From the IMG/VR virus record IMGVR_UViG_3300032334_001259, positions 248,001 through 312,000 of that record: DNA of 64,000 nt. One strand, given 5' to 3'. This document shows, in pieces, positions 1-64,000 of the stretch; within the stretch, counting starts at the first letter, position 1, and each line of letters opens with the position of its first letter. The notes below the pieces were generated by a model that saw nothing but the letters and a program-made list of their open reading frames with translations, was not told the origin of the DNA and did not search any database. The translations under genes were made by a program, and so were the position numbers.

Positions 1-139
1 CTACATTATCTACATTTAAGAATAGTTCTTGTTCACCTGGCATACCACCAAAAACTTGAACAGGACATTTAGCAAGTATTCTTGTTTTTCTATTAATTAC
101 TTTCTTTTCAATTAATGCACGTGTTAGATCTGTATTCAT
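1..139 (-). CDS. hypothetical protein (partial, runs off window)
   Basis: ATG at 139 overlaps the stop of the upstream gene; frame open to position 1 (MNTDLTRALIEKKVINRK...). Confidence 0.6.
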   Translation of the reverse strand, partial: MNTDLTRALIEKKVINRKTRILAKCPVQVFGGMPGEQELFLNVDNV

Positions 140-855
140 TACGCTTTACTCTCTTTCTTAACATGTTTATAAATCTTATTGACGCCATCCTGAAACATCA
201 TATACATAAGTGGAATATTGTCACCACTTTTGGCAAATACACGAACAGCACCATAATAATAACCACCACTACCAATATAACCATCCACAATTTTCTCACA
301 CCAACGGTCAAGTTCATATGTCATGCTTAAATCGTCACTGTTGGTTTTTACAAAATTATATAATTCAATTAGATTATCTTTCTGTGTTGATCTACCACCT
401 ACTCTCCAACCCCAATAGGTATGAAAATCAATTTGATATTTGATATCTGGATCATACTTTATTGCACTGATAAGTTTAACATCAACAGCAATATTGTCAA
501 GTTTATCCAACTCATCAACATATTGTATATTACTTGTTGTTAAACCATAAACATGTCCAAGCATTTCTGGATCATCAAGAAACGCATCAAGAAGTGACGT
601 TTCATTTGTAAAAACACGCAAACATCCTTCTTTACGCACACGTGCGGTTGGATCAAGTGCTAATACTTTTTTTCGCAAAGGAGTTGCATGAGTATAAGAA
701 AAATTCCTTATACTACCATGTGGATCGCCTAATTCCAAACGGAATCTATACTTGTTCTTATACCAAGTTTTAGCTTCGCTTGTTACACGCCAATGTGGAA
801 TTACGTTTTTAAACTTTTCCTGATATTCAATCAGCGTTTGTTCTGTCACTGCCAT
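139..855 (-). CDS. hypothetical phage protein
   Basis: 238-aa ORF overlapping the end of clpA. Confidence 0.75.
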   Translation of the reverse strand: MAVTEQTLIEYQEKFKNVIPHWRVTSEAKTWYKNKYRFRLELGDPHGSIRNFSYTHATPLRKKVLALDPTARVRKEGCLRVFTNETSLLDAFLDDPEMLGHVYGLTTSNIQYVDELDKLDNIAVDVKLISAIKYDPDIKYQIDFHTYWGWRVGGRSTQKDNLIELYNFVKTNSDDLSMTYELDRWCEKIVDGYIGSGGYYYGAVRVFAKSGDNIPLMYMMFQDGVNKIYKHVKKESKA

Positions 856-3061
856 TTTCTGCCACCAATTCTAACTTGTCATCAAGCAAGTCTACTTTAA
901 TTGTAACACTGTTCTGTGATTTGTCAAACAGTATTTTCTTTGCAAGTGGAACCTTGATGTGTTCATGAATTGTGCGGCTCATTGGTCTTGCACCAAGCAA
1001 TGGGCTATAACCCTTCTTGACAAGCCAATCATAGGCAGCGTCAGTAATATCAAGTGTGATATTTTTACCTGACATCTGTGCTTCAAGTTCAGCAATGAAC
1101 TTTTCAGCAATCTTACGGATAGTTTTGCTATCCAGTTTGTTGAATGTAACAATCGCATCTACACGATTGCGGAACTCTGGACGGAAATGTTCTTTAACAG
1201 CAGTTTCAACAACATCACTACGATCTTGGCTGCCAAAGCCAATAGCAAGACGTTCACTATCAGCTGCACCAAGATTACTGGTCATAATCAGCAATGATTG
1301 GCGACAATCAGCACGTTTACCATTTGTGCCAGTGATGAAACCCTCATCCATAACTTGCAACAATACTTGTGCAACATCAGGATGTGCCTTTTCAATTTCG
1401 TCAAATAATATAATACAATGTGGGTTCTTGGCAACTTCACTGATAAGCAATCCACCAGCAAGATTAGCATCATCATAACCAACATAACCTGGCGGAGAAC
1501 CAATTAATCGTGAAATGCTATGCTTTTCTTGATATTCACTCATATCAAAACGTAGCAGTTTCATATTAAGTTTTTCACTTAACTGTTTAGCAAGTTCTGT
1601 TTTACCAGTGCCAGTTGGACCAAGGAACAAGAAGGAACCAACGGGCTTGTTATCAGCCTTCAAGCCAGCTTGACTTACCCATACACGATCAAGAACTGCA
1701 TCAACCGCCGCATCTTGATTATAAACTTTACGTTTAATTTCTTTGTCAAGAGTTGGCATAAGTTTCTGTGTATTCTCTGCACCAAGCTGTGACTCTGGAA
1801 TACCAGTGATACGGCTCAATTCACGGCGGATTTGTGCAACATCAATAGTGCGTGATCCACGTGACTGTGTGCGGCGTAGTGCTGCGGCACTATCAATAAG
1901 GTCAATAGCCTTATCTGGTAGACGTTTATCTGCTTGATAACGATGACTTAACATCACTGCTTCTGTGACAGCAGCATCTGTAATCTTAACATTATGAAAT
2001 GTTTCATAATTGGATTTAATGCCAAGCATAATTGTCTTACAATCTTCAATGCTTGGTTCACCAACACTCACACGATTAAACCTACGCATAAGCGCACGAT
2101 CTTTTTCAAAGTGCTTGGTATATTCTTCCCATGTAGTAGAAGCAATAACCTTGAAATCACCACGAGCAAGTGCTGGCTTAATCATGTTGCTTAAATCAAC
2201 ACTGCTATTGCTACCACTGCCAGCACCATTCATTTGGTGTGCTTCATCAATAAACAGAATAACATTACCTTGTTCAGTTGCGGCGTTCATAATTTCTTGT
2301 AGACGTTCTTCAAAATCACCACGATATTTGGTACCTGCAAGCAAGCTACCAATATTCAAACTGTATACTTCATGTCCACGTAGGAACTTTGGAACATCAT
2401 CATGCACAATGTTGTAAGCAATACCCTCTGCAATAGCAGTTTTACCAACACCAGGATCACCAACCAACATAACGTTGCACTTGTTCTTACGTGCAAGAAT
2501 TTGTGTCATATCTGCAATTTCACTTGCACGACCAATGACAGGATCAATCTTGCCATCACGCACAAGTTCATTTAAATTTGTGCAATATTCATCAAGCGCA
2601 TTACCACCAACACCAACTGCTTTTTTATTTGTCTTTTTATATAATTCTAAAACTTTTTCTGGTTCAACACCATACTTGTTAAGGAAATAAGCAGCATGGC
2701 TTTGTGTTTCCTTACTGATGCTCAAATATAGGTCAGTAATATGAATTTGCTGACGACCAAGTAGAATAACTTGGGTAAAGGCACGGTTGAATACACGTTC
2801 AAGACTTTGTGTTTTCTTGGGTTCTGCACTATCACTATCTTTTACTACTGGAATATTATCAAAGATATAATTTTCCAATTCTAATACGAGATTATCAACA
2901 TCTACACCAATTTCTCGTAGGGTTTTGCTGAAACCACGTTCGTGGAGCATACTAACCAGTAGATGTTCTACGGTGTAATATTGGTGGTTGTTGTCAATAG
3001 CAAATTGCTTTGCTATTTTCACTACTTTTTCAAGGTCGCCGTTGCTGCTAAATTGTGTCAT
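827..3061 (-). CDS. clpA: ATP-dependent Clp protease ATPase subunit, ClpA-like
   Basis: Clp N-domain; two AAA+ modules (GDPGVGKT, GPTGTGKT); FIDEAH and FDEIEKAH Walker B motifs; ClpP-docking IGF loop (LAIGFG); no long ClpB middle domain. Confidence 0.93.
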   Translation of the reverse strand: MTQFSSNGDLEKVVKIAKQFAIDNNHQYYTVEHLLVSMLHERGFSKTLREIGVDVDNLVLELENYIFDNIPVVKDSDSAEPKKTQSLERVFNRAFTQVILLGRQQIHITDLYLSISKETQSHAAYFLNKYGVEPEKVLELYKKTNKKAVGVGGNALDEYCTNLNELVRDGKIDPVIGRASEIADMTQILARKNKCNVMLVGDPGVGKTAIAEGIAYNIVHDDVPKFLRGHEVYSLNIGSLLAGTKYRGDFEERLQEIMNAATEQGNVILFIDEAHQMNGAGSGSNSSVDLSNMIKPALARGDFKVIASTTWEEYTKHFEKDRALMRRFNRVSVGEPSIEDCKTIMLGIKSNYETFHNVKITDAAVTEAVMLSHRYQADKRLPDKAIDLIDSAAALRRTQSRGSRTIDVAQIRRELSRITGIPESQLGAENTQKLMPTLDKEIKRKVYNQDAAVDAVLDRVWVSQAGLKADNKPVGSFLFLGPTGTGKTELAKQLSEKLNMKLLRFDMSEYQEKHSISRLIGSPPGYVGYDDANLAGGLLISEVAKNPHCIILFDEIEKAHPDVAQVLLQVMDEGFITGTNGKRADCRQSLLIMTSNLGAADSERLAIGFGSQDRSDVVETAVKEHFRPEFRNRVDAIVTFNKLDSKTIRKIAEKFIAELEAQMSGKNITLDITDAAYDWLVKKGYSPLLGARPMSRTIHEHIKVPLAKKILFDKSQNSVTIKVDLLDDKLELVAENGSDRTNAD

Positions 3062-3067
3062 AGTCCT

Positions 3068-3095
3068 AATATAACATGTATTCAGTAGTTGTCAA
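3068..3095 (-). promoter_or_regulatory. sigma70-type promoter of clpA, leaderless geometry
   Basis: TTGACA-16-TATATT with extended TG; ATG 6 nt after the -10. Confidence 0.65.
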
Positions 3096-3964
3096 GTATT
3101 TAGTGGACGAATTTTCTGTATTTCTTTAACTAAATTAAGTTGTTCATTAGTCAAAATTGTAGGTATTTTTATATTAATTTTTGCAATATACTTGCCACGT
3201 GTTCCATTTTGTCTTGGGAAACCTTCGTCTGTGATACCAAATTGGCTATTATTTTGGGTTCCACGAGGAATATGTAATTCTATAATTTTACCACTTGGTA
3301 AACTAATAGGTAAATTACATCCTAATATGGCTTGAAATGCATCAATTGTAATATCTTCCATTACATTTTCAGCATTTCTTGTAAAACGTTCATGCCGCTG
3401 AACACGGATTTGGACATCTAAATTACCACGTGGAACGCCTGGATTGGCATCATCCCCACGTCCAACTACCTGAAATACATATCCATCTTCAACACCTGCT
3501 GGTATTTCAATTTGTATTTTATCTTTATTATTTGTGGTATTAAATTCTATAATTTTAACTTGTGGATTTAGTGTATCCAAAAAGTTAAGGTCTAATACTA
3601 CACGTAAATTACGGTTTCTTGGCTGTTGGCGAGTCTGGAAGCCAAATTGGTTAAAGAATTGGTCATGGAAATTAGCAAATGGGTCTGAACCACCACCAAA
3701 GTTAAAGTGAAACTCAAATGGATTTCCGCCACCTTGATGCTGATGAAAATTACGGAATTGTGGTTGTGGATTTTTCAAACTATAATCATAAGCGGCACGT
3801 TCTTGTGGATTGCTTAATGTATTATAAGCATCGTTGATCTGTTGAAACTTGTCTTTGCTACCACCCAAATCAGGATGATGCTGTTTGGCAAGTTTTCTAA
3901 AAGCTGATTTAATTTCTTCTGGAGTGGCAGACTGTGCCACCCCAAGTGTTTCATAATGACTCAT
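3092..3964 (-). CDS. dnaJ: DnaJ class B (CbpA-like) co-chaperone
   Basis: J-domain with HPD, G/F-rich linker, C-terminal domain, no zinc-finger repeats. Confidence 0.9.
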   Translation of the reverse strand: MSHYETLGVAQSATPEEIKSAFRKLAKQHHPDLGGSKDKFQQINDAYNTLSNPQERAAYDYSLKNPQPQFRNFHQHQGGGNPFEFHFNFGGGSDPFANFHDQFFNQFGFQTRQQPRNRNLRVVLDLNFLDTLNPQVKIIEFNTTNNKDKIQIEIPAGVEDGYVFQVVGRGDDANPGVPRGNLDVQIRVQRHERFTRNAENVMEDITIDAFQAILGCNLPISLPSGKIIELHIPRGTQNNSQFGITDEGFPRQNGTRGKYIAKINIKIPTILTNEQLNLVKEIQKIRPLNT

Positions 3965-3970
3965 ACTAAT

Positions 3971-3999
3971 AATTTAGCATGTAATTAATTGCTTGTCAA
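3971..3999 (-). promoter_or_regulatory. sigma70-type promoter of dnaJ, leaderless geometry
   Basis: TTGACA-17-TAAATT with extended TG; ATG 6 nt downstream. Confidence 0.6.
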
Positions 4000-4587
4000 G
4001 GTGCTTTTTGGTGTAGCAGCCGCAGTATCTTTCTTTTCTTGGGTTCTGCCCCAAGCACTTATACCTAAAATTGCACCAAATGCAAGATGTATAAGTCCAC
4101 CGTTAGATAATGTTAGACTTGTCCATTGTGTGTATGCAATCGTAGTTGAACCAAGAGATTTAAGAAATACTGGCATCGCCATTGTTAAGAATGGAGCAAC
4201 GATAAAATCAAAAGCACAAATAAGCATATAAAGAACTGCCATCATAGGACGCCAAAATTTTTGCATCCAATGTTCTGGTGGTTTTTCATTTGCTTTACGT
4301 TCTTCACGCAATTGGCGTTGACGTTCATATTCTATTTCATCTTCTTTTTGTTGTTCACGACGATCTTCAATCATCATCTTGTGAAGTTCACGGCGTTCTT
4401 CAAGATGAAACTTCATTTCTTCTAATGCAATTTTACGAAGTTCTACATTTTTTTGATCTTCTGCACTTAGTTGTGTTTGTGGAGTAGGTGCATAAGATGT
4501 AGCGGCAGTTGTTAATTGTGCGTCTTCTGGACGCTCATCATCTGCCATACGGCGTGGACCAATTGGTTCATCATCGTCATCTGCCAT
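3985..4587 (-). CDS. putative holin (GTA 3TM-holin-like) with acidic coiled-coil N-terminal extension
   Basis: WRPMMAVLYMLICAFDF...GAILGISAWGRTQEK membrane domain; directly after the spanin pair; start revised to MADDDD at 4587. Confidence 0.6.
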   Translation of the reverse strand: MADDDDEPIGPRRMADDERPEDAQLTTAATSYAPTPQTQLSAEDQKNVELRKIALEEMKFHLEERRELHKMMIEDRREQQKEDEIEYERQRQLREERKANEKPPEHWMQKFWRPMMAVLYMLICAFDFIVAPFLTMAMPVFLKSLGSTTIAYTQWTSLTLSNGGLIHLAFGAILGISAWGRTQEKKDTAAATPKSTLTSN

Positions 4588-4588
4588 C

Positions 4589-4987
4589 TTATTTTGTTCC
4601 TGTAGTTGTTTTTGTTGTATCTGGCTTTGCGGCTTGTGCATCATAGTATTTTTTGTATGCTCCAAGTTGTGCTTGATATTGTCTAATGATTTTAACAAGA
4701 TTGGCTTGGTTGATTGCCATGTCTTCGTAGTCTTTTGGAGTAATTGCGAAAAGAGTGTCGCTATTTGCCGTTCTAAATGTTGTGTCAATGTGATCATCCG
4801 CACCAGTTTTGGCGTTTTTATTTATAATATACCATTCTACGTCACTTAATTGAACTTGGTCTACATTAGGTAACATAAGAGTAGGTTTTTCTACTGTAAT
4901 TACTGCTGTTGTTGGACCTGTAGTTTGGCAACCCATTAGCAATGCAGTTGCAAATATAGCTGCAAGGATTTTAACAACCTGAGACAT
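4589..4987 (-). CDS. o-spanin (outer-membrane lipoprotein)
   Basis: signal peptide with lipobox LLMG-C; overlaps the upstream TM/coiled-coil gene. Confidence 0.75.
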   Translation of the reverse strand: MSQVVKILAAIFATALLMGCQTTGPTTAVITVEKPTLMLPNVDQVQLSDVEWYIINKNAKTGADDHIDTTFRTANSDTLFAITPKDYEDMAINQANLVKIIRQYQAQLGAYKKYYDAQAAKPDTTKTTTGTK

Positions 4988-5372
4988 TTGCGGTTCCTTT
5001 GTTGACTGTTTCTTCTATGCATCGGAATGATTTTGCAGTAGCATCATTCATGCGTTTCTTGACTTCTTTTGGTTTGGCTTGTGCAAATGCTGCAAGGTCA
5101 CGGTTATTTTTTTTAAACTTTTCTTGTATTGTGTTTACTTCATTACGAGCAGTCTGATAATCATCATATGCTTTTTGTGCAACTTCTTGCTGCACTTTTA
5201 AATCTTCTTGTGTTTTCTTAAGAGTTTCAGTAGTTGTTTTAAGAGCAAATTCTTTTGCTGCTACTTCTTGATTTAATCTGGCTAATTCGTCTTGGGTGTA
5301 TTTAAAGTAGCCTACAATACTACCTACTATCGCAAGAACGATGCCAATCTTCCAAAGGCTGATTCCAAACAT
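4971..5372 (-). CDS. i-spanin
   Basis: single N-terminal TM helix, long coiled coil, C-terminal cysteines. Confidence 0.75.
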   Translation of the reverse strand: MFGISLWKIGIVLAIVGSIVGYFKYTQDELARLNQEVAAKEFALKTTTETLKKTQEDLKVQQEVAQKAYDDYQTARNEVNTIQEKFKKNNRDLAAFAQAKPKEVKKRMNDATAKSFRCIEETVNKGTANVSGC

Positions 5373-5899
5373 TAGATAATTCCACTTAATTTCTTGATTG
5401 CGTCTATATCTGTATTTAACTTTTCGGTTTCACTCTTTACTCTATTAAAACTTTTTACACTTTCTTCATATTGTGCTGGATTTTGTGGCACAGACTTTGT
5501 AAAGTTTTCTTCATTCATTGGTTGATAATCATTGCTCTTATACCAACGGAATTTCCAATCGCCACGCTTTACACCTGTGAGATGATTTAGATCGTCTAAC
5601 ATTTCATTTACATATTTGTAAACATTTGGTCTGCGTTGGACTTCAACAAATACAAGACGTTCATTATCAGCAACTTCACCCGTGCTAACATCAGCATCAA
5701 GAATAAAATCATAACCATTTTCAAGAAAACTTACTAAATCAGTTGCTGGCATTAAGTCTTTTACTTTAAAACTTAATGTAACAACATCACTTGGGTCACC
5801 CATCTTACTATTATATTCATCAATATGAATAGTATTATCAACCAAATATTTTAGGTCTTCTGCTTGTAAACCTTCATTTAATTGATTATGCTTGTTCAT
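5372..5899 (-). CDS. conserved jumbo-phage hypothetical protein
   Basis: start revised to MNKHNQLNEG after a GAGGAG SD; IDEYNSKMG and ILDADVS motifs. Confidence 0.7.
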   Translation of the reverse strand: MNKHNQLNEGLQAEDLKYLVDNTIHIDEYNSKMGDPSDVVTLSFKVKDLMPATDLVSFLENGYDFILDADVSTGEVADNERLVFVEVQRRPNVYKYVNEMLDDLNHLTGVKRGDWKFRWYKSNDYQPMNEENFTKSVPQNPAQYEESVKSFNRVKSETEKLNTDIDAIKKLSGII

Positions 5900-6437
5900 T
5901 TTCTTCCTCCTCATTTTCAATTGGAGCTTCTTGATTTGTATCTTGTTCCTTTGCACCCTTATCACTCAAGCCTTTTTCAATGCTTGCTTGTAGGTCAGCA
6001 AGATCAACTTCTTCACCAGCAATATCCACACTACCTTGTTTAATATCACTCATAAGTTTCTTTGGTAGCAACATTTCTACATACCAAATTGGAAATTCTA
6101 CAAGTTTACCTTTATGACTACCTGGTCTAATGTCAGCGGGACTACGAATTTCAATTGGAACTCGCACTTTTTCTTTTTTATAAGTAATCTTTGCACCATA
6201 TGGTAGCAAACGTTTAGCCGCAGCTGGATCAGGCATACGATCTAGTGGCCACATGAATATGCACTTTACCCAATAACGACTAATAATTGGACCTTCAACC
6301 AATTCACCAATACGCCAGTTTGGGAAAGTATAGAAATCCATATTGTCAAGAACACGTTCAAAATCGCAGAGCATGCTGATTGCTGCATCACTCATATAAA
6401 TTTGCTTTACTGCTTTTAAATTCTGTTTAATATCCAT
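5886..6437 (-). CDS. conserved jumbo-phage hypothetical protein
   Basis: 183-aa ORF downstream of TATAAATA; DFERVLD and MPDP motifs. Confidence 0.75.
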   Translation of the reverse strand: MDIKQNLKAVKQIYMSDAAISMLCDFERVLDNMDFYTFPNWRIGELVEGPIISRYWVKCIFMWPLDRMPDPAAAKRLLPYGAKITYKKEKVRVPIEIRSPADIRPGSHKGKLVEFPIWYVEMLLPKKLMSDIKQGSVDIAGEEVDLADLQASIEKGLSDKGAKEQDTNQEAPIENEEEENEQA

Positions 6438-6553
6438 AGTGACACTCTTAAGTTATTTATAACAAATTGAGGTCAAGATACATTACATTATAATGTCATA
6501 TATTGTGATTTAAATACTTTTGTGCTACAACCAGCACGGGAAGAGAATACTTT

Positions 6554-7309
6554 ATGAAGCGTAAACAAAAGTTACATCAAATGAACCCTAACGCACAAAG
6601 CCAAAACAGAAATTATAACAACATAACTCAAATAGAACAGTTCTTACCACAGAAGAAAAGAACAGTTGAAATTATTCCCAGAAATATAAATCAGGAAACC
6701 TATCTTGCACTGCTCATGGACCCATCTATGAGCATTATTATTGCAAGTGGACCTGCTGGCACGGGTAAAACACTGTTAGCTATGCAAGCTGCAATTAAAT
6801 TCCTTAAAGAACGCCAAATTGATAAAATTATTTTAACAAGACCAGCAGTTGGTGTTGAAGGTGAGCGTCATGGGTTTTTACCAGGTGATTTAGTACAAAA
6901 AATGGAACCTTGGACTAAACCACTATTTGATGTGCTACACGAGTATTATACCACACGTGATACACTTTCTATGATTGAAAATGGTGTTATTGAAATTTGT
7001 CCACTTGCTTTTATGCGTGGGAGAACTTTCAAAAATGCAGTAATCATCGCAGATGAAATGCAAAATGCAACACCAAATCAAATGAAAATGTTATTAACAC
7101 GTATTGGTGAAGGCAGTCGTATCATTGTAACAGGCGATGTTCGTCAGACCGACCGAACAGAAGGTGAGAACGGATTATTAGATTTCAACAAACTAATTAA
7201 CCAATTCCGCTCCAGCGCACATGTTGGCACCGTAGAATTTACAGGCAGTGATATTGAACGTCATCCAGCAGTAGAGGAGGTATTGCGAATATACGGTGAT
7301 ATCAAATAG
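6554..7309 (+). CDS. phoH: PhoH-like ATPase
   Basis: GPAGTGKT, TRPAV, GFLPG, RGRTF, DEMQN, TGDxxQ and RH motifs. Confidence 0.95.
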   Translation: MKRKQKLHQMNPNAQSQNRNYNNITQIEQFLPQKKRTVEIIPRNINQETYLALLMDPSMSIIIASGPAGTGKTLLAMQAAIKFLKERQIDKIILTRPAVGVEGERHGFLPGDLVQKMEPWTKPLFDVLHEYYTTRDTLSMIENGVIEICPLAFMRGRTFKNAVIIADEMQNATPNQMKMLLTRIGEGSRIIVTGDVRQTDRTEGENGLLDFNKLINQFRSSAHVGTVEFTGSDIERHPAVEEVLRIYGDIK

Positions 7310-7658
7310 TCTTACGACTTAGTAACTTTAATAACCGCCATTGGTCATAAGCGTCTTTTACGGCTTCACTTTCATGTTGGCGATCTTTTGCCCAACTTGT
7401 TTCTTGAATCCATCCGCCGTTTTTACCCTGTGCTTTATATATTGCCCATGCTTCTGGTAGATACTGTTCAAACCAAGTATCTTCGCCCAAATCATTACGG
7501 GTCATACCAAAGAAAGCATTTCCGTCCATTATAGCCATAACTTCGGCTATTGGTCGCAGCAATTCTTTTTCTTTCTGTGTAAACTTTCTCTTTTTAAGTT
7601 TTTGGTTATAGTTTTTCCAGAACCATTTTAAAAAAGAATCAGGTTCACTTTTATTCAT
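7302..7658 (-). CDS. hypothetical protein
   Basis: 118-aa ORF coupled to the clamp-loader gene (ATGA overlap). Confidence 0.7.
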   Translation of the reverse strand: MNKSEPDSFLKWFWKNYNQKLKKRKFTQKEKELLRPIAEVMAIMDGNAFFGMTRNDLGEDTWFEQYLPEAWAIYKAQGKNGGWIQETSWAKDRQHESEAVKDAYDQWRLLKLLSRKTI

Positions 7659-8581
7659 TGTAATTCGGCTAACTCACAAAATGTAGCACTTAAATTAATT
7701 TCAGCATCAGCAACCATACTATGATTTACCAAGCCATTGCGAATGATAACAATTGCACGATCCTGTGCATCATCACTACTTGCAAACAAATCAAGATTAT
7801 CATACATCCAACGGAATACTTCTTCCATCTCATCAGGACGAACTTGACTACAAATTAGTTTACGTGCTTCACGAATCTTTTTTGCTTTAAACAATTCAAC
7901 TGCTTGTAATCTATAGTCACTGCTATTCTGCGAACCTTGTGCAACCTTTTGTAGGGTTCCGCCACTACTTCCACTTTGTAGTGCATTAATACATTTACGA
8001 AGGTCAGGATATTGTGCACTTACATAAGTGTCTAACACATCTAAGTCAAAGTTAATATTTTCTTCAACAAGAATAGTAGCGGCACGTGCAGTAAACTCTG
8101 TTTTGTCAAGTTTCTCAATATGGAAACCTTGACAACGACTATGCAACGCTGGAATAATCTTGTTAGGATAGTTGCAAGTCATAATAAAACGAGCAGTGCT
8201 GCTGTAAGTCTCCATCAAACCACGCAGCACTGCTTGTGCGTTAGGCGACAGATAATCTGCCTCATCCAACAGCACCACCTTAAACTCACCAAATGGCATT
8301 GTAGATACAAATCCTTCAATGCGGTCACGAATAAAATCAACACCGTTATCTCTGGAAGCGTTGATTTGCATAATATCATAATCTTCTACGCCAAGATCAT
8401 TCATAAGAACCTTGGCAAGCGTGGTCTTGCCTGTGCCTGGTCCACCACTGAATAACAGATGTGGAATATTCTTCTCACTCACCCACTGACGAACCTGTTG
8501 TTGTTGGGCATCATCACGCCAAACATAATCATTTACCGTGCGTGGGCGGTATCGTTCTGTCCAAAGATAATTTGTAATCAT
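7655..8581 (-). CDS. clamp loader AAA+ subunit (RFC small / T4 gp44-like)
   Basis: WTERYRP, GGPGTGKTT, NAS, LDEAD and SRC motifs. Confidence 0.93.
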   Translation of the reverse strand: MITNYLWTERYRPRTVNDYVWRDDAQQQQVRQWVSEKNIPHLLFSGGPGTGKTTLAKVLMNDLGVEDYDIMQINASRDNGVDFIRDRIEGFVSTMPFGEFKVVLLDEADYLSPNAQAVLRGLMETYSSTARFIMTCNYPNKIIPALHSRCQGFHIEKLDKTEFTARAATILVEENINFDLDVLDTYVSAQYPDLRKCINALQSGSSGGTLQKVAQGSQNSSDYRLQAVELFKAKKIREARKLICSQVRPDEMEEVFRWMYDNLDLFASSDDAQDRAIVIIRNGLVNHSMVADAEINLSATFCELAELQ

Positions 8582-8587
8582 GTTTTT

Positions 8588-8616
8588 ATACTAACATACG
8601 GTTATAGTGATGTCAA
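8588..8616 (-). promoter_or_regulatory. sigma70-type promoter, leaderless geometry
   Basis: TTGACA-17-TAGTAT; ATG 6 nt downstream. Confidence 0.6.
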
Positions 8617-8621
8617 CTATT

Positions 8622-9011
8622 TTAAGTTGGGTTAATACCAAAGGTTAAATCTTCTGTTGGCATTTCATCGCTGCTCATAAGAATATCTTTGGGATCAACC
8701 AGACGAACAGTGGTAGTTTCACCGCTTTCATCTGTCATATCAAGACCACGAGTCCAACGACCATGTGCAACAAGAATATATTCACCTGGTTTTACATCTT
8801 CTTGTAAACGACCAACAGCAACAACTTGTGCCCAACGTGGACGAATACCTTGTCCTTTCTTGTCATCATCAATAATGATGATACCACCAAGTGTCATACG
8901 CTCACCAAAATCCATGTCCTTTACAAGAACATTATTTTTAGTTGGTATAATTTTTCGATAGTCTTCACGAACATGGTGTAGACTACTTTTTGCTTTATTG
9001 AGTTTTGTCAT
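8622..9011 (-). CDS. groES: co-chaperonin GroES-like
   Basis: PTKNNVLV, GGIII mobile loop, VVAVG and DVKPGE motifs. Confidence 0.85.
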   Translation of the reverse strand: MTKLNKAKSSLHHVREDYRKIIPTKNNVLVKDMDFGERMTLGGIIIIDDDKKGQGIRPRWAQVVAVGRLQEDVKPGEYILVAHGRWTRGLDMTDESGETTTVRLVDPKDILMSSDEMPTEDLTFGINPT

Positions 9012-9418
9012 ATTCTGCGTCTCTGGTTTCTTAAACGGTCTGCAAGTTCTTGGCTACGTGCTTGTGCATCATTAATACCACCAGTTGTTGGTGCTGGTGT
9101 ATTTGGATCAACTGGTGTAGATTCCTGCTGTGAACTAACAAGATTTTCTAACGGAGTTGGTGTTTCAAAAATATCTGCTACTGCTGCGGCATTTGCCTCA
9201 TCAACCGTATTATAAATTGGTGCGTCTTTTAATGGACTACCTTTCTGTGCATTATAATAACTTTTCATTCGCTGATCCCTTGTTTCAACAACTTGTCCAC
9301 CTGGTCCAAGTATATCACCACGTGCATTTTGCCTGCTATTACCTACAGCAATAGTTCTTTCTTGTTGTATTTTCAACGCATTTATATCTAAAAATTTGCC
9401 ATTTGCTGTGCGATTCAT
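9008..9418 (-). CDS. conserved phage hypothetical protein
   Basis: RTANGK...AVGN..NARGD.LGPGG motif; AAGGAG SD and TAAATA upstream. Confidence 0.7.
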   Translation of the reverse strand: MNRTANGKFLDINALKIQQERTIAVGNSRQNARGDILGPGGQVVETRDQRMKSYYNAQKGSPLKDAPIYNTVDEANAAAVADIFETPTPLENLVSSQQESTPVDPNTPAPTTGGINDAQARSQELADRLRNQRRRI

Positions 9419-9440
9419 AAAAACTCTACTCCTTGCGTAT

Positions 9441-9956
9441 TTAACGCATAAATTCTGCGAACTCTAAATTATTTCTTAAACTATGTATGCGATGAACACC
9501 AATCAAATATAAAACAAAACTTGCTACACTTGAACCACGACCAACGCCCCATACTATACTATTCTTACGCATGGTGTCAACAAAATATTTTAAATACTGC
9601 AATAGTGGTAACAAATCTCTTTCAGCATATTCTAATAATTCTTGACCAGCACGTTGTAATTCATTTTGGTCTTGGCATTGATCTAAAATCCATTTAGCAA
9701 TATCCAAATCCAAATATTCCTGTGGCATGAACCACACCTGTTGATTACGTTTATGAAACTCATTCACACTGATATCCAACGCCTCTAACTTTTGTAAAGG
9801 TTTCCAATCAAGATATAATGATTTAATTGCCGCATTATATTTTTCTGGATTAGTTATTGGAATATCGGATATTTCCCGTTCAGGATTAATATAAAGTAAT
9901 TCTGCTAGTTCAACATCATTTATTACTGAACGGGAAAATTCGTCAAGATTTGTCAC
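9441..9956 (-). CDS. stand-alone DNA polymerase III alpha (DnaE) fragment
   Basis: WGVGRGSSVASFVLYLIG is the GRGS motif region of family C polymerases; only 171 aa. Confidence 0.75.
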   Translation of the reverse strand: MTNLDEFSRSVINDVELAELLYINPEREISDIPITNPEKYNAAIKSLYLDWKPLQKLEALDISVNEFHKRNQQVWFMPQEYLDLDIAKWILDQCQDQNELQRAGQELLEYAERDLLPLLQYLKYFVDTMRKNSIVWGVGRGSSVASFVLYLIGVHRIHSLRNNLEFAEFMR

Positions 9957-10602
9957 CTTTGATTACCTCTGGCTTCCAATTCTTTTTCAATGGAACAACA
10001 TTGTTATCATTCTTTTTCTTGATTTCTACTTTATCAGGTTCTTGTTCCCATTGCAACCATTCAGCCCATTCAGCTTCATGATATACCATAACACTTTGAC
10101 CTTTTTGTTTTGTTAAAATATCAAATGTTGTGGGTGTTGGGCGAAACCACCAAGCAGGTTTATTCCAATTTTTCATGGCTAATTCTTCCATGAGTTCATC
10201 TTCCATTGCCATGTCTTGATCTATATGAATACAAATATTATCGCTTTTGTCACAACTTAAATCAACATTTGTTAAACTTACACGACCTTGCCCCATACTT
10301 AAAATTTTATACCAAGTTGTTACACCAATGCAATAATTGTTTGGTGCAAAGGGTAATGTAACTATTTTAGCATCTAATTTTTTATAAAGTGTTGGCAAAA
10401 TTGGATTTCCAACCCATATAAAAATGCTATCTTGGTATAAATCTTTAATTAAGTGACGAATACGACCAAAAGCAGTTGCTTGGTCTTCGGGTGTTAATGA
10501 TTCATCATCAAATGTAATATTAATATTATAATTGCATGGCTCCATGATTTTAGCATAGCAATTAATTGCACTAAATTCGGCACTCCAACTGATTGTGCTC
10601 AT
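9943..10602 (-). CDS. hypothetical protein
   Basis: 219-aa ORF overlapping both neighbours. Confidence 0.75.
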   Translation of the reverse strand: MSTISWSAEFSAINCYAKIMEPCNYNINITFDDESLTPEDQATAFGRIRHLIKDLYQDSIFIWVGNPILPTLYKKLDAKIVTLPFAPNNYCIGVTTWYKILSMGQGRVSLTNVDLSCDKSDNICIHIDQDMAMEDELMEELAMKNWNKPAWWFRPTPTTFDILTKQKGQSVMVYHEAEWAEWLQWEQEPDKVEIKKKNDNNVVPLKKNWKPEVIKGDKS

Positions 10603-10832
10603 CCTACGTCCAAACTATCTTTAAAAATTGGGTTCTTTTTTGTAGCTTCTGCTTCTGCACGATAACGTTTGTTAATTTCTTCCTGGTAGGTATCAACAAC
10701 ATTACGCATTTGCTGTATCATGACACCGTTGCCCATACGACCAAGCCATGCCATTTTCTTGTGTAAACCGTTAACTGTTTCTAAAAGTTCATCAAGTGTT
10801 TTGCCACTTAAATCACTCATAAGAGGATGCAT
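10599..10832 (-). CDS. hypothetical protein
   Basis: 77-aa coupled ORF. Confidence 0.7.
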   Translation of the reverse strand: MHPLMSDLSGKTLDELLETVNGLHKKMAWLGRMGNGVMIQQMRNVVDTYQEEINKRYRAEAEATKKNPIFKDSLDVG

Positions 10833-11248
10833 TATAGATCACCTTGTTTACGATTTTCACTATGCCAAGCATCAAATTTACCGCCTGGATAGCGTGATTC
10901 TAACTTCTTAACATTTTCATTAATTACATCATTTGGGTCAAGACCAAGTGCGGTGCAAGCATTTACCCAATACCATATAATATCACCAAGTTCACGCTTC
11001 ATATGAAATACATTTTCTTCATTAAGTGGTTTACCTTGAAAGAAAATCTTCTTAATAATTTCATTAAATTCGCCACTTTCGGCACTTAATCCCATGCCAG
11101 CAGTCAATAATAATGCGGGATTAATCTTGGTTTTGTCATCTTGATAATTGCTTAAATAGTCAAATCTGTCTAGAAAAGCATAATTGTGTTTACTTTCTTC
11201 ACTGGTTACTACGGTAACAAATTCTTGGTAAAGTTTTAAATCAGTCAT
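10832..11248 (-). CDS. mazG: MazG-like nucleotide pyrophosphohydrolase
   Basis: GLSAESGEFNEIIKK, RELGDIIWY and NVKKLESRYP motifs. Confidence 0.88.
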   Translation of the reverse strand: MTDLKLYQEFVTVVTSEESKHNYAFLDRFDYLSNYQDDKTKINPALLLTAGMGLSAESGEFNEIIKKIFFQGKPLNEENVFHMKRELGDIIWYWVNACTALGLDPNDVINENVKKLESRYPGGKFDAWHSENRKQGDL

Positions 11249-11254
11249 TAAAAT

Positions 11255-11294
11255 ACTCCTGATATAATATAGTTATTATTAAATCAGGAGTCAA
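11255..11294 (-). promoter_or_regulatory. sigma70 promoter bracketed by a 9-bp inverted repeat covering the SD
   Basis: TTGACT-17-TATTAT; arms ACTCCTGAT (11255-11263) and ATCAGGAGT (11283-11291). Confidence 0.55.
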
Positions 11295-11296
11295 TA

Positions 11297-12193
11297 TTAA
11301 TTAGTGGCAGTTCTAAACCATCTATTTGCACTGTTTACGAAAGTAAATCCAATGTTACTATTACCACTTAAAGTAGTGGTATTGCCATTAATTGTATTTC
11401 CAGCAACAAGGAACATATTTGCAATAGAGACATTCGCACTTATGCTTAGTGACTGACCATCCATTGGATAACTTGGGAAAGTTACCTTAACATTTGCAAG
11501 AGCACCAGCGGCACCGTTATCAAGAATTAACTTGCTGATAACGCTTACGTTTGTGGTATTCGTGGAACTTGTTCCATTACTGACGTTAGAATAAAGATAA
11601 TCTGGATTTACACGAGCACGGCTTAGTGGGAAAATTGTGATTGTAACACCCGCATCATCACTAATAAACTCATACCAATAAATTCCTACACCACTTTGTG
11701 TGTAACCAATGCTATTATTAGTTTGATCATAATCTTGAAGATATTTTGTTCCAATACTTACCGCACTTGGTAAAATTAAACGGTGACTTGTGCTTGTAAC
11801 ATTTAGCTTAAGACGAATACGACCAACTGTTCCTGCAGCAGGAAAGTTACTAAAAGCAAGTGTTACTGTTCCGTTAGTTTGAACTTTATGATAATGTCCA
11901 CGGCTATGATCTAATGTGACGTTAGTAGAGATAATACCATTGTCATATTCTGTTTCACGAAAATCTTGAATTTGCGCACTGCTTAATAGTGTGCCGCCCA
12001 TGTTGTTATTCAACGTTGTTCCACTTAAGGCACTTTTTACGATTGCTTTACTTTGTAAATCATCAAGTTCACTTTGCGCATAAGCAAAGTTATTCTTTAT
12101 GTTTGTAAAGTTATCACGAAAACCTTGACTATCGTTATCAACACCAGCTACAGGATAAGCAGAATTGATATTATTAGGGTTAATGTTACTCAT
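11297..12193 (-). CDS. virion structural (tail/baseplate-associated) protein
   Basis: YPVAGVDNDSQGFRDNF N-terminus; beta-rich; TAAATA upstream; C-terminal domain resembles that of 16093..18306. Confidence 0.65.
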   Translation of the reverse strand: MSNINPNNINSAYPVAGVDNDSQGFRDNFTNIKNNFAYAQSELDDLQSKAIVKSALSGTTLNNNMGGTLLSSAQIQDFRETEYDNGIISTNVTLDHSRGHYHKVQTNGTVTLAFSNFPAAGTVGRIRLKLNVTSTSHRLILPSAVSIGTKYLQDYDQTNNSIGYTQSGVGIYWYEFISDDAGVTITIFPLSRARVNPDYLYSNVSNGTSSTNTTNVSVISKLILDNGAAGALANVKVTFPSYPMDGQSLSISANVSIANMFLVAGNTINGNTTTLSGNSNIGFTFVNSANRWFRTATN

Positions 12194-12219
12194 TTAATGT
12201 TTCCAACAACTATATTTAT

Positions 12220-15200
12220 TTATGTAGCAGTTTCCAAGATATTTTGTAATGGGAACTTCAAGTAACTATCATTTGCAAATGGCAACTGATATTGATCTTG
12301 ATTATTGATGAATTGTGTTTTTGTGTTATCAAATGTGGTTGGTGATTTCAATTGTAAAGTTTGAAAATTACCTTCTTCATATTTTGGCACAGTCTGATTG
12401 CCAACACCAACATTTTTACTACTATACTGCCAAGTTTGACCAGCCTTTGCACCAAGTTGAACTAAAACAACATCGTTTAATGCAATTTCTTGAACAAATG
12501 TTAATGATACTGTTCTATTAGATATGCTTATTTGCCAAACACCGCCACGTTTGTTTACCGTTGCAGAACCATTTTGAACTTCTGCATAACCTGGTATAAC
12601 CGCACCATTTTGATTCCAACCATCATTGTATAGTATTGGAAATTCTGTTGGATTATAGTTTTGTTGCGTGCTGAATACAACATACTTACCATCCCAATCA
12701 CCACTTTCATCACCATCCATACCGCCTATATCATTAATTTGGGTTATTGTAGAATTGTCTACATGATCAAATGGTATATCTAATGCATAACCAACGGTTG
12801 CTGTTGGTGTAATACTTAAAACATAACCAGTATCAAAAGTTGTATATTGTTTTGTATAAAAGAAACCAGTTGCAATGTCGTAATTTATATCTAGATTATT
12901 ATCAAAAATATAACGATCAGCAACAAATGGTACTAATTTAATATCATTTGGAACACCGTTCTTTAACAAATACAGCACACGCTCACCAGTGCCTGGTTTT
13001 AAATAAGCTAAAACTGCCGCAGTTTGAAATCCTAATATTCTACCATCATTTTGAATACTTGTTTCCCACTGTGGTAATGTATTGGTATTTGTTTCACCAA
13101 TACCAACAACCAAGTCATTATTCATAAGAGTTAAATCATTTGGATATAATCTTCTACCGTCATTAATTAAAAAACTTGGTTGTGGAACACTTGGTGTTAG
13201 ATAACCATTTACATTTGTATAAGTTTTTGTATCTTCAATTAAATCAACATACACTACATCATAAAGTGCATTTCCGTCAGCATCAGTGGCAGTTGCGTAG
13301 TGATAATCACCAAAGTAGAATTTTTTATTAAAATGACGGCGTTGCATGACACTTATATAGTCACTTGCTTGGCTACTAGTTAAACCATATCCAACTAATG
13401 CTTTAATATCACTTTGTATTCCCCAATAAGGATCATTTGGACGATAGATATCTTCTAATTTAAAGTAATCAGTATTACCTAAAATTGTTGTAAGAATATT
13501 ACGTTTTGCAACGCTTGGTAAACAAACTATGTATAAGTTATCATATGGTTCATATGTAACACTATCCACTGTTAAAGTAAATGTTTTTTGTCCACTTATG
13601 TCCTGGCTGTAATCAGTTGCATTTATAATAATGGTATAAGTTCTATCAATTGTAGTTGGTGCTGCAGTGATACCATTTGTAGTATTTCTCACATCAAATG
13701 TTGTTGTTCCTTTATCTAAACTAAACTGTTGGAAACTTATACGACCACTTAAATTTCCATCATTTAATAAAGTTAGACCTTGTGGTATTTTACTTCCACT
13801 TGCAAGATAATAATATAATTGTCTACCACTTGCTGCAGTTGCATTTATTGATAATTGACTTATATCACCAGTATTCACAGTGCCTAAATTAGTTGGCGTA
13901 TTCCATGTTATTCCAAGACTTGTAGCACCTAAAATTGTTACTGTAAAAATACGATATTCACTTACTATAGTAGGTTCAATAATGCTATAAACTTGAACAC
14001 CAAAGCTATAACTTTGACTGACATAAGATTGTTCAGGAATAAATCCTGTCATCCAACCTGTTGTCCCGTCTAATGTTAAGCCAGGTGGTAAACTGAAATT
14101 GCTTTGATCCCATGGACTTGTATCCCATGGCACAGTATCAGCATCCCAACCAGTGCCAGTAGTGCCAACTATACTATATCCAACATTAATATTGTCGTAA
14201 TCTATACCTTCAAATTTAAATGCAAAGTAATTACCACTTGTAAATATTGCATAATCACCCATTGTTTCAGTTAATAGCAATGGACGGCGATAGTTAGTAA
14301 TGTCACTTGTAAAATAAGTTTCATCATCTGTTATAAGTGTATTATCAGCGGTTAGTGATTCATGATTGTAAACAACAATATTATAATTTTTTATGTCAAA
14401 ACTTTTTCCATCACTAACTTCAATTGTAAAGTAATATGTAATTTTTCCAAAACTAGTAAAAGTTTGACCTGGTGGAAGTAACAAATCAGTTTGATCATAT
14501 GGGACAGAATCCCAAGGATTTGCATCAATGTCCCATCCACTTGGAGGAATATAATTTGGAATAAGTGGACCACTTATAACACCATCAGTGCTTAAACTTG
14601 TTCCTAGTGGCAATGTTCCACTTAAAAGTGTAAATGTAAGGTTATCACTATTAAGATCAACTGCGCTTATTGGTATGCTTATAATAATACCATCAGTAAA
14701 CTCGCCTAACGTGGTATAATTGCTTGTAAGTAACTGTGGTGGATAGTTACCAGTAACTGTTATACTAAAACTTCGATCAGTAATTTTACCACTACTACTA
14801 AACGCACGAACAGTAAATTCACTTGTGCGATCTTGTGTAACTGCTTCTGGAACACCATCAATACTATATGTGTCTTTTGGATTACCTGTGACTTGTCCAC
14901 TGCTATCAATTTGCATACCAGCAGGTAACCTACCAGCAATAAGTGCATAATTTACATCTTGTCCATCAGGTTGTCCAGTAGGATCAACCGCCTGTAGTCC
15001 AATTTCAAAAAATTGTAGTGATTGAATTTTACCAAGGTTACCTTTTGGTGTAACCCATTCTGGATAACCTGTTCCATAACCTTGTGCTTGTTCTTCCGTC
15101 AAGATGTCAACTTGTTGATAAAAACTTTCACCAACAACATAGGGATAAACTGGTTGACCACTGCCATCCACACTACAAAAATATGCATAAGTTCCGCTTG

Positions 15201-16059
15201 GATAATCAGGTGTTACGCAATAACGACCATTGTGTGTATCTAAATCACCAGTGCCATTATACTGATAATCTTCTATAAACATACCCATAGGGTAAGTTAC
15301 CAAATCATATGCAGTCGTTGCAGCACGATAAGAACTCGGACGTAATCCGTAACCGCTCTCAAGGTCTTTTACACCACTATTTGCATCAAGAGGGTCAATA
15401 TATCCACTCGGACCATAAATTGGGAAACCATCTAAACTAAAACCAAGTATTTTACTATGCCCATCAGTATGAAATAAACTGCCATCAAGATATGGTATTA
15501 CATCAACTTCTGGTAAACCACGAACAGTTGAACTATATGGGCGTCCACCTAAACCACTTACCCAAATAGGTGCAAAATTATAATCGCTGTAAAAATAACG
15601 ACCTGTAGTTTTTGCACGACCACCCGCATAATCTTGTTTATACCAATGTTGTCCATCATCTATTTCATTTTGTGCTATTCCATTTGCATAACTTTGATCA
15701 AAATGGAAACCAGTAGGTGTTGTAAAACCAAAAGGAGGCAAAGTATCAGTACTTGATGAATAAATTGCAACACCATTTAGCCAAAAACCAACAATACCTT
15801 GTCCTACCGTTTGTGCATCTTCGGTTACAGTTTCACCACCACGCCAAACCCAACTGCGATTATAATATTGTGCAAGTGGAACTGTGCTTGCATAAATGCT
15901 ACCATATCCATGATATGGTATACCAGTTGCTGTTAAATTAATTGTATTTTGAAAATCGCCTGGATGAACTTCAACATTTTCTAAAAATGTCCAGTTACTA
16001 CTGACATTTATAAGACGACCAAGTTGAAGGTTGGTTGCGAAACCATTATAATTAGGCAT
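12220..16059 (-). CDS. large structural protein with an N-terminal YHYH-like domain and Ig-like (He_PIG-type) repeats
   Basis: HSKILGFSLDGFPIYGP and DLDTHNGR...TPDYP..TYAYF motifs; repeated LP.G..L...G.ISG.P Ig motifs. Confidence 0.7.
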   Translation of the reverse strand: MPNYNGFATNLQLGRLINVSSNWTFLENVEVHPGDFQNTINLTATGIPYHGYGSIYASTVPLAQYYNRSWVWRGGETVTEDAQTVGQGIVGFWLNGVAIYSSSTDTLPPFGFTTPTGFHFDQSYANGIAQNEIDDGQHWYKQDYAGGRAKTTGRYFYSDYNFAPIWVSGLGGRPYSSTVRGLPEVDVIPYLDGSLFHTDGHSKILGFSLDGFPIYGPSGYIDPLDANSGVKDLESGYGLRPSSYRAATTAYDLVTYPMGMFIEDYQYNGTGDLDTHNGRYCVTPDYPSGTYAYFCSVDGSGQPVYPYVVGESFYQQVDILTEEQAQGYGTGYPEWVTPKGNLGKIQSLQFFEIGLQAVDPTGQPDGQDVNYALIAGRLPAGMQIDSSGQVTGNPKDTYSIDGVPEAVTQDRTSEFTVRAFSSSGKITDRSFSITVTGNYPPQLLTSNYTTLGEFTDGIIISIPISAVDLNSDNLTFTLLSGTLPLGTSLSTDGVISGPLIPNYIPPSGWDIDANPWDSVPYDQTDLLLPPGQTFTSFGKITYYFTIEVSDGKSFDIKNYNIVVYNHESLTADNTLITDDETYFTSDITNYRRPLLLTETMGDYAIFTSGNYFAFKFEGIDYDNINVGYSIVGTTGTGWDADTVPWDTSPWDQSNFSLPPGLTLDGTTGWMTGFIPEQSYVSQSYSFGVQVYSIIEPTIVSEYRIFTVTILGATSLGITWNTPTNLGTVNTGDISQLSINATAASGRQLYYYLASGSKIPQGLTLLNDGNLSGRISFQQFSLDKGTTTFDVRNTTNGITAAPTTIDRTYTIIINATDYSQDISGQKTFTLTVDSVTYEPYDNLYIVCLPSVAKRNILTTILGNTDYFKLEDIYRPNDPYWGIQSDIKALVGYGLTSSQASDYISVMQRRHFNKKFYFGDYHYATATDADGNALYDVVYVDLIEDTKTYTNVNGYLTPSVPQPSFLINDGRRLYPNDLTLMNNDLVVGIGETNTNTLPQWETSIQNDGRILGFQTAAVLAYLKPGTGERVLYLLKNGVPNDIKLVPFVADRYIFDNNLDINYDIATGFFYTKQYTTFDTGYVLSITPTATVGYALDIPFDHVDNSTITQINDIGGMDGDESGDWDGKYVVFSTQQNYNPTEFPILYNDGWNQNGAVIPGYAEVQNGSATVNKRGGVWQISISNRTVSLTFVQEIALNDVVLVQLGAKAGQTWQYSSKNVGVGNQTVPKYEEGNFQTLQLKSPTTFDNTKTQFINNQDQYQLPFANDSYLKFPLQNILETAT

Positions 16060-16092
16060 GTTTTAATTTTCCACAAAGATATTTATGGATTA

Positions 16093-18306
16093 TTAAACTC
16101 TTATCCAGCGTGGACCACCTGGTAATTGTTGTGGTATTGGATTGCCATTATAAGGTGCATATTTTACATAATGCCAACTATAAGGAGTTGTAGAACTTAT
16201 GCTACTAACATTTCCTTGAACAGTGCTATCATTTGCAATAATACGCAAACTGCTTACACTGATGTTACTACTAATAGTAATTCTTGTTCCATCACTTATA
16301 TTAGCATTTGCAGGCATGTAAACGTTAGCAACAGAAACTGTTCCGCCATTTGTATAATCAAGAATAAGAGTTGATGTATTGCCAGTTAAAGTAACATTAT
16401 TACTACTTGAATTTGCAAGGTTTGCAAATGTGTAACCATTAATTGTAACATAACTTAACACATATGTGTTACTTGCTACGCCGTTTGCACTTAATAAGTT
16501 TGCAGTAAAATATGCTGGTATGTATGCTGCAACTTGAGTATTACTATAAAGTCCTGTTAGATATTGTGAACTACCAATAAAGTATGTTGCGTAAACATTG
16601 CTTGTAGTATTAAGATTACCAGCATTAATATTACCACTGTAAGTTGGTAGATATGCTGCTGCAATAACATTACTATACAAACCAGTTAATAGACTACCAT
16701 TACCAATAAAGTAAGTGCCGCCAACATTACCAGTTGCTACAAGATTACCAGCACTTAAGTTGCCAGTATAAGTTGGTAGGTAACTTCCAATATAAGCACT
16801 TGCTTGTGTATTACCATACATGCCACTTAATGTGCTACCATTACCAAAGTGATAAGCAGCAGTAACATTTCCGCTCGTGGTTAAATTACCAACACTTATA
16901 TTACTTGAAACTGTTACGTTACCTGTAACTTGTAATTTATTGGAACCATCATCGGTTCCACCTAATACCCAACGTCCACTTGTAATACGACCTGCTTCAT
17001 TTGCTAACAAAGTTCCATCAGTGTGGAATACGATTGCTTTACCAGTTGATGCAGTTCCAACGGCAATATTACCATTAGCAACATAAAGATAAGCATCATT
17101 TGGATATGTTATAGTGAAACTGCTGTTGTTATAATTGTTAGCATTAATACCAAGGTCAACAAAGTATGCACTATCATTACCATTGTTAGCAGTTGCTACA
17201 ATGTCTGCGCTTGTGCTGCTACCATTACCAATATTTTGGATGTTGATCTGTGTATAAGTTGTGCTGCTTTCAACAAATTGTGCAGTAAGATTTGTTAGCG
17301 GAACTGTGCCTGCTGGTCCTACTACAAGATCATATGATGAAACAAGATTATTTGCATTTACGTTACCAGTATAAGTTGCAAATGAACCAAATGTATTACC
17401 AGTTGTTACAATATTACCGCTGCTATAAATGTTACCACTTATACCCATACCACCTGTAACAACAACAGCACCAGTAATTGTGCTACTTGCTTGAGTTGTA
17501 TCTTTTAACCAAAGAGTTGTTGCATTAGCAAGAACTACATCACCTGTTCCATCAGCATCAATATTGATATTTGCATTGGTTCCACTTGGACTTGTGATAT
17601 AACTTGTTGCACTTACAACTAAATTAGCACCAGCACGTAGCGCAACATTACCAGCTACGTTTAGGTTGCTTGTAAGAACGTTACCATTATAAAGTGTCAA
17701 ATAAGCTGCAACATTACTATTACCATAAGCACTTGGTGTAATACCACTTAAGCCACTTAAGTAATAACCATTACCCAACACATATGCTGTAGTTGCAAGA
17801 TTACCAGCTGCTGCAATATTAGAATTACTATAAAGAGTTTGTATATTTGCAATTGCAATATTAACAGCAATAAGATTTCCAATTGTGTTAACATTAGGTA
17901 AACTATTACCACTAAAATTCTGTGCATTAACAGCAGTGCCAGCAGTAGTAGCATAAACTGCAGTAGTTGCTAATGTAGCACTACTTGCTACCCCACTTAA
18001 ATTACCTATGATTGGGTATAACGTATTTGTTGTAATTTGACCGTTAAATGTAGCATTATTAGCATACATTGTGGTGAAATTTGTTTGAGATGCAACAATT
18101 GCTGCACCATTAGCTACAACAACATTAGCACTACCAGGAGCAAGAGTAAGGTTAGCACCAGCAGTGTGAGTTTGATAAACATCACTGCTGTTGAGATTAC
18201 CAAATATTTGGCTAAAGTTATTATTTGTTTTTATATACGCTGTTCTAAGCGGGTCGCCAGTGCCATCATTACCAAATGCACCAACGTTAATAACCTCTTG
18301 TACCAT
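16093..18306 (-). CDS. tail fibre / baseplate-attached fibre protein
   Basis: INVG..GNDGTGDPLRTAY.K.N.NF N-terminus (T4 gp9/gp10-like); Gly/Asn/Thr-rich repeats (GNGS.LTGLY.N..V.AYLPTY.GN). Confidence 0.75.
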   Translation of the reverse strand: MVQEVINVGAFGNDGTGDPLRTAYIKTNNNFSQIFGNLNSSDVYQTHTAGANLTLAPGSANVVVANGAAIVASQTNFTTMYANNATFNGQITTNTLYPIIGNLSGVASSATLATTAVYATTAGTAVNAQNFSGNSLPNVNTIGNLIAVNIAIANIQTLYSNSNIAAAGNLATTAYVLGNGYYLSGLSGITPSAYGNSNVAAYLTLYNGNVLTSNLNVAGNVALRAGANLVVSATSYITSPSGTNANINIDADGTGDVVLANATTLWLKDTTQASSTITGAVVVTGGMGISGNIYSSGNIVTTGNTFGSFATYTGNVNANNLVSSYDLVVGPAGTVPLTNLTAQFVESSTTYTQINIQNIGNGSSTSADIVATANNGNDSAYFVDLGINANNYNNSSFTITYPNDAYLYVANGNIAVGTASTGKAIVFHTDGTLLANEAGRITSGRWVLGGTDDGSNKLQVTGNVTVSSNISVGNLTTSGNVTAAYHFGNGSTLSGMYGNTQASAYIGSYLPTYTGNLSAGNLVATGNVGGTYFIGNGSLLTGLYSNVIAAAYLPTYSGNINAGNLNTTSNVYATYFIGSSQYLTGLYSNTQVAAYIPAYFTANLLSANGVASNTYVLSYVTINGYTFANLANSSSNNVTLTGNTSTLILDYTNGGTVSVANVYMPANANISDGTRITISSNISVSSLRIIANDSTVQGNVSSISSTTPYSWHYVKYAPYNGNPIPQQLPGGPRWIRV

Positions 18307-18310
18307 TAAA

Positions 18311-18339
18311 AACTCCTGCGATATTATTTAGCAGGAGTT
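18311..18339 (-). promoter_or_regulatory. hairpin with a TAAATA late-promoter motif in the loop and the SD in the 3' arm
   Basis: AACTCCTGC-TAAATAATATC-GCAGGAGTT-TTTA-ATG. Confidence 0.65.
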
Positions 18340-18345
18340 ATTTTG

Positions 18346-18699
18346 TTAGAAACTAACGCTAGTACCACATCCACAGCCACCACTGGCATTAGGATTTTCT
18401 ACAACAAGTGAACTACTTATAAAATCAGTTTTATAATCAATAGTGCTACCAATTACATAAACATGAGCAGTGCAATCTACGATAAACTTTTGTTCATCAC
18501 CCAAATCAATGATGTCATCACGGTCTGGTGTGCCTTTTTCATCATATTCATTTGCATCAACTGGAAGCCAAAAATATTCAAATCCAGCACAACCACCACC
18601 TTGCAAACCAAATACAAGATGAGTTTTTTTCATCTTTTGTAGGGTATTTTTTATATGACTTTTTGCATCTTCTGTTAAATTTACAATATGGTCAGTCAT
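18346..18699 (-). CDS. A-type Fe-S carrier (HesB/IscA family)
   Basis: GGGCAGFEY, IDY, NPNA and CGCGTS motifs. Confidence 0.92.
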   Translation of the reverse strand: MTDHIVNLTEDAKSHIKNTLQKMKKTHLVFGLQGGGCAGFEYFWLPVDANEYDEKGTPDRDDIIDLGDEQKFIVDCTAHVYVIGSTIDYKTDFISSSLVVENPNASGGCGCGTSVSF

Positions 18700-18700
18700 G

Positions 18701-18916
18701 TCATTTAAACCTATAAGTTATACGTCCACGAGTTAAATCATAAGGACTTAATTCAACACTTACTCGATCTTCTTCGGTAATTTTAATTTTGTTTTTACGC
18801 ATATTTCCACTTGTATATGCAAGTATTAAGTGTCCATTTACATCTACTCTAAAATTACCATTAGGTAGCACGTCAACAACCACTCCTTCTAAACTTACTA
18901 ACTCTTCTTTTGCCAT
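18701..18916 (-). CDS. infA: translation initiation factor IF-1
   Basis: MAKEE..LEG.V..VLPN..FRV, SGNMRK..I.I...[19 protein letters not shown]. Confidence 0.96.
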
Positions 18917-18919
18917 AGA

Positions 18920-19432
18920 TTACTTATATTTTACACTCATGCTGTCGCCTGTGTCAGAGTCAAACATTGTAAACGCATCCAAATCAGTAGGTGATGCTGG
19001 CATTACTGTTCCAGTGGTTACAGTTGTAGTATTTTTATACAAATCATTTGTTAATTCTGCCAACTGTTCATCAGTCAGTTTTGCTACGGCACTATATCCA
19101 CTCATTCTATCATCAGCGGTGGTAGTTGTATAAACTCCCCAATTGCCATAGTTTCTACCTTGCTCATATGTCTTTGGTGACCAGTATGCGCCTCTGTCTC
19201 GGTTCATGTTGTAAAAACTAATATCATTTTTAAGTTGTTCCATTTCACGGCGCATATCTTGCAATCCACGCCACATTTGTTCAAGTGGACCAACAGGATT
19301 AATATTCATGCTATCTTCTGCTACTTTGGTCAATACAATAGCTTGCTTGAAAGCATCAATAACAGTTGGATCACGACTTAATAAAACTGCATCTAAGTCT
19401 CGCAATCGTTCTATTAAATCAGTTATTGCCAT
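18920..19432 (-). CDS. hypothetical protein
   Basis: 170-aa ORF in operon. Confidence 0.7.
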   Translation of the reverse strand: MAITDLIERLRDLDAVLLSRDPTVIDAFKQAIVLTKVAEDSMNINPVGPLEQMWRGLQDMRREMEQLKNDISFYNMNRDRGAYWSPKTYEQGRNYGNWGVYTTTTADDRMSGYSAVAKLTDEQLAELTNDLYKNTTTVTTGTVMPASPTDLDAFTMFDSDTGDSMSVKYK

Positions 19433-19985
19433 TGTCTAGTAAATCCTTTCTACGATAAAGCATTGTTAAACCAGGTGCCCAATAAAGATTTTCAGCAATA
19501 TGCCATGGGTCATTGGTTTGCAAGAAATTGTTAATACCAAAAACCATACCAATAGGTTGCCCACCATTAATTTGAATTGGTGCAGGTTGATGAGCAAAAG
19601 TATAAGTATCTTGAATTACAATATAACGTTCTACAAATTGTGCAAACTTTTGGCAAACGGTATTAACAAAATTTCCTTCTTGGAAACTGTTGATAAACAT
19701 CATATCAGTATCTTCAATAGTTTCATCTTCCAAAATCATTTTGTTATGGAAAACTAATTTAATATTATAATTATTTGCGATTTCTTGATATTCACTAATA
19801 TCAATTTGGTTATGGTCATAAATTACAATCGTTTCTGGTTTTGCGCTTAATACACAAAGTGTTCCTAATCCTTGTCCAAAACCAACAATTGTAATATGTT
19901 TTACACGACGACACCATTCCATAAATGGTATCATCTGGCTATTTGTATTAATGTTTTCTGCGATGTTTTCATAAATGTCTTGCAT
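19419..19985 (-). CDS. divergent class I SAM-methyltransferase-like protein
   Basis: VGFGQGLGT, DTDMMFINS, YIVIQDT and GLTML resemble Methyltransf_24-type phage proteins, but the usual D/H residues are altered; start revised. Confidence 0.45.
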   Translation of the reverse strand: MQDIYENIAENINTNSQMIPFMEWCRRVKHITIVGFGQGLGTLCVLSAKPETIVIYDHNQIDISEYQEIANNYNIKLVFHNKMILEDETIEDTDMMFINSFQEGNFVNTVCQKFAQFVERYIVIQDTYTFAHQPAPIQINGGQPIGMVFGINNFLQTNDPWHIAENLYWAPGLTMLYRRKDLLDNGNN

Positions 19986-19993
19986 AATATTAG

Positions 19994-20272
19994 TTATACA
20001 CCTTTTTCTTGTTGAATGCAAATTTGTAATAGTGATTGATAATGTTCCCATGCTTCACGAACAGCAGGATACTTTTCACGAACCAATGCTTCATAATAAG
20101 AATTTTCAATAATTTCATTTACTGTATTTTTTGGAGTCCAAATTTCTTCACGTGTATTTTGTGGACCAACATTTACACGAAAAAGATAATCTTTTTCTAA
20201 ACCAGCATTACCAAATTCACGCCGTGTTACAGTTTTACCACCATCTGGACTTTCATAAATCCAAGTAGTCAT
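19994..20272 (-). CDS. conserved phage hypothetical protein
   Basis: IYESPDGGKTV.RR..G motif. Confidence 0.75.
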   Translation of the reverse strand: MTTWIYESPDGGKTVTRREFGNAGLEKDYLFRVNVGPQNTREEIWTPKNTVNEIIENSYYEALVREKYPAVREAWEHYQSLLQICIQQEKGV

Positions 20273-20480
20273 TACTATATCCTAATGTTTTTGGGGCATG
20301 GTCAATATATGTTTTGCCATAAAAATAAGCATCTTCGTCAGTAATTACAACTTGCAAATCGCTATGGTGAATATCATAATCTGTAAAATTACCACCTTCA
20401 TCATAAACACGAAATACCCATAGGTTTCCTATGGGTAAAATGCATCCTTTAACACCATTTGCACTAATTGGTTTGCTCAT
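20253..20480 (-). CDS. hypothetical protein
   Basis: FRVYD..G.FTDYDI.HSDL motif; coupled ORF. Confidence 0.7.
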   Translation of the reverse strand: MSKPISANGVKGCILPIGNLWVFRVYDEGGNFTDYDIHHSDLQVVITDEDAYFYGKTYIDHAPKTLGYSNDYLDL

Positions 20481-20872
20481 CCTCGCCTACTCTTACTTCC
20501 TACTGTTGTCATATCTGTTTCAGGCGATGCATACTGATAACCACCCTTATTAAAAAGTGGCATACAGCGTGATGCTTTTAACATAATTTCTTTTTGCACT
20601 TCTGGACGTTCCTTGTGCAAATTGGTCATGATACCTTTCGCAAAACCGTTACCAACGCTATTACCAAGTTTACCGCTATCACGATCCAAAGAATAATCTG
20701 GTAAATCATTTTTATATTCTCCAACTTGACGCTTTTTAGCGGCAATTTGTGAAGGATGCAACCCACGTTTCATAAGCCATTGGTCATGGGCTGTCATTTT
20801 TTTGACAGTTGTAGACTTACATTTGGCTGTGCGGTTGCTTGTAAAATATGCTGGCAGTAGGTGCATGGTCAT
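20477..20872 (-). CDS. conserved phage hypothetical protein
   Basis: start revised to MTMHLLP because a TTGACA-17-TATACT promoter lies in the annotated 5' extension; C-terminal PLFNKGGYQY motif. Confidence 0.7.
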   Translation of the reverse strand: MTMHLLPAYFTSNRTAKCKSTTVKKMTAHDQWLMKRGLHPSQIAAKKRQVGEYKNDLPDYSLDRDSGKLGNSVGNGFAKGIMTNLHKERPEVQKEIMLKASRCMPLFNKGGYQYASPETDMTTVGSKSRRG

Positions 20873-20939
20873 AGGAATACCCCTGATTTCACAACTGCCT
20901 AGCAGTATATCATAGTTTTGCACCCTTGTCAAGTCCATT

Positions 20940-21257
20940 TTATGTCAGAGTTGTGCCATATTTTTCATTAATTTTAGCAATTTCTTCTTGTCGTTCATAA
21001 TTTCGTCGCAATTCATCAACGAGCCGCTGTTCGTTATAACGTTCACTTTCTACTTTATCTTTTGCCATCAAATAAACACAACCAGTAAGACCAACAAAAG
21101 ATAATAAAAATCCAAACGGAACCGCACTATCAAACAAATAATATGAAAGTATCATAAGTCCAAGTAGTGAACCAAATGCTCCACTTATAATTAAAATTCC
21201 ATATACCATGTAAAGTGAAAACTTCTTAAGAAGTCTTGTGTCGATTGTGTTCTGCAT
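20940..21257 (-). CDS. two-TM membrane protein
   Basis: two hydrophobic segments followed by a charged tail. Confidence 0.7.
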   Translation of the reverse strand: MQNTIDTRLLKKFSLYMVYGILIISGAFGSLLGLMILSYYLFDSAVPFGFLLSFVGLTGCVYLMAKDKVESERYNEQRLVDELRRNYERQEEIAKINEKYGTTLT

Positions 21258-21426
21258 CTTCTGCCTCTAACTGTATAATACCATCACGAATGTTCAACCG
21301 CTGTTTTTTAAGGTCAGCGATCATTTTTTCTTCCTGTGCATCAGGAAATTTATGCTTGCGTTCCAGTTCATCAATCTGGTCATCAAGCATTGTGTGCATC
21401 ATTTTAAGGTGATCAATTCTTCTCAT
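21226..21426 (-). CDS. DUF465/YdcH-like coiled-coil protein
   Basis: HL...H..LD.QI..LE...LKKQRL.IRD.I pattern; own promoter TTGACA-16-TAATAT at 21433-21460. Confidence 0.7.
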   Translation of the reverse strand: MRRIDHLKMMHTMLDDQIDELERKHKFPDAQEEKMIADLKKQRLNIRDGIIQLEAEDAEHNRHKTS

Positions 21427-21508
21427 ACACTTATATTATCACAAAATTGTAAGTTGTCAAGATTTATTTTTTTGTAGACATATGGATTTATATATATTAT
21501 AAGATAAT

Positions 21509-22672
21509 ATGTTTTTCTCAATTTCTAAAAACAAAAAAGACAATTTTCCAAACCATTACGACTTTGATGATTACATCGTAAACACTGATGCTGGTTGGAA
21601 ACAGGTGACAGTTAATGGATCACAATTGCTGTATAAAGGTTATACGGATCTTAATAGTATTGAAGAAAATTTAGAACAAATTATTAAAGAAGAATCACCT
21701 ACATTTCTTGGTAATTTCTGTGTTATAGTAAAATTTAAAGAAACAAATAAAATTATTACAGATTTATACAGAGGGTTTCCAATAAGTTTCAATGAAAATG
21801 AAATTACAAATTTAGAAAATATTGGTCAACCTGTTTGGTCTAATAATTTACTTTCTTTTGATAATGAATTTAAGGTTGAAATTACAACTATAGATACTAC
21901 TGGAGAAATTGAAACTGACCTACTAAATGAAGAAGAAGCGTTAACTAAAGTTGATGATATATTATCGTTGAAAACACAAAATTTTTTAAAAAGTAATACA
22001 TTACCTATAAAAGTTTTTTTAAGTGGTGGTATAGATTCACTTCTTGTTTTCAGCTACATTCAAAAATACACCAATGACTATGAATTAATATTAAGCCAGC
22101 ACATTGATTTTGATTATTTTTGGCTTAAAAATTCATACACTTTACAAAAATATTGGGGGTATAAACAAATTCACCACTGGAATGAAGATTGTATATTAAC
22201 AAGTGGTGCGCCAGGTGATGAGTTTATGCTACGCAGTCCATCAACTGCAAATATGTTTTGTAGATTTTATAATCAGTCTATTCCTAAACTTCTTTCAAGT
22301 GGAAATCATAAGGATAGTTTACATTATGATTATTTTTCTCTTGATAAACATATGAAAGTTTTTTCACAACAAGAAAATGAAAATCACAAAATAGAAAATT
22401 TTACTGAACTGACAAAATTTTTATGCAATATAAATTTAAATGATTTCCAACATTGGCATTTGGGAAAAACATTAAATTGGACACCATTAAGAGATTTGAA
22501 TATTTTTAAGATAATGATTAGATTGCAGTTTGAAATAGCAGAAAAACAAATTATGGACAGTCATTTTAGTAAAAAATTAATAGAAAGAAATAATCCAGAT
22601 TTGTTAAAGTTATTGAGTGATGACAAAAATAGTGGCAATTACTTAAGCAATCTTGTTCACTTAATTAATTGA
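21509..22672 (+). CDS. asparagine synthetase-like (PP-loop ATP pyrophosphatase) protein
   Basis: FLSGGIDS and SGAPGDE motifs; degenerate GATase-like N-terminus. Confidence 0.65.
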   Translation: MFFSISKNKKDNFPNHYDFDDYIVNTDAGWKQVTVNGSQLLYKGYTDLNSIEENLEQIIKEESPTFLGNFCVIVKFKETNKIITDLYRGFPISFNENEITNLENIGQPVWSNNLLSFDNEFKVEITTIDTTGEIETDLLNEEEALTKVDDILSLKTQNFLKSNTLPIKVFLSGGIDSLLVFSYIQKYTNDYELILSQHIDFDYFWLKNSYTLQKYWGYKQIHHWNEDCILTSGAPGDEFMLRSPSTANMFCRFYNQSIPKLLSSGNHKDSLHYDYFSLDKHMKVFSQQENENHKIENFTELTKFLCNINLNDFQHWHLGKTLNWTPLRDLNIFKIMIRLQFEIAEKQIMDSHFSKKLIERNNPDLLKLLSDDKNSGNYLSNLVHLIN

Positions 22673-23775
22673 TATAAAAATTCGCTATAATCTTCTGCTT
22701 TAATACCTTTAACTTTATCCATCTTGTGGACAAAATCAATAAATTTTTTATGATTAACTTCATCATAATTGTTATTGGATAATATTTCTTTGTAATTCTT
22801 GATAGCATTGATTGCATTTATCTGCTGCATAGCTTCAATATTACTTGATAATAAAATTTTTATAGTTTCTTCTAAAGATTCAATTATTTTCTCTCTTAAC
22901 TCAATAGGTATAATTTCTAGTTTAAGGTGAGGTTCTTGAACAACTCCAAATGTAACTTGATGCCAATCATCTGATACAAATGCGATTAATTCTTTGATGT
23001 AAGAAATATTATATGCACTTACTGTAATATTAACACATGCTTCTACGTGTGAATATTTTTTGCATCTTAAATAATTTTCTTTAACTTTATCCCAGTTACT
23101 ACCAAATCTAATGTATTCGGAACTTTTTCCAACACTATCAATGCTAAAAACTAATTTAATTTTACCATTATAATTTTCAATAAAATCATAATCAATGAAA
23201 GTGCCATTGGTGAAAATAATAATATTTGCTTTTAAATTATTTTTTGCAAATGATAAAAACTTTAAACAATTCTTATCATAGAATGGTTCTCCACCCAATA
23301 CAACAACATCTTTAATTCTATGTTTTATTGAAGATAGTATTTCAAAATCAGTATGACTTGATGATATCTTTTTGTTTGGTATTATATCTGCAGAAACGTA
23401 ATATTGATAAACACGACTACTTGCTTCTGGCCAACAAGTTTGACACGCAAGATTACAAGTATTACCAGGTCTTATTTCTAATGTTATATCGTCGTCTGCA
23501 TAATTTCCGTATGAACTCGCTCCATTTAAACGAGTGCTATCACCACGTCCTTGGTCTTCTAATTTCTGACATTTGTAACATTCTTTTGGCCAGATATTAT
23601 TAGCGAGTTGTTCTCGTAAATGTTTTACATCATCTTTATCATGCCAGATTGATAAGTCATTGTTAGCTATCTGATTATTTTCTATCCAATTATTATCTGG
23701 CACAAATGAACAACAGGGGACTATAGTTTTATCATATTTTAAACTAAATCCGTGTGATAAAAATTTACATTCCAT
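22657..23775 (-). CDS. radical SAM protein with N-terminal twitch/SPASM-like domain
   Basis: CNLACQTC, GGEP and TNG; N-terminal PCC...C..C. Confidence 0.9.
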   Translation of the reverse strand: MECKFLSHGFSLKYDKTIVPCCSFVPDNNWIENNQIANNDLSIWHDKDDVKHLREQLANNIWPKECYKCQKLEDQGRGDSTRLNGASSYGNYADDDITLEIRPGNTCNLACQTCWPEASSRVYQYYVSADIIPNKKISSSHTDFEILSSIKHRIKDVVVLGGEPFYDKNCLKFLSFAKNNLKANIIIFTNGTFIDYDFIENYNGKIKLVFSIDSVGKSSEYIRFGSNWDKVKENYLRCKKYSHVEACVNITVSAYNISYIKELIAFVSDDWHQVTFGVVQEPHLKLEIIPIELREKIIESLEETIKILLSSNIEAMQQINAINAIKNYKEILSNNNYDEVNHKKFIDFVHKMDKVKGIKAEDYSEFLYQLIK

Positions 23776-23819
23776 GAAAATGTATTTAAGTTGGTAAAAA
23801 TCATTAAATAATTTTGCTT

Positions 23820-24475
23820 ATGTCTTTCTTGTCACATATTTTTAACTTTGTAATATACCCAAAAGGTGCATGTGGTCAGCATTTATCTAATTTAATAAAT
23901 TTAGATGAAACTTTTAATAGTTCAGATTATGAATTAAACAAAGAGCAATTTTGTTTATATCTGGAAAACTTTTATGAAAATTACAATTTTAATACTAATG
24001 GATTATCAAAAAAAAACACACAAAATATCATACTATAATAGGTGGTCCTGAATGGTTATTAAATTTAAAAAAATTAGATTTATCATATAAAAATAGTGTG
24101 CATAAAGGACATATACGTAATTTTGAAACAAGTTGGTATAATAAAATAATTAAAACTTTCAAAAATTGTCGATATGTCATAATACAAATTACTACTGAAA
24201 GAAGCGATGAAATTTTAAAAAATCGTAAAAATAAAATGCCTACACTTGACGAAACTGAACATGAAGTAAATATGTATAATAATTTAAACTTACCTGTATT
24301 CAATGAATTACCAAATTTTGTTCATGAAAATATTATCACCATTGAATTAGAAGAAGTATATAAACCAGATATAAAAGATATTATAGAAAAAATTAATAAA
24401 AAATTTAATCTGAATATCCCAATTGATAAAGCACAATTCTTACATAAGTTTTGGTATAATTCAAATATCAGTTAG
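23820..24475 (+). pseudogene. frameshifted (or recoded) gene, possibly sulfotransferase/P-loop-like
   Basis: ORF1 ends at 24038; the -1 frame is open from 23999 to 24475; the junction is an A9 tract at 24008-24016. Confidence 0.55.
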
Positions 24476-24913
24476 TTCTTTATGACGACTTAAACGATCT
24501 TGCAAAGCATTTGTAAGTTGTTTTAAGGGGATTTTATTTTCACGATAGCCTTGGGCTATGAAGTTTATATATTTTTTAGTTGGTAAATGTTTATCATGGT
24601 AGTTACTGAACATTTGATAAGCATAGGCTTTGTAAATCTTTCCACCATAATTTACAGGAACTATAAGGTGCTTGTAATGACTGCGATGATCTTCCAATGC
24701 ATCCAATTTAGGAACAGCATCTTTTGGGATAGCGTATAACACACCTTGAATAGTAGAGTTTTTATCAGGACGTATATCACTAAAATGTTCAAGTGACATC
24801 TTATAACCATGAACACTTGCACGACCAAGAAGTCTTGCTTCTGGAACTCGTTTGTGCATTTCACCTACATTTGTATTGTGTCCGTAACTAAAATATAATA
24901 CTTCATCAGCCAT
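24461..24913 (-). CDS. gamma-glutamylcyclotransferase-like protein
   Basis: YFSYGHN, GVLY and LDALE motifs; start revised to MADEV. Confidence 0.8.
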   Translation of the reverse strand: MADEVLYFSYGHNTNVGEMHKRVPEARLLGRASVHGYKMSLEHFSDIRPDKNSTIQGVLYAIPKDAVPKLDALEDHRSHYKHLIVPVNYGGKIYKAYAYQMFSNYHDKHLPTKKYINFIAQGYRENKIPLKQLTNALQDRLSRHKELTDI

Positions 24914-24921
24914 AGTATTAC

Positions 24922-25497
24922 TTATTTTAAAAGTTGTGAGAATATAAAGTGACAACTTATACGATTTTCAATTAGACCAATGTCACCTATCATTTCATGC
25001 CATTGGTCATAATCGTTAACTTGTAAGTAACCTGTATTCATTTCATAGGGAAAGAAATATTTTGGTTTAGTTTTTTCACGGTAATAATAAAATTTAGTTC
25101 CCAGATCATTATCACTTTCACTCAAATATACTTGCATACTGATGGGAATATTAAAATAACCTTTTTGTTCAACTTCTACAGGATCAAAGTCACGGTGTAT
25201 TGGACTTTTATATCCATGCATATCTCGCCATAAACTTACAATGGTTCTATCTGGATATTGGAATTGCCAATTTAATTTTTCTTGTAATTCTGCGGCAATA
25301 CCAATGCTTATTCTTTTAAGTTGCGATAACTCCTTGCAACTTTGAAGTTTTAGTAGTTTTCTTGGAAATTCTTCTTGTTTAAGTTGAACATCCCATTCGT
25401 AATCATCCCAATTTGCTGTTTTACAAAATTCTACAATTTCCTGTGGAAATACATCCGTAACACGATACAGATTGCTTGCCACAGGAATTATATTCAT
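24922..25497 (-). CDS. 2OG-Fe(II) oxygenase-like protein
   Basis: HxD (IHRD), QVYL, GTKFY, distal WH and RIS motifs. Confidence 0.65.
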   Translation of the reverse strand: MNIIPVASNLYRVTDVFPQEIVEFCKTANWDDYEWDVQLKQEEFPRKLLKLQSCKELSQLKRISIGIAAELQEKLNWQFQYPDRTIVSLWRDMHGYKSPIHRDFDPVEVEQKGYFNIPISMQVYLSESDNDLGTKFYYYREKTKPKYFFPYEMNTGYLQVNDYDQWHEMIGDIGLIENRISCHFIFSQLLK

Positions 25498-26333
25498 TGG
25501 TCGTCTTCTGGTTTCCAACCCTTACAAATTGCTTTTTTATTTTCTGCAACTGCTTTAAAATCTACTGGCCAAAGTGGTGGTTTGTTCAACTTATTTGTGC
25601 CAGGTGGAACTGGAATAGAAAGACCTGTTGCAGCTTCAAGGTCTGCAATAGTAACTTGAACTTTAGTTAAATCATTGCCTTGATTTTCTGCTTGTGGAAA
25701 TAAGAAAGCCAATACTTCATTTGTCTGTGTATCAATTACAACTTTCCATAACTTATTTGGAACAGTAACCTTATTATTACCTATTGTTTTATCTTTACCA
25801 ACTGTGTAGACATCACCTGCATATATTACAAGAGTATGTTTACGACTGAATGTCCAAGCGCCTGTTGAAGTTTCAAGCAACTTCCAAATACCACGATTAA
25901 GACCAGGCAATTGTGGACTCATATTACTCATCAAAAATGATTCATATTCAACTTGTTGATCCCAAGATTGGTGTGCATCATTTGCAATATGTCCTTGGTC
26001 ATAACCACTGCCAGCATAATCACTTGGTGTGCTACGCTTATCAGCAGGTAGTGCGGCATCAGCAACAAATGCGTTGGTGCGCTTTACACAACCATTTACA
26101 TGTTCTGGTGTAATGTTCCAAGCTGCCCATAATGGAATCTTTGCTGCATTGTCGTGCATAATAAAATAACCTTGACGGCAAAGTGGTGTAGTGTCATGCT
26201 TACCACTGGCTACAATTTCACCATATGGCATAAATGCTTTACATACTTTTGGGTCTTGGTTTGGACGTTGGTCCCAAGCTAGTGCTAGAGAAGGTAGCAT
26301 AATTGCTACAAGTGCAATGATAAGTTTTTTCAT
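25494..26333 (-). CDS. secreted DNA/RNA non-specific endonuclease (NucA/EndA/EndoG family)
   Basis: signal peptide (SLALA); YDQGHIA (DRGH-like), SF.MSNMSPQ..LNRG.W..LE and VP...WKV motifs. Confidence 0.9.
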   Translation of the reverse strand: MKKLIIALVAIMLPSLALAWDQRPNQDPKVCKAFMPYGEIVASGKHDTTPLCRQGYFIMHDNAAKIPLWAAWNITPEHVNGCVKRTNAFVADAALPADKRSTPSDYAGSGYDQGHIANDAHQSWDQQVEYESFLMSNMSPQLPGLNRGIWKLLETSTGAWTFSRKHTLVIYAGDVYTVGKDKTIGNNKVTVPNKLWKVVIDTQTNEVLAFLFPQAENQGNDLTKVQVTIADLEAATGLSIPVPPGTNKLNKPPLWPVDFKAVAENKKAICKGWKPEDDQ

Positions 26334-26363
26334 TGATATTTCCTTTAATAATATTATTTACAT

Positions 26364-26397
26364 AAAAAAGCACCCATAGAAACTAATCTATGGGTGC
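26364..26397 (-). terminator. intrinsic terminator
   Basis: 11-bp stem GCACCCATAGA/TCTATGGGTGC, 6-nt loop, followed by U6. Confidence 0.85.
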
Positions 26398-26443
26398 CAA
26401 TTCTCACTTTATTATTCTATTATTTTTTATATTCTACACGTTA

Positions 26444-26542
26444 TAAGCTAGTTATTACATCTTATATTTTGTAAGTTTTTTAATTTTTAAGCTAGTTATT
26501 TTTCTAAAGTTAGTTTTCTACTGTTTCTATTTTAAGCTAGTT
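26444..26542. repeat. three exact 10-mers TAAGCTAGTT
   Basis: copies at 26444, 26488 and 26533 (periods 44 and 45). Confidence 0.85.
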
Positions 26543-26575
26543 GTAGGGGAGTTCCGCACTCGCCTACATTTTTAT

Positions 26576-26782
26576 TTAGCACTTAATACCGATATCACTC
26601 AACATTTCTTTCGCTTCACTACATTCTTGTTCTGTCAGTTCATCACTCATTGCACTTAAAAACAACAATTCAAGTTCAGTTTCATCAAGATTTGTTGTCC
26701 AATCAACAGGTTCTTCTTTTTGTGGCCAAGTTTGTTGAAAAGTAAACTTATAATTCCAAAAGTTTTGTTTATCGTTTTCCAT
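26576..26782 (-). CDS. hypothetical protein
   Basis: small acidic ORF. Confidence 0.55.
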   Translation of the reverse strand: MENDKQNFWNYKFTFQQTWPQKEEPVDWTTNLDETELELLFLSAMSDELTEQECSEAKEMLSDIGIKC

Positions 26783-26995
26783 TACCATGCCTCATAATCA
26801 GTTACATCTTTTTTAGCGATTTGTTGACCATCGTCATCAAAAGCGATAGCATTAATACTTTGACCAATGCCAGTAACATTTTCAGAAATAATCTTTACAC
26901 TTCTGGCAGTCATCATTAAATCACCATCAAGCCACTCTTTAATTTTAAAGAGTTCGTTAGTGAGAATGTGAACGCCAGTAGTGTTACGTTTTCTT

Positions 26996-27202
26996 TTAGT
27001 CACGATCCATTGCAGCCGCTTCGTTGATAAGTTCAACAAGTTCTTCAACTGAACTTACAAGAATCTTTGCACTCTTCCAATCTTCGTTACTATCACGACC
27101 ACTAATTTCAAACATATAACCATTGTCATACATTCTAATAGTAATATCTTCATTTACCTTTGCAAGTTTATCACCGATCTTCATAGTTTTTCCTTTTGCC
27201 AT
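26996..27202 (-). CDS. conserved phage hypothetical protein
   Basis: AAGGAG SD and TTGACA-16-TATACT promoter upstream; MYDNGYMFEISGR..DW motif. Confidence 0.75.
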   Translation of the reverse strand: MAKGKTMKIGDKLAKVNEDITIRMYDNGYMFEISGRDSNEDWKSAKILVSSVEELVELINEAAAMDRD

Positions 27203-27253
27203 TTCTCTCTCCTTATAAACATAGTATAGCATTAAATTAGCATATGTCAAGTA

Positions 27254-27616
27254 TTATTTTAACGAATATTTTTCTAACATATACAGCATATAATGAAAGA
27301 CTTTTGCACCATATCTTATTTTAAACGTATAAGTTCCAGGTGTATCCATATATCCATAGTGATTATAAAGAATTTTGTTATCAGATGACCTATATACCCC
27401 AAATCTATCCAATAAAACTAAATGTGTATCATCACACATGATTTTTTTAATAATTACTTTACCATAATCTAATTTGACACAAATGTTTGTTATAGTTTTA
27501 GGATCATGTTCAAACACATATACTTTGACCCCATCATCTGATTCTTCAATACAGTTAGGAGTTAAAGAATATTTTGAATTATCAAATGTTTCGAGATATA
27601 ATTTTATTTTTTGCAT
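27254..27616 (-). CDS. hypothetical protein
   Basis: overlaps the end of the radical SAM gene. Confidence 0.65.
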   Translation of the reverse strand: MQKIKLYLETFDNSKYSLTPNCIEESDDGVKVYVFEHDPKTITNICVKLDYGKVIIKKIMCDDTHLVLLDRFGVYRSSDNKILYNHYGYMDTPGTYTFKIRYGAKVFHYMLYMLEKYSLK

Positions 27617-29117
27617 TGGTTTCTTTATATATTTTCATCAAGTTATCAACTTCGGCAACCCATTTATTAATTACAAAAGCATCATGTCTTTCATAATTTA
27701 AACTATCTGCAAATTCAATTAGTCTATACCAACGGTCAATTCTTACATCAAAAGTATTTTCTGGGTTAACAGTGCTTGTCCAAAATTTTTGATATAAGTG
27801 TAAATCAACATTATGTGTTAACCCATGAGATTTCATTATTTCTCGATTGGTAAAAAGAGGTGCATTTTCATTTAACATGAGTGTTGGACTTGCAACCCAT
27901 GTTATCATCTTATTTGCAGCAAGATGTGAATGTCTTTTAAACATTTCTAAAGTTTGTTGAAAATCTTCTTCGGTTTCTGTTGGATAACCAACAATCATTA
28001 ACCATATTTGTTTAATGCCAACCCTGTGCAAATTTTGAATACTATAATCAAGATCGTCATTATTGAATTTCTTTTTCATATCAAACCTTACACGTTCACT
28101 ACCGCTCTCTACACCAATGCTCCACCGTTTGCAACCTGCTCTTGCAGCCAAGTCAAAATCTTCTTCTGGCATTTGATGTTTTCCACGGAAAATAGCATAG
28201 CCTTGATAACTAATTTCATTGGGAATTTCTTTTGCTAAAATTTCATTGATGCGTCTATAATTGGTGACACTACCGTTTATTAAGTTATCTGTAAACTCTA
28301 CATTACGAATACCAGTATTTCTATAATAAGAAATTATTTCGTTTGCTACTTTTTCAGGATCTCTATATATAAATTTTGGCCAAAAACTTTCAACATCACA
28401 AAATGTGCATTTTCTTATACAACCTTTACTTCCTGTTACAACAAAATAAGGTTCTTGAACTATTCTCTCTAGGGTAGGATGGTTTTCAAGTTTTTTGTAT
28501 TTAGTTAAATCATAATCACTATATTTTGGAAGTGGAACTAAATCTAAATCTTCTTTAGTTTGTTGTGGAGATTCATAAATTCCTGTAATATTTTCTTTTA
28601 TTACTGTTATAATACTACTTTCCGCATCACCTACTACAACAGTGTCAGCAATACCATTCTCAATAAAATTGACATAGTGTTTTTTAGAATTTGTAGTTAA
28701 ACCACTTGTAACTTCTAAACCCTTACCACCAGCAATAATTTTAATATGGGGGTAATATCTTCTTATCAAATAACTTATAATAAAAGAAAAATCTAAACTT
28801 TCACTTGTAAAAATACTTAAACCAATCCATTCTGGATTATGTGTGATTACTAAATTGTTTAAAAATTTTTTAGTAAATTTTAATATATCTAAAAATAATC
28901 TACGTGGAAGTTTAAAGTCATACACATATCCAATGCAAAAAGTATTTTTTACCCCGATCCAATGGGGATTATCTATAAATTTTTCAAGAAAAAGTGTATT
29001 AAAATCAACAGCAGTTGCAGTTATGCCTGCATCATTTAAGCAAGCACTTAATAAAATCGGCGCAACTTGAGGATGTGGGTGTATATAAGGAACACTTAAT
29101 ATTACTACTTTAGACAT
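27582..29117 (-). CDS. B12-binding radical SAM enzyme
   Basis: N-terminal cobalamin-binding-type domain (IGLSIF, GG, GDAE); KGCIRKCTFC; GVESGS; VGYPTE. Confidence 0.9.
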   Translation of the reverse strand: MSKVVILSVPYIHPHPQVAPILLSACLNDAGITATAVDFNTLFLEKFIDNPHWIGVKNTFCIGYVYDFKLPRRLFLDILKFTKKFLNNLVITHNPEWIGLSIFTSESLDFSFIISYLIRRYYPHIKIIAGGKGLEVTSGLTTNSKKHYVNFIENGIADTVVVGDAESSIITVIKENITGIYESPQQTKEDLDLVPLPKYSDYDLTKYKKLENHPTLERIVQEPYFVVTGSKGCIRKCTFCDVESFWPKFIYRDPEKVANEIISYYRNTGIRNVEFTDNLINGSVTNYRRINEILAKEIPNEISYQGYAIFRGKHQMPEEDFDLAARAGCKRWSIGVESGSERVRFDMKKKFNNDDLDYSIQNLHRVGIKQIWLMIVGYPTETEEDFQQTLEMFKRHSHLAANKMITWVASPTLMLNENAPLFTNREIMKSHGLTHNVDLHLYQKFWTSTVNPENTFDVRIDRWYRLIEFADSLNYERHDAFVINKWVAEVDNLMKIYKETNAKNKIISRNI

Positions 29118-29122
29118 TGACC

Positions 29123-29440
29123 TTATTTAAACGCACAAAATAATGGTTTAACATCTTTAGAACCATCACTCATTGTAAAAAATCCCCAAGCCTCTTTTGT
29201 TTTAACATTCCAAACAACCTTAAACATATTGCCATTTGCATATTGTACAACTGTGAGATTAGGGTCATCCCAATAAGTTTTAGCGGGTTGAAAATCTCTA
29301 TCACCCCACTGTATCATAGCAGTGCTTCCACCTTCAACGACAGTGAAATTTTCACCAGTTTGAAAAGCACATACAATACTATTTGTTTTAGCCACTGCAG
29401 GCGTAGCAAAAAGCAACGCTGCTAATAAAATCTTCTTCAT
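29123..29440 (-). CDS. secreted/periplasmic hypothetical protein
   Basis: MKKILLAALLFATPAVA signal peptide; two Cys. Confidence 0.7.
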   Translation of the reverse strand: MKKILLAALLFATPAVAKTNSIVCAFQTGENFTVVEGGSTAMIQWGDRDFQPAKTYWDDPNLTVVQYANGNMFKVVWNVKTKEAWGFFTMSDGSKDVKPLFCAFK

Positions 29441-29799
29441 GCTACGCTCCATGTATAATCATCAACTGTCATAACAGTTTCCATACCATCATATTCATCA
29501 ATCCGATACTTTGTGCCAGATGGTAATTCACGGATTTGCAAATCACTAAAACGGTCACTTGCCTTATCACCCAATTCTTCTACAACCTGCACAAGGTTAG
29601 GATCAGTGCGTGAAATATCATGGTCGGACCAGTATTCGCCATCACGTTTCCAATGGCTAAAAAACTCGTTATCATTATCTTCACCAAGTGTCATTTTGGC
29701 ACTTTCCAAAGTAAAGCCACTCAATTCAGCATACCGAAGAATTGCCTCTTTAGACAATCCAAATCCACCATAACATGCATTATATACAATTTTGGTCAT
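29437..29799 (-). CDS. conserved phage hypothetical protein
   Basis: KIVYNACYGGFGLS, RTDP.LVQVVEELG and I.EYDG.E motifs. Confidence 0.8.
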   Translation of the reverse strand: MTKIVYNACYGGFGLSKEAILRYAELSGFTLESAKMTLGEDNDNEFFSHWKRDGEYWSDHDISRTDPNLVQVVEELGDKASDRFSDLQIRELPSGTKYRIDEYDGMETVMTVDDYTWSVA

Positions 29800-30068
29800 A
29801 TGCCTACTGCCTCTGCTCTTTCACGATCTATACTCATAATAACACTGTTACCAATATCTGTCAAGTCATTATTTGGGAAGAAAATGTAAGCATTTGGGTC
29901 ATTTACCTTGGTGCCGTTTAGCCGTATGCCGCCGCTATCTACCAAACGGTTGAACTCACCTTTACTTTTAGCAAGTTTAGCATCTACGCCAATCTGTGCC
30001 AAGTCAATAGCACGAGCATATTCTGCCAGTGGAATATATTGCCAAGTTGTCAAGATTTCTTCTAACAC
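29796..30068 (-). CDS. stand-alone S4-like RNA-binding domain (TyrRS C-terminal type)
   Basis: LAKSKGEFNRLVDSGGIRLNGTKVND matches the S4 consensus. Confidence 0.7.
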   Translation of the reverse strand: MLEEILTTWQYIPLAEYARAIDLAQIGVDAKLAKSKGEFNRLVDSGGIRLNGTKVNDPNAYIFFPNNDLTDIGNSVIMSIDRERAEAVGI

Positions 30069-30349
30069 TATACGTAATCCTCACTACATGTTGGACACAA
30101 CAGTGTGCGTGTCATTTCTTTTATATCTGGGTTATCAAATCTTGAAAATGCATCCCATACTGGTTCCATCTTGTAATAAGAATAGTTCCAACCACGCAAC
30201 TGTTCTTTGCGCTTTGCTGCACGGTTTTCAATATTATCAGCAAGGTTATCCCGCTCGCTTTCCTCATGTGCGTGTTCTTCTGTATGGCTACACGCATCAC
30301 ACGTAAGCGTAAGATGATATGTTTTAACTGTGAAGGTATCTAAACCCAT
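30068..30349 (-). CDS. small zinc-ribbon protein
   Basis: CDAC...CPTC; start revised to MGLDT. Confidence 0.6.
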   Translation of the reverse strand: MGLDTFTVKTYHLTLTCDACSHTEEHAHEESERDNLADNIENRAAKRKEQLRGWNYSYYKMEPVWDAFSRFDNPDIKEMTRTLLCPTCSEDYV

Positions 30350-30525
30350 CAGTAAGTCTCTACTTCTTTCAACAACCGCTGACAGCGTTTGCGCCAATCA
30401 TCACGCTGCTGTTGTGCCTTTTCATAACTCAATTCATGCGAGTCATTAGCAATAAACCATACCAAATCACGATACTTCTCTAACTTGGCAATCTTTTCAC
30501 GGATTGCGGTAATTTCCGCTTCCAT
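30349..30525 (-). CDS. 58-aa hypothetical protein (not in ORF track)
   Basis: MEAEITAIREKIAKLEKYRDLVWFIANDSHELSYEK...; start and stop both overlap neighbours. Confidence 0.65.
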   Translation of the reverse strand: MEAEITAIREKIAKLEKYRDLVWFIANDSHELSYEKAQQQRDDWRKRCQRLLKEVETY

Positions 30526-30974
30526 TACCGATACACTCCTGATCCAGCAATATCTTTTAAGGTATGACCATGCAAGTCCTTGCGGAAGTTATCACGACCT
30601 TCTGCACTCATTTCAGCATAATCTAATTTGTATGCCAACCGACCACATCCAAAATACACGCAAATGTGGGTTTCGTGCCTGACCACTACCGTGTAGGCAC
30701 CCGAAATTGCAGCACCACCCATGCCACCATAACCAAGTGCAGTGCTGCCCCAAGTCTGTGGGAACATTACTACTTCAACTTCATCTGCCTGAACACGGCG
30801 AGTTTTAGTAACTCTTGGTACGGTGTCGGTCTTCATTGCCGCACCTTGTTGTTCCTTGCTCAAAGCACGGTAAGCATCCCAATCTCGGTCTTGGTAGGTA
30901 ATTTCAGGCAAGTCACGATGCACAGCAGCGGCTACGGCTTCATGCAGTGCATCAAATGGTGTTCCTAATCTCAT
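30525..30974 (-). CDS. conserved phage hypothetical protein
   Basis: FPQTWGSTALGYGG.GG.AI..AYT.V...VYFG motif. Confidence 0.75.
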   Translation of the reverse strand: MRLGTPFDALHEAVAAAVHRDLPEITYQDRDWDAYRALSKEQQGAAMKTDTVPRVTKTRRVQADEVEVVMFPQTWGSTALGYGGMGGAAISGAYTVVVRHETHICVYFGCGRLAYKLDYAEMSAEGRDNFRKDLHGHTLKDIAGSGVYR

Positions 30975-31204
30975 TATTCAACTCCAAAATATTTCTTTAT
31001 ATCATCACGAATCTTTTGAGCAGTGCCATCAATTGTAGCATGAACATCACACCATTCCATACATTCACGCACAATCAACTGCGCAAACTTCTCAACATCT
31101 TCTTGTTCGGCATGTCCATTAATAAAGTAGTGTCTAGGTGTTTCATGATCTACATAGTTCAACAGACCAGCATCTAACGCAAGTTCTTTAATTCGCTCGT
31201 TCAT
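30974..31204 (-). CDS. hypothetical protein
   Basis: MNERIKELA...EKFAQLIVREC...IKKYFGVE phage-type small ORF. Confidence 0.7.
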   Translation of the reverse strand: MNERIKELALDAGLLNYVDHETPRHYFINGHAEQEDVEKFAQLIVRECMEWCDVHATIDGTAQKIRDDIKKYFGVE

Positions 31205-31505
31205 CATCCCAATTTTCCCAACACTCATACTCATCGTCCCAATGACGATTATCATATAATTTAATACTAACATAGAACCATAGTATTGTCAAGTCAAATT
31301 CTGGACCAGCATGATCACGACCAAACCACCAAGTGTCAAGATTGATGCTAAAAAATTCATCTAAACCGCTCCAAAATGAAACTTGTATTTCAAAATGTTT
31401 ATGTCTGGTAATGCGGTAATTTCGTAAAAAAACATTACGAGTTGATACCCAAGACTTGGCAAATGGATTGCCTATTCTCAAATGAAATCCTATCATTCTG
31501 CCCAC
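31188..31505 (-). CDS. hypothetical protein
   Basis: DHAGP and YDNRHWD motifs. Confidence 0.7.
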   Translation of the reverse strand: MGRMIGFHLRIGNPFAKSWVSTRNVFLRNYRITRHKHFEIQVSFWSGLDEFFSINLDTWWFGRDHAGPEFDLTILWFYVSIKLYDNRHWDDEYECWENWDDERAN

Positions 31506-31738
31506 CTCATTGCAAATAGTGTTGCATGTTCTGGATTATTAAACCTTATCTTTGTTTGTTTATACGTTGGTTTAGTTCTACTATCTGTATGCCACATTTC
31601 CCAACCATATGCTTTTAATCGTCGTTCATACGTTTTAACTTGACCTACATTTTCAACAAGCCAAATTACAATCTGCGACCACTCTTCGCCACCACGCCCA
31701 TACAAACCAGGTATTGTAATTGTTTTGCTCATGACCAA
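31493..31738 (-). CDS. small protein of a paralogous family ending F-x-x-x-E-x-A-x-x-F-x-x-R-W
   Basis: C-terminus IRFNNPEHATLFAMRWAE. Confidence 0.65.
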   Translation of the reverse strand: MVMSKTITIPGLYGRGGEEWSQIVIWLVENVGQVKTYERRLKAYGWEMWHTDSRTKPTYKQTKIRFNNPEHATLFAMRWAE

Positions 31739-31917
31739 CGAACCAAAAATAAAATATACGCCTCTTTATCAAAAAAGTCAATAGTTTCCCAACCACGATA
31801 GCCAAATGAATTGTTTGGTAAGTTATCCAAGCACCATTTTAGTATTTCTTCAAAAGAAGCAATACCATTATATTGCCATTCATTATACCATTGCCAATTC
31901 TCTGCTTTTATGCCCAT
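31729..31917 (-). CDS. small protein, same paralogous family
   Basis: C-terminus DFFDKEAYILFLVRWS. Confidence 0.65.
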   Translation of the reverse strand: MGIKAENWQWYNEWQYNGIASFEEILKWCLDNLPNNSFGYRGWETIDFFDKEAYILFLVRWS

Positions 31918-32132
31918 CGTACTGCCCACAATAAAAAATCTTCCTCACTGGCAAATTCAAGTGATACAAATCTTCCTTGGTCTCTGCCTATCGTTATACC
32001 TTGATCCTCATGCCACACTTCTGCTAATTGAATTAAGTGTTTTGGGTATTTTAGTTTACCATTATATTTTTTTACAATATAGGTATTACAACGATCAAAC
32101 TGCCGTGAAACTTGGTTTATATCAATTATCAT
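31908..32132 (-). CDS. small protein, same paralogous family
   Basis: C-terminus LEFASEEDFLLWAVRWA; GAGGT SD before MIIDIN. Confidence 0.65.
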   Translation of the reverse strand: MIIDINQVSRQFDRCNTYIVKKYNGKLKYPKHLIQLAEVWHEDQGITIGRDQGRFVSLEFASEEDFLLWAVRWA

Positions 32133-32160
32133 ACCTACCTCAAAAAAGTAGTGGGCAACA

Positions 32161-33432
32161 TCAGTCGCCCACTGCACCATCATAGTTCCACTTAAATGAA
32201 CCCCATAGTGAACGGGCTTCATCTACTTTGGTCTGGCTACCAAGATGCTTGCGGATCAAATCCATAACCATCTTACGAGTATTCTTACCATCAAACTTAC
32301 CAAACACAATACCAGGTGCAAACTGGTCTTGTGCCTTGATAGTAGGCATCCACTCTAACGCATAACGCTTGCGGTCAAGACCATGAGCAACAACCGTGTC
32401 AAAATAGTGATCATATGACTTCACGGTTTGGTTTACACCAATCCAAAAATCGGTTTCAAAATCTTCAACACGCTTGCGGTCATCATCCAACATAAACGCC
32501 TTTGCATCATCCATCTTTTCTTCAACAAGAAGTTCAATGATGTTCTTCTCGTGAAGCAGATGATCCTTGGTCTTATGAATACGCAAATACCACTCACCCT
32601 TGCACTTGACCATGTGACCATCGTCAAAGCGTATGATATAACCTTCAATGCCTTCTGCATCTTTGGTTTCATCCATAAGGTGTGACATAGATTGTGCAGA
32701 ACCTTGGTAAGTCTGCACCACTTCTATGTCAAACATATCACCGTATTCTTGCAACCATTGTAGGCTTGCATACACGCCGCTATCCTTACGACGAGCAGCA
32801 ATCAACACAAGACGATCTACAGGATAGTCCACAACAATACGTTGCTTACGTGAACACCATTCAAAGATAGGAGTGTAACCTGTCTTGTTTTCACACCAAC
32901 GAGCAAATTGCTCATACTGTGGATGACGAGCAACAAACTCTTCTGCTTGCATAGAGACTTCGGTCAAACCCATCTTGGTTCCCCAACGGATGCTACCATC
33001 AGGCATGTAGACAGGCGTGATCATAGAGCCGTCTAACTTCTCCAAGATAACATGTGGCTGCGTGAAGTCAATCACACCAAACTGCGTTTCATCACGTTCA
33101 CCAATGTTGAAGAACTTGTGCAGACGGCGTGACATGATAGAGCCGTCCTTGTGGAACAGCATACCACGACACTCACGACGAATAGCCGCAAGGTTGACAG
33201 ATTCAGGGCAACGCTGTGAACCACAGTGATCAATATCCTTGATCAATTGCTTGCAACCAGGACACCAGTATTCATCTTCCGTAACAGGAGGAAAGGTATC
33301 GGTCATGGATACCATGTAGTTGACTACATAGCCCCAATCACGTTCTGCAATGATAAACTCATCACGACCTTCAATCGCAGGACGAACCTGATCAAGGTGG
33401 GTGATGCGTGGGAAATCATACTTCATAGCCAT
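32161..33432 (-). CDS. RNA ligase 1 (T4 Rnl1/RnlA-like)
   Basis: RECRG, KFFN, EKLDGS adenylation motif, FEW, EGYI and KCK..WY; promoter TTGACA-16-TATTAT. Confidence 0.92.
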   Translation of the reverse strand: MAMKYDFPRITHLDQVRPAIEGRDEFIIAERDWGYVVNYMVSMTDTFPPVTEDEYWCPGCKQLIKDIDHCGSQRCPESVNLAAIRRECRGMLFHKDGSIMSRRLHKFFNIGERDETQFGVIDFTQPHVILEKLDGSMITPVYMPDGSIRWGTKMGLTEVSMQAEEFVARHPQYEQFARWCENKTGYTPIFEWCSRKQRIVVDYPVDRLVLIAARRKDSGVYASLQWLQEYGDMFDIEVVQTYQGSAQSMSHLMDETKDAEGIEGYIIRFDDGHMVKCKGEWYLRIHKTKDHLLHEKNIIELLVEEKMDDAKAFMLDDDRKRVEDFETDFWIGVNQTVKSYDHYFDTVVAHGLDRKRYALEWMPTIKAQDQFAPGIVFGKFDGKNTRKMVMDLIRKHLGSQTKVDEARSLWGSFKWNYDGAVGD

Positions 33433-33458
33433 TCTCCATTAGGCTATAATACCACAAT

Positions 33459-33671
33459 TTAGCGGTTTGTCAAGAGATCAATTCGGGTCTTAAGTACTTC
33501 TAATTCAAAGAGTTTTCCAAAGGCTTTACGGGCTTCCCGTTCACATTGGTCCTCTAACCTGTCAAAATGGTCTACTAACAGGTAGGCTTGATAGGAATAA
33601 AATACTAAAATAGCACATATTCCCATGCCCAATAACCAAGCCAAAAATAGCGACAAATAATATAATATCAT
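33459..33671 (-). CDS. small membrane protein
   Basis: N-terminal TM helix; promoter TTGACA-16-TATGAT (33678-33705) ends 6 nt before the ATG. Confidence 0.65.
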   Translation of the reverse strand: MILYYLSLFLAWLLGMGICAILVFYSYQAYLLVDHFDRLEDQCEREARKAFGKLFELEVLKTRIDLLTNR

Positions 33672-35620
33672 GCTGCTATCATAGCATGATCTTGGGGTTT
33701 GTCAACCTTTAAATTTTCGGTTTTAATATGGGCAATACCAAAGTTTTCACGGCGTTTCCAGTAGATATATTCCAAATACTGTGCTTCGGTAAGATTAACA
33801 TCGCCATTATACTTGAATGTTACATGAACTGGTGTTTCAAGTTTAGTATTGTGCAGTAGATAATTGTAGAAATCGTAGTTGTATGTTCCAGTTACAGGAT
33901 AGTTTTTAAGTGTATGATAATCAATTACACTCTTGCGTTGGAAGTCAATCAATTCATCAATAAACTTCTTGTCAACTTTGTATGTCTTACGCACAAATGC
34001 TTCAACCAAATTAAGAACATGTTCGATCTTATTATTAGCAACAATACTAATAATAATCTTCCACATCAAACTCATGCGACGAATAGTAAAGTTATTAACC
34101 ATCATCTTTTCATTACCACCAGTCCAACTATCATAGAAGTCAGCGATAGATTGGAACTCATTGCGCATAAACTCATCGCCTTGAAAATATTCATACAAGT
34201 TTTCATAGAAGTCAGCATAACTTACGCCAAACTTTTTGTTCAATACACGTGCAACATAACTTGTAATACCATTGGTATGCAGACCCATAAGATAACAACT
34301 GAATATAAGTGACTTCTTAAAATCTTCTGGTGGCATATCTTTTGTTGCAACAGTGATTTCCACGCTCTCTTGCAAATCATCAAAGTTGTTTACACCATGG
34401 AAATAATCTGGTGCAAGGATTGTTTTAATTTGGAACTCATCACGTTGCGCCAAGTTAAGTTCAGCATTTTCAAGCAACATACTGATCCATACTTCAATAC
34501 CGTTGTGATTACCTGCTTCAAAGATGCGATAGAAGTTCTTGCGCCAAGTATCATATGTTTCACCTGGCAAACCAAGAATGAGTTCACTATAAACAGGAAT
34601 ATTTGCTTCTTCACAAAGTTTATAAATTTCACCTACACGGTTGATTTCAAGGTTCTTACGCTTAATATTAGCCAACACATCTTCATCAAGACTTTGGAAT
34701 GATACTGTTAAACCATAATTTGGGAAGTTACTGTTGATAAACTTGCTTACGATCTCAACAACTTCTTTCTTCTGGTTCTTGGCATAGTTAATAACATAGT
34801 TACGTGGATAACCATACTTGTAATTGGTTTCAATAAGTTTATCCGCAATCAACAAATCACGTTCTGGAAAAATACCAAAGTTAGCATCACAAATTGTAAA
34901 ATGGTCTAACTTGTTTTGTCCCATCCATTCAATTTCAGCAAATACACGTTCTAAATCAAACTGCTTAATCTTGCTTTGTGTGATACTACCCCAATCACAG
35001 AATGTGCACATATATGGGCAACCACGATTGGTTTCTAACATACCATTCCAAGTAACAAGTGGATTGTCTGCCATAATCTTTTGGAATAATCCGCTTGTAT
35101 ATGGACTTGGAATTTCATCAAGTTTATCAATACGTTTGCTTACACCAGTATCAACACGTTTACCATTATCGTTTACAAGAATACCCTTGACACTTTTTAA
35201 ATCGTCACGGTTAAGTAACATGTTTTTAAAACTGATTTCACCTTCATTCTTAATGACTACATCCATAAATGGATAACGTTCAAAGATGTCCATCTTTTCA
35301 ATCTGTGGTTCTGGACCACCAAATACAATCAATATATGCGGATATAATTTCTTAATAGTTTTAGCCAGTTTGTAATTATAATTACGATTCCAAATATATG
35401 TAGAGAAACCTACAATATCTGCATCTTTAAGTTTTTCAACAGCGACATCAATATCGTCTCGTCTCCATAACATTTCACCAAGTTCATATTGGTCAGTTAC
35501 TTCACTAAACTGACTTACATAACTCCACAGCAGTCCTACGCTGTAGGGTAGATAAAATGCGTTAAGGTGTGTTGGACCTTGTTGGAAGTTGACACTTACG
35601 AAGCTGATTTTCTTTTTCAT
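33668..35620 (-). CDS. B12-binding radical SAM enzyme
   Basis: GFSTYIWN, GGP, ETNRGCPYMCTFCDWG, DANFG and LILGLPGET motifs. Confidence 0.92.
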   Translation of the reverse strand: MKKKISFVSVNFQQGPTHLNAFYLPYSVGLLWSYVSQFSEVTDQYELGEMLWRRDDIDVAVEKLKDADIVGFSTYIWNRNYNYKLAKTIKKLYPHILIVFGGPEPQIEKMDIFERYPFMDVVIKNEGEISFKNMLLNRDDLKSVKGILVNDNGKRVDTGVSKRIDKLDEIPSPYTSGLFQKIMADNPLVTWNGMLETNRGCPYMCTFCDWGSITQSKIKQFDLERVFAEIEWMGQNKLDHFTICDANFGIFPERDLLIADKLIETNYKYGYPRNYVINYAKNQKKEVVEIVSKFINSNFPNYGLTVSFQSLDEDVLANIKRKNLEINRVGEIYKLCEEANIPVYSELILGLPGETYDTWRKNFYRIFEAGNHNGIEVWISMLLENAELNLAQRDEFQIKTILAPDYFHGVNNFDDLQESVEITVATKDMPPEDFKKSLIFSCYLMGLHTNGITSYVARVLNKKFGVSYADFYENLYEYFQGDEFMRNEFQSIADFYDSWTGGNEKMMVNNFTIRRMSLMWKIIISIVANNKIEHVLNLVEAFVRKTYKVDKKFIDELIDFQRKSVIDYHTLKNYPVTGTYNYDFYNYLLHNTKLETPVHVTFKYNGDVNLTEAQYLEYIYWKRRENFGIAHIKTENLKVDKPQDHAMIAA

Positions 35621-35630
35621 GATAAAATAT

Positions 35631-36302
35631 TTATTGTCCTGTGATTTCACATAATTGTTTTATTGTAGTTATTTTACTATCTTGATTACATAAGTCAATA
35701 TACTTTTGTGTATCACGACTCCATTCAGCACCTGTCCACCATTCAAAACCTGATAACTTTGCTTTGTAAATAGAACCTTTTTCATATCCACTACCTATAT
35801 AGAGATAATTTAATCCTAATTGTGCTGCGCAGTTTACTTCAAAGTTTAACATATCTAATCCAAACTTATTTTTTGGATGCGGTATGTAGGCATTAAATTG
35901 ACTTTCTAATCCACCCGTATATTTTGCAAACTTTGTGAAACCAACTAATTCATCATTTACATAATACTCCATCCAACGATCACGTTCATTTGTTACAAAT
36001 GGGTCATAGATTGGTGGATATTTTTTGCTTGTAATATAAGTTTGCCAGATTTGTTTGTATAATTCTATATTTGGATTATTTTCTATAAAAAATATACGGC
36101 AGTTTTGTTGTTGATAATTTAGTTTCCAATTCGCAATACAAATACGTGTGCTACGTGACTGATACCATAGGTCATTATATAGCAACCAACCATTCGCTAA
36201 TGCTTCACCTTCTTCATGTGGTTCACATTGCAGATTTACATTATATAATTGTATACTGTTGTTTTCTTGTTGACCGTAATAGTGGTCATAAGTAATCTTC
36301 AT
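35631..36302 (-). CDS. aminoacyl-tRNA-protein transferase-like (Bpt/ATE1, GNAT fold)
   Basis: AL.NGW...W.QSRSTRI N-part; LNYLYIGSGY....YK..L.GFE C-terminal motif. Confidence 0.6.
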   Translation of the reverse strand: MKITYDHYYGQQENNSIQLYNVNLQCEPHEEGEALANGWLLYNDLWYQSRSTRICIANWKLNYQQQNCRIFFIENNPNIELYKQIWQTYITSKKYPPIYDPFVTNERDRWMEYYVNDELVGFTKFAKYTGGLESQFNAYIPHPKNKFGLDMLNFEVNCAAQLGLNYLYIGSGYEKGSIYKAKLSGFEWWTGAEWSRDTQKYIDLCNQDSKITTIKQLCEITGQ

Positions 36303-36316
36303 ACAGGTAATTATAG

Positions 36317-36811
36317 ATGGTTGACATAGATATCGCAAAAAGTAAAATCAGCGATTGGATAATTAATTTTTTAGATGTTCCGCAAGAAACACTTAATAAC
36401 ATTGCTCCTTGTCCTTATGCTAAAAATGCATTATTGGGTAATAAAATAAAGTTTGTTGCTGGTGGTGAAAACATAATAGATGATATGTTATATTTTCATT
36501 ATCGTTGGGATTTTAATTATGACGGTGTAGTTATAGTATATCCAAAAACAATTGATGCTGACCGTTTTGTAAACAGTGTGGCAGAAGTCAATACTGGGTA
36601 TTATACTTTTAGTGGATTGCTTGCACTTGAAGATCATCCACAAATAGATGAAACTATTGCTGGTGTTAATTTAAATAATGGCGATTATGCATTGGTCATT
36701 ATTCAACCAGCAGTTAAGCTACAAAAAGCTATGAAAATTTTACAAACCAAAGGTTATTATAAAAACTGGACACAGCAAGATTTAGACAATGTTGTTAATT
36801 GGAGATGGTAA
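36317..36811 (+). CDS. DUF1415-like protein
   Basis: WI..F...LN...PCPYA and DHP motifs. Confidence 0.5.
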   Translation: MVDIDIAKSKISDWIINFLDVPQETLNNIAPCPYAKNALLGNKIKFVAGGENIIDDMLYFHYRWDFNYDGVVIVYPKTIDADRFVNSVAEVNTGYYTFSGLLALEDHPQIDETIAGVNLNNGDYALVIIQPAVKLQKAMKILQTKGYYKNWTQQDLDNVVNWRW

Positions 36812-37864
36812 TTGTATAGCGTTTACCAACATTGGGACAAACTTAAAACGTGTGTAGTTGGTCAAAGTTATCCACCAGAATTTTATAGTTATATTACTAA
36901 TCCCCGTGTTCGCAACGTTATGGAACGTATTGCCATTGAGACAGAAGAAGACTATCAAAAATTAATTACATTATTAAAAAGTTTTGATGTTAAAATATTA
37001 CGTCCTGAATTGAAAGATTCAATTGAATTTTATAAAATTGAAAATAAAAAATACTCACCTCCACCAATGAATCCACGTGATGATTCTGGCATGTTTGGAA
37101 ATACTTTTTACATCAACAACCATTTTGATTTTTATACTAACATTATTAAAGATATACAAAATACTAATACAGTAATACAAGGTAAAAATATTAACACAGC
37201 CTCAATAACAAGAATAGGCAAAGATTTGTATTTTGGAACACCATCTGAAAAAGATTTATACAAATTTATTGAACCTAAGTTTGCACATAAAGAAAAATTT
37301 TTAAAACAAAAAGAAAAAATTTTAAAACAACATATGGTAAAACAAACAGAGAATTTTCCATCTTATAGATGTCATGTTGTTAAAAGTGAAGGACACATTG
37401 ATGGATGTTTTTGTCCAGTTGTTCCAGGTCTTATTGTAAGTTTATATAATGTTCAAACTTACAGTAAATCATTTCCTAAATGGGAAGTTATATATTTGCC
37501 AAATCAAAGTTTTAATGTAATTGAGTCTTTTAGAAAACTAAAAAATAAAAATAATGGTAAATGGTGGATACCAGGTGAAGAATTAAATGATGATTTAACT
37601 GATTTTATTGAATCATGGTTAAATCATTGGGTAGGATATGTTGAAGAAACAGTTTTTGATGTTAATATGTTGGTAATTGATAAAAAAAATGTAGTTTGTA
37701 ACAACTACAACAAAACTGTGTTTGATGCTTTTGATAGGCATGGTATAACACCTCATGTAATCAATTTTAGACATCGTTATTTTTGGGATGGTGGTCTACA
37801 TTGTATTACAAGCGATTTAGACCGTGATGGTGTTATGGAAGATTATTTTCCAGAAAGACTTTGA
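36812..37864 (+). CDS. amidinotransferase (pentein superfamily)
   Basis: WD.LK..VVG, NPRD, GHIDG, FDVNML and GGLHCIT catalytic Cys motif; TTG start. Confidence 0.88.
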   Translation: MYSVYQHWDKLKTCVVGQSYPPEFYSYITNPRVRNVMERIAIETEEDYQKLITLLKSFDVKILRPELKDSIEFYKIENKKYSPPPMNPRDDSGMFGNTFYINNHFDFYTNIIKDIQNTNTVIQGKNINTASITRIGKDLYFGTPSEKDLYKFIEPKFAHKEKFLKQKEKILKQHMVKQTENFPSYRCHVVKSEGHIDGCFCPVVPGLIVSLYNVQTYSKSFPKWEVIYLPNQSFNVIESFRKLKNKNNGKWWIPGEELNDDLTDFIESWLNHWVGYVEETVFDVNMLVIDKKNVVCNNYNKTVFDAFDRHGITPHVINFRHRYFWDGGLHCITSDLDRDGVMEDYFPERL

Positions 37865-38322
37865 TATTCATTATATAAATCATAATAAGCATCGCTTACT
37901 TGTTGCGGTGTAATACCAGCATGACGAAATCCATTTAAGATAGACCTTACATAACTCATACTTGGTAAATCACCATCTAAACTTTCACGTGCTACAGGTG
38001 TCATATAATATACCCATGCTTCATAACGTTTTCCACCACTTATAACTGGAACAGTTTTACGACCATAAAAACGTGGGTAACCTTCAACTGCATCTAACTC
38101 ACGAATATAATCAGTTGGCAATTCCCAAAGAACACCATCTACACTGCTACCACCACGTTCATAAACATTTGCAAATCTTGCAAATTCATAAGCATAATTT
38201 TGTAGCACTGCAGGTCCAATAAATTTAGCACCAGGCATCATTTGTGGATCAGTAAGCATACCATAAGCGAAGTAATAAATTGGTTCACCACCTGCTTCTG
38301 TAATAATATCTTTTACTTGCAT
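37843..38322 (-). CDS. gamma-glutamylcyclotransferase-like protein (second copy)
   Basis: YFAYG, GVLWE, LDAVEGYP.FY and PS..Y motifs. Confidence 0.85.
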   Translation of the reverse strand: MQVKDIITEAGGEPIYYFAYGMLTDPQMMPGAKFIGPAVLQNYAYEFARFANVYERGGSSVDGVLWELPTDYIRELDAVEGYPRFYGRKTVPVISGGKRYEAWVYYMTPVARESLDGDLPSMSYVRSILNGFRHAGITPQQVSDAYYDLYNEYQSLSGK

Positions 38323-38325
38323 ATG

Positions 38326-38724
38326 TTATTTATTGCGGTCTTTCCAGACTTCATCATTGGCAATGGGTTGCAAAAAATGTATTAGTGCACCTTCCATTGC
38401 ACTTAACTCAGTTTCTTTTTGCAGTGGAATATAATATGTTTTCCAAAATTCAGTAGGATAATTAGAATTTTCCAATAAAGTTTTCCAACCTTCTGGCATG
38501 TAGATATTTTTATTACCAATAGTTTTTTGATAGTGCATATCTTGACGGGTTCTAATATTACCTTTGCCTATATAGACAATATCAGTATTATTATGAACAA
38601 TAATATAAACACCACGCATTTTTTGTCTTGGTATTTTACGCCAATCTAAAAAAGATATTTCTTTTATTTCACAATCAATATTAAAAAAATCAGAGCATTT
38701 TTTTACTGTATCTAATATTTTCAT
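38326..38724 (-). CDS. GIY-YIG nuclease-domain protein
   Basis: GVY...VYIGKG..R.R, E..LI..LQP..N. Confidence 0.75.
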   Translation of the reverse strand: MKILDTVKKCSDFFNIDCEIKEISFLDWRKIPRQKMRGVYIIVHNNTDIVYIGKGNIRTRQDMHYQKTIGNKNIYMPEGWKTLLENSNYPTEFWKTYYIPLQKETELSAMEGALIHFLQPIANDEVWKDRNK

Positions 38725-38738
38725 AAATCACCTGTTAA

Positions 38739-38815
38739 TGGCGATCTCACGTGGACTCGAACCACGACTCTGCCGCTTAGAAGGCGGCCGCTTTGTCCAG
38801 TTAAGCTATGAGACC
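38739..38815 (-). tRNA. tRNA-Arg(UCU)
   Basis: cloverleaf; anticodon arm GCCGC-CTTCTAA-GCGGC; GTTCGAG T-loop; encoded CCA. Confidence 0.95.
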
Positions 38816-39172
38816 ATCTAAATTAAATTCATCTTCCAAATATATTTTATCTACTTTTTGTATAAAGCTATTTGATAATCTTTTTGGTATAATTGTTTTA
38901 CATATTCTTATACTAACATCATGTGTTATTTTGTCAACTGCATTATTATGTCTTTGATCAATTACTAAACATAAAGTTTTACTAGCCTTATATATTTTAC
39001 TAAAAGTTGCCACACGGTTAGTAATGTATTCACTATAACCTACTTGAATTACTCCACCTTTGTAGGGTGTGTCTTGTGATACTTCAAACTCATCAATAAC
39101 TTTTAGATTTGTATCTTGACGAAGTAATTGTGAAATTTTTTCTATATCTTCAACAAGAAATAAAATTTTCAT
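38801..39172 (-). CDS. hypothetical protein (stop codon inside tRNA-Arg)
   Basis: 123-aa ORF coupled to the mtnN-like gene. Confidence 0.65.
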   Translation of the reverse strand: MKILFLVEDIEKISQLLRQDTNLKVIDEFEVSQDTPYKGGVIQVGYSEYITNRVATFSKIYKASKTLCLVIDQRHNNAVDKITHDVSIRICKTIIPKRLSNSFIQKVDKIYLEDEFNLDGLIA

Positions 39173-39702
39173 ACTAATATTTCTAAAAATTTTTCCGCAC
39201 CCTTGTGCATATTTTCTTTCCAGTGTGCACTTGCATCTTCATCTGCAAAATCAGTCATGTATTTGTAGCATTCAAATTGTTTATTAAATCTTTTACATAC
39301 TTTTGCAATAGCATATGCTTCCATATCAACAGCGTCAGTTAATAATTCAGGTTTAGATTTTACAAAGTTATCACCAGTGCTCAATGTGAACACACTATCA
39401 TTCAGAACAATAGGACCACCATCATCTTCAAATGGTGTATAACCTAACTGTGTAAGTGGTCTTGTATCCATATCACGTTGATAAACAGTTCCAATATTGA
39501 TTAACCGTCCAATAATATCTTTATTAAGTGCACCCGCTGTTCCATAGTTTATAATTTTAGAACAATTAGGATCTAATGCACAAATCTTCGTTGCGGCAAT
39601 AGTTGCATTTATTTTTCCAACACCAGTATAAACTATGCTTATACCAAGTGAATCAAACTTAATTGGAAATTCTGGTTCAAGTGCAACTAATATGTAAATC
39701 AT
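39169..39702 (-). CDS. mtnN: MTA/SAH nucleosidase-like (PNP_UDP_1 family)
   Basis: ALEPE, GVGKINA, NYGTAG, TGDNF, DMEAYA and TDFAD motifs. Confidence 0.85.
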   Translation of the reverse strand: MIYILVALEPEFPIKFDSLGISIVYTGVGKINATIAATKICALDPNCSKIINYGTAGALNKDIIGRLINIGTVYQRDMDTRPLTQLGYTPFEDDGGPIVLNDSVFTLSTGDNFVKSKPELLTDAVDMEAYAIAKVCKRFNKQFECYKYMTDFADEDASAHWKENMHKGAEKFLEILV

Positions 39703-39716
39703 AATAAAAAAAATAA

Positions 39717-39802
39717 TGGCGGAGCGTATAGGAATCGAACCTATTCAACCTTTCGGTTGTACACATTAGCAGTGTGCTGCATTACCGGCCTGCCCACGCT
39801 CC
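39717..39802 (-). tRNA. tRNA-Ser(GCU)
   Basis: anticodon arm GCACA-CTGCTAA-TGTGT; long variable arm CAACC-GAAA-GGTTG; G73; CCA. Confidence 0.95.
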
Positions 39803-40497
39803 ATTATTTTACTTATATCATCCTTTTTCCATACTGTCAACTTATTTTTAAACTGTTGCCATTTACAACGGTCTAAATCTGTTTCATAACCCTTAACTTC
39901 TAAATACCCACCCAATTCTTCAACATAAAAGTCTGGAGTATAGTGACTTATTTTACCAGATAAATTTACATAAGCAAATCTTTCAGTGTTTCTTTTCCAA
40001 TTCCAATTTTGGGAATCCATATATTGTGCAGCTTTAAGTTCCCAAGTTCCATCTAACAAAACTTCACCAGCAATAGGACTAATGTATTTTATTTTTTTGC
40101 ATCTACCCGCTTTTGGCATCCATCCAGTTTCATATCTTGATAAAATAATTTCTCTATGCCTGTCTCTAAATTTTTGTTTTTTTTCTTCGCTAAAAGTATG
40201 CCAATTTGTTTTTCCTAAATTTGCATTACGTAATTTTTCTTTTTGAATTATAGCACCTTGCGGTCCAAATATTTCATCGTATGTTTTTCCTTTAAGACTT
40301 GTTCCATTCGATGAACCTTTAGGATGTCCATTTTTCCAATAATTATTGCCTAAATCTTTTCTTAAATTTTTTATTTTTGAACGATTTATTTCTTTCATTC
40401 CATTACAGGAACTTGTAGATTTACAACAACAATTTTTTCCATTTTTTAATTTGTATTTTGCTTCTGTTCCGCAACCATAATCACATAAATCTGTCAT
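39766..40497 (-). CDS. free-standing putative homing endonuclease (PD-(D/E)xK with NUMOD-like N-terminus)
   Basis: CDYGCG/CCC N-terminus, KGKTYDEIFG, YTPDFY...YLEVKG; lies between two tRNAs. Confidence 0.75.
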   Translation of the reverse strand: MTDLCDYGCGTEAKYKLKNGKNCCCKSTSSCNGMKEINRSKIKNLRKDLGNNYWKNGHPKGSSNGTSLKGKTYDEIFGPQGAIIQKEKLRNANLGKTNWHTFSEEKKQKFRDRHREIILSRYETGWMPKAGRCKKIKYISPIAGEVLLDGTWELKAAQYMDSQNWNWKRNTERFAYVNLSGKISHYTPDFYVEELGGYLEVKGYETDLDRCKWQQFKNKLTVWKKDDISKIMERGQAGNAAHC

Positions 40498-40545
40498 ATA
40501 ATTATTTATACAAAATAATTAAAAAGGTGCTTTTAACCTCTAAAT

Positions 40546-40619
40546 TGGTAGGCGATGACAGAATCGAACTGCCGTAGCCGCCGTGTAAAAGCGGAGTTTT
40601 ACCATTAAACTAATCGCCC
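40546..40619 (-). tRNA. tRNA-Val(UAC)
   Basis: anticodon arm CCGCT-TTTACAC-GGCGG; TTCGATT T-loop; CCA; TTGACA promoter upstream. Confidence 0.93.
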
Positions 40620-40640
40620 CAATAGTTTATATATATCATA

Positions 40641-41228
40641 TTATCCAATTTTGTCAACTATTATTTTAAATAATTTTTCTGCCATTATTTCATGTGCAAT
40701 TTCATCAGGATGACCATCAGGCAGTTTATGTGGATATGTTATGCTACACATGTTTTCACTATTAAACCAAATATAATTGTTGTCAATATTTTGACAGTAA
40801 TGGTTAATAGGCATTACATCAAAGAATACATAAGGAACTTTATTGTGATTAAGATATGCAGAAAAAAGTTTTACTTGATTTATGAACTTTTCATAATAAT
40901 ATAATTCATCATAATAATCATGCCAGAATATATTTTCAAACTCTGTTAAACCACGGCGATTTGGAATGGTTGTAAATTTTTTACCAGTTTTATTATCTTT
41001 AAATTCTACACGACTTGGCTGTGTAAATCCGCAGACAACAAAGCTATTATGTAAATCTTTTTCAATTATACTTTGTATAATATGTTCATTACCCATGCCC
41101 TCTCGTGCAAGATTAATGACACTTAAGTTTAATTTTTCAGCCAGCAAATACGGCCAAGAATTAATTGCGTTCTTTAATCCATATCCACTGGTAAAACTAC
41201 AACCACTACATATTAATTTTGAAAACAT
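40641..41228 (-). CDS. SGNH/GDSL-like hydrolase or acyltransferase
   Basis: GCSFT, NLAREGMGN and DGHP...H motifs. Confidence 0.75.
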   Translation of the reverse strand: MFSKLICSGCSFTSGYGLKNAINSWPYLLAEKLNLSVINLAREGMGNEHIIQSIIEKDLHNSFVVCGFTQPSRVEFKDNKTGKKFTTIPNRRGLTEFENIFWHDYYDELYYYEKFINQVKLFSAYLNHNKVPYVFFDVMPINHYCQNIDNNYIWFNSENMCSITYPHKLPDGHPDEIAHEIMAEKLFKIIVDKIG

Positions 41229-42022
41229 TCAACAATCTTTGGTAATATAAGTTGTAACCAATCAATATGTGCATTGTGACCAGGATGATTACCACATTTT
41301 GGATAATCTTTTGCCCATTCGTTAAATGCTGCATCACGATACCAATGAGTCCAGTCTAGATCATATAATCCACTATTGATAATATCATTTGGCTGTGGTT
41401 TAAAAAGTTCGTCACTAGCACTGCAAAAGAAATACGGTATGTTTCTTTGTTTACAAAACATTTCTAGAAACATCATTTCTTTTAATGAATTATAATTATG
41501 ATAGCTGTAATCACCAGTTACTTTATAAAAACTGTCACTTGCATGTACAATTCCAATTTCATTTAATTTATTATGTTGTTCAAGAAAAAATTTTCTTTGT
41601 TTTTCATCTAATCCGTTTGGGAAAAATTCCATCTTTTCATCAAAAGATAAACCATGCCATGCGTTAAAATTTATCCAATAATCGTCAATATCAAAACGTG
41701 CTGCAACAATTGGATTTTTAACTATAGTATTGTATGGGTGCATGTTGCGAATTCGTATTTCACTGCGATGAGTGTATGTCCACATAACCGCAACACATAA
41801 TTCTTTATCTTTATTATCATTAATTGCTTTTATAATACGGCGGCTAATAGTATTATTTGCACCACCTGGTTTAGCAACACAAATATATTCCATATTATAC
41901 TGCCTTGCTAAAAGAGCACTCCAAGTTTGTTGACTTGGAGTGTGTTCTGTGCTACTAAATTTATCATCACCTAGTTCACTTCCCCAAGTGAAACTATCAC
42001 CGCCTGCAATAAGGGTTGGCAT
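41213..42022 (-). CDS. SGNH/GDSL-like hydrolase or acyltransferase
   Basis: GDSFTWG, PGGANN, WT...R and HPG..AH motifs. Confidence 0.75.
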   Translation of the reverse strand: MPTLIAGGDSFTWGSELGDDKFSSTEHTPSQQTWSALLARQYNMEYICVAKPGGANNTISRRIIKAINDNKDKELCVAVMWTYTHRSEIRIRNMHPYNTIVKNPIVAARFDIDDYWINFNAWHGLSFDEKMEFFPNGLDEKQRKFFLEQHNKLNEIGIVHASDSFYKVTGDYSYHNYNSLKEMMFLEMFCKQRNIPYFFCSASDELFKPQPNDIINSGLYDLDWTHWYRDAAFNEWAKDYPKCGNHPGHNAHIDWLQLILPKIVECFQN

Positions 42023-42636
42023 TAGTCACCTAATACTGAACGTGCTTTTTCCCAAAGATGTGTACGTTCTTCAAGACCAATGGTTCCACCATTAATAATC
42101 TTTGTGCACTTTACAATGTCACCAGTATCAGCTACTTCATTGCAACCATTTTGTTGAAAGAACCAACCAGCACTACGTGCTGCACCTTCTGGTGTAGCAA
42201 GATAATCACTGTTTTCTACAAGGTCCATGCCTAATGCTTCACCACATGCAGTGTAGTTATTCTTACCAGTTAACTGAATTAAACCACGACCACGAAAACG
42301 GAAACCATCGCCGCTGTGTTCATCACCATTACCCATACGTGAAGCATAAACACGATTAGCAATCTTTTCTGGTTGCTTTGCAAAATCATTTGGATCTACA
42401 TCACGGAAATATTTTGGAAATATCTTTGTAAGTGTTTCTGCTTTGTAGTTTAAATTTTCACTTACAGCACTGAACATACCACTTTCATGTGCACACTGTG
42501 CAAGAAACATAGCACAACGAGCGGGTGTATTAATTTCAAATTCATGCATTGCTTCATTAAGTGCATCACAATATTTCTCTAAATTCTCACCTTTTGCTTG
42601 TGGAAAAATTTCTTGTAGTTGTTCAAAAGTTGCCAT
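42022..42636 (-). CDS. glycoside hydrolase family 19 endolysin
   Basis: FLAQCAHES, ENLNY, RGRGLIQLTGKNNY and TK.INGG..GL.ER motifs. Confidence 0.92.
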   Translation of the reverse strand: MATFEQLQEIFPQAKGENLEKYCDALNEAMHEFEINTPARCAMFLAQCAHESGMFSAVSENLNYKAETLTKIFPKYFRDVDPNDFAKQPEKIANRVYASRMGNGDEHSGDGFRFRGRGLIQLTGKNNYTACGEALGMDLVENSDYLATPEGAARSAGWFFQQNGCNEVADTGDIVKCTKIINGGTIGLEERTHLWEKARSVLGD

Positions 42637-42700
42637 TTTATATTTCCTTTTTGATTGTTATCAGTATTTACCATTCACCAACCTTCATATAAATATCATT

Positions 42701-43582
42701 ATGTGTGTTATAGTTGCAAAATATTTTGATAATGTAGGTTGGGTTGGTGTAAAAAATCGTGATCGCAACTATGTTCCTGATTTAAGTTTTCGTAAAAAGA
42801 AAAATAAAAATACAGAAGTATTATATTTTTGGGATGATATTACACAATACTGTGAAGGCATGAATGACAGCGGAGTTTGTGTGTTATCTGCAAGCCTTAT
42901 GGTGCTAGATGATGAAAAAGAAATCACTGTTCGCACCAAGACACCAAGCAAAGATGGCGTAAAGATTCAAAAGGCATTGCGACTAACTGATATTAAAGCA
43001 GTAGCAATGAGTTTAATTAAACAAAAGCTACCAGGATGCACAATTATATTTGATCGTGAAACTTGTTATCTACTTGAAGGTGCATGGGCACCTGGTGGAT
43101 ATGAAGATAAAGATTACAAATATAAGATAGAAGAAATACCACATGACGAAACTGTTGCAAGAACTAATCACGGCGTATGGTTAAAGTGGGCAGGATATCA
43201 ATATAGCAGTGATGACAGTGAAACTGCCAGTGCTATAAGCAGTCGCAGTCGTTTAATCATTGCAGAACATATTGCAAAAAATGCTGAAACACCTGCACAA
43301 CTTATTGATTGGTTAACTAAAAAATATGTTGATAACTGGCAATTAAATGCACTACGTCTTACAGATGAAAAGAAAATGATGCGAACAACAGCACAACTTA
43401 TGTTAGTTCCAAAAGAAAATACAATGTTTGTTCGTCCAATTCAAAGTAATATTACTTTTAATTTTTGGAAACTTAATGGTAGTGATAGTAAACTTTGGGT
43501 AGAATTATTAAGTAATCGTGTGCTACGCAGTGGTGAAGATGATCCAAGTATTCCTACTAATTTAGGTCATATCACAGACTAA
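42701..43582 (+). CDS. Ntn-hydrolase-fold protein (N-terminal Cys nucleophile)
   Basis: MC...KNRDR, EGMN..G, RTNHG and S.SR motifs; TAAATA ends 5 nt before the ATG. Confidence 0.65.
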   Translation: MCVIVAKYFDNVGWVGVKNRDRNYVPDLSFRKKKNKNTEVLYFWDDITQYCEGMNDSGVCVLSASLMVLDDEKEITVRTKTPSKDGVKIQKALRLTDIKAVAMSLIKQKLPGCTIIFDRETCYLLEGAWAPGGYEDKDYKYKIEEIPHDETVARTNHGVWLKWAGYQYSSDDSETASAISSRSRLIIAEHIAKNAETPAQLIDWLTKKYVDNWQLNALRLTDEKKMMRTTAQLMLVPKENTMFVRPIQSNITFNFWKLNGSDSKLWVELLSNRVLRSGEDDPSIPTNLGHITD

Positions 43583-43827
43583 ACTGGATGCCACATCATA
43601 CCCCAATCACTATCTACCCAACGTAGGGTAAAGTGAGTTGCATCTTCTGCTTTATCAAATTCAAAAACGACTTGAAATTTTCCTACAAGCGTTCCATCTT
43701 CAAAATATGAAAGTTCTGGATACTTAAAAACATAATTATTTTCAAGACAAAATCGTATCATTTCATCAATCCAATAATCTTTAGCTAAAACATGTTGATG
43801 TGGAATGTGAACTTTTACTTCTGTCAT
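43579..43827 (-). CDS. small protein, same paralogous family as 31.5-32.1 kb
   Basis: FEFDKAEDATHFTLRW. Confidence 0.65.
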   Translation of the reverse strand: MTEVKVHIPHQHVLAKDYWIDEMIRFCLENNYVFKYPELSYFEDGTLVGKFQVVFEFDKAEDATHFTLRWVDSDWGMMWHPV

Positions 43828-43843
43828 TTTAAAACTTTTTAAT

Positions 43844-43920
43844 TGGTGCCCACGGTCGGATTTGAACCGACACTGTGGCGATTTTAAGTCGCCTTTCTCT
43901 ACCTGTTGGAATACGTGGGC
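43844..43920 (-). tRNA. tRNA-Leu(UAA) with short variable loop
   Basis: GGCGA-CTTAAAA-TCGCC; 5-nt variable loop; GTCGG-TTCAAAT-CCGAC; A73; CCA. Confidence 0.92.
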
Positions 43921-43926
43921 ATTAAC

Positions 43927-44343
43927 TTAATCTACCACATCCATAGTGGCTTTACCTAATTCTTTATAACCTTTTGCAGTAGGATGGATTTTATCTTTAC
44001 TCAACCAATCTTTATGTAGTTTAATTGTGCCATCATTAAAATCTCTGGCAAGTGCTTCAATATATTCTATGGTTTCAGCACGAGTATCATTAGGTAGTAT
44101 CCAAATAACATATTGTGCGTCGATACGTTGACGGATCAACCAAAGATTTTCATGTGTGTGCATATCTTTAGAATCATTGGTGCTTAAACTTATAATAACA
44201 ATATTACTTGTCGGAAGTTTTGTGCTGTATGTCCCAAGAAAATCTTGTGAATTGATACCAACTTTAGCAATAGTCATGCAGTCACGACGAACATCACCAA
44301 GACCCTTTGCAATACTGTCACCTATAATCAAACAATCTATCAT
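43927..44343 (-). CDS. SGNH/GDSL hydrolase
   Basis: IIGDSIA, STND and D.IHPT.KGY motifs. Confidence 0.8.
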   Translation of the reverse strand: MIDCLIIGDSIAKGLGDVRRDCMTIAKVGINSQDFLGTYSTKLPTSNIVIISLSTNDSKDMHTHENLWLIRQRIDAQYVIWILPNDTRAETIEYIEALARDFNDGTIKLHKDWLSKDKIHPTAKGYKELGKATMDVVD

Positions 44344-44360
44344 AATACTTCCTTAATTTA

Positions 44361-44436
44361 TGGTAGGCGTGGCCCGACTCGAACGGACACTAGTGCTCTT
44401 ATGAGGAGCAGGTACTAACCATTATACGACACGCCC
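44361..44436 (-). tRNA. tRNA with CAU anticodon (Ile2 or elongator Met)
   Basis: TGCTC-CTCATAA-GAGCA; paired 1-72 and no GGG/CCC, so not an initiator; CCA. Confidence 0.9.
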
Positions 44437-44904
44437 ATGTTTTTTTAACCAAGATTCCCTTAATGCCTTTTTATGTTCTTCACTTTTTGGTTTACCCTTC
44501 AATGCAATTCCACCTTTACGACCATTTTCCTTAAGTTGTTCTGTTGTGAATTTTTTGACATTTTGCCTTCCATTTTCTGCCAATAATTCTTTAGACCAAT
44601 TTGCTGCATCGTAACCTTTTTTTGCATTTTCTTTTGTAAAACCACCAACACCACCAAGTTTCATATTATAGTTGTTTCTATTATAAAAGTCAAGTGTTAA
44701 TTCTTTTTCTTTATTGAACGCTTCATTTTTATTTTCAGTAGTGAAAAGAATTTCTTTTTTAAAATTTTCCTTACCATAATTTTTAATTGCATTTTTAATA
44801 GCAATGCCACTTCCCATATATGAATCATTTACATTTTCAGTTTTATGAACCCCAATATAATATTTTTCATTAATAGTATTAGTTATTTTATATACAATAT
44901 ACAT
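44422..44904 (-). CDS. GIY-YIG homing endonuclease (Seg-like) with NUMOD3
   Basis: IVYKITN...YYIGVH...YMGSG, YNMKLGG and KSEEHK motifs; start revised, GGAG SD. Confidence 0.88.
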   Translation of the reverse strand: MYIVYKITNTINEKYYIGVHKTENVNDSYMGSGIAIKNAIKNYGKENFKKEILFTTENKNEAFNKEKELTLDFYNRNNYNMKLGGVGGFTKENAKKGYDAANWSKELLAENGRQNVKKFTTEQLKENGRKGGIALKGKPKSEEHKKALRESWLKKHGRVV

Positions 44905-44962
44905 ATGAAACTCTCCATATGTATTTATATAGCGGCTGGCTTTACTGTCCATTAACTATATA

Positions 44963-45421
44963 TTAACTTTTTTTGACCGTTTTGTCAACTATATTTTTAT
45001 TTTCTATGAACATTCTATATAATCCAAGTTCACGACCAAATGCTTCAATTTCCCAAGGCATGTCCCAATAATTCATATTTGCTTCTTTATAAACTTGCCC
45101 CTTATACCGACTTACTTTTTTTCTTTCGTTATATGACAATTCACGCTTAACATATTGCTTAACATGAACCATTTCATGTGCAAGAGCAATCAAAATTTTA
45201 CGTTTGCTAAATGAGGAGTCAACAGTAATAGTATATTTTCCACCACCCTCGTTGACACAATATGCTTCGTCACCATGTTTTTTCTGTAGATTGCGTTCAA
45301 AGTCAAGCCATAGGTCAACTTTATTTTTTGTTATATTAAGATAATCGGCGTAGAACGCCACTGCCCTCTTAATAATATCACGGTTAACATTTTTACATTT
45401 ACCAGTAATAGTAAGTTGCAT
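44963..45421 (-). CDS. HExxH metallopeptidase-like protein
   Basis: LAHEMVHVKQY and Y..MPWEIEA motifs. Confidence 0.75.
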   Translation of the reverse strand: MQLTITGKCKNVNRDIIKRAVAFYADYLNITKNKVDLWLDFERNLQKKHGDEAYCVNEGGGKYTITVDSSFSKRKILIALAHEMVHVKQYVKRELSYNERKKVSRYKGQVYKEANMNYWDMPWEIEAFGRELGLYRMFIENKNIVDKTVKKS

Positions 45422-45470
45422 AGTGAACTCCCCAGACACTAACAAAATATAAACATAAATTTGGGCTTTG

Positions 45471-45932
45471 TCAAGCCCAAATTATCTCATCCCAACCTTC
45501 TTTCAAATCAGGAACTTCCAAGTTGTCAATCATAGACTTCATAACATCCTTTGGAATGCTCTTGCCTACACGACTATCAAGACGGCGTTGCAATTCCTCT
45601 GGTTCAGGAGTTGCAAAGAATACACAAATCTTACGCCATTCTTTTGGAATACGACCAAGTTTAACCTTACGACCTTTGGCAGTCGTGTTGGTTTGATCCC
45701 ATATAAGGGTCTTGTCCAAGTTGATAGCACTTTGCACTTGACCATCCACAAACTTTTGTGCATAGCCAATAGCACGGCTGAAAATCTCGTTATAGGTCTT
45801 GTTGCTTTGTGCTGCAACACGGTCAATATAATCATCGCTTGATGCAATAATTACATCATCAAAGTCTTGGTTCTTTATCCATGTTGACTTACCAGAACCT
45901 GGTACACCAACTAACATATAAAGCGTGGTCAT
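45471..45932 (-). CDS. P-loop kinase (polynucleotide kinase-like domain)
   Basis: GVPGSGKSTW, SSD, DQTN....R and R...R lid. Confidence 0.8.
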   Translation of the reverse strand: MTTLYMLVGVPGSGKSTWIKNQDFDDVIIASSDDYIDRVAAQSNKTYNEIFSRAIGYAQKFVDGQVQSAINLDKTLIWDQTNTTAKGRKVKLGRIPKEWRKICVFFATPEPEELQRRLDSRVGKSIPKDVMKSMIDNLEVPDLKEGWDEIIWA

Positions 45933-46171
45933 TTTAACACCTTGATTTCACCAATAAATTCTACTTCACTTTCAGTTTCAATCCAAACCTTTGCACCACA
46001 ACTTAATGGTTTATCTGGACTGTAAACAACCTTGCTTGGTCCATGAATAGCAACCTCGTGAGCGTAAGTATTCTTACGACCTTGTTTGACCGTAAGAGTA
46101 GGCTCACGCTCACCAGTTTTACTATTGCGTTTAATCACATGTTGATTTACATGTATAATAGATTTAGTCAT
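45929..46171 (-). CDS. conserved phage hypothetical protein
   Basis: IHVNQH.I...PLSCGAKVWIET. Confidence 0.75.
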   Translation of the reverse strand: MTKSIIHVNQHVIKRNSKTGEREPTLTVKQGRKNTYAHEVAIHGPSKVVYSPDKPLSCGAKVWIETESEVEFIGEIKVLK

Positions 46172-46323
46172 ATTGTATTCCACTTATCTATAATTGCTGT
46201 TACAATCAAATAGATAAAAGAAGTAATTCCAAGAATAAAGAACGCTTCAACCGTATTATATTTTAATGCAGTAAGAATACCATCTGCAATAAAAACTGCC
46301 AACACACTTGTCCAAAAGTTCAT
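46168..46323 (-). CDS. small two-TM membrane protein
   Basis: hydrophobic 51-aa ORF. Confidence 0.55.
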   Translation of the reverse strand: MNFWTSVLAVFIADGILTALKYNTVEAFFILGITSFIYLIVTAIIDKWNTI

Positions 46324-46802
46324 ATGAAATTTCCTTCTGCTACTTGTAACACACGAACACCACACGCACGGATTGCATCAACAACCTGCTGACGATCATC
46401 AAACCATAGATAAGGCTCGCCATAATCCTTGCGGATTTGTTCAAGCAATTCTACCTTGACGATGCTATCCTTGCGATAGTCTTTCTCTGCTCGCATATAC
46501 AGTTTGTCCCAATAGAAATCGTTATCACGCAACCACTTTTCAGTAACTTCACGATTTTCTTCACCACGTCCACTACAAAATAAACGAATAATTTTATCTT
46601 CATACTTAGGGTGGTTCACATTCAAAAATGTCAGTGCATCCCAGATAAACTTAATATCAGCATGGACTGTATCGTTAGCCATGCCAGCGTTCCAAGCTGC
46701 CCAATTTTTAGGCTTACTTGCAACATACTGACGACGATGGTCAACGTTAGCCATAGTGCCATCAATGTCAAAAACGATAACTTTGTTCATAATTGCCTCC
46801 AT
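46320..46802 (-). CDS. HAD phosphatase (T4 PNK 3'-phosphatase-like domain)
   Basis: FDIDGT, SGR, MR...DYRKD..VK, FDDR..VV and QVA.GNF motifs. Confidence 0.88.
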   Translation of the reverse strand: MEAIMNKVIVFDIDGTMANVDHRRQYVASKPKNWAAWNAGMANDTVHADIKFIWDALTFLNVNHPKYEDKIIRLFCSGRGEENREVTEKWLRDNDFYWDKLYMRAEKDYRKDSIVKVELLEQIRKDYGEPYLWFDDRQQVVDAIRACGVRVLQVAEGNFI

Positions 46803-46900
46803 CTAACCCAATATAACACAAAAATAGTGATTGTCAAGGGTTATTTTTCACTTGACAAAGCCTAAAAATGTGTTATTTTACAGGTATATAGGAGAACCAT

Positions 46901-47116
46901 ATGAATCAACGTGCTGGTAAAACCCATAAAGCTGCCCTTGTGGACAGTGATAAAATCCGTTATACTGACCTCGTAGAGTTTTGTAAACGTGCAAGGACTG
47001 ATCTTGAAAGCGAAGGTGACGGTGATGCCGCCCTACGTTTTGAAATCCTTGAAGACTGGCTACGTAATGAGTTTCGTGGTAATTTCAAGTATAATTCAAA
47101 AATGATTGGGTTATGA
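46901..47116 (+). CDS. hypothetical protein
   Basis: AGGAG SD; divergent TTGACA promoter. Confidence 0.7.
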   Translation: MNQRAGKTHKAALVDSDKIRYTDLVEFCKRARTDLESEGDGDAALRFEILEDWLRNEFRGNFKYNSKMIGL

Positions 47117-47790
47117 TGAAAAATATATTAGTTTGTGGTGATAGTTTTTGCGCAAATTATGATAAAAAATATTCTTGGACTAACATTTTAGCTGAATTGC
47201 TAAATGTTAATGTAAAATCAGTAGGAATACGTGGATGTAGCAATTATTTAATTTATAATCAATTTTTAAAATTTAATTCTGATGAATATGATTATGTGAT
47301 CGTAATAAAGACTGCAGAAAGCAGAATTCCAATAGTAAACAAACATCCTCATATGTGCGCCACTCTTGATTGGAAAAAAATAAATTTTGATAGAATCAAA
47401 TTTAAAAATTATGAAAAAGCCTTAGAATATTATTACTATTACTATTATGATTTAGATTTTGTAAAATGGACAAGCTATAATGCGTTTAGAAGTATTGAAA
47501 ATTTACAATTAAAAAATCAAAAAATTATTTGGATTAATGCCTTTGAAAGTTCGTATGTTCATGAAAAAAAAGCAAATAATATAATTGTAAATGGTTACTT
47601 ATCTTATGTAAGCACAATGTCTATTGATAATAAACATATCACAAATTATCATGGTGATCACGACATAAATGGAAGTGCAAATCATCTCTCACCAATAGAC
47701 AATCATAATTTGGCAATTTTTTTAAAAGAACTTATAAATGATAATAATGGGAATAATGATTTAAATAAACATAATTGGTCTTGGATGTAA
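47113..47790 (+). CDS. SGNH-like protein
   Basis: CGDSF, GCSN and NHLS...N motifs. Confidence 0.65.
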   Translation: MMKNILVCGDSFCANYDKKYSWTNILAELLNVNVKSVGIRGCSNYLIYNQFLKFNSDEYDYVIVIKTAESRIPIVNKHPHMCATLDWKKINFDRIKFKNYEKALEYYYYYYYDLDFVKWTSYNAFRSIENLQLKNQKIIWINAFESSYVHEKKANNIIVNGYLSYVSTMSIDNKHITNYHGDHDINGSANHLSPIDNHNLAIFLKELINDNNGNNDLNKHNWSWM

Positions 47791-47844
47791 AAATAAAAAA
47801 ATTAAAACTTTTATTTACAGTTACAATATTATATAATTACCTTT

Positions 47845-49059
47845 ATGAATAATTGCAAACCACTTCGTAAATGTCTTTGCTGTGATAGTAATGACCTCAA
47901 ACTTACATTAGATTTAGGTTCTCAACCTCTTGCCAATAGTTTCAAGGCAACAGCAATAGAACGTGAAGAAACATATCCACTTGCTGTAAATTACTGTCCA
48001 CATTGCCATCATCTGCAATTAACCCATGCAGTTGATGCTAATATAATTTTTAAAGATTATGTATATGTAAGTGGAACATCACTTACTATGCAAGAATATT
48101 TTAAGTGGTTTGCTGCATTTGTTATGGAATATTTTCAAGATGTTCCGCCAAAGCGTGTGCTTGAAATTGGCTGTAATGATGGCACACAGTTAAACTATTT
48201 TAAGAAATATGGATTAGAAACGTGGGGCATTGATCCTGCGGAAAACATTTATCCAATCAGCAGCAAAAATCATAACATTATTTGTGACTTTTTATCTCAA
48301 CATGCTTTGGATAAACTCAAGCGTCCAGTAGATATTATATACGCACAAAATGTTTTTGCGCATCAAGACAATCCACAACAATTCCTTGAACTTTGCAAAT
48401 CTGTGATGAACCCTAACACACTGTTGTTCATACAGAATAGTCAAAGTGATATGATTCAAAATAATGAATTTGATACAATCTATCATGAACATAGAAATTT
48501 CTTTAGCATTAGTAGCCTTAATACCCTTGCTAACCATGTTGGACTACACCTTATTGATGTAGTAAAGGGTACAATTCACGGTGGTAGTAATATCTTTGTG
48601 TTCAGCATAGATGATGAATGTCCTGCACGTGTCAAGGGTTATATGGATTGGGAACGTATCCAAGGATTATATAATTACAAAACCTATCAGAATTGGGCAG
48701 ATGGTGCTAAACGTACAGTTAATGATTTAAGCATTGTGTTAGATGCACAGCGCAAAGCACACAATCGTGTGATTGTAGGTTATGGTGCGCCAGCCAAAGG
48801 TAATACGCTATTGAACTTTGGTAATATATCACTTGATTTTATTATAGATGATAATCCATTAAAGCAACACAAATATACACCTGGTATGAGTATTCCTGTT
48901 GTTCCTATTGAACACTTACAGAAGTATGTTGGTGTAGACATTTGTTTTGTGCCGCTTGCATGGAACTTTTTTGATGAAATTGTAGATCGTCTTAAAAAGG
49001 TTCGTAATAATAGTGGTGATGTATTTGTAAGATACTTTCCAAGTATCCAGATACAATAA
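47845..49059 (+). CDS. NDP-sugar C-methyltransferase-like
   Basis: Zn-binding C..C/C..C, LGSQPLAN, EIGCNDG, NVFAH, FDTIYHEH, HGGS and YGAPAKG.TLL motifs. Confidence 0.9.
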   Translation: MNNCKPLRKCLCCDSNDLKLTLDLGSQPLANSFKATAIEREETYPLAVNYCPHCHHLQLTHAVDANIIFKDYVYVSGTSLTMQEYFKWFAAFVMEYFQDVPPKRVLEIGCNDGTQLNYFKKYGLETWGIDPAENIYPISSKNHNIICDFLSQHALDKLKRPVDIIYAQNVFAHQDNPQQFLELCKSVMNPNTLLFIQNSQSDMIQNNEFDTIYHEHRNFFSISSLNTLANHVGLHLIDVVKGTIHGGSNIFVFSIDDECPARVKGYMDWERIQGLYNYKTYQNWADGAKRTVNDLSIVLDAQRKAHNRVIVGYGAPAKGNTLLNFGNISLDFIIDDNPLKQHKYTPGMSIPVVPIEHLQKYVGVDICFVPLAWNFFDEIVDRLKKVRNNSGDVFVRYFPSIQIQ

Positions 49060-49067
49060 ATATCTAC

Positions 49068-49964
49068 ATGCGAATTAGTGAAATTATTGTTGAAGCACCA
49101 ACTGATGTAAGTCGTCGTGGATTTCTTAAAGGATTAGCAAGCATTGCTGCATCTACTGCAATGCCACAAAATGCTGTTGCAAAAATATTAAAGGCAGTTC
49201 CTAAATCACAAATTGAAATATTAGACGATCTTTTTAAAAATGTACATCCAATTGTACTAGACACCGTAGGCAGTGAATATGGCAGGGTGGGAGTACACGG
49301 AGAACACGCTATAAGTGCTTTTACTAACTCAGAATATGATGCTTTACATAGATTGGTAAGACCTCTTTATAAAGAACAAGGTTTTGCAACTGAACGTGAT
49401 GCAGTAAATGCATTAAAAAAAATAGCAACTATGAGCAGCAAAACTACTAATGAATATTACAAGGTATTTGAATACCTACTTGGAAGACCACTTGAAGTAA
49501 GAAAATTAGAAAACATACTGGCATCACATGGCACCAATGTAGACAGTTTTTTTGGTCAAATGATGAAGAATGAACCATTTGAAGAAGCGTTTATGCAATT
49601 ATCAAATGAGGCTTATATGAATATTGGTGGCACACGTTATTTTGAACCTATCGCAAATTTAAAACCGCTACCACCAAATTGGGCAACGGCACTTGGACAG
49701 TCAGTAAAACGATTTGCAAATAATGCAGGACAAGTAGCAAGATTTACAGGTAAAAACTATCTTGATAAAAAACTTCCTGATTTATCCCCTCAACAACTTG
49801 ACCAGAGAAACGCAACTCAAGACAGGGTAGATAAAGAAAAAAAAGAACCACAAAAACCAAAAGAACTTGAAAAACCAAAAGATGATGAAAAGAAAATTAC
49901 ATCATATGGCGGTAGTGCAACTGGTAAGTTTGTAAAACCAATTGCTGCAAAAGTTAACGCTTAA
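49068..49964 (+). CDS. putative virion-internal protein with twin-arginine-like motif
   Basis: MRISEIIVE leader followed by SRRGFLKGL; TAAATA 5 nt upstream. Confidence 0.55.
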   Translation: MRISEIIVEAPTDVSRRGFLKGLASIAASTAMPQNAVAKILKAVPKSQIEILDDLFKNVHPIVLDTVGSEYGRVGVHGEHAISAFTNSEYDALHRLVRPLYKEQGFATERDAVNALKKIATMSSKTTNEYYKVFEYLLGRPLEVRKLENILASHGTNVDSFFGQMMKNEPFEEAFMQLSNEAYMNIGGTRYFEPIANLKPLPPNWATALGQSVKRFANNAGQVARFTGKNYLDKKLPDLSPQQLDQRNATQDRVDKEKKEPQKPKELEKPKDDEKKITSYGGSATGKFVKPIAAKVNA

Positions 49965-49985
49965 TAATATTCCATAAATATCTGT

Positions 49986-50699
49986 ATGCGTTTTACACAA
50001 TTCAAACCAATAATTCTCGAAGGTGGAAATATGTTTAAGGGAACAACATCCTATGATCAGGCTGTTGTTCCACAAGTATTAAAGATAATTAATGATGCGC
50101 TAAGTGGTGCAAGACTTAAAGTTACGCCAGTTGGTAGTGGTGCAAATCCTGTCAAGGGTAAAATCAGTAACGATTTTGATGTTATGACAGATGAAGATGC
50201 TGTTAAGGCTTTCTTTAAAACCAATGATGCCAAGGAAGCACGTAAGAAATTAGCAGAATATCTTAAGAATCTTGGATTTCAAACTGCACAAAGTGGAATA
50301 ATTGTGCATGTGTTGGTTCCTGTAGCCAATATGGGTGTGCAAGCTGATATTATGGTAACACCACAAGCAGATGCAATTGCCAAGTTTCATACTCATAATA
50401 TTCCACAAAATAGCCCATTCAAAGGTAAGAACAAAGTTCTGACCATGGGAGCAATCGCTAAGGCCAAAGGTTATATGTTTAGCCCATGGCAAGGGTTGTT
50501 TAAACGCACACCAGATGGTAAAAAAGGTGAACTTGTAAGTAATGATATTGAAACAGTTGCTAAAGTATTACTTGGCAATTCCGCAACTGCCGCTGACTTG
50601 GGTAGTGTAGAAAGCATTCTTAAAAAACTTCCACGTGCAGATGCAGATAAACTTCTCGCAACTCTACGTGCTGATCCAAATTGGGAAGAACTTAAATGA
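49986..50699 (+). CDS. Pol-beta-superfamily nucleotidyltransferase-like protein
   Basis: VGSG......SNDFDV and QADIM motifs; LEGGN leader. Confidence 0.6.
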   Translation: MRFTQFKPIILEGGNMFKGTTSYDQAVVPQVLKIINDALSGARLKVTPVGSGANPVKGKISNDFDVMTDEDAVKAFFKTNDAKEARKKLAEYLKNLGFQTAQSGIIVHVLVPVANMGVQADIMVTPQADAIAKFHTHNIPQNSPFKGKNKVLTMGAIAKAKGYMFSPWQGLFKRTPDGKKGELVSNDIETVAKVLLGNSATAADLGSVESILKKLPRADADKLLATLRADPNWEELK

Positions 50700-52048
50700 G
50701 AGCCTCGCAGTTTATTTCAGAGTCTAGAGGCATGTTTGGTCGTAAAAAGGGCGATCTGTATATAAATGACAATGGTCAAACAGCAACGTTTAATCATGCT
50801 GAAATGTTTCCAAATACTAAAACAAATGATGCTTATAAAGATCATCCTACTGCTTTAATAGAAATAAATCGTATTGAAGCAAGAGAAGGTTCAAAAATTA
50901 GTTGGGTTAATGCTGAAAAACAAAATACCAATGCTTTTGCTATAGTTTATATGGATAGTGATGATGGCAGTAAAATGCTATGGGGTAGATGGTATAACGT
51001 TGTGCCAGCAAATGTAGATTCTACTTGGAAAAATGATCAATTACCACAAGGTTGGGTATGGAGTAGTAAAACTGCTACAAAAGCAAAAAGTGGTATGACC
51101 CCACAAGATTTGATTAAAACTGAAAAAACATTTAATAGTTCCGAAGAACTGCTACAAACTATTTCAAATAATGGTGCAAGTCCTGAAATTATGGAAGGAT
51201 TGCAGATGGTTAGTGCAGGTTCAAAAGTTGTTGTATTTAAAGGATTAGGTGATAAACTAACTAGTGTTCGTGATCATCTTGGTGAAATTATAACACCCCT
51301 TGCCCTCATTAGTGAAGTTATCAATGATACAAATGCAATTAATGCTAAAAAAGATATTTTAAAAACAGAATATAGTAGTTGTGCTATAAGATTTCCACAA
51401 AATAAAAATAATAATCTTGTTGATAGTGAATTTATTGCTCCAAGTGGTGAAATTTTAGGAATAAGCACTAAAGGTAATAAAGGTGCAGATGCAAGTATTA
51501 TTAATATATGGAATGCAATGAACAAACAAGAAAATGTTTCTCTTGCAAAAAAATACAAGTATGCAGTAGACGTTGTTAGAATTATTGCAGATAACGGTCA
51601 AAAATTAGGTCCGCTTGTTCTTGGTGAACAATTAGGCATCATTGACAAATATTTAAAAGATGAAATATTACATCATATTGATAATAAAACAAATAAACCA
51701 GAAGAAATGAGTGAAAATGCTCAAAGATTGTTTATTGCTTATAAAAGTGAAAGCGATACACCTGGTTTCAATATTGGATATGTATTATTAGCAAATTGCG
51801 CAAAAAAAGTTGCAGAAGAAATTAATAAAGATAAAAGATTTGAAGAAGCGTGTCGTGCTTTCTTAAATCAAGCAAGTATCATACAAGTTTATACTGATGC
51901 TAAAGCATCTGGCAATGATGTTCAAATTACAGGATTTAGAAGTGTATATCCACCAAAATTTGAAGGTTCAATTAAACTTGAGGCCGGTAAAACTTATATG
52001 AGTACCGGCATCAAGGGTAAATTTGTTTTTAAAATTGGTAAAGGTTAA
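50696..52048 (+). CDS. hypothetical protein, possible PD-(D/E)xK nuclease
   Basis: MRASQFISE leader; LGE...P, NLVDS...ISTKG pattern. Confidence 0.5.
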   Translation: MRASQFISESRGMFGRKKGDLYINDNGQTATFNHAEMFPNTKTNDAYKDHPTALIEINRIEAREGSKISWVNAEKQNTNAFAIVYMDSDDGSKMLWGRWYNVVPANVDSTWKNDQLPQGWVWSSKTATKAKSGMTPQDLIKTEKTFNSSEELLQTISNNGASPEIMEGLQMVSAGSKVVVFKGLGDKLTSVRDHLGEIITPLALISEVINDTNAINAKKDILKTEYSSCAIRFPQNKNNNLVDSEFIAPSGEILGISTKGNKGADASIINIWNAMNKQENVSLAKKYKYAVDVVRIIADNGQKLGPLVLGEQLGIIDKYLKDEILHHIDNKTNKPEEMSENAQRLFIAYKSESDTPGFNIGYVLLANCAKKVAEEINKDKRFEEACRAFLNQASIIQVYTDAKASGNDVQITGFRSVYPPKFEGSIKLEAGKTYMSTGIKGKFVFKIGKG

Positions 52049-52407
52049 GCATCACGACTGATGTAATGCATACGAACCTTTTGTGGTTTAAAGTATTTGT
52101 CAACAGTTTCAATTACTGTTTCATTAACAAATGGCTTGCATGAAAATACATCAATATAGAAGTTACCATCATTATCACAGAAATGTCCAGTGATGTTTGA
52201 TGTCTCAATCATCTGGCAAAATGAAATACCAGCTTTATCTGCTGAATGAGTAGCAAAACGTTCAATCCATGGTTCACCAAATGCAACCATATCAATTGCT
52301 ATAACCAATTCCTTGATGAAATTGTAGATGTTTTCTTTTGAACCAATAAGTTCTTTGTCACCCGCAGTGCAGTCAAGCAACAAATGATAACCCCATGTCT
52401 TGTTCAT
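52045..52407 (-). CDS. speD: S-adenosylmethionine decarboxylase (pyruvoyl, class 1B-like)
   Basis: GYHLLLD, GIS...IETSNITGH and YIDVFSCK motifs. Confidence 0.8.
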   Translation of the reverse strand: MNKTWGYHLLLDCTAGDKELIGSKENIYNFIKELVIAIDMVAFGEPWIERFATHSADKAGISFCQMIETSNITGHFCDNDGNFYIDVFSCKPFVNETVIETVDKYFKPQKVRMHYISRDA

Positions 52408-52437
52408 TCTTTTCTCCTATAAAGACAATTTAAGAAA

Positions 52438-52986
52438 TTATTTATTAGGATATCTTCCTAATTTTTCAAAACATTCAGTCAATCTTTGGATTTGATTAAG
52501 ACAATCCCAAAGCGCATGATGTTTACTATTACCAGGTATAAAATGTTCTGGAACCATCTTATAAATGGTTCTTGCATCTAAAACTTGCCAGAACTTCCAT
52601 GGACTTTGTAATCCAAGTTCACGATTACAATCTTCTAAAATTACATAATCAAAGCCAGCACCATTTGCCCAATAACGGTCTGTTCCACTTGCCCAACTAT
52701 TCAATGCAATCATTGCATCACGAAGTGGCAATCTATCATCAGGATGAAATGCTTCATCACGGGTTTCTTTTGCTTGTTCAGCCCACCATTGAACTGTATC
52801 ATCGTTTATTTCACGATTTTGATTATCTACTTCAACACGACAATAAAAATAGTCTAAATCTCTTGGGTCAGCAATAGTTCTGTAATCAGCATAGCGGTCA
52901 AAAGTTACGCCAGCAATGGTTAACACCGTGGCTTTTGGAGTATTACCAAGTGTTTCAATATCAATCATAATGTCACGATGTTTCAT
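52438..52986 (-). CDS. DEDDh 3'-5' exonuclease (DexA/DUF5051-like)
   Basis: IDIETLG, WANG..FD, DART and HHALWD motifs; promoter TTGACA-16-TATATT (52993-53020) ends 6 nt before the ATG. Confidence 0.88.
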   Translation of the reverse strand: MKHRDIMIDIETLGNTPKATVLTIAGVTFDRYADYRTIADPRDLDYFYCRVEVDNQNREINDDTVQWWAEQAKETRDEAFHPDDRLPLRDAMIALNSWASGTDRYWANGAGFDYVILEDCNRELGLQSPWKFWQVLDARTIYKMVPEHFIPGNSKHHALWDCLNQIQRLTECFEKLGRYPNK

Positions 52987-53072
52987 AGTCCAAATATACC
53001 ATAGTTCAGGTATTTGTCAAGCTATTTTTTACATATTTTTGGTAAATATATACAGGTATTCTTGGAGCCAAC

Positions 53073-53213
53073 ATGACCACGCAAGAGTGGCAACTTATTA
53101 GAAAGTATATGCCAAATTATTTTAGTTGTGTTTATACTTGGTCAGGAGTAGTTCTTGGCTCACTTGTTGGTGTGATATTATTAGAATCAATTATAAGAAT
53201 GATAGGTCAATGA
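53073..53213 (+). CDS. 46-aa single-TM protein (not in ORF track)
   Basis: GGAG SD and TAAATA upstream; MTTQEWQLIRKY...GVVLGSLVGVILLESII; ends 1 nt before the next ATG. Confidence 0.55.
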   Translation: MTTQEWQLIRKYMPNYFSCVYTWSGVVLGSLVGVILLESIIRMIGQ

Positions 53214-53214
53214 A

Positions 53215-53493
53215 ATGGATTTTTTCAAATTAGTTGGTGAAGTTGGATTTCCTATTGCAGCCGCCTGTGCAGGCGGTTATTTTGTTTTTTTAACCTTAAA
53301 ATTTATATTAGCTGGTGTTACTGGCAGTGTTAATGGTATCAAGGGTATCATTATGGCACTTGATAATCGTGTAAAAACAATGAACCACGATGTTATAAGA
53401 ATTGATACACTTATGAGTAATGCTCTTGGTGTTCGTCCCGATCTTGACCGTATTGCACGTGCAGACGGTAAAAATGATGCAAGGAGAGATTAA
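53215..53493 (+). CDS. small membrane/coiled-coil protein (YvrJ-like GFPI motif)
   Basis: EVGFPIAA..GGYFVF...ALDNRVKTMNHDVIRID. Confidence 0.65.
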   Translation: MDFFKLVGEVGFPIAAACAGGYFVFLTLKFILAGVTGSVNGIKGIIMALDNRVKTMNHDVIRIDTLMSNALGVRPDLDRIARADGKNDARRD

Positions 53494-53972
53494 TGAAAAA
53501 GACAACTATATTACTTCTAACACTATTTTCTACTTCTGCATTTGCAGGTAATAATATAATGAATTTATCACCACATAATGTTTATAATTTAACACCATCA
53601 GGAGCAAATAATATAGCATTTGAAAGTGTTGCTGTTTTATCAGACCATAATAAAGTAAAAGAACACAAGCCAAATATTGATAAAGTAGCAAAAGGTAAAC
53701 TAACTGGTAAAATTATTGGTAAACCAATTAATAAATTAGAAGCCATTGATGAGTTTCCTATAGATGAACCAGGTGATGGTGTAATTATTGATGATAATGA
53801 TGAAGTGGTAGTAATTACTACTGATCCTAGAGAGTGGAAAGGTATTGAAGAGGGTGGATGGGTACCAGAACTAGAACCAAGATGTGCTTGTATTGGTATT
53901 GATCATATACCTTTTGATGATCTACAACACGAATTACCTGTTGATGACTCAAGTAATAATATAATTTATTAA
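53493..53972 (+). CDS. secreted hypothetical protein
   Basis: signal peptide ending STSAFA. Confidence 0.65.
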   Translation: MKKTTILLLTLFSTSAFAGNNIMNLSPHNVYNLTPSGANNIAFESVAVLSDHNKVKEHKPNIDKVAKGKLTGKIIGKPINKLEAIDEFPIDEPGDGVIIDDNDEVVVITTDPREWKGIEEGGWVPELEPRCACIGIDHIPFDDLQHELPVDDSSNNIIY

Positions 53973-53988
53973 AGTTTCGGAGAAAAAA

Positions 53989-54225
53989 ATGAAGAAGATT
54001 ATTTTAGTAGCAACAATGTTAGCATTTAGCACAAGTGCATTTGCTGCAGAAAAACCAAAAGCAAAAGCAAAAGAACCATATAAGCCAAAGACAGAATTTT
54101 CAAAGTGTGATCCTGTAAATCATCCAGAACTTTGCAAGTCAAAAGTTCATAAGAAAGCACCAAAGAAACCTAAAGTTGAAGCGTGTGATCCAAAGAAAAC
54201 TCCAAAAACTTGTAAAAAGAAATAA
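53989..54225 (+). CDS. secreted Lys/Pro-rich small protein
   Basis: signal peptide ending STSAFA; two CDP...P..CK repeats. Confidence 0.7.
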   Translation: MKKIILVATMLAFSTSAFAAEKPKAKAKEPYKPKTEFSKCDPVNHPELCKSKVHKKAPKKPKVEACDPKKTPKTCKKK

Positions 54226-54263
54226 TTAACTATTTGTTAAGTATTTGGTGGTAGAATAATGAA

Positions 54264-54431
54264 GTGGAAAATAAACAGTATCCTTACCTGATTCAAGAAT
54301 ACCGTGGTTTCAACGGTAATAGGTATTTTTCTGTTTATTGTGGTGGTAGATTAGTAGCAAGATTAAGAACAAAACGGGCAGCAGAAGAATATATAATTTT
54401 AAACGAAAAGTATAAAAATGAAAATGGATAA
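54264..54431 (+). CDS. 55-aa hypothetical protein (not in ORF track)
   Basis: GTG 6 nt after an extended -10 TGGTAGAAT; ENKQYPYLIQEYRG... Confidence 0.45.
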   Translation: MENKQYPYLIQEYRGFNGNRYFSVYCGGRLVARLRTKRAAEEYIILNEKYKNENG

Positions 54432-54440
54432 GGATTTGAT

Positions 54441-55424
54441 ATGCCCTTTTATGTATGGAACGGAACAGAGTTTACTAAAGATATCAAGTGGGTACCGAGT
54501 CAAGATGGTTCAGTGTTTCAAGCCGTTCCTCATGGTGACTATCAGAATATAGAGGAAGAAATTGTGAATCAGGAAACTATATTAAACTATTATGAAACAC
54601 TGAATATAAGTGAACGTTCGGCGTTGATTGCAGCACTACGCACAGATGAAGTGGCTATATTAGCACGTGAACGTGCTGAACTTATAGCACGTAATCTAGC
54701 ACTTGGTGTACCTAATGGCAAGACTAGAGAAGAATATAGCACCAGTGCTTGGCAAATAAAACAAGACTATCCAGACAGCGAAGATGGTGTATACTGGATT
54801 CGTAATGATAACTTTAACAACGGCAACCCAGTACAAGTCTATTGCGATATGACTACATTAGGTGGTGGTTGGACATTGGTTGTTCAAAATACTTATTGTA
54901 ATTGGACAGAAGAACAAGTGTTTAGTCGCAACGCTACTACTTGTCCTACTCAACTAGCCACCTATGAAAATAGATCTAGTGAACAGAATTACAGTATTCT
55001 ATCTTGGGCAGACAAGATCAAACGTGCAGAGTCAGGATTTGATTTTATGATTTGTGCTCGTGAACATGGATCAGCTGGTGGTGCATGGACTGCTAACGAA
55101 TCATATTCATTTGTGCAAACTCTTGAAGAAGGTAGTTTGGGCGATCCAGATTTAGGAACAGCAGGTTGGCGTAAGAACATTACAGAATTGGCACGTTGGG
55201 GCTACAATGGTAACACATGGAACTATACGTCAGAAGCCATGGAAGCACGTATGCCTTGGGTAGGTATTGGTATTAACTATGGTTGGCTAACTACAGATGG
55301 ATTCCGTGGCGGATGGTGGGGCACAATAATCAGCAATCCCAATGGTGGGTTTGATCCAGCACCTTGGTTAAGCAATCTCCAAGACTGTGGAAGTCCAGGT
55401 GTCATCTGGTATTGGGTAAGGTAA
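54441..55424 (+). CDS. fibrinogen C-terminal-like domain protein
   Basis: SA..IK...P...DGVYWI and VYCDMTTLGGGWTLV motifs. Confidence 0.8.
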   Translation: MPFYVWNGTEFTKDIKWVPSQDGSVFQAVPHGDYQNIEEEIVNQETILNYYETLNISERSALIAALRTDEVAILARERAELIARNLALGVPNGKTREEYSTSAWQIKQDYPDSEDGVYWIRNDNFNNGNPVQVYCDMTTLGGGWTLVVQNTYCNWTEEQVFSRNATTCPTQLATYENRSSEQNYSILSWADKIKRAESGFDFMICAREHGSAGGAWTANESYSFVQTLEEGSLGDPDLGTAGWRKNITELARWGYNGNTWNYTSEAMEARMPWVGIGINYGWLTTDGFRGGWWGTIISNPNGGFDPAPWLSNLQDCGSPGVIWYWVR

Positions 55425-55426
55425 GA

Positions 55427-55798
55427 ATGGAAATGGATTTAGTAGCAAACATCAACAAATATGGGTTTCCTATTGTAGCAGCAGGTGGAGTAGGTTATAT
55501 GATCTACTTCGTATGGAAATGGGCAACCACAGAAGTTAAACCTGTATTAAGTGAAGCAAACACAGTTCTTATTGCACTTATAGATCGTATCCGTATGCTT
55601 GACAATGACTTAATACGCCTAAATCAAAAACTTAATATTGTCCTCATGTTACGTGGCAAAGAGATTGAAAGTCAACGTCATCTTGATGATGCAAAAGCCG
55701 CAGTAGCTGCACAACAAGTAGAGTTGGAAGCAGAAAAAACTCTTAAAGAAGCTGCTGACAAGTTAAGTGAAGCAAATCAACAAAAGGATAAAAAATAA
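55427..55798 (+). CDS. small membrane/coiled-coil protein, paralogue of 53215..53493
   Basis: KYGFPIVAAGGVGY...ALIDRIRMLDNDLIRL. Confidence 0.7.
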   Translation: MEMDLVANINKYGFPIVAAGGVGYMIYFVWKWATTEVKPVLSEANTVLIALIDRIRMLDNDLIRLNQKLNIVLMLRGKEIESQRHLDDAKAAVAAQQVELEAEKTLKEAADKLSEANQQKDKK

Positions 55799-56064
55799 TG
55801 GCTATAGATGCAATACAAAAACAAGATTTAACAGAAGCACGTAATCGTGAAGTAGAACTACTTAAAAGTGGTGATAAAACAGCAAGTCACTTCTTATATT
55901 GGTATGCTTGGTTTTGGGCTGTAACCAGTGCGGCATACTTCTTTACAGTTACTCTTGTTCCAATTACTGATAATGGTCAGCACTTTGCAGATATTATTCT
56001 TGGATTCTTGCTTGGAACAGCAGTAGCAACTATAATTGGTTACTTCTACGGTAGTAGTAAGTAA
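55798..56064 (+). CDS. two-TM membrane protein (holin-like)
   Basis: ILGFLLGT....IIGYFYGSS. Confidence 0.6.
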   Translation: MAIDAIQKQDLTEARNREVELLKSGDKTASHFLYWYAWFWAVTSAAYFFTVTLVPITDNGQHFADIILGFLLGTAVATIIGYFYGSSK

Positions 56065-58110
56065 TTACTTGGTGCTGGTTCTGTAAACAGTATCCCAACC
56101 AGCGCCTGGTGGGTTTGCAGCCATTTCTTCACAACGTTCAATCCACATATCATAATATCCATCCATTTGCCCGTCAAATTGACCTTTAATTTTTTTACAA
56201 ATTTCTATTGCACTTGTAAATCTTTGAGCACGATAGTCATCCATCATGTGTTTATGATTAGTTTTAGCAGCAAGATATGCAATTCTATCACTGCGTTGTT
56301 CTAATACTGTAAAGATATCAACACCTTCTTTTTTACCTTTAACCGCAATGCAGTCTAATTCAAGTGTAAAGTAATCATCTTTTACATATTCATTTGTCTT
56401 TGGTCCAATAACCATAGCAACATGATATGGTTTACTTTGCCCTTCTAAACGTGAAGCAAGATTAACGCCATCACCAAGACAAGTATAATCAAATCGCTGG
56501 CTACTACCCATGTTACCAACGACGACAGTAGCAGTGTTGATACCAAGTCCCATTCCAAAAGGTGGGACTCCCTCTTTGGCAACTTCTTCATTAAACGCAT
56601 TTAAACTTCCTAACATTTGTAGTGCTGTCTTTACAGCGTTCTTGGCATGATCTGCATCATCAAGTGGTGCGTTCCAAAATGCCATTTGTGCATCACCGAT
56701 ATATTTGTCAAGTGTGCCTTCATTCTCTAATATCTTAGCAGTCATCGCTGTCATATAGCGGTTCATTATTTTGGTAAGACCTTGAACGTCACTACCGTAA
56801 TGCTCAGAAATGCTAGTAAAACCCCTAACATCGGTAAATATAATTGATAACTCACGTGACTCTCCTCCCAATGCTAATAGTTCTGGATTCTTTTGAAGTT
56901 TTTCAACCATTGCAGGTGAAAGATAAGTTCCAAATTGTTTCTTTATTTGTTGCTTTTGTAAGAACTCACTGACGAACTTAACACCGTAGGCATGCAAAGC
57001 GACCAAGATGATTCCAGCAACAGGAGCGGTTGCGTCCCATAACTGTAAAGCGTGATTAAACTGATAGAAAGAAAAAGCAATACTGCCGCCGACCAATACA
57101 ATAACCGAACCAAGCCCAACATATACCCACCTCGTCAAGAATAATAATAACAGTCCACCAATTACGAGTGCAATAAGTTCTGCACCTTCTGCATAACTTG
57201 GACGTTCAATGTTAACCTTATTTGCCAACGTAGCAATAATCTTTGCTTGTATATCTTGTGGATATACTGCACCAACAGCAGTAGGAACAGGGTTTGCAAT
57301 ACCAGCAGCACTAACACCAACAATAACAATTGCGCCATCAAACTTTTCTGGCATATTTGTAACGCTTACTTGTTTGTGTTGTTGACTTAAATCAATCCAT
57401 ACACGACCTAAACTATCAGTTGTGAATATATTTTTACCAATACCAAGTTTATCAATTCCAAGTTCATTTAACTTAACTTTCATATTCTTTTCATTATAAA
57501 GAACACGAAGTGTTTCAAGACCGATTGTAGGATAAAGTTTACCACCACTGCCAACAAGCAGCGGAATACGACGATTAACACCATCTATTTCAGGAAATAC
57601 GTTTGTTGTTCCAACACCAATTGCACTATTTTCTAAATCTGGAATGTTGGCAATAACACCAGGATAATTGTAAATTCTATCAATAAAATTACTGTTGACA
57701 ATGGCGGCACCATTTGGGCGTGGTGTGTTCTTGCCTACGCTACTTGGAATATTACTTAAAATTACTGGATGATTTTTAAGAGTTTCAGCAAGTGCAGCGT
57801 CACCACCTTGGCGGTCTGCTTCTGGCATTAACACTGTCCAAACAACAATGCTTGCACCACGTGCATAAATGTCGTTAATTATATCCGCATATATCTGTCT
57901 ATTAAACGGCCATTGTCCATACTTGTTAAGTGCGGCTTCATCAATATTAACTGTATAAATTGGGTTTTCAGTTTGTGTTTTATTTGTGATAAGTTGGTCA
58001 AAGTATTTTAACTTGACGCTTTCAACAAATGTAGGTGATGAAACTTTTATGGCAACTACGATTGCCAATGTTATGAGTGCAGTCCATGGGCTTAATAGAA
58101 TTTTTTTCAT
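56065..58110 (-). CDS. CHASE2-domain class III adenylate cyclase
   Basis: N-terminal TM; IDE..L..YGQWPF.R and D.DGV.RR CHASE2 motifs; three TMs; FTDVRGFT, DKYIGDA and YTCLGDGVNLASRLEG; start revised to 58110. Confidence 0.93.
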   Translation of the reverse strand: MKKILLSPWTALITLAIVVAIKVSSPTFVESVKLKYFDQLITNKTQTENPIYTVNIDEAALNKYGQWPFNRQIYADIINDIYARGASIVVWTVLMPEADRQGGDAALAETLKNHPVILSNIPSSVGKNTPRPNGAAIVNSNFIDRIYNYPGVIANIPDLENSAIGVGTTNVFPEIDGVNRRIPLLVGSGGKLYPTIGLETLRVLYNEKNMKVKLNELGIDKLGIGKNIFTTDSLGRVWIDLSQQHKQVSVTNMPEKFDGAIVIVGVSAAGIANPVPTAVGAVYPQDIQAKIIATLANKVNIERPSYAEGAELIALVIGGLLLLFLTRWVYVGLGSVIVLVGGSIAFSFYQFNHALQLWDATAPVAGIILVALHAYGVKFVSEFLQKQQIKKQFGTYLSPAMVEKLQKNPELLALGGESRELSIIFTDVRGFTSISEHYGSDVQGLTKIMNRYMTAMTAKILENEGTLDKYIGDAQMAFWNAPLDDADHAKNAVKTALQMLGSLNAFNEEVAKEGVPPFGMGLGINTATVVVGNMGSSQRFDYTCLGDGVNLASRLEGQSKPYHVAMVIGPKTNEYVKDDYFTLELDCIAVKGKKEGVDIFTVLEQRSDRIAYLAAKTNHKHMMDDYRAQRFTSAIEICKKIKGQFDGQMDGYYDMWIERCEEMAANPPGAGWDTVYRTSTK

Positions 58111-58127
58111 GGTAATATTTACCCAAG

Positions 58128-58156
58128 AAAAAACCCCGTAAATTTCTTTACGGGGT
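58128..58156 (-). terminator. intrinsic terminator after the GHKL gene
   Basis: stem ACCCCGTAAA/TTTACGGGGT followed by a U-tract. Confidence 0.8.
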
Positions 58157-58165
58157 CTTATTAAA

Positions 58166-60043
58166 TTAAAATTCAAAGACTTTTTCTAAATTATCAGAAA
58201 TTAAAATACCATCTTCAATTTCTTTAACTTTTACTTTAAGTTGCTTTGTGCAGTCAGTTAAATCATAAATTAAACTATCCGCATGAGTAGTAAGTGAAAC
58301 TGGGTGCAATGCCTTTTCAATTTCTTCTTGATCATACCCAATTCGTTTCTTTTTTGCCATTGAGTAAACCACCGCACGAGTAACTAACCATGCCATTTCA
58401 TTAGATGCAATTTCTTTTGCTGCATCTTTTATTTTTTCAAATATTTCTTCTTCTCTGGTTTGATATTCTGCAACTAGTTCTTCTACTGCCTTATCTACAA
58501 CTTCATACATGCAATTTACATAAATTGCCTGATCTTCAATATATTCTGCAGCACGATGTTCTAAACTTGTAGCACTTGCTTTTTCTAAATCATCTTCTGT
58601 TCTAATAAATTGAATTGCAGGCACTGTGGCGGCAATTTGAAAATTACTGCCTGGCACATATGGAATTTGTTTTGTTTTAGGACTTTTTACAGCGTTGAAA
58701 CTATTGCCAGCACCTTTTTTCTTACTAGGTGCCAAGAATCCTGTTTGCCCTTTATCTCTTGTTACGGTAACCATAAGTTCATCAAGTAATTGTTGTGCAC
58801 GTTTAGTAATATCTTCACTACTGACATTTGATGGTGCATATTCTCTAATTTTTTCTTTAAACCATTCAGGCATATTTTCACGAATTTCACGTGCATATTC
58901 TAACATTTGAATTTCAGTTTTTTCAGCATTTGGTTTTAATATTTTTTGACGATACTGATCTGGTTGTACATTGCTTTCGTCTGGCAACTCAACAAAAATG
59001 CGAAAATATCTAGCACTGTATAAAACACCTAATGCACCTGCAATCTTTTTCCATTTACTATCAGTTGCAACATCATAAATTTCATTTTTATAAACAAGAC
59101 CACTAAAGGAAGCAACAGTAGCATAACCTAATGCAGTAGTAGTTGGTTTATCTTGGTTAGCATATCCTGAAAAACCACTTGGACCATCATAAACATACCA
59201 AATTTTTATACCACTTCCATTTTTGTCATTAACAAATTCTTGAATAACCTTATCGGGTTTTGACATAGAAGTATGTGTAATATGTTCTAAAATTGTTAAG
59301 AATCGTATATTAAGATGTTTATGTTTTGAAAAACCAACTTCTAATCGCAAACTGACGGTATTTGGAATTCGGAAAAAACGACGATACATTTGATTGATTA
59401 ACCATGCACTAGGTTTCTGTTCTTCACCATCATAGGGACGTTCAACCGTATTTTGATTAGGATTATTACCACAAAGCACAATTGCTGTCCAATCTTCATT
59501 GGTATCCCATGGTATTGTTGCAAGTCCAGTAATATCCCAAACATCCTTATACCCAGTTGGACTTTCACCATCTGTTTCTACAAAATCATAACGGCAATAA
59601 TTTGCTTGTCCTTTGCTATTAATTTCTTTTCGTAAAAGTGAAATGGAAACTTTCTTATTCTTACATGAAATCCAAATCATTCCTTCTTGATTTACACCCA
59701 TTGCTGTAACTTTTGCGCCGATACCAAAATTTTGATCAAGGCGTTGAATTTTGTTGAGTGATGATGATAAATTAGTAACTTCTCGCAATTCTTTGGCAGA
59801 CATACCAGTGCCATTATTCCAGAAAGTAAGTTTTTTTATATTAAAACCAAAATCACCAAAAACATTTTCGTTAAATCCAAAAACAGAAGGATCAGTTTCT
59901 AGTATTTGAATTTTTGGTTCTTTTGCTGTGATAGATGCTTCAATGGAATTTTGAATTAATTCTCGTATCATCATTTCACTTGGGGCTTGTTCAATTGTAC
60001 GAGTAATAAGATAAGACGTATTTGTAACGTTTAATGCAGTCAT
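58166..60043 (-). CDS. GHKL (HSP90/MORC-like) ATPase protein
   Basis: IRELIQNS, NNGTGMS, NFGIGAK and WT motifs; AAGGA SD. Confidence 0.75.
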   Translation of the reverse strand: MTALNVTNTSYLITRTIEQAPSEMMIRELIQNSIEASITAKEPKIQILETDPSVFGFNENVFGDFGFNIKKLTFWNNGTGMSAKELREVTNLSSSLNKIQRLDQNFGIGAKVTAMGVNQEGMIWISCKNKKVSISLLRKEINSKGQANYCRYDFVETDGESPTGYKDVWDITGLATIPWDTNEDWTAIVLCGNNPNQNTVERPYDGEEQKPSAWLINQMYRRFFRIPNTVSLRLEVGFSKHKHLNIRFLTILEHITHTSMSKPDKVIQEFVNDKNGSGIKIWYVYDGPSGFSGYANQDKPTTTALGYATVASFSGLVYKNEIYDVATDSKWKKIAGALGVLYSARYFRIFVELPDESNVQPDQYRQKILKPNAEKTEIQMLEYAREIRENMPEWFKEKIREYAPSNVSSEDITKRAQQLLDELMVTVTRDKGQTGFLAPSKKKGAGNSFNAVKSPKTKQIPYVPGSNFQIAATVPAIQFIRTEDDLEKASATSLEHRAAEYIEDQAIYVNCMYEVVDKAVEELVAEYQTREEEIFEKIKDAAKEIASNEMAWLVTRAVVYSMAKKKRIGYDQEEIEKALHPVSLTTHADSLIYDLTDCTKQLKVKVKEIEDGILISDNLEKVFEF

Positions 60044-60158
60044 AATGTTTTCCTTTTATAAGTTCTTAAAACTAACCAACTATGTGGTAACTATGTTTTA
60101 GGTAATAATACTTATTATACACACTCTGCATAAAAAAATAAAATTAATTTTTTTAAAA

Positions 60159-60292
60159 AAGTGCGGGTAGGATTTATACCTACAATTTGATGGTATTAAC
60201 AAGCTACAGATTTAACAGACCCTTGCTTTCTAGTTCCTTTATTTCCATCATGCCGATACTCCAATACGTGTCCTGCCCACGCCGCCGCACTT
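60159..60292 (-). ncRNA. tRNA-shaped ncRNA with enlarged central arm
   Basis: 8-bp terminal stem, D-like and T-like arms, inner TGATGG/CCATCA helix, own promoter, U-tract. Confidence 0.6.
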
Positions 60293-60297
60293 ATCTC

Positions 60298-60326
60298 TTT
60301 ATATATTATTGTATTAGTGCTGTCAA
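60298..60326 (-). promoter_or_regulatory. sigma70 promoter of the tRNA-like RNA
   Basis: TTGACA-17-TATAAA; RNA stem begins 5 nt later. Confidence 0.7.
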
Positions 60327-61324
60327 TGTATTTGTTGTAAGTTTTTTAAAAAACTATTTGTGCATTTTTCCCAAGTATAATCTTTGCTTATTTTATGTAC
60401 ATTTTTGCGATTACAGTCTAGTGCATATTCAATGGCAATTTGTAAATTGTCATCCATAGCACCATTTACACCATTTATTATAATATCAGTTGGACCTGTA
60501 ACTGGATATGCTGCAATTGGTGTTCCACATGCCATTGCTTCTAACATTACCACACCAAAGGTATCAGTCTTACTTGGAAATACAAATACATCTGAGTTAG
60601 CATAATATTCAGCAAGTGCATCACCATGTTTATAACCTGTAAAAATTACGTCGTTATATTTCTTTTTTAATTCTGCCAAGTATGGACCATCACCAACTAA
60701 TATTTTTGTTCCGTCAGTTTTTAGACTGCAAAAATCATCTAAACCTTTTTCTATGCTTGCACGACTTACGCAAAGTAATATAGGTTTAGTTGCTTGATTT
60801 GACTTACGTTTTTTGGGATTAAATATTTTAGTATCAACTCCACGATTCCATACAGCAAGACGTTCAAATCCACGTCCTTGTAATTCTTGTCGCATAGTTT
60901 CATTTGTAACTAAAACCCGTGTGCTAAACTTATGAAACCAACGAATAAACCAATAACCCCAATCTACGGGTATATTAAAATATTTGTTAAAGTATTCTGG
61001 AAATTTTGTATGATAACTTGTGTTATGTGGAATACTGCGCTTATCTACTTTGCAATACCAACGTGCGGCAAATCCTAATGGACCCTCTGTAGCAATATGA
61101 ATAGCATCTGGCTTAAACGATTCAATCATGGGACCAACACGCCAAATATTAAGTGTAAGTTTTATTTCTGGATAACCTGGCGCTGGCACAGTCTTAAATT
61201 GACTAGGTTCAATAACCTGAACTATATGTCCAAGTCGTTCTAACTCTGCAACAGTGTTTATAAGAGTTGTAACAACACCATTTACACTTGGTGCGTATGT
61301 ATCAGTTACCAGTGAGATTCGCAT
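60323..61324 (-). CDS. GT4 glycosyltransferase, Agt-like glycolipid synthase
   Basis: VTDTY.P.VNGVV.TL, YPEI, HIATEGPLG, SYHTKFPEY, EKG and SKTDTFGVVMLEAMACG motifs. Confidence 0.85.
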   Translation of the reverse strand: MRISLVTDTYAPSVNGVVTTLINTVAELERLGHIVQVIEPSQFKTVPAPGYPEIKLTLNIWRVGPMIESFKPDAIHIATEGPLGFAARWYCKVDKRSIPHNTSYHTKFPEYFNKYFNIPVDWGYWFIRWFHKFSTRVLVTNETMRQELQGRGFERLAVWNRGVDTKIFNPKKRKSNQATKPILLCVSRASIEKGLDDFCSLKTDGTKILVGDGPYLAELKKKYNDVIFTGYKHGDALAEYYANSDVFVFPSKTDTFGVVMLEAMACGTPIAAYPVTGPTDIIINGVNGAMDDNLQIAIEYALDCNRKNVHKISKDYTWEKCTNSFLKNLQQIH

Positions 61325-62051
61325 TTTTATATTTAATTATAAACCAATGACCATTATAATCTTCAACTAATGCTGTGCAACTTTCAACCCAATCACCGCA
61401 ATTCATATATTTTATATCACCTATTTCACGTATATTTGCGTGATGTATATGTCCGCATATAATTCCATTTGCACCACGTGTTCTCGCAAAACTAGCAAGA
61501 TTATCTTCAAAATCACCAATAAAGTTTACTGCCTTTTTAACTTTATATTTTGCCCAAGCACTTAAACTCCAATATGGTAACTTAAATAAATTTCTAATTC
61601 TTGCTATAACAACATTTAATGCAATTGTTAAATCATATGCCCAACTACCAATATGACTTAACCATTTCATATTTTTAATAACAACATCAAACTGGTCTCC
61701 ATGCATAACAATATATTTTTTACCATCTAAGCTGGCATGTGTAATATTATCCACGAGACAAATATTACCAAAGCTATACTCTCCAAATGTTCGTAAAAAT
61801 TCATCGTGATTTCCTGGCAAATAATAGACTTGAACGCCTTTTCTTGCCAAACGCATAAGTTTTTGGATTACATCATTATGATGTTGCGGCCAGTAAAAAC
61901 TTTTAGCCATTGCCCAACCATCAATTATGTCACCAACAAGATACAGACGTTCACACTCAAAAGTTTTAATAAATTCAAGCAAATCATTTGCTTGACTCAT
62001 ACGAGTGCCTAAATGCACATCGCTTATAAAGACACTACGATAATAATTCAT
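61302..62051 (-). CDS. metallophosphoesterase, PlcP-like phospholipase C (LpxH family)
   Basis: SDVHLG, GDIIDGW, WPQ.HNDV.QK, GNHD, HGDQFD, YWSLS, CGHIH and GDWVESCTAL motifs. Confidence 0.85.
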   Translation of the reverse strand: MNYYRSVFISDVHLGTRMSQANDLLEFIKTFECERLYLVGDIIDGWAMAKSFYWPQHHNDVIQKLMRLARKGVQVYYLPGNHDEFLRTFGEYSFGNICLVDNITHASLDGKKYIVMHGDQFDVVIKNMKWLSHIGSWAYDLTIALNVVIARIRNLFKLPYWSLSAWAKYKVKKAVNFIGDFEDNLASFARTRGANGIICGHIHHANIREIGDIKYMNCGDWVESCTALVEDYNGHWFIIKYKNANLTGN

Positions 62052-62095
62052 ATAAAATATTTACCTGACCATTTATGTAAGTTTTATGATGCTTT

Positions 62096-62626
62096 TTAGT
62101 GTTTAGTATAAGAATAACCACTACAAGGAGGAGTTAAACATTGTATATTCATATTGCTACTATCTGGTGTATTAAGGTTATCTTGCACAACAGTTGCACC
62201 AATATCACTACCACTCAAATTAAGAACAAAACTTTTATTAGCATCGCCAGTTTGGGTAATACTTGCATTATTATTGTTGTTTTGTGTTGTAGCATCCAAA
62301 TTAATGGCGGCAGTATGATTACCGCTACCATTTTGTAAAATAGTAAGTGTGTTGTTATTGTTATTTGAAGCATTTGTATTAGTATTGTAAGTCCCATCAT
62401 AATTTTTTCCTACTGGTGGTGTTCCAATAAAAGCAAGATGATCTCCGCTTCCTTCTTGAACTATTGTATGATTATTACTATCGCCTTTGTTTAGTAGAAT
62501 TGCTTCACTATTTCCACTTGAACTTTGGTCTAGGTAAAAAATATTTCCATTTCCAACTTGATCAATATAAACACTGCCTGCGTAACAAGGTGTGGTAATC
62601 ATTAGTAAGAATAATAATTTTTTCAT
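62096..62626 (-). CDS. secreted curlin-like repeat protein
   Basis: signal peptide; repeated x-Q-x-G-x-x-N units; Asn/Gln/Gly-rich. Confidence 0.65.
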   Translation of the reverse strand: MKKLLFLLMITTPCYAGSVYIDQVGNGNIFYLDQSSSGNSEAILLNKGDSNNHTIVQEGSGDHLAFIGTPPVGKNYDGTYNTNTNASNNNNNTLTILQNGSGNHTAAINLDATTQNNNNNASITQTGDANKSFVLNLSGSDIGATVVQDNLNTPDSSNMNIQCLTPPCSGYSYTKH

Positions 62627-63741
62627 TGTGATTGTGCAATCCTTATCAAGCTACCGCCAGCATGTTGAACATTTTGAATAAGTGTAGTTCCATCTTGTGT
62701 TAATTGTATAGTTGTTGCACTATCCTTATCAACTCCAATTTGGCTAAAACTATTTGCGCCAACACGATATAGCACAACGGTTTGGTCTTGTTTATAATAT
62801 AATAAACCAGCAGCTTTATTAGGTTTATAATTTGGCAACATTTGATTTTCACCACCCAACATACTTTCAAGTAGTGCAGCATTTAGCAAGTCAAGTTGAT
62901 TTACCAATAATACAGAATCAAGTTGGTTAATATCAAGTTTGTTGAATCCCATAAGATAATTCATATCAAGTTCATCAAACTTTAGAAAATCTTTATCAAG
63001 AAAATTAATATCAAGTGCAGTTTTTTGTGTTGTTTCATTTTCTGCTGATTTCTTTGGTGGGGTTAAAATTAACATATTATTAATTTGTTCTTGATTTAAC
63101 ACAAGTATAACGGGTTTAGTTGGATTCTGTTCTTTTGCACTTGTAGTTGTTGCTTGAAATGGTTTATCAAGATGAACTGTACCCATATCAGTAGTGACAT
63201 CAATCTTTCCAGTAACACAATCTTTTTCAATATTTTTGTAACCTACAGGACAGCTTGGCAACAGAACTACAAGACTGCGACCTAATTCATCAACTGTCAT
63301 ACTAAAGTCAGTTCCACGAACACCAATGACAGCAGTTGGTGTTTCAATTTTAACTTGCTGTGGATTTTCTTTTGCTATTTGTCCACTGGCATAGGTTGCA
63401 GTTCCAATAGCAACTTTAATACCAAGTTTGCTTGCACTTGCATTATTTGGATCATATACAAAGTCATCAATTACAAGTTTACTTTGTTCAGTGATTTGCA
63501 CTTTGGTATCATCTTCGAAAGTAATACCTACACGTGCACGAGCGGTGACAACGGCATCATTCATTTCAACGCCGCTGTTCACCGCACTTGGTATACTTTC
63601 TTTATCTCGTTGAATTTCAGTTGGTCCAGTTTGTTCAGTTACTTTACCAACAGCCGCCCAACAATCAGTTACTGCTGTTAACAGTAATACTGTTGTTAGA
63701 ACCGTTGCTCTTGATATCAACTTTACTATCGATTGTGCCAC
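62623..63741 (-). CDS. FecR-domain periplasmic protein
   Basis: signal/TM segment; F.DDT.V.I.E.S.L.ID.FVYD and ETPTAVIGVRGTDF motifs; exact start uncertain. Confidence 0.85.
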   Translation of the reverse strand: MAQSIVKLISRATVLTTVLLLTAVTDCWAAVGKVTEQTGPTEIQRDKESIPSAVNSGVEMNDAVVTARARVGITFEDDTKVQITEQSKLVIDDFVYDPNNASASKLGIKVAIGTATYASGQIAKENPQQVKIETPTAVIGVRGTDFSMTVDELGRSLVVLLPSCPVGYKNIEKDCVTGKIDVTTDMGTVHLDKPFQATTTSAKEQNPTKPVILVLNQEQINNMLILTPPKKSAENETTQKTALDINFLDKDFLKFDELDMNYLMGFNKLDINQLDSVLLVNQLDLLNAALLESMLGGENQMLPNYKPNKAAGLLYYKQDQTVVLYRVGANSFSQIGVDKDSATTIQLTQDGTTLIQNVQHAGGSLIRIAQSQ

Positions 63742-64000
63742 CTTGTGTCACTCCAACGTTATTTGAACTACCTGTTACATCAACTTTTGCATCAAAACCA
63801 GTAGCGCCAGCAGGACCACTTTGTTGAACGCTTACTACATTACTGTCACCAGTTGCTTTAATATCAGCCTTTGCACCTAACATATTAGTAGTGCTACTGT
63901 TGATACTTGCATTATTATTGTCACCAGTTACAGCAATACCCATAGTGCTTTTTGCACTTGCAGTCACACTTAATGTATTTCCACTACCAGTTGCGTTTGC
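63665..64000 (-). CDS. curlin-like repeat protein (C-terminal part; starts outside window)
   Basis: frame open to the window edge; repeats V.G..NN..I.Q / QQSG / TQGG. Confidence 0.65.
   Translation of the reverse strand, partial: ANATGSGNTLSVTASAKSTMGIAVTGDNNNASINSSTTNMLGAKADIKATGDSNVVSVQQSGPAGATGFDAKVDVTGSSNNVGVTQGGTIDSKVDIKSNGSNNSITVNSSN

What the first reader, a model, noticed from the sequence alone, without database searches (positions are those of the whole stretch)
60323..62051. Phage-encoded PlcP-Agt-like pair: possible viral phospholipid-to-glycolipid remodelling
Seen: two overlapping genes behind a TAAATA motif, a metallophosphoesterase (GDIIDGW, WPQ.HNDV.QK, YWSLS, GDWVESCTAL) and a GT4 enzyme (VNGVV.TL, YPEI, HIATEGPLG, YHT.FPEY). 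Known: these motifs and this gene order match alphaproteobacterial PlcP, a phospholipase C often mis-annotated as LpxH, and Agt, which glycosylates DAG. Together they replace phospholipids with glycolipids under phosphate starvation. Inference: the phage frees membrane phosphate for replicating a very large genome and/or alters the envelope against superinfection. PhoH and a secreted nuclease in the same window fit a phosphorus-scavenging theme.
Basis: partly seen in the sequence, partly recalled or inferred. Interest (0 to 1): 0.85.

Follow-up and report, generated by a model that had tools for sequence, protein, structure and literature searches.

The report
Phage-borne PlcP–Agt lipid-remodelling gene pair
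A complete 338-kb freshwater jumbo phage carries intact copies of the two bacterial enzymes that swap membrane phospholipids for phosphorus-free glycolipids, so this gene (usually mislabelled "LpxH") looks like a widespread, so far unrecognised kind of viral host-metabolism gene.

Summary
Two minus-strand genes overlap by 23 nt: a 249-aa metallophosphoesterase (61302-62051) and a 333-aa GT4 glycosyltransferase (60323-61324).

The record is a real phage. It is 338,435 bp with 123-bp terminal repeats, a T4-type capsid gene and a terminase. Independent lake metagenomes hold the same gene order.

The phosphoesterase belongs to the PlcP family and is not LpxH:
- It scores 59 and 51 bits against LpxH cut-offs of 134 and 190.
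- It has GNHD where all LpxH sequences fetched have the LpxH-specific GNRD.
- It is separated from LpxH on a tree with 100% support.
- It is 52-59% identical to alphaproteobacterial plcP genes that sit directly upstream of agt.

The GT4 keeps the published Agt/GTcp signature (His105, Arg161, Asp254, Trp318, FPSxTDTFG). It is 44-50% identical to agt homologues in named bacteria.

Both genes are under purifying selection (dN/dS about 0.1). More than 580 IMG/VR stretches encode PlcP relatives. In those contigs the gene often lies next to ribonucleotide reductase, pstS, phoH or a nuclease. Pelagibacter phage Mosig also has one, annotated as LpxH.

The most likely function is phospholipid-to-glycolipid conversion in infected cells to free phosphorus. 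Envelope remodelling is the main rival, because in this phage the pair lies beside a curli-like gene cluster. No activity has been measured.

The parts
61302..62051 (-). plcP-like gene: 249-aa Mn-type metallophosphoesterase with a helical insertion, PlcP family (phospholipase C type), not LpxH
   Evidence: ORF. Pfam Metallophos. LpxH equivalog models score only 59 and 51 bits against cut-offs of 134 and 190. GNHD instead of the LpxH motif GNRD, with the metal ligands D11 H13 D41 N81 H117 H201 H203 kept. Trees. AlphaFold model pLDDT 83.6 with a helical insertion at 118-191. Best PDB fold matches are LpxH at TM about 0.55 and 21-24% identity.
60323..61324 (-). agt-like gene: 333-aa GT4 (GT-B) glycosyltransferase of the Agt/GTcp diacylglycerol glycosyltransferase clade
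   Evidence: ORF. Pfam Glyco_transf_4 plus Glycos_transf_1. H105, R161, D254, W318, FPSKTDTFG and SRASIEKG are conserved across 122 homologues and match the GTcp residues in bioRxiv 10.1101/2021.03.25.437072. It is 44-50% identical to the single strong homologue in five named proteobacterial genomes; where a second GT4 matched (Rhizobium, G001) it scored only 41 bits.
61302..61324 (-). 23-nt overlap of the plcP 3' end with the agt 5' end (compact, possibly translationally coupled pair)
   Evidence: The same overlap is seen in relative L083 (about 19 nt in the tblastn alignment). Bacterial pairs have spacers of 43-260 nt.
62058..62063 (-). TAAATA motif 6 nt upstream of the plcP start codon (phage promoter-like motif resembling the T4 late-promoter core)
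   Evidence: Sequence. Genome-wide enrichment of 97 of 374 upstream regions against 5.8 expected. Preferred distances to the start codon are 5-9 and 15-24 nt.
61330..61335 (-). second TAAATA motif, 5 nt upstream of the agt start codon, inside the plcP 3' end
60160..60292 (-). structured, G+C-richer element with a closing stem and a U6 tail just downstream of the agt stop; possible terminator of the pair's transcript
   Evidence: Sequence. Fold of -37.2 kcal/mol, z -1.8. No Rfam family matches. Related strains diverge from the window to the left of 60325.
6554..7309 (+). PhoH-like gene, part of the phage's phosphorus-related gene set, not adjacent to the pair
   Evidence: PF02562, E 1e-70.
25494..26333 (-). 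secreted DNA/RNA non-specific endonuclease; its homologue lies directly next to plcP in related phage contigs
   Evidence: Endonuclease_NS, E 4e-43. Signal peptide. Adjacent to plcP in L090, L093, L106, L107 and L144.

Best explanation
The two genes are a phage-encoded copy of the bacterial PlcP-Agt membrane lipid-renovation pathway. PlcP is a cytoplasmic, membrane-associated Mn-dependent metallophosphoesterase. It would cut the phosphorylated head group off host glycerophospholipids (PE, PG, PC), leaving diacylglycerol. Agt, made from the overlapping downstream gene, would transfer glucose or glucuronate from the host's UDP-sugars onto that diacylglycerol. This yields phosphorus-free glycolipids (MGDG, GADG) that keep the bilayer intact. 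The released phospho-head groups would enter the cell's phosphorus pool. They would then feed nucleotide synthesis for phage DNA, alongside the phage's own PstS, PhoH, secreted nuclease and ribonucleotide reductase. Expression appears to be driven by the phage's own TAAATA-type motif and not by a host Pho box.

Shown here: gene integrity, viral origin, family membership by sequence, conserved catalytic residues, purifying selection, and wide occurrence in related phages.

Inferred: the substrates, the products, the timing of expression, and the phosphorus benefit.
For: Viral origin. The record is 338,435 bp with a 123-bp direct terminal repeat, 374 ORFs and 94% coding. It has a Gp23 capsid gene (E 8e-99) and a terminase. 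Its capsid protein is 74% identical to that of Sinorhizobium phage Phosso and 70% to PA5oct. Contigs from other lakes carry agt-plcP-curlin-FecR in the same order at about 93% identity.

PlcP and not LpxH:
- The protein fails both LpxH equivalog cut-offs.
- All 195 PlcP-like proteins have GNHD, and the 13 true LpxH sequences read have GNRD. Arg80 is the LpxH-specific substitution (PMC5016852).
- The LpxH clade is split off with 100% support.
- Five sampled genomes hold both a true LpxH and a PlcP-like paralogue.
- Five named genomes with a PlcP homologue (four named Alphaproteobacteria, one unclassified Pseudomonadota MAG) have only one homologue of the query each.
- Identity to Hyphomicrobiales plcP is 52-59%. 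Characterised PlcPs share 46-51% with one another.

Agt. The GTcp catalytic dyad, UDP-sugar motifs and DAG-binding Arg and Trp are conserved. The gene is 47% identical to the only strong homologue in an Agrobacterium genome.

Pair. agt lies directly downstream of plcP in 53 of 78 bacterial loci and 29 of 75 viral loci. The plcP-agt operon was proven by knockout in Methylosinus (PMC9239053).

Selection. dN/dS is 0.08-0.17 against L083 and L084.

Phosphorus context. PstS is present elsewhere in this genome, as are PhoH and a secreted nuclease. In related phage contigs plcP sits next to NrdA/NrdB, PstS, the nuclease or PhoH. In the cultured pelagiphage Mosig it sits next to a pstS-like gene.
Against: - No enzymatic or lipidomic data exist for any phage copy.
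- No RNA run was listed that holds the genes.
- There is no Pho box upstream, so a link to phosphate stress is not visible in the regulation.
- In this phage and its closest relatives the immediate neighbours are not phosphorus genes. They are a curli-like envelope cluster (CsgG, CsgF, curlin-repeat and FecR-like proteins) and a CHASE2 adenylate cyclase.
- PlcP releases phospho-head groups, not free phosphate. A phosphatase is still needed and none was identified in the phage.
- No UDP-glucose dehydrogenase or UDP-sugar pyrophosphorylase is encoded.
- 46 of 75 related viral loci carry plcP without an adjacent agt.
- The characterised reference proteins were not in my trees.
Confidence: 0.62

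Rival explanations
1. The chemistry is the same (phospholipid to glycolipid), but the purpose is envelope remodelling and not phosphorus supply. The pair would be the last two genes of a phage envelope programme. It would change the membrane or surface of the infected cell to block superinfection, alter receptors or vesiculation, or support export of curli-like fibres.
For: All genes upstream on the same strand are envelope proteins: a curlin-repeat protein at 62096-62626, a FecR-like secreted protein at 62623-63741, a second curlin-repeat ORF at 63665-63967, and CsgG just beyond the window at C1:312401-313021. The nearest relatives keep CsgF-CsgG-FecR-curlin-plcP-agt plus a CHASE2 cyclase. 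There is no Pho box. Membrane lipid composition is reported to affect phage adsorption in Ruegeria (PMC9938194, listed).
Against: In more distant relatives and in pelagiphage Mosig, plcP sits with RNR, pstS, phoH or a nuclease and not with envelope genes. The phage also carries pstS and phoH. Gene adjacency in a mosaic phage genome is weak evidence either way.
Confidence: 0.22
2. PlcP acts mainly as a late, membrane-degrading phospholipase that helps lysis or host shut-down. Glycolipid synthesis by Agt would be secondary.
For: The TAAATA motif resembles the T4 late-promoter core. 46 of 75 related viral loci have plcP without an adjacent agt.
Against: In this phage agt overlaps plcP and is under equally strong purifying selection. 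That points to a coupled two-step pathway which repairs the bilayer and does not destroy it. The family has no known lytic role. The timing of expression is not established.
Confidence: 0.07
3. The first gene is a genuine LpxH and the GT4 is an LPS or cell-wall glycosyltransferase, so the pair is a lipid A / LPS auxiliary gene set as current annotations state.
For: JGI names the homologues 'UDP-2,3-diacylglucosamine pyrophosphatase LpxH' and 'glycosyltransferase involved in cell wall biosynthesis'. The best solved-structure matches are LpxH.
Against: The protein scores far below both LpxH equivalog cut-offs. It lacks the LpxH-specific Arg of GNRD. It is separated from LpxH by a long, 100%-supported branch. 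It coexists with true LpxH as a paralogue in five sampled genomes. The GT4 carries the DAG-glycosyltransferase signature.
Confidence: 0.03
4. The segment is bacterial DNA joined to a phage contig by mis-assembly, or the record is not viral.
For: The neighbouring genes (CHASE2 cyclase, FecR, curlin repeats) look cellular.
Against: The source run holds the whole 5.9-kb stretch in one 101,653-bp contig. Independent lake samples hold agt-plcP-curlin-FecR contiguously. G+C content is uniform. The same neighbours recur in IMG/VR and ENA phage contigs. 68 of 80 viral loci share further genes with this genome, against 0 of 80 bacterial loci. The genome has terminal repeats and phage hallmark genes.
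Confidence: 0.02

Closest known systems
PlcP, the intracellular phospholipase C of phosphate-starved bacteria (S. meliloti SMc00171, Phaeobacter MED193_17359, Pelagibacter HTCC7211 PB7211_983, P. aeruginosa PA3219, M. trichosporium OB3b)
   Same: Same length of about 250 aa. Metallophosphoesterase with all seven metal ligands and GNHD. Has an LpxH-like helical insertion. Lies immediately upstream of agt. It is 52-59% identical to Hyphomicrobiales family members, a range equal to or above that among characterised PlcPs (46-51%).
   Different: Encoded by a phage. No Pho box was found; a phage TAAATA motif sits upstream instead. Overlaps agt by 23 nt. Sits in an all-viral clade outside the sampled alphaproteobacterial clade. 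Activity is untested.
Agt / GTcp, the GT4 diacylglycerol glucosyl/glucuronosyl transferase (A. tumefaciens Atu2297, Pelagibacter HTCC7211 PB7211_960 = WP_008545403.1, P. aeruginosa PA3218)
   Same: 333 aa against 334 aa. His-Asp dyad, FPSxTDTFG, an (G/S)R(V/A)(A/S)xEK motif, and the DAG-binding Arg and Trp. Positioned downstream of plcP. It is 44-50% identical to bacterial members.
   Different: The Thr162 equivalent is Asn160, although this position varies across the family. The first UDP-sugar motif reads SRASIEKG and not GRVAxEKN. The sugar donor range is unknown. The genome is viral.
LpxH (UDP-2,3-diacylglucosamine diphosphatase of lipid A synthesis)
   Same: Same fold and domain plan (MPE core plus helical insertion). 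It is the best solved-structure match. It is the name under which these phage genes are currently annotated.
   Different: About 21-26% identity only. His and not the LpxH-specific Arg80. Below the curated HMM cut-offs. Forms a separate clade. It is a paralogue in genomes that have both.
Phosphate-stress auxiliary genes of aquatic phages (pstS, phoA, phoH of cyanophages and pelagiphages)
   Same: A host-derived gene carried by T4-like aquatic phages and plausibly easing phosphorus limitation of phage DNA synthesis. It co-occurs with pstS and phoH, both in this genome and next to plcP in relatives.
   Different: It would mobilise the cell's own membrane phosphorus and not external phosphate. 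In the paper library searched it is not described as a viral lipid-remodelling gene.
'Putative UDP-2,3-diacylglucosamine hydrolase' of Pelagibacter phage Mosig EXVC030M (Mosig_00120) and of Synechococcus phage S-SRM01
   Same: PlcP-like, with GNHD (Mosig) or GNHE (S-SRM01). They are 46% and 34% identical to the window protein. Both are carried by cultured T4-like aquatic phages. Mosig's copy lies next to a pstS-like gene and S-SRM01's lies in the psbA/hli island.
   Different: No adjacent agt in either. Smaller genomes (141 and 241 kb). Mosig falls in a different viral PlcP clade.

Membership tests
PlcP (phospholipase C-type metallophosphoesterase of lipid remodelling) | Calcineurin-like metallophosphoesterase core with the seven metal-binding residues intact | tested here: met
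   Pfam Metallophos, E 7e-14. D11, H13, D41, N81, H117, H201 and H203 are conserved and shared with LpxH.
PlcP (phospholipase C-type metallophosphoesterase of lipid remodelling) | Canonical GNH(D/E) histidine and not the LpxH-specific arginine | tested here: met
   GNHD at 80-83. All 195 PlcP-like rows have GNHD and all 13 LpxH rows read have GNRD. Arg80 is stated to be unique to LpxH in PMC5016852.
PlcP (phospholipase C-type metallophosphoesterase of lipid remodelling) | Groups with PlcP-type proteins and apart from LpxH on a tree | tested here: met
   FastTree of 209 rows and IQ-TREE mixture model of 100 rows both split off LpxH with 100% support. The PlcP side holds Rhizobium, Agrobacterium, Bradyrhizobium and Methylobacterium homologues. 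The characterised proteins themselves were not available.
PlcP (phospholipase C-type metallophosphoesterase of lipid remodelling) | Gene lies directly upstream of a non-phosphorus-lipid synthesis gene (agt) | tested here: met
   agt overlaps the plcP 3' end. The same order is seen in 53 of 78 bacterial loci. This is the type 2 arrangement of PMC4796936.
PlcP (phospholipase C-type metallophosphoesterase of lipid remodelling) | Pho-regulon control (Pho box upstream) | tested here: not met
   The consensus search gave 6 matches in the window against 7.3 expected, and none lies upstream of plcP. This feature is typical of bacterial copies and does not define the enzyme family.
PlcP (phospholipase C-type metallophosphoesterase of lipid remodelling) | Mn-dependent hydrolysis of PE, PG or PC to diacylglycerol | not testable with these tools
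   Needs an enzyme assay or lipidomics.
Agt / GTcp clade of GT4 diacylglycerol glycosyltransferases | GT4 GT-B architecture | tested here: met
   Glyco_transf_4 at residues 14-166 and Glycos_transf_1 at 173-290.
Agt / GTcp clade of GT4 diacylglycerol glycosyltransferases | Catalytic dyad His104-Asp256 (GTcp numbering) | tested here: met
   H105 is invariant in 122 of 122 rows and D254 is present in 118 of 122. The dyad is defined in bioRxiv 10.1101/2021.03.25.437072.
Agt / GTcp clade of GT4 diacylglycerol glycosyltransferases | UDP-sugar motifs GRVAxEKN and FPSxTDTFG | tested here: met
   FPSKTDTFG is an exact match. The first motif reads SRASIEKG, with R188, E192 and K193 invariant.
Agt / GTcp clade of GT4 diacylglycerol glycosyltransferases | DAG-binding residues Thr162, Arg163 and Trp320 | tested here: inconclusive
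   R161 (117 of 122 rows) and W318 (121 of 122) are present. The Thr162 equivalent is Asn160, a position that varies (S, P, T) across the family.
Agt / GTcp clade of GT4 diacylglycerol glycosyltransferases | 40-58% identity within the clade and under about 25-30% to other GT4 enzymes | tested here: met
   44-50% identity to the single strong homologue in five named genomes, including Agrobacterium (47%) and Roseibium (44%). The next GT4 in the Rhizobium genome scores 41 bits against 309.
Agt / GTcp clade of GT4 diacylglycerol glycosyltransferases | Synthesis of MGDG and/or GADG from DAG and UDP-sugar | not testable with these tools
   Needs expression and lipid mass spectrometry.
LpxH (lipid A pathway) | Score above the curated equivalog cut-offs (NF003743, TIGR01854) | tested here: not met
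   59.2 bits against 134, and 51.4 bits against 190.35.
LpxH (lipid A pathway) | Arg80 (GNRD) binding the lipid X phosphate | tested here: not met
   His82 occupies this position.

The most novel reading that the evidence does not exclude
Lipid renovation is a common viral strategy in lakes and oceans. The genes counted as viral 'lpxH / LPS biosynthesis' auxiliary genes would in fact be PlcP. Phages would actively convert the phospholipids of infected cells into glycolipids, so part of the environmental MGDG/GADG signal and of bacterial phosphorus turnover would be virus-driven. In this jumbo-phage lineage the pair may also belong to a wider phage-run envelope programme with a curli-like secretion module and a CHASE2 cyclase.
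Probability: 0.4. Interest if true: 0.8.

Novelty: new variant of a known kind. Interest (0 to 1): 0.66.

Why it matters
If the pair works as predicted, it adds a new class to the phosphorus-related auxiliary genes of phages. That class mines the host's own membrane and does not import phosphate.

It would correct a systematic mis-annotation. Viral 'lpxH' is filed under LPS biosynthesis in virome surveys (PMC10653327 and PMC9611531) and in the GenBank records of phages Mosig and S-SRM01.

It would also mean that viral infection, and not only phosphate starvation, can shift bacterial membranes from phospholipids to glycolipids. Such a shift could affect phosphorus budgets, lipid biomarkers, and the properties that depend on membrane composition, such as grazing susceptibility, antibiotic tolerance and phage adsorption.

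The prediction is directly testable, because expression in E. coli followed by lipidomics is a published gain-of-function assay for Agt enzymes (PMC4796936, PMC8528852).

Tried and rejected
- Megablast of 58000-64000 against GenBank phages found no match.
- Cluster look-up for organism names returned no names or accessions.
It was repeated through a genome handle, but those handles carry no taxonomy, so Pelagibacter genomes could not be singled out.
- The Pho box consensus with up to 3 mismatches gave only chance-level matches, none of them upstream of plcP.
- A sigma-70 and terminator scan of 59800-64000 gave nothing above the shuffled controls.
- Rfam found nothing for the structured element after agt.
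- No RNA sequencing run was listed that holds the genes, so there is no expression evidence.
- UDP-glucose dehydrogenase and NTP_transferase families were not found in the phage genome.
- The PlcP mutagenesis paper (PMC6052262) is not held, and the JBC 2026 PlcP paper contains no residue-level terms. PlcP-specific catalytic residues therefore rest on the general metallophosphoesterase and LpxH literature.
- Five literature searches pairing PlcP or lipid remodelling with viral or phage terms found no paper describing a virus-encoded PlcP. A search for 'lpxH' with auxiliary metabolic genes and phage found papers that mention lpxH (three were opened; two list it as a viral gene under LPS biosynthesis), but none identifies it as PlcP.
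- I considered and rejected true LpxH, mis-assembly, and cellular contamination of the IMG/VR hits. The reasons are given under the rival explanations.
Full report
OBSERVATION. The two genes exist as described. On the minus strand, 61302-62051 encodes 249 aa and 60323-61324 encodes 333 aa, and they overlap by 23 nt. Pfam assigns the first protein to Metallophos and the second to Glyco_transf_4 plus Glycos_transf_1. A TAAATA hexamer lies 6 nt before the plcP start codon, and another lies 5 nt before the agt start codon. The hexamer occurs in 97 of 374 upstream regions of the genome against 5.8 expected from its genome-wide frequency. Extended forms such as CATAAATA and TATAAATA are 23- to 29-fold enriched. 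It is therefore a real recurrent signal that resembles the T4 late-promoter core. Its role as a promoter is not shown.

THE CONTIG IS A PHAGE AND THE REGION IS CORRECTLY ASSEMBLED. The window is bases 248001-312000 of a single 338,435-bp IMG/VR virus record. CheckV rates it 100% complete. It has a 123-bp direct terminal repeat, about 374 ORFs and 94% coding density.
- It encodes a T4-type major capsid protein (Gp23, E 8e-99) and a large terminase.
- The capsid protein is 74% identical to that of Sinorhizobium phage Phosso. It is 70% identical to Pseudomonas phage PA5oct and 65-70% identical to Vibrio, Erwinia, Serratia and Cronobacter jumbo phages. This is a jumbo myovirus, probably of a proteobacterial host.
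- The DNA is found in lake and freshwater metagenomes from several studies.
- One run holds the whole 5.9-kb stretch in a single 101,653-bp contig with no differences. This is probably the source sample.
- Two other lake samples hold contigs of 5.4 and 4.9 kb that cover agt, plcP, the curlin-like gene and the FecR-like gene in the same order at about 93% identity.
- Within 4 kb of their plcP gene, 68 of 80 IMG/VR loci share at least one further gene with this genome. None of 80 bacterial loci does.
Mis-assembly and cellular contamination are thus excluded for practical purposes.

THE PHOSPHOESTERASE IS PlcP-TYPE, NOT LpxH. Six lines of evidence agree.
1. The two curated LpxH equivalog models score 59 and 51 bits where 134 and 190 are required.
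2. Okada et al. (PMC5016852) state that the histidine of the metallophosphoesterase GNH motif is replaced by arginine (Arg80) only in LpxH, where it binds the lipid X phosphate. The window protein has GNHD. So do all 195 PlcP-like proteins I collected, whereas the 13 true LpxH sequences read from Pseudomonadota genomes all have GNRD. The seven metal ligands are intact.
3. On a 209-row FastTree and a 100-row IQ-TREE mixture-model tree, LpxH is split from the PlcP-like proteins with 100% support across a very long branch.
4. The two families are paralogues. Five sampled genomes carry both a true LpxH and a PlcP-like gene at different loci. Rhizobium, Agrobacterium, Rhodopseudomonas and Roseibium genomes each have a single homologue of the query. 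In the Rhizobium genome (G001), the only one of them also searched with the LpxH model, there was no match at E 1e-20.
5. The nearest named cellular proteins are from Hyphomicrobiales (Bradyrhizobium, Rhodopseudomonas, Methylobacterium, Rhizobium, Agrobacterium) at 52-59% identity. Experimentally characterised PlcPs share 46-51% identity with one another (PMC9239053 and PMC8528852).
6. An AlphaFold model (pLDDT 83.6) shows the metallophosphoesterase core with a helical insertion at residues 118-191. The best solved matches are LpxH structures at TM about 0.55 and 21-24% identity. This fits a lipid-handling paralogue of LpxH. Okada et al. described the same pattern for P. aeruginosa 'LpxH2', whose substrate they inferred to be something other than UDP-diacylglucosamine.

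THE GT4 IS Agt/GTcp-TYPE. The biochemical study of the Pelagibacter HTCC7211 enzyme GTcp (334 aa) defines several features: a His104-Asp256 dyad, the UDP-sugar motifs GRVAxEKN and FPSxTDTFG, a Gly-rich motif, and the activity-critical residues His104, Thr162, Arg163 and Trp320.
- The window protein (333 aa) has H105, D254, R161 and W318, an exact FPSKTDTFG, SRASIEKG, and HIATEGPLG.
- These positions are invariant or nearly so in 122 homologues.
- Only the Thr162 equivalent differs (Asn160), and that position varies across the family.
- In five named genomes the protein finds one strong homologue each, at 44-50% identity. In Agrobacterium (47%) and Rhizobium (46%) it is unlinked to plcP, which fits agt and plcP carrying separate locus tags in A. 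tumefaciens.
- The next-best GT4 in the Rhizobium genome scores 41 bits against 309. The clade is therefore sharply delimited, as the GTcp authors reported.

THE PAIR AND ITS SPREAD.
- agt lies directly downstream of plcP in 53 of 78 alphaproteobacterial loci, with spacers of 43-260 nt. It does so in 29 of 75 viral loci, with spacings from a 19-nt overlap to a 175-nt gap.
- The window PlcP sits in an all-viral clade of 39 sequences (99% support). Its nearest relatives are L083 (78% identity) and L084 (74%), and both carry the same agt at 79-81% identity.
- dN/dS against these relatives is 0.08-0.17 for both genes, so both are maintained by selection in phages.
The protein database holds thousands of metagenomic relatives.
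- Among 50,697 GenBank phage records, only Pelagibacter phage Mosig EXVC030M (46% identity), Synechococcus phage S-SRM01 (34%, two records) and one unannotated faecal contig have a PlcP homologue. The annotated ones are all labelled as LpxH.
- No GenBank phage record has an Agt-clade GT4; the best match is 33%.
- No sampled cellular genome exceeds 59% identity. The sampled alphaproteobacterial PlcPs form one clade (98% support) that excludes the viral ones. The viral genes therefore look like an old, self-sustaining viral lineage. The donor cannot be named, because only Pseudomonadota were sampled.

CONTEXT: TWO THEMES.
The phosphorus theme is supported as follows.
- The genome also encodes PstS (C1:94968-95723), PhoH and a signal-peptide-bearing non-specific endonuclease.
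- In related phage contigs plcP lies directly beside PstS (L100, L101, L116, L117). It lies beside that endonuclease in L090, L093, L106, L107 and L144, and beside PhoH in L129 and L131.
- Most often it lies beside ribonucleotide reductase NrdA/NrdB, in up to 14 of 80 loci.
- In the cultured pelagiphage Mosig it is divergently adjacent to a 'putative phosphate ABC transporter'. In S-SRM01 it lies in the psbA/hli auxiliary-gene island.
The envelope theme is supported as follows.
- In this phage and its nearest relatives, the genes upstream on the same strand are a curlin-repeat protein, a FecR-like protein, a second curlin-repeat ORF and CsgG. Relatives also have CsgF.
- A CHASE2 adenylate cyclase lies nearby.

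REGULATION. No Pho box is present, and TAAATA motifs precede both genes. A 130-nt structured element ending in U6 follows agt, and related strains diverge beyond it. The pair therefore appears to be under phage control. The temporal class is an inference from the resemblance to the T4 late promoter.

MECHANISM PROPOSED. PlcP has no signal peptide, so it would act at the cytoplasmic face of the membrane. It would hydrolyse host glycerophospholipids to diacylglycerol plus phospho-head groups. Agt would use host UDP-glucose or UDP-glucuronate to convert diacylglycerol into MGDG or GADG; no UDP-sugar genes were found in the phage. This mirrors the pathway demonstrated in Sinorhizobium, Phaeobacter, Pelagibacter, Pseudomonas and Methylosinus.

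As a rough estimate of my own, one phage genome contains about 677,000 phosphorus atoms (2 x 338,435). A small aquatic Gram-negative cell has on the order of a few million phospholipid molecules. Membrane phosphorus would then equal only a handful of genomes. That is small in absolute terms but significant for a jumbo phage in phosphate-poor water. The benefit is inferred. A phosphatase step that frees phosphate from the head groups is required and was not identified in the phage.

WHAT IS KNOWN. Five searches of about 8.4 million full texts that paired PlcP or lipid remodelling with viral or phage terms found no description of a virus-encoded PlcP or lipid-remodelling auxiliary gene. A further search for viral 'lpxH' found virome surveys that list it under LPS biosynthesis. 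The Mosig genome announcement does not mention the gene. Papers outside that library cannot be excluded. The enzymes are ordinary members of known families. The new element is their carriage by phages as a selected pair, and their wide spread in viral contigs.

LIMITS.
- There are no activity or expression data.
- The characterised reference proteins could not be imported.
- Cellular sampling was restricted to Pseudomonadota.
- The host is unknown.
- The large tree used FastTree and the 100-row tree used a short IQ-TREE search.

Noticed in passing
window 62096-63967 (-) and beyond the window at G000:C1:312401-313021 (-); relatives L224-L226: The phage carries a curli-like module: CsgG (E 5e-46), two curlin-repeat ORFs and a FecR-like secreted protein. 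Relatives also have CsgF. A phage-encoded curli-type secretion and fibre system would be unusual in its own right.
   Followed up: partly
window 56065-58176 (-): A 703-aa CHASE2 sensor fused to an adenylate/guanylate cyclase domain. It is conserved at 50-84% identity near plcP in related phage contigs (L084, L096, L113, L224). This may be a phage-encoded cyclic-nucleotide signalling enzyme.
   Followed up: partly
window 60160-60292 (-): A G+C-richer structured element of about 130 nt with a 6-bp closing stem followed by U6, directly after the agt stop. No Rfam family matches and the fold z-score is -1.8. Related strains diverge from the window to the left of 60325.
   Followed up: partly
whole genome G000; examples at window 49068, 49986, 52407, 61324, 62051: TAAATA (extended forms C/A/T-ATAAATA) occurs upstream of about a quarter of all ORFs, at preferred distances of 5-9 and 15-24 nt from the start codon. 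A second enriched upstream word, GCTTGACA / CTTGACAA, looks like a sigma-70 -35 box and may mark early promoters.
   Followed up: partly
G000:C1:94968-95723 (+), outside the window: A PstS-like periplasmic phosphate-binding protein (PBP_like_2, E 1e-35) is encoded by the same phage. Its homologues lie directly next to plcP in L100, L101, L116 and L117.
   Followed up: partly
GenBank MT647606.1 94129-94866 (L220) and MW015081.1 210536-211240 (L221): The 'UDP-2,3-diacylglucosamine hydrolase/diphosphatase' genes of the cultured phages Pelagibacter phage Mosig and Synechococcus phage S-SRM01 have GNHD and GNHE, not GNRD. They group with PlcP and are probably mis-annotated.
   Followed up: partly
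window 58166-60043 (-): A 625-aa protein with an N-terminal HATPase_c_3 (GHKL ATPase) domain lies between the cyclase and agt. The region is absent or different in the related strains seen in other lakes, so it looks like a variable insertion.
   Followed up: no
window 827-3964 (-): A 744-aa ClpA/ClpB-like double AAA+ protein (phrog_4871, E 1e-246) is followed by a full-length DnaJ (J domain plus C-terminal domain). The phage carries its own chaperone set.
   Followed up: no
window 38739-44436 (-): Five tRNA genes (Arg-TCT, Ser-GCT, Val-TAC, Leu-TAA, Met-CAT) are interspersed with small ORFs.
   Followed up: no
window 22657-23775 (-) and 47845-49059 (+): A radical SAM protein lies in the lowest-G+C stretch of the window (27%). 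A three-domain C-methyltransferase (Methyltransf_13/23/14) is also present. They may be sugar or nucleotide modification genes.
   Followed up: no
window 32161-33432 (-) and 12220-16059 (-): An RNA ligase / tail-fibre attachment catalyst homologue (phrog_562, E 1e-73) and a 1279-aa protein with a domain shared with giant virion structural and baseplate proteins.
   Followed up: no
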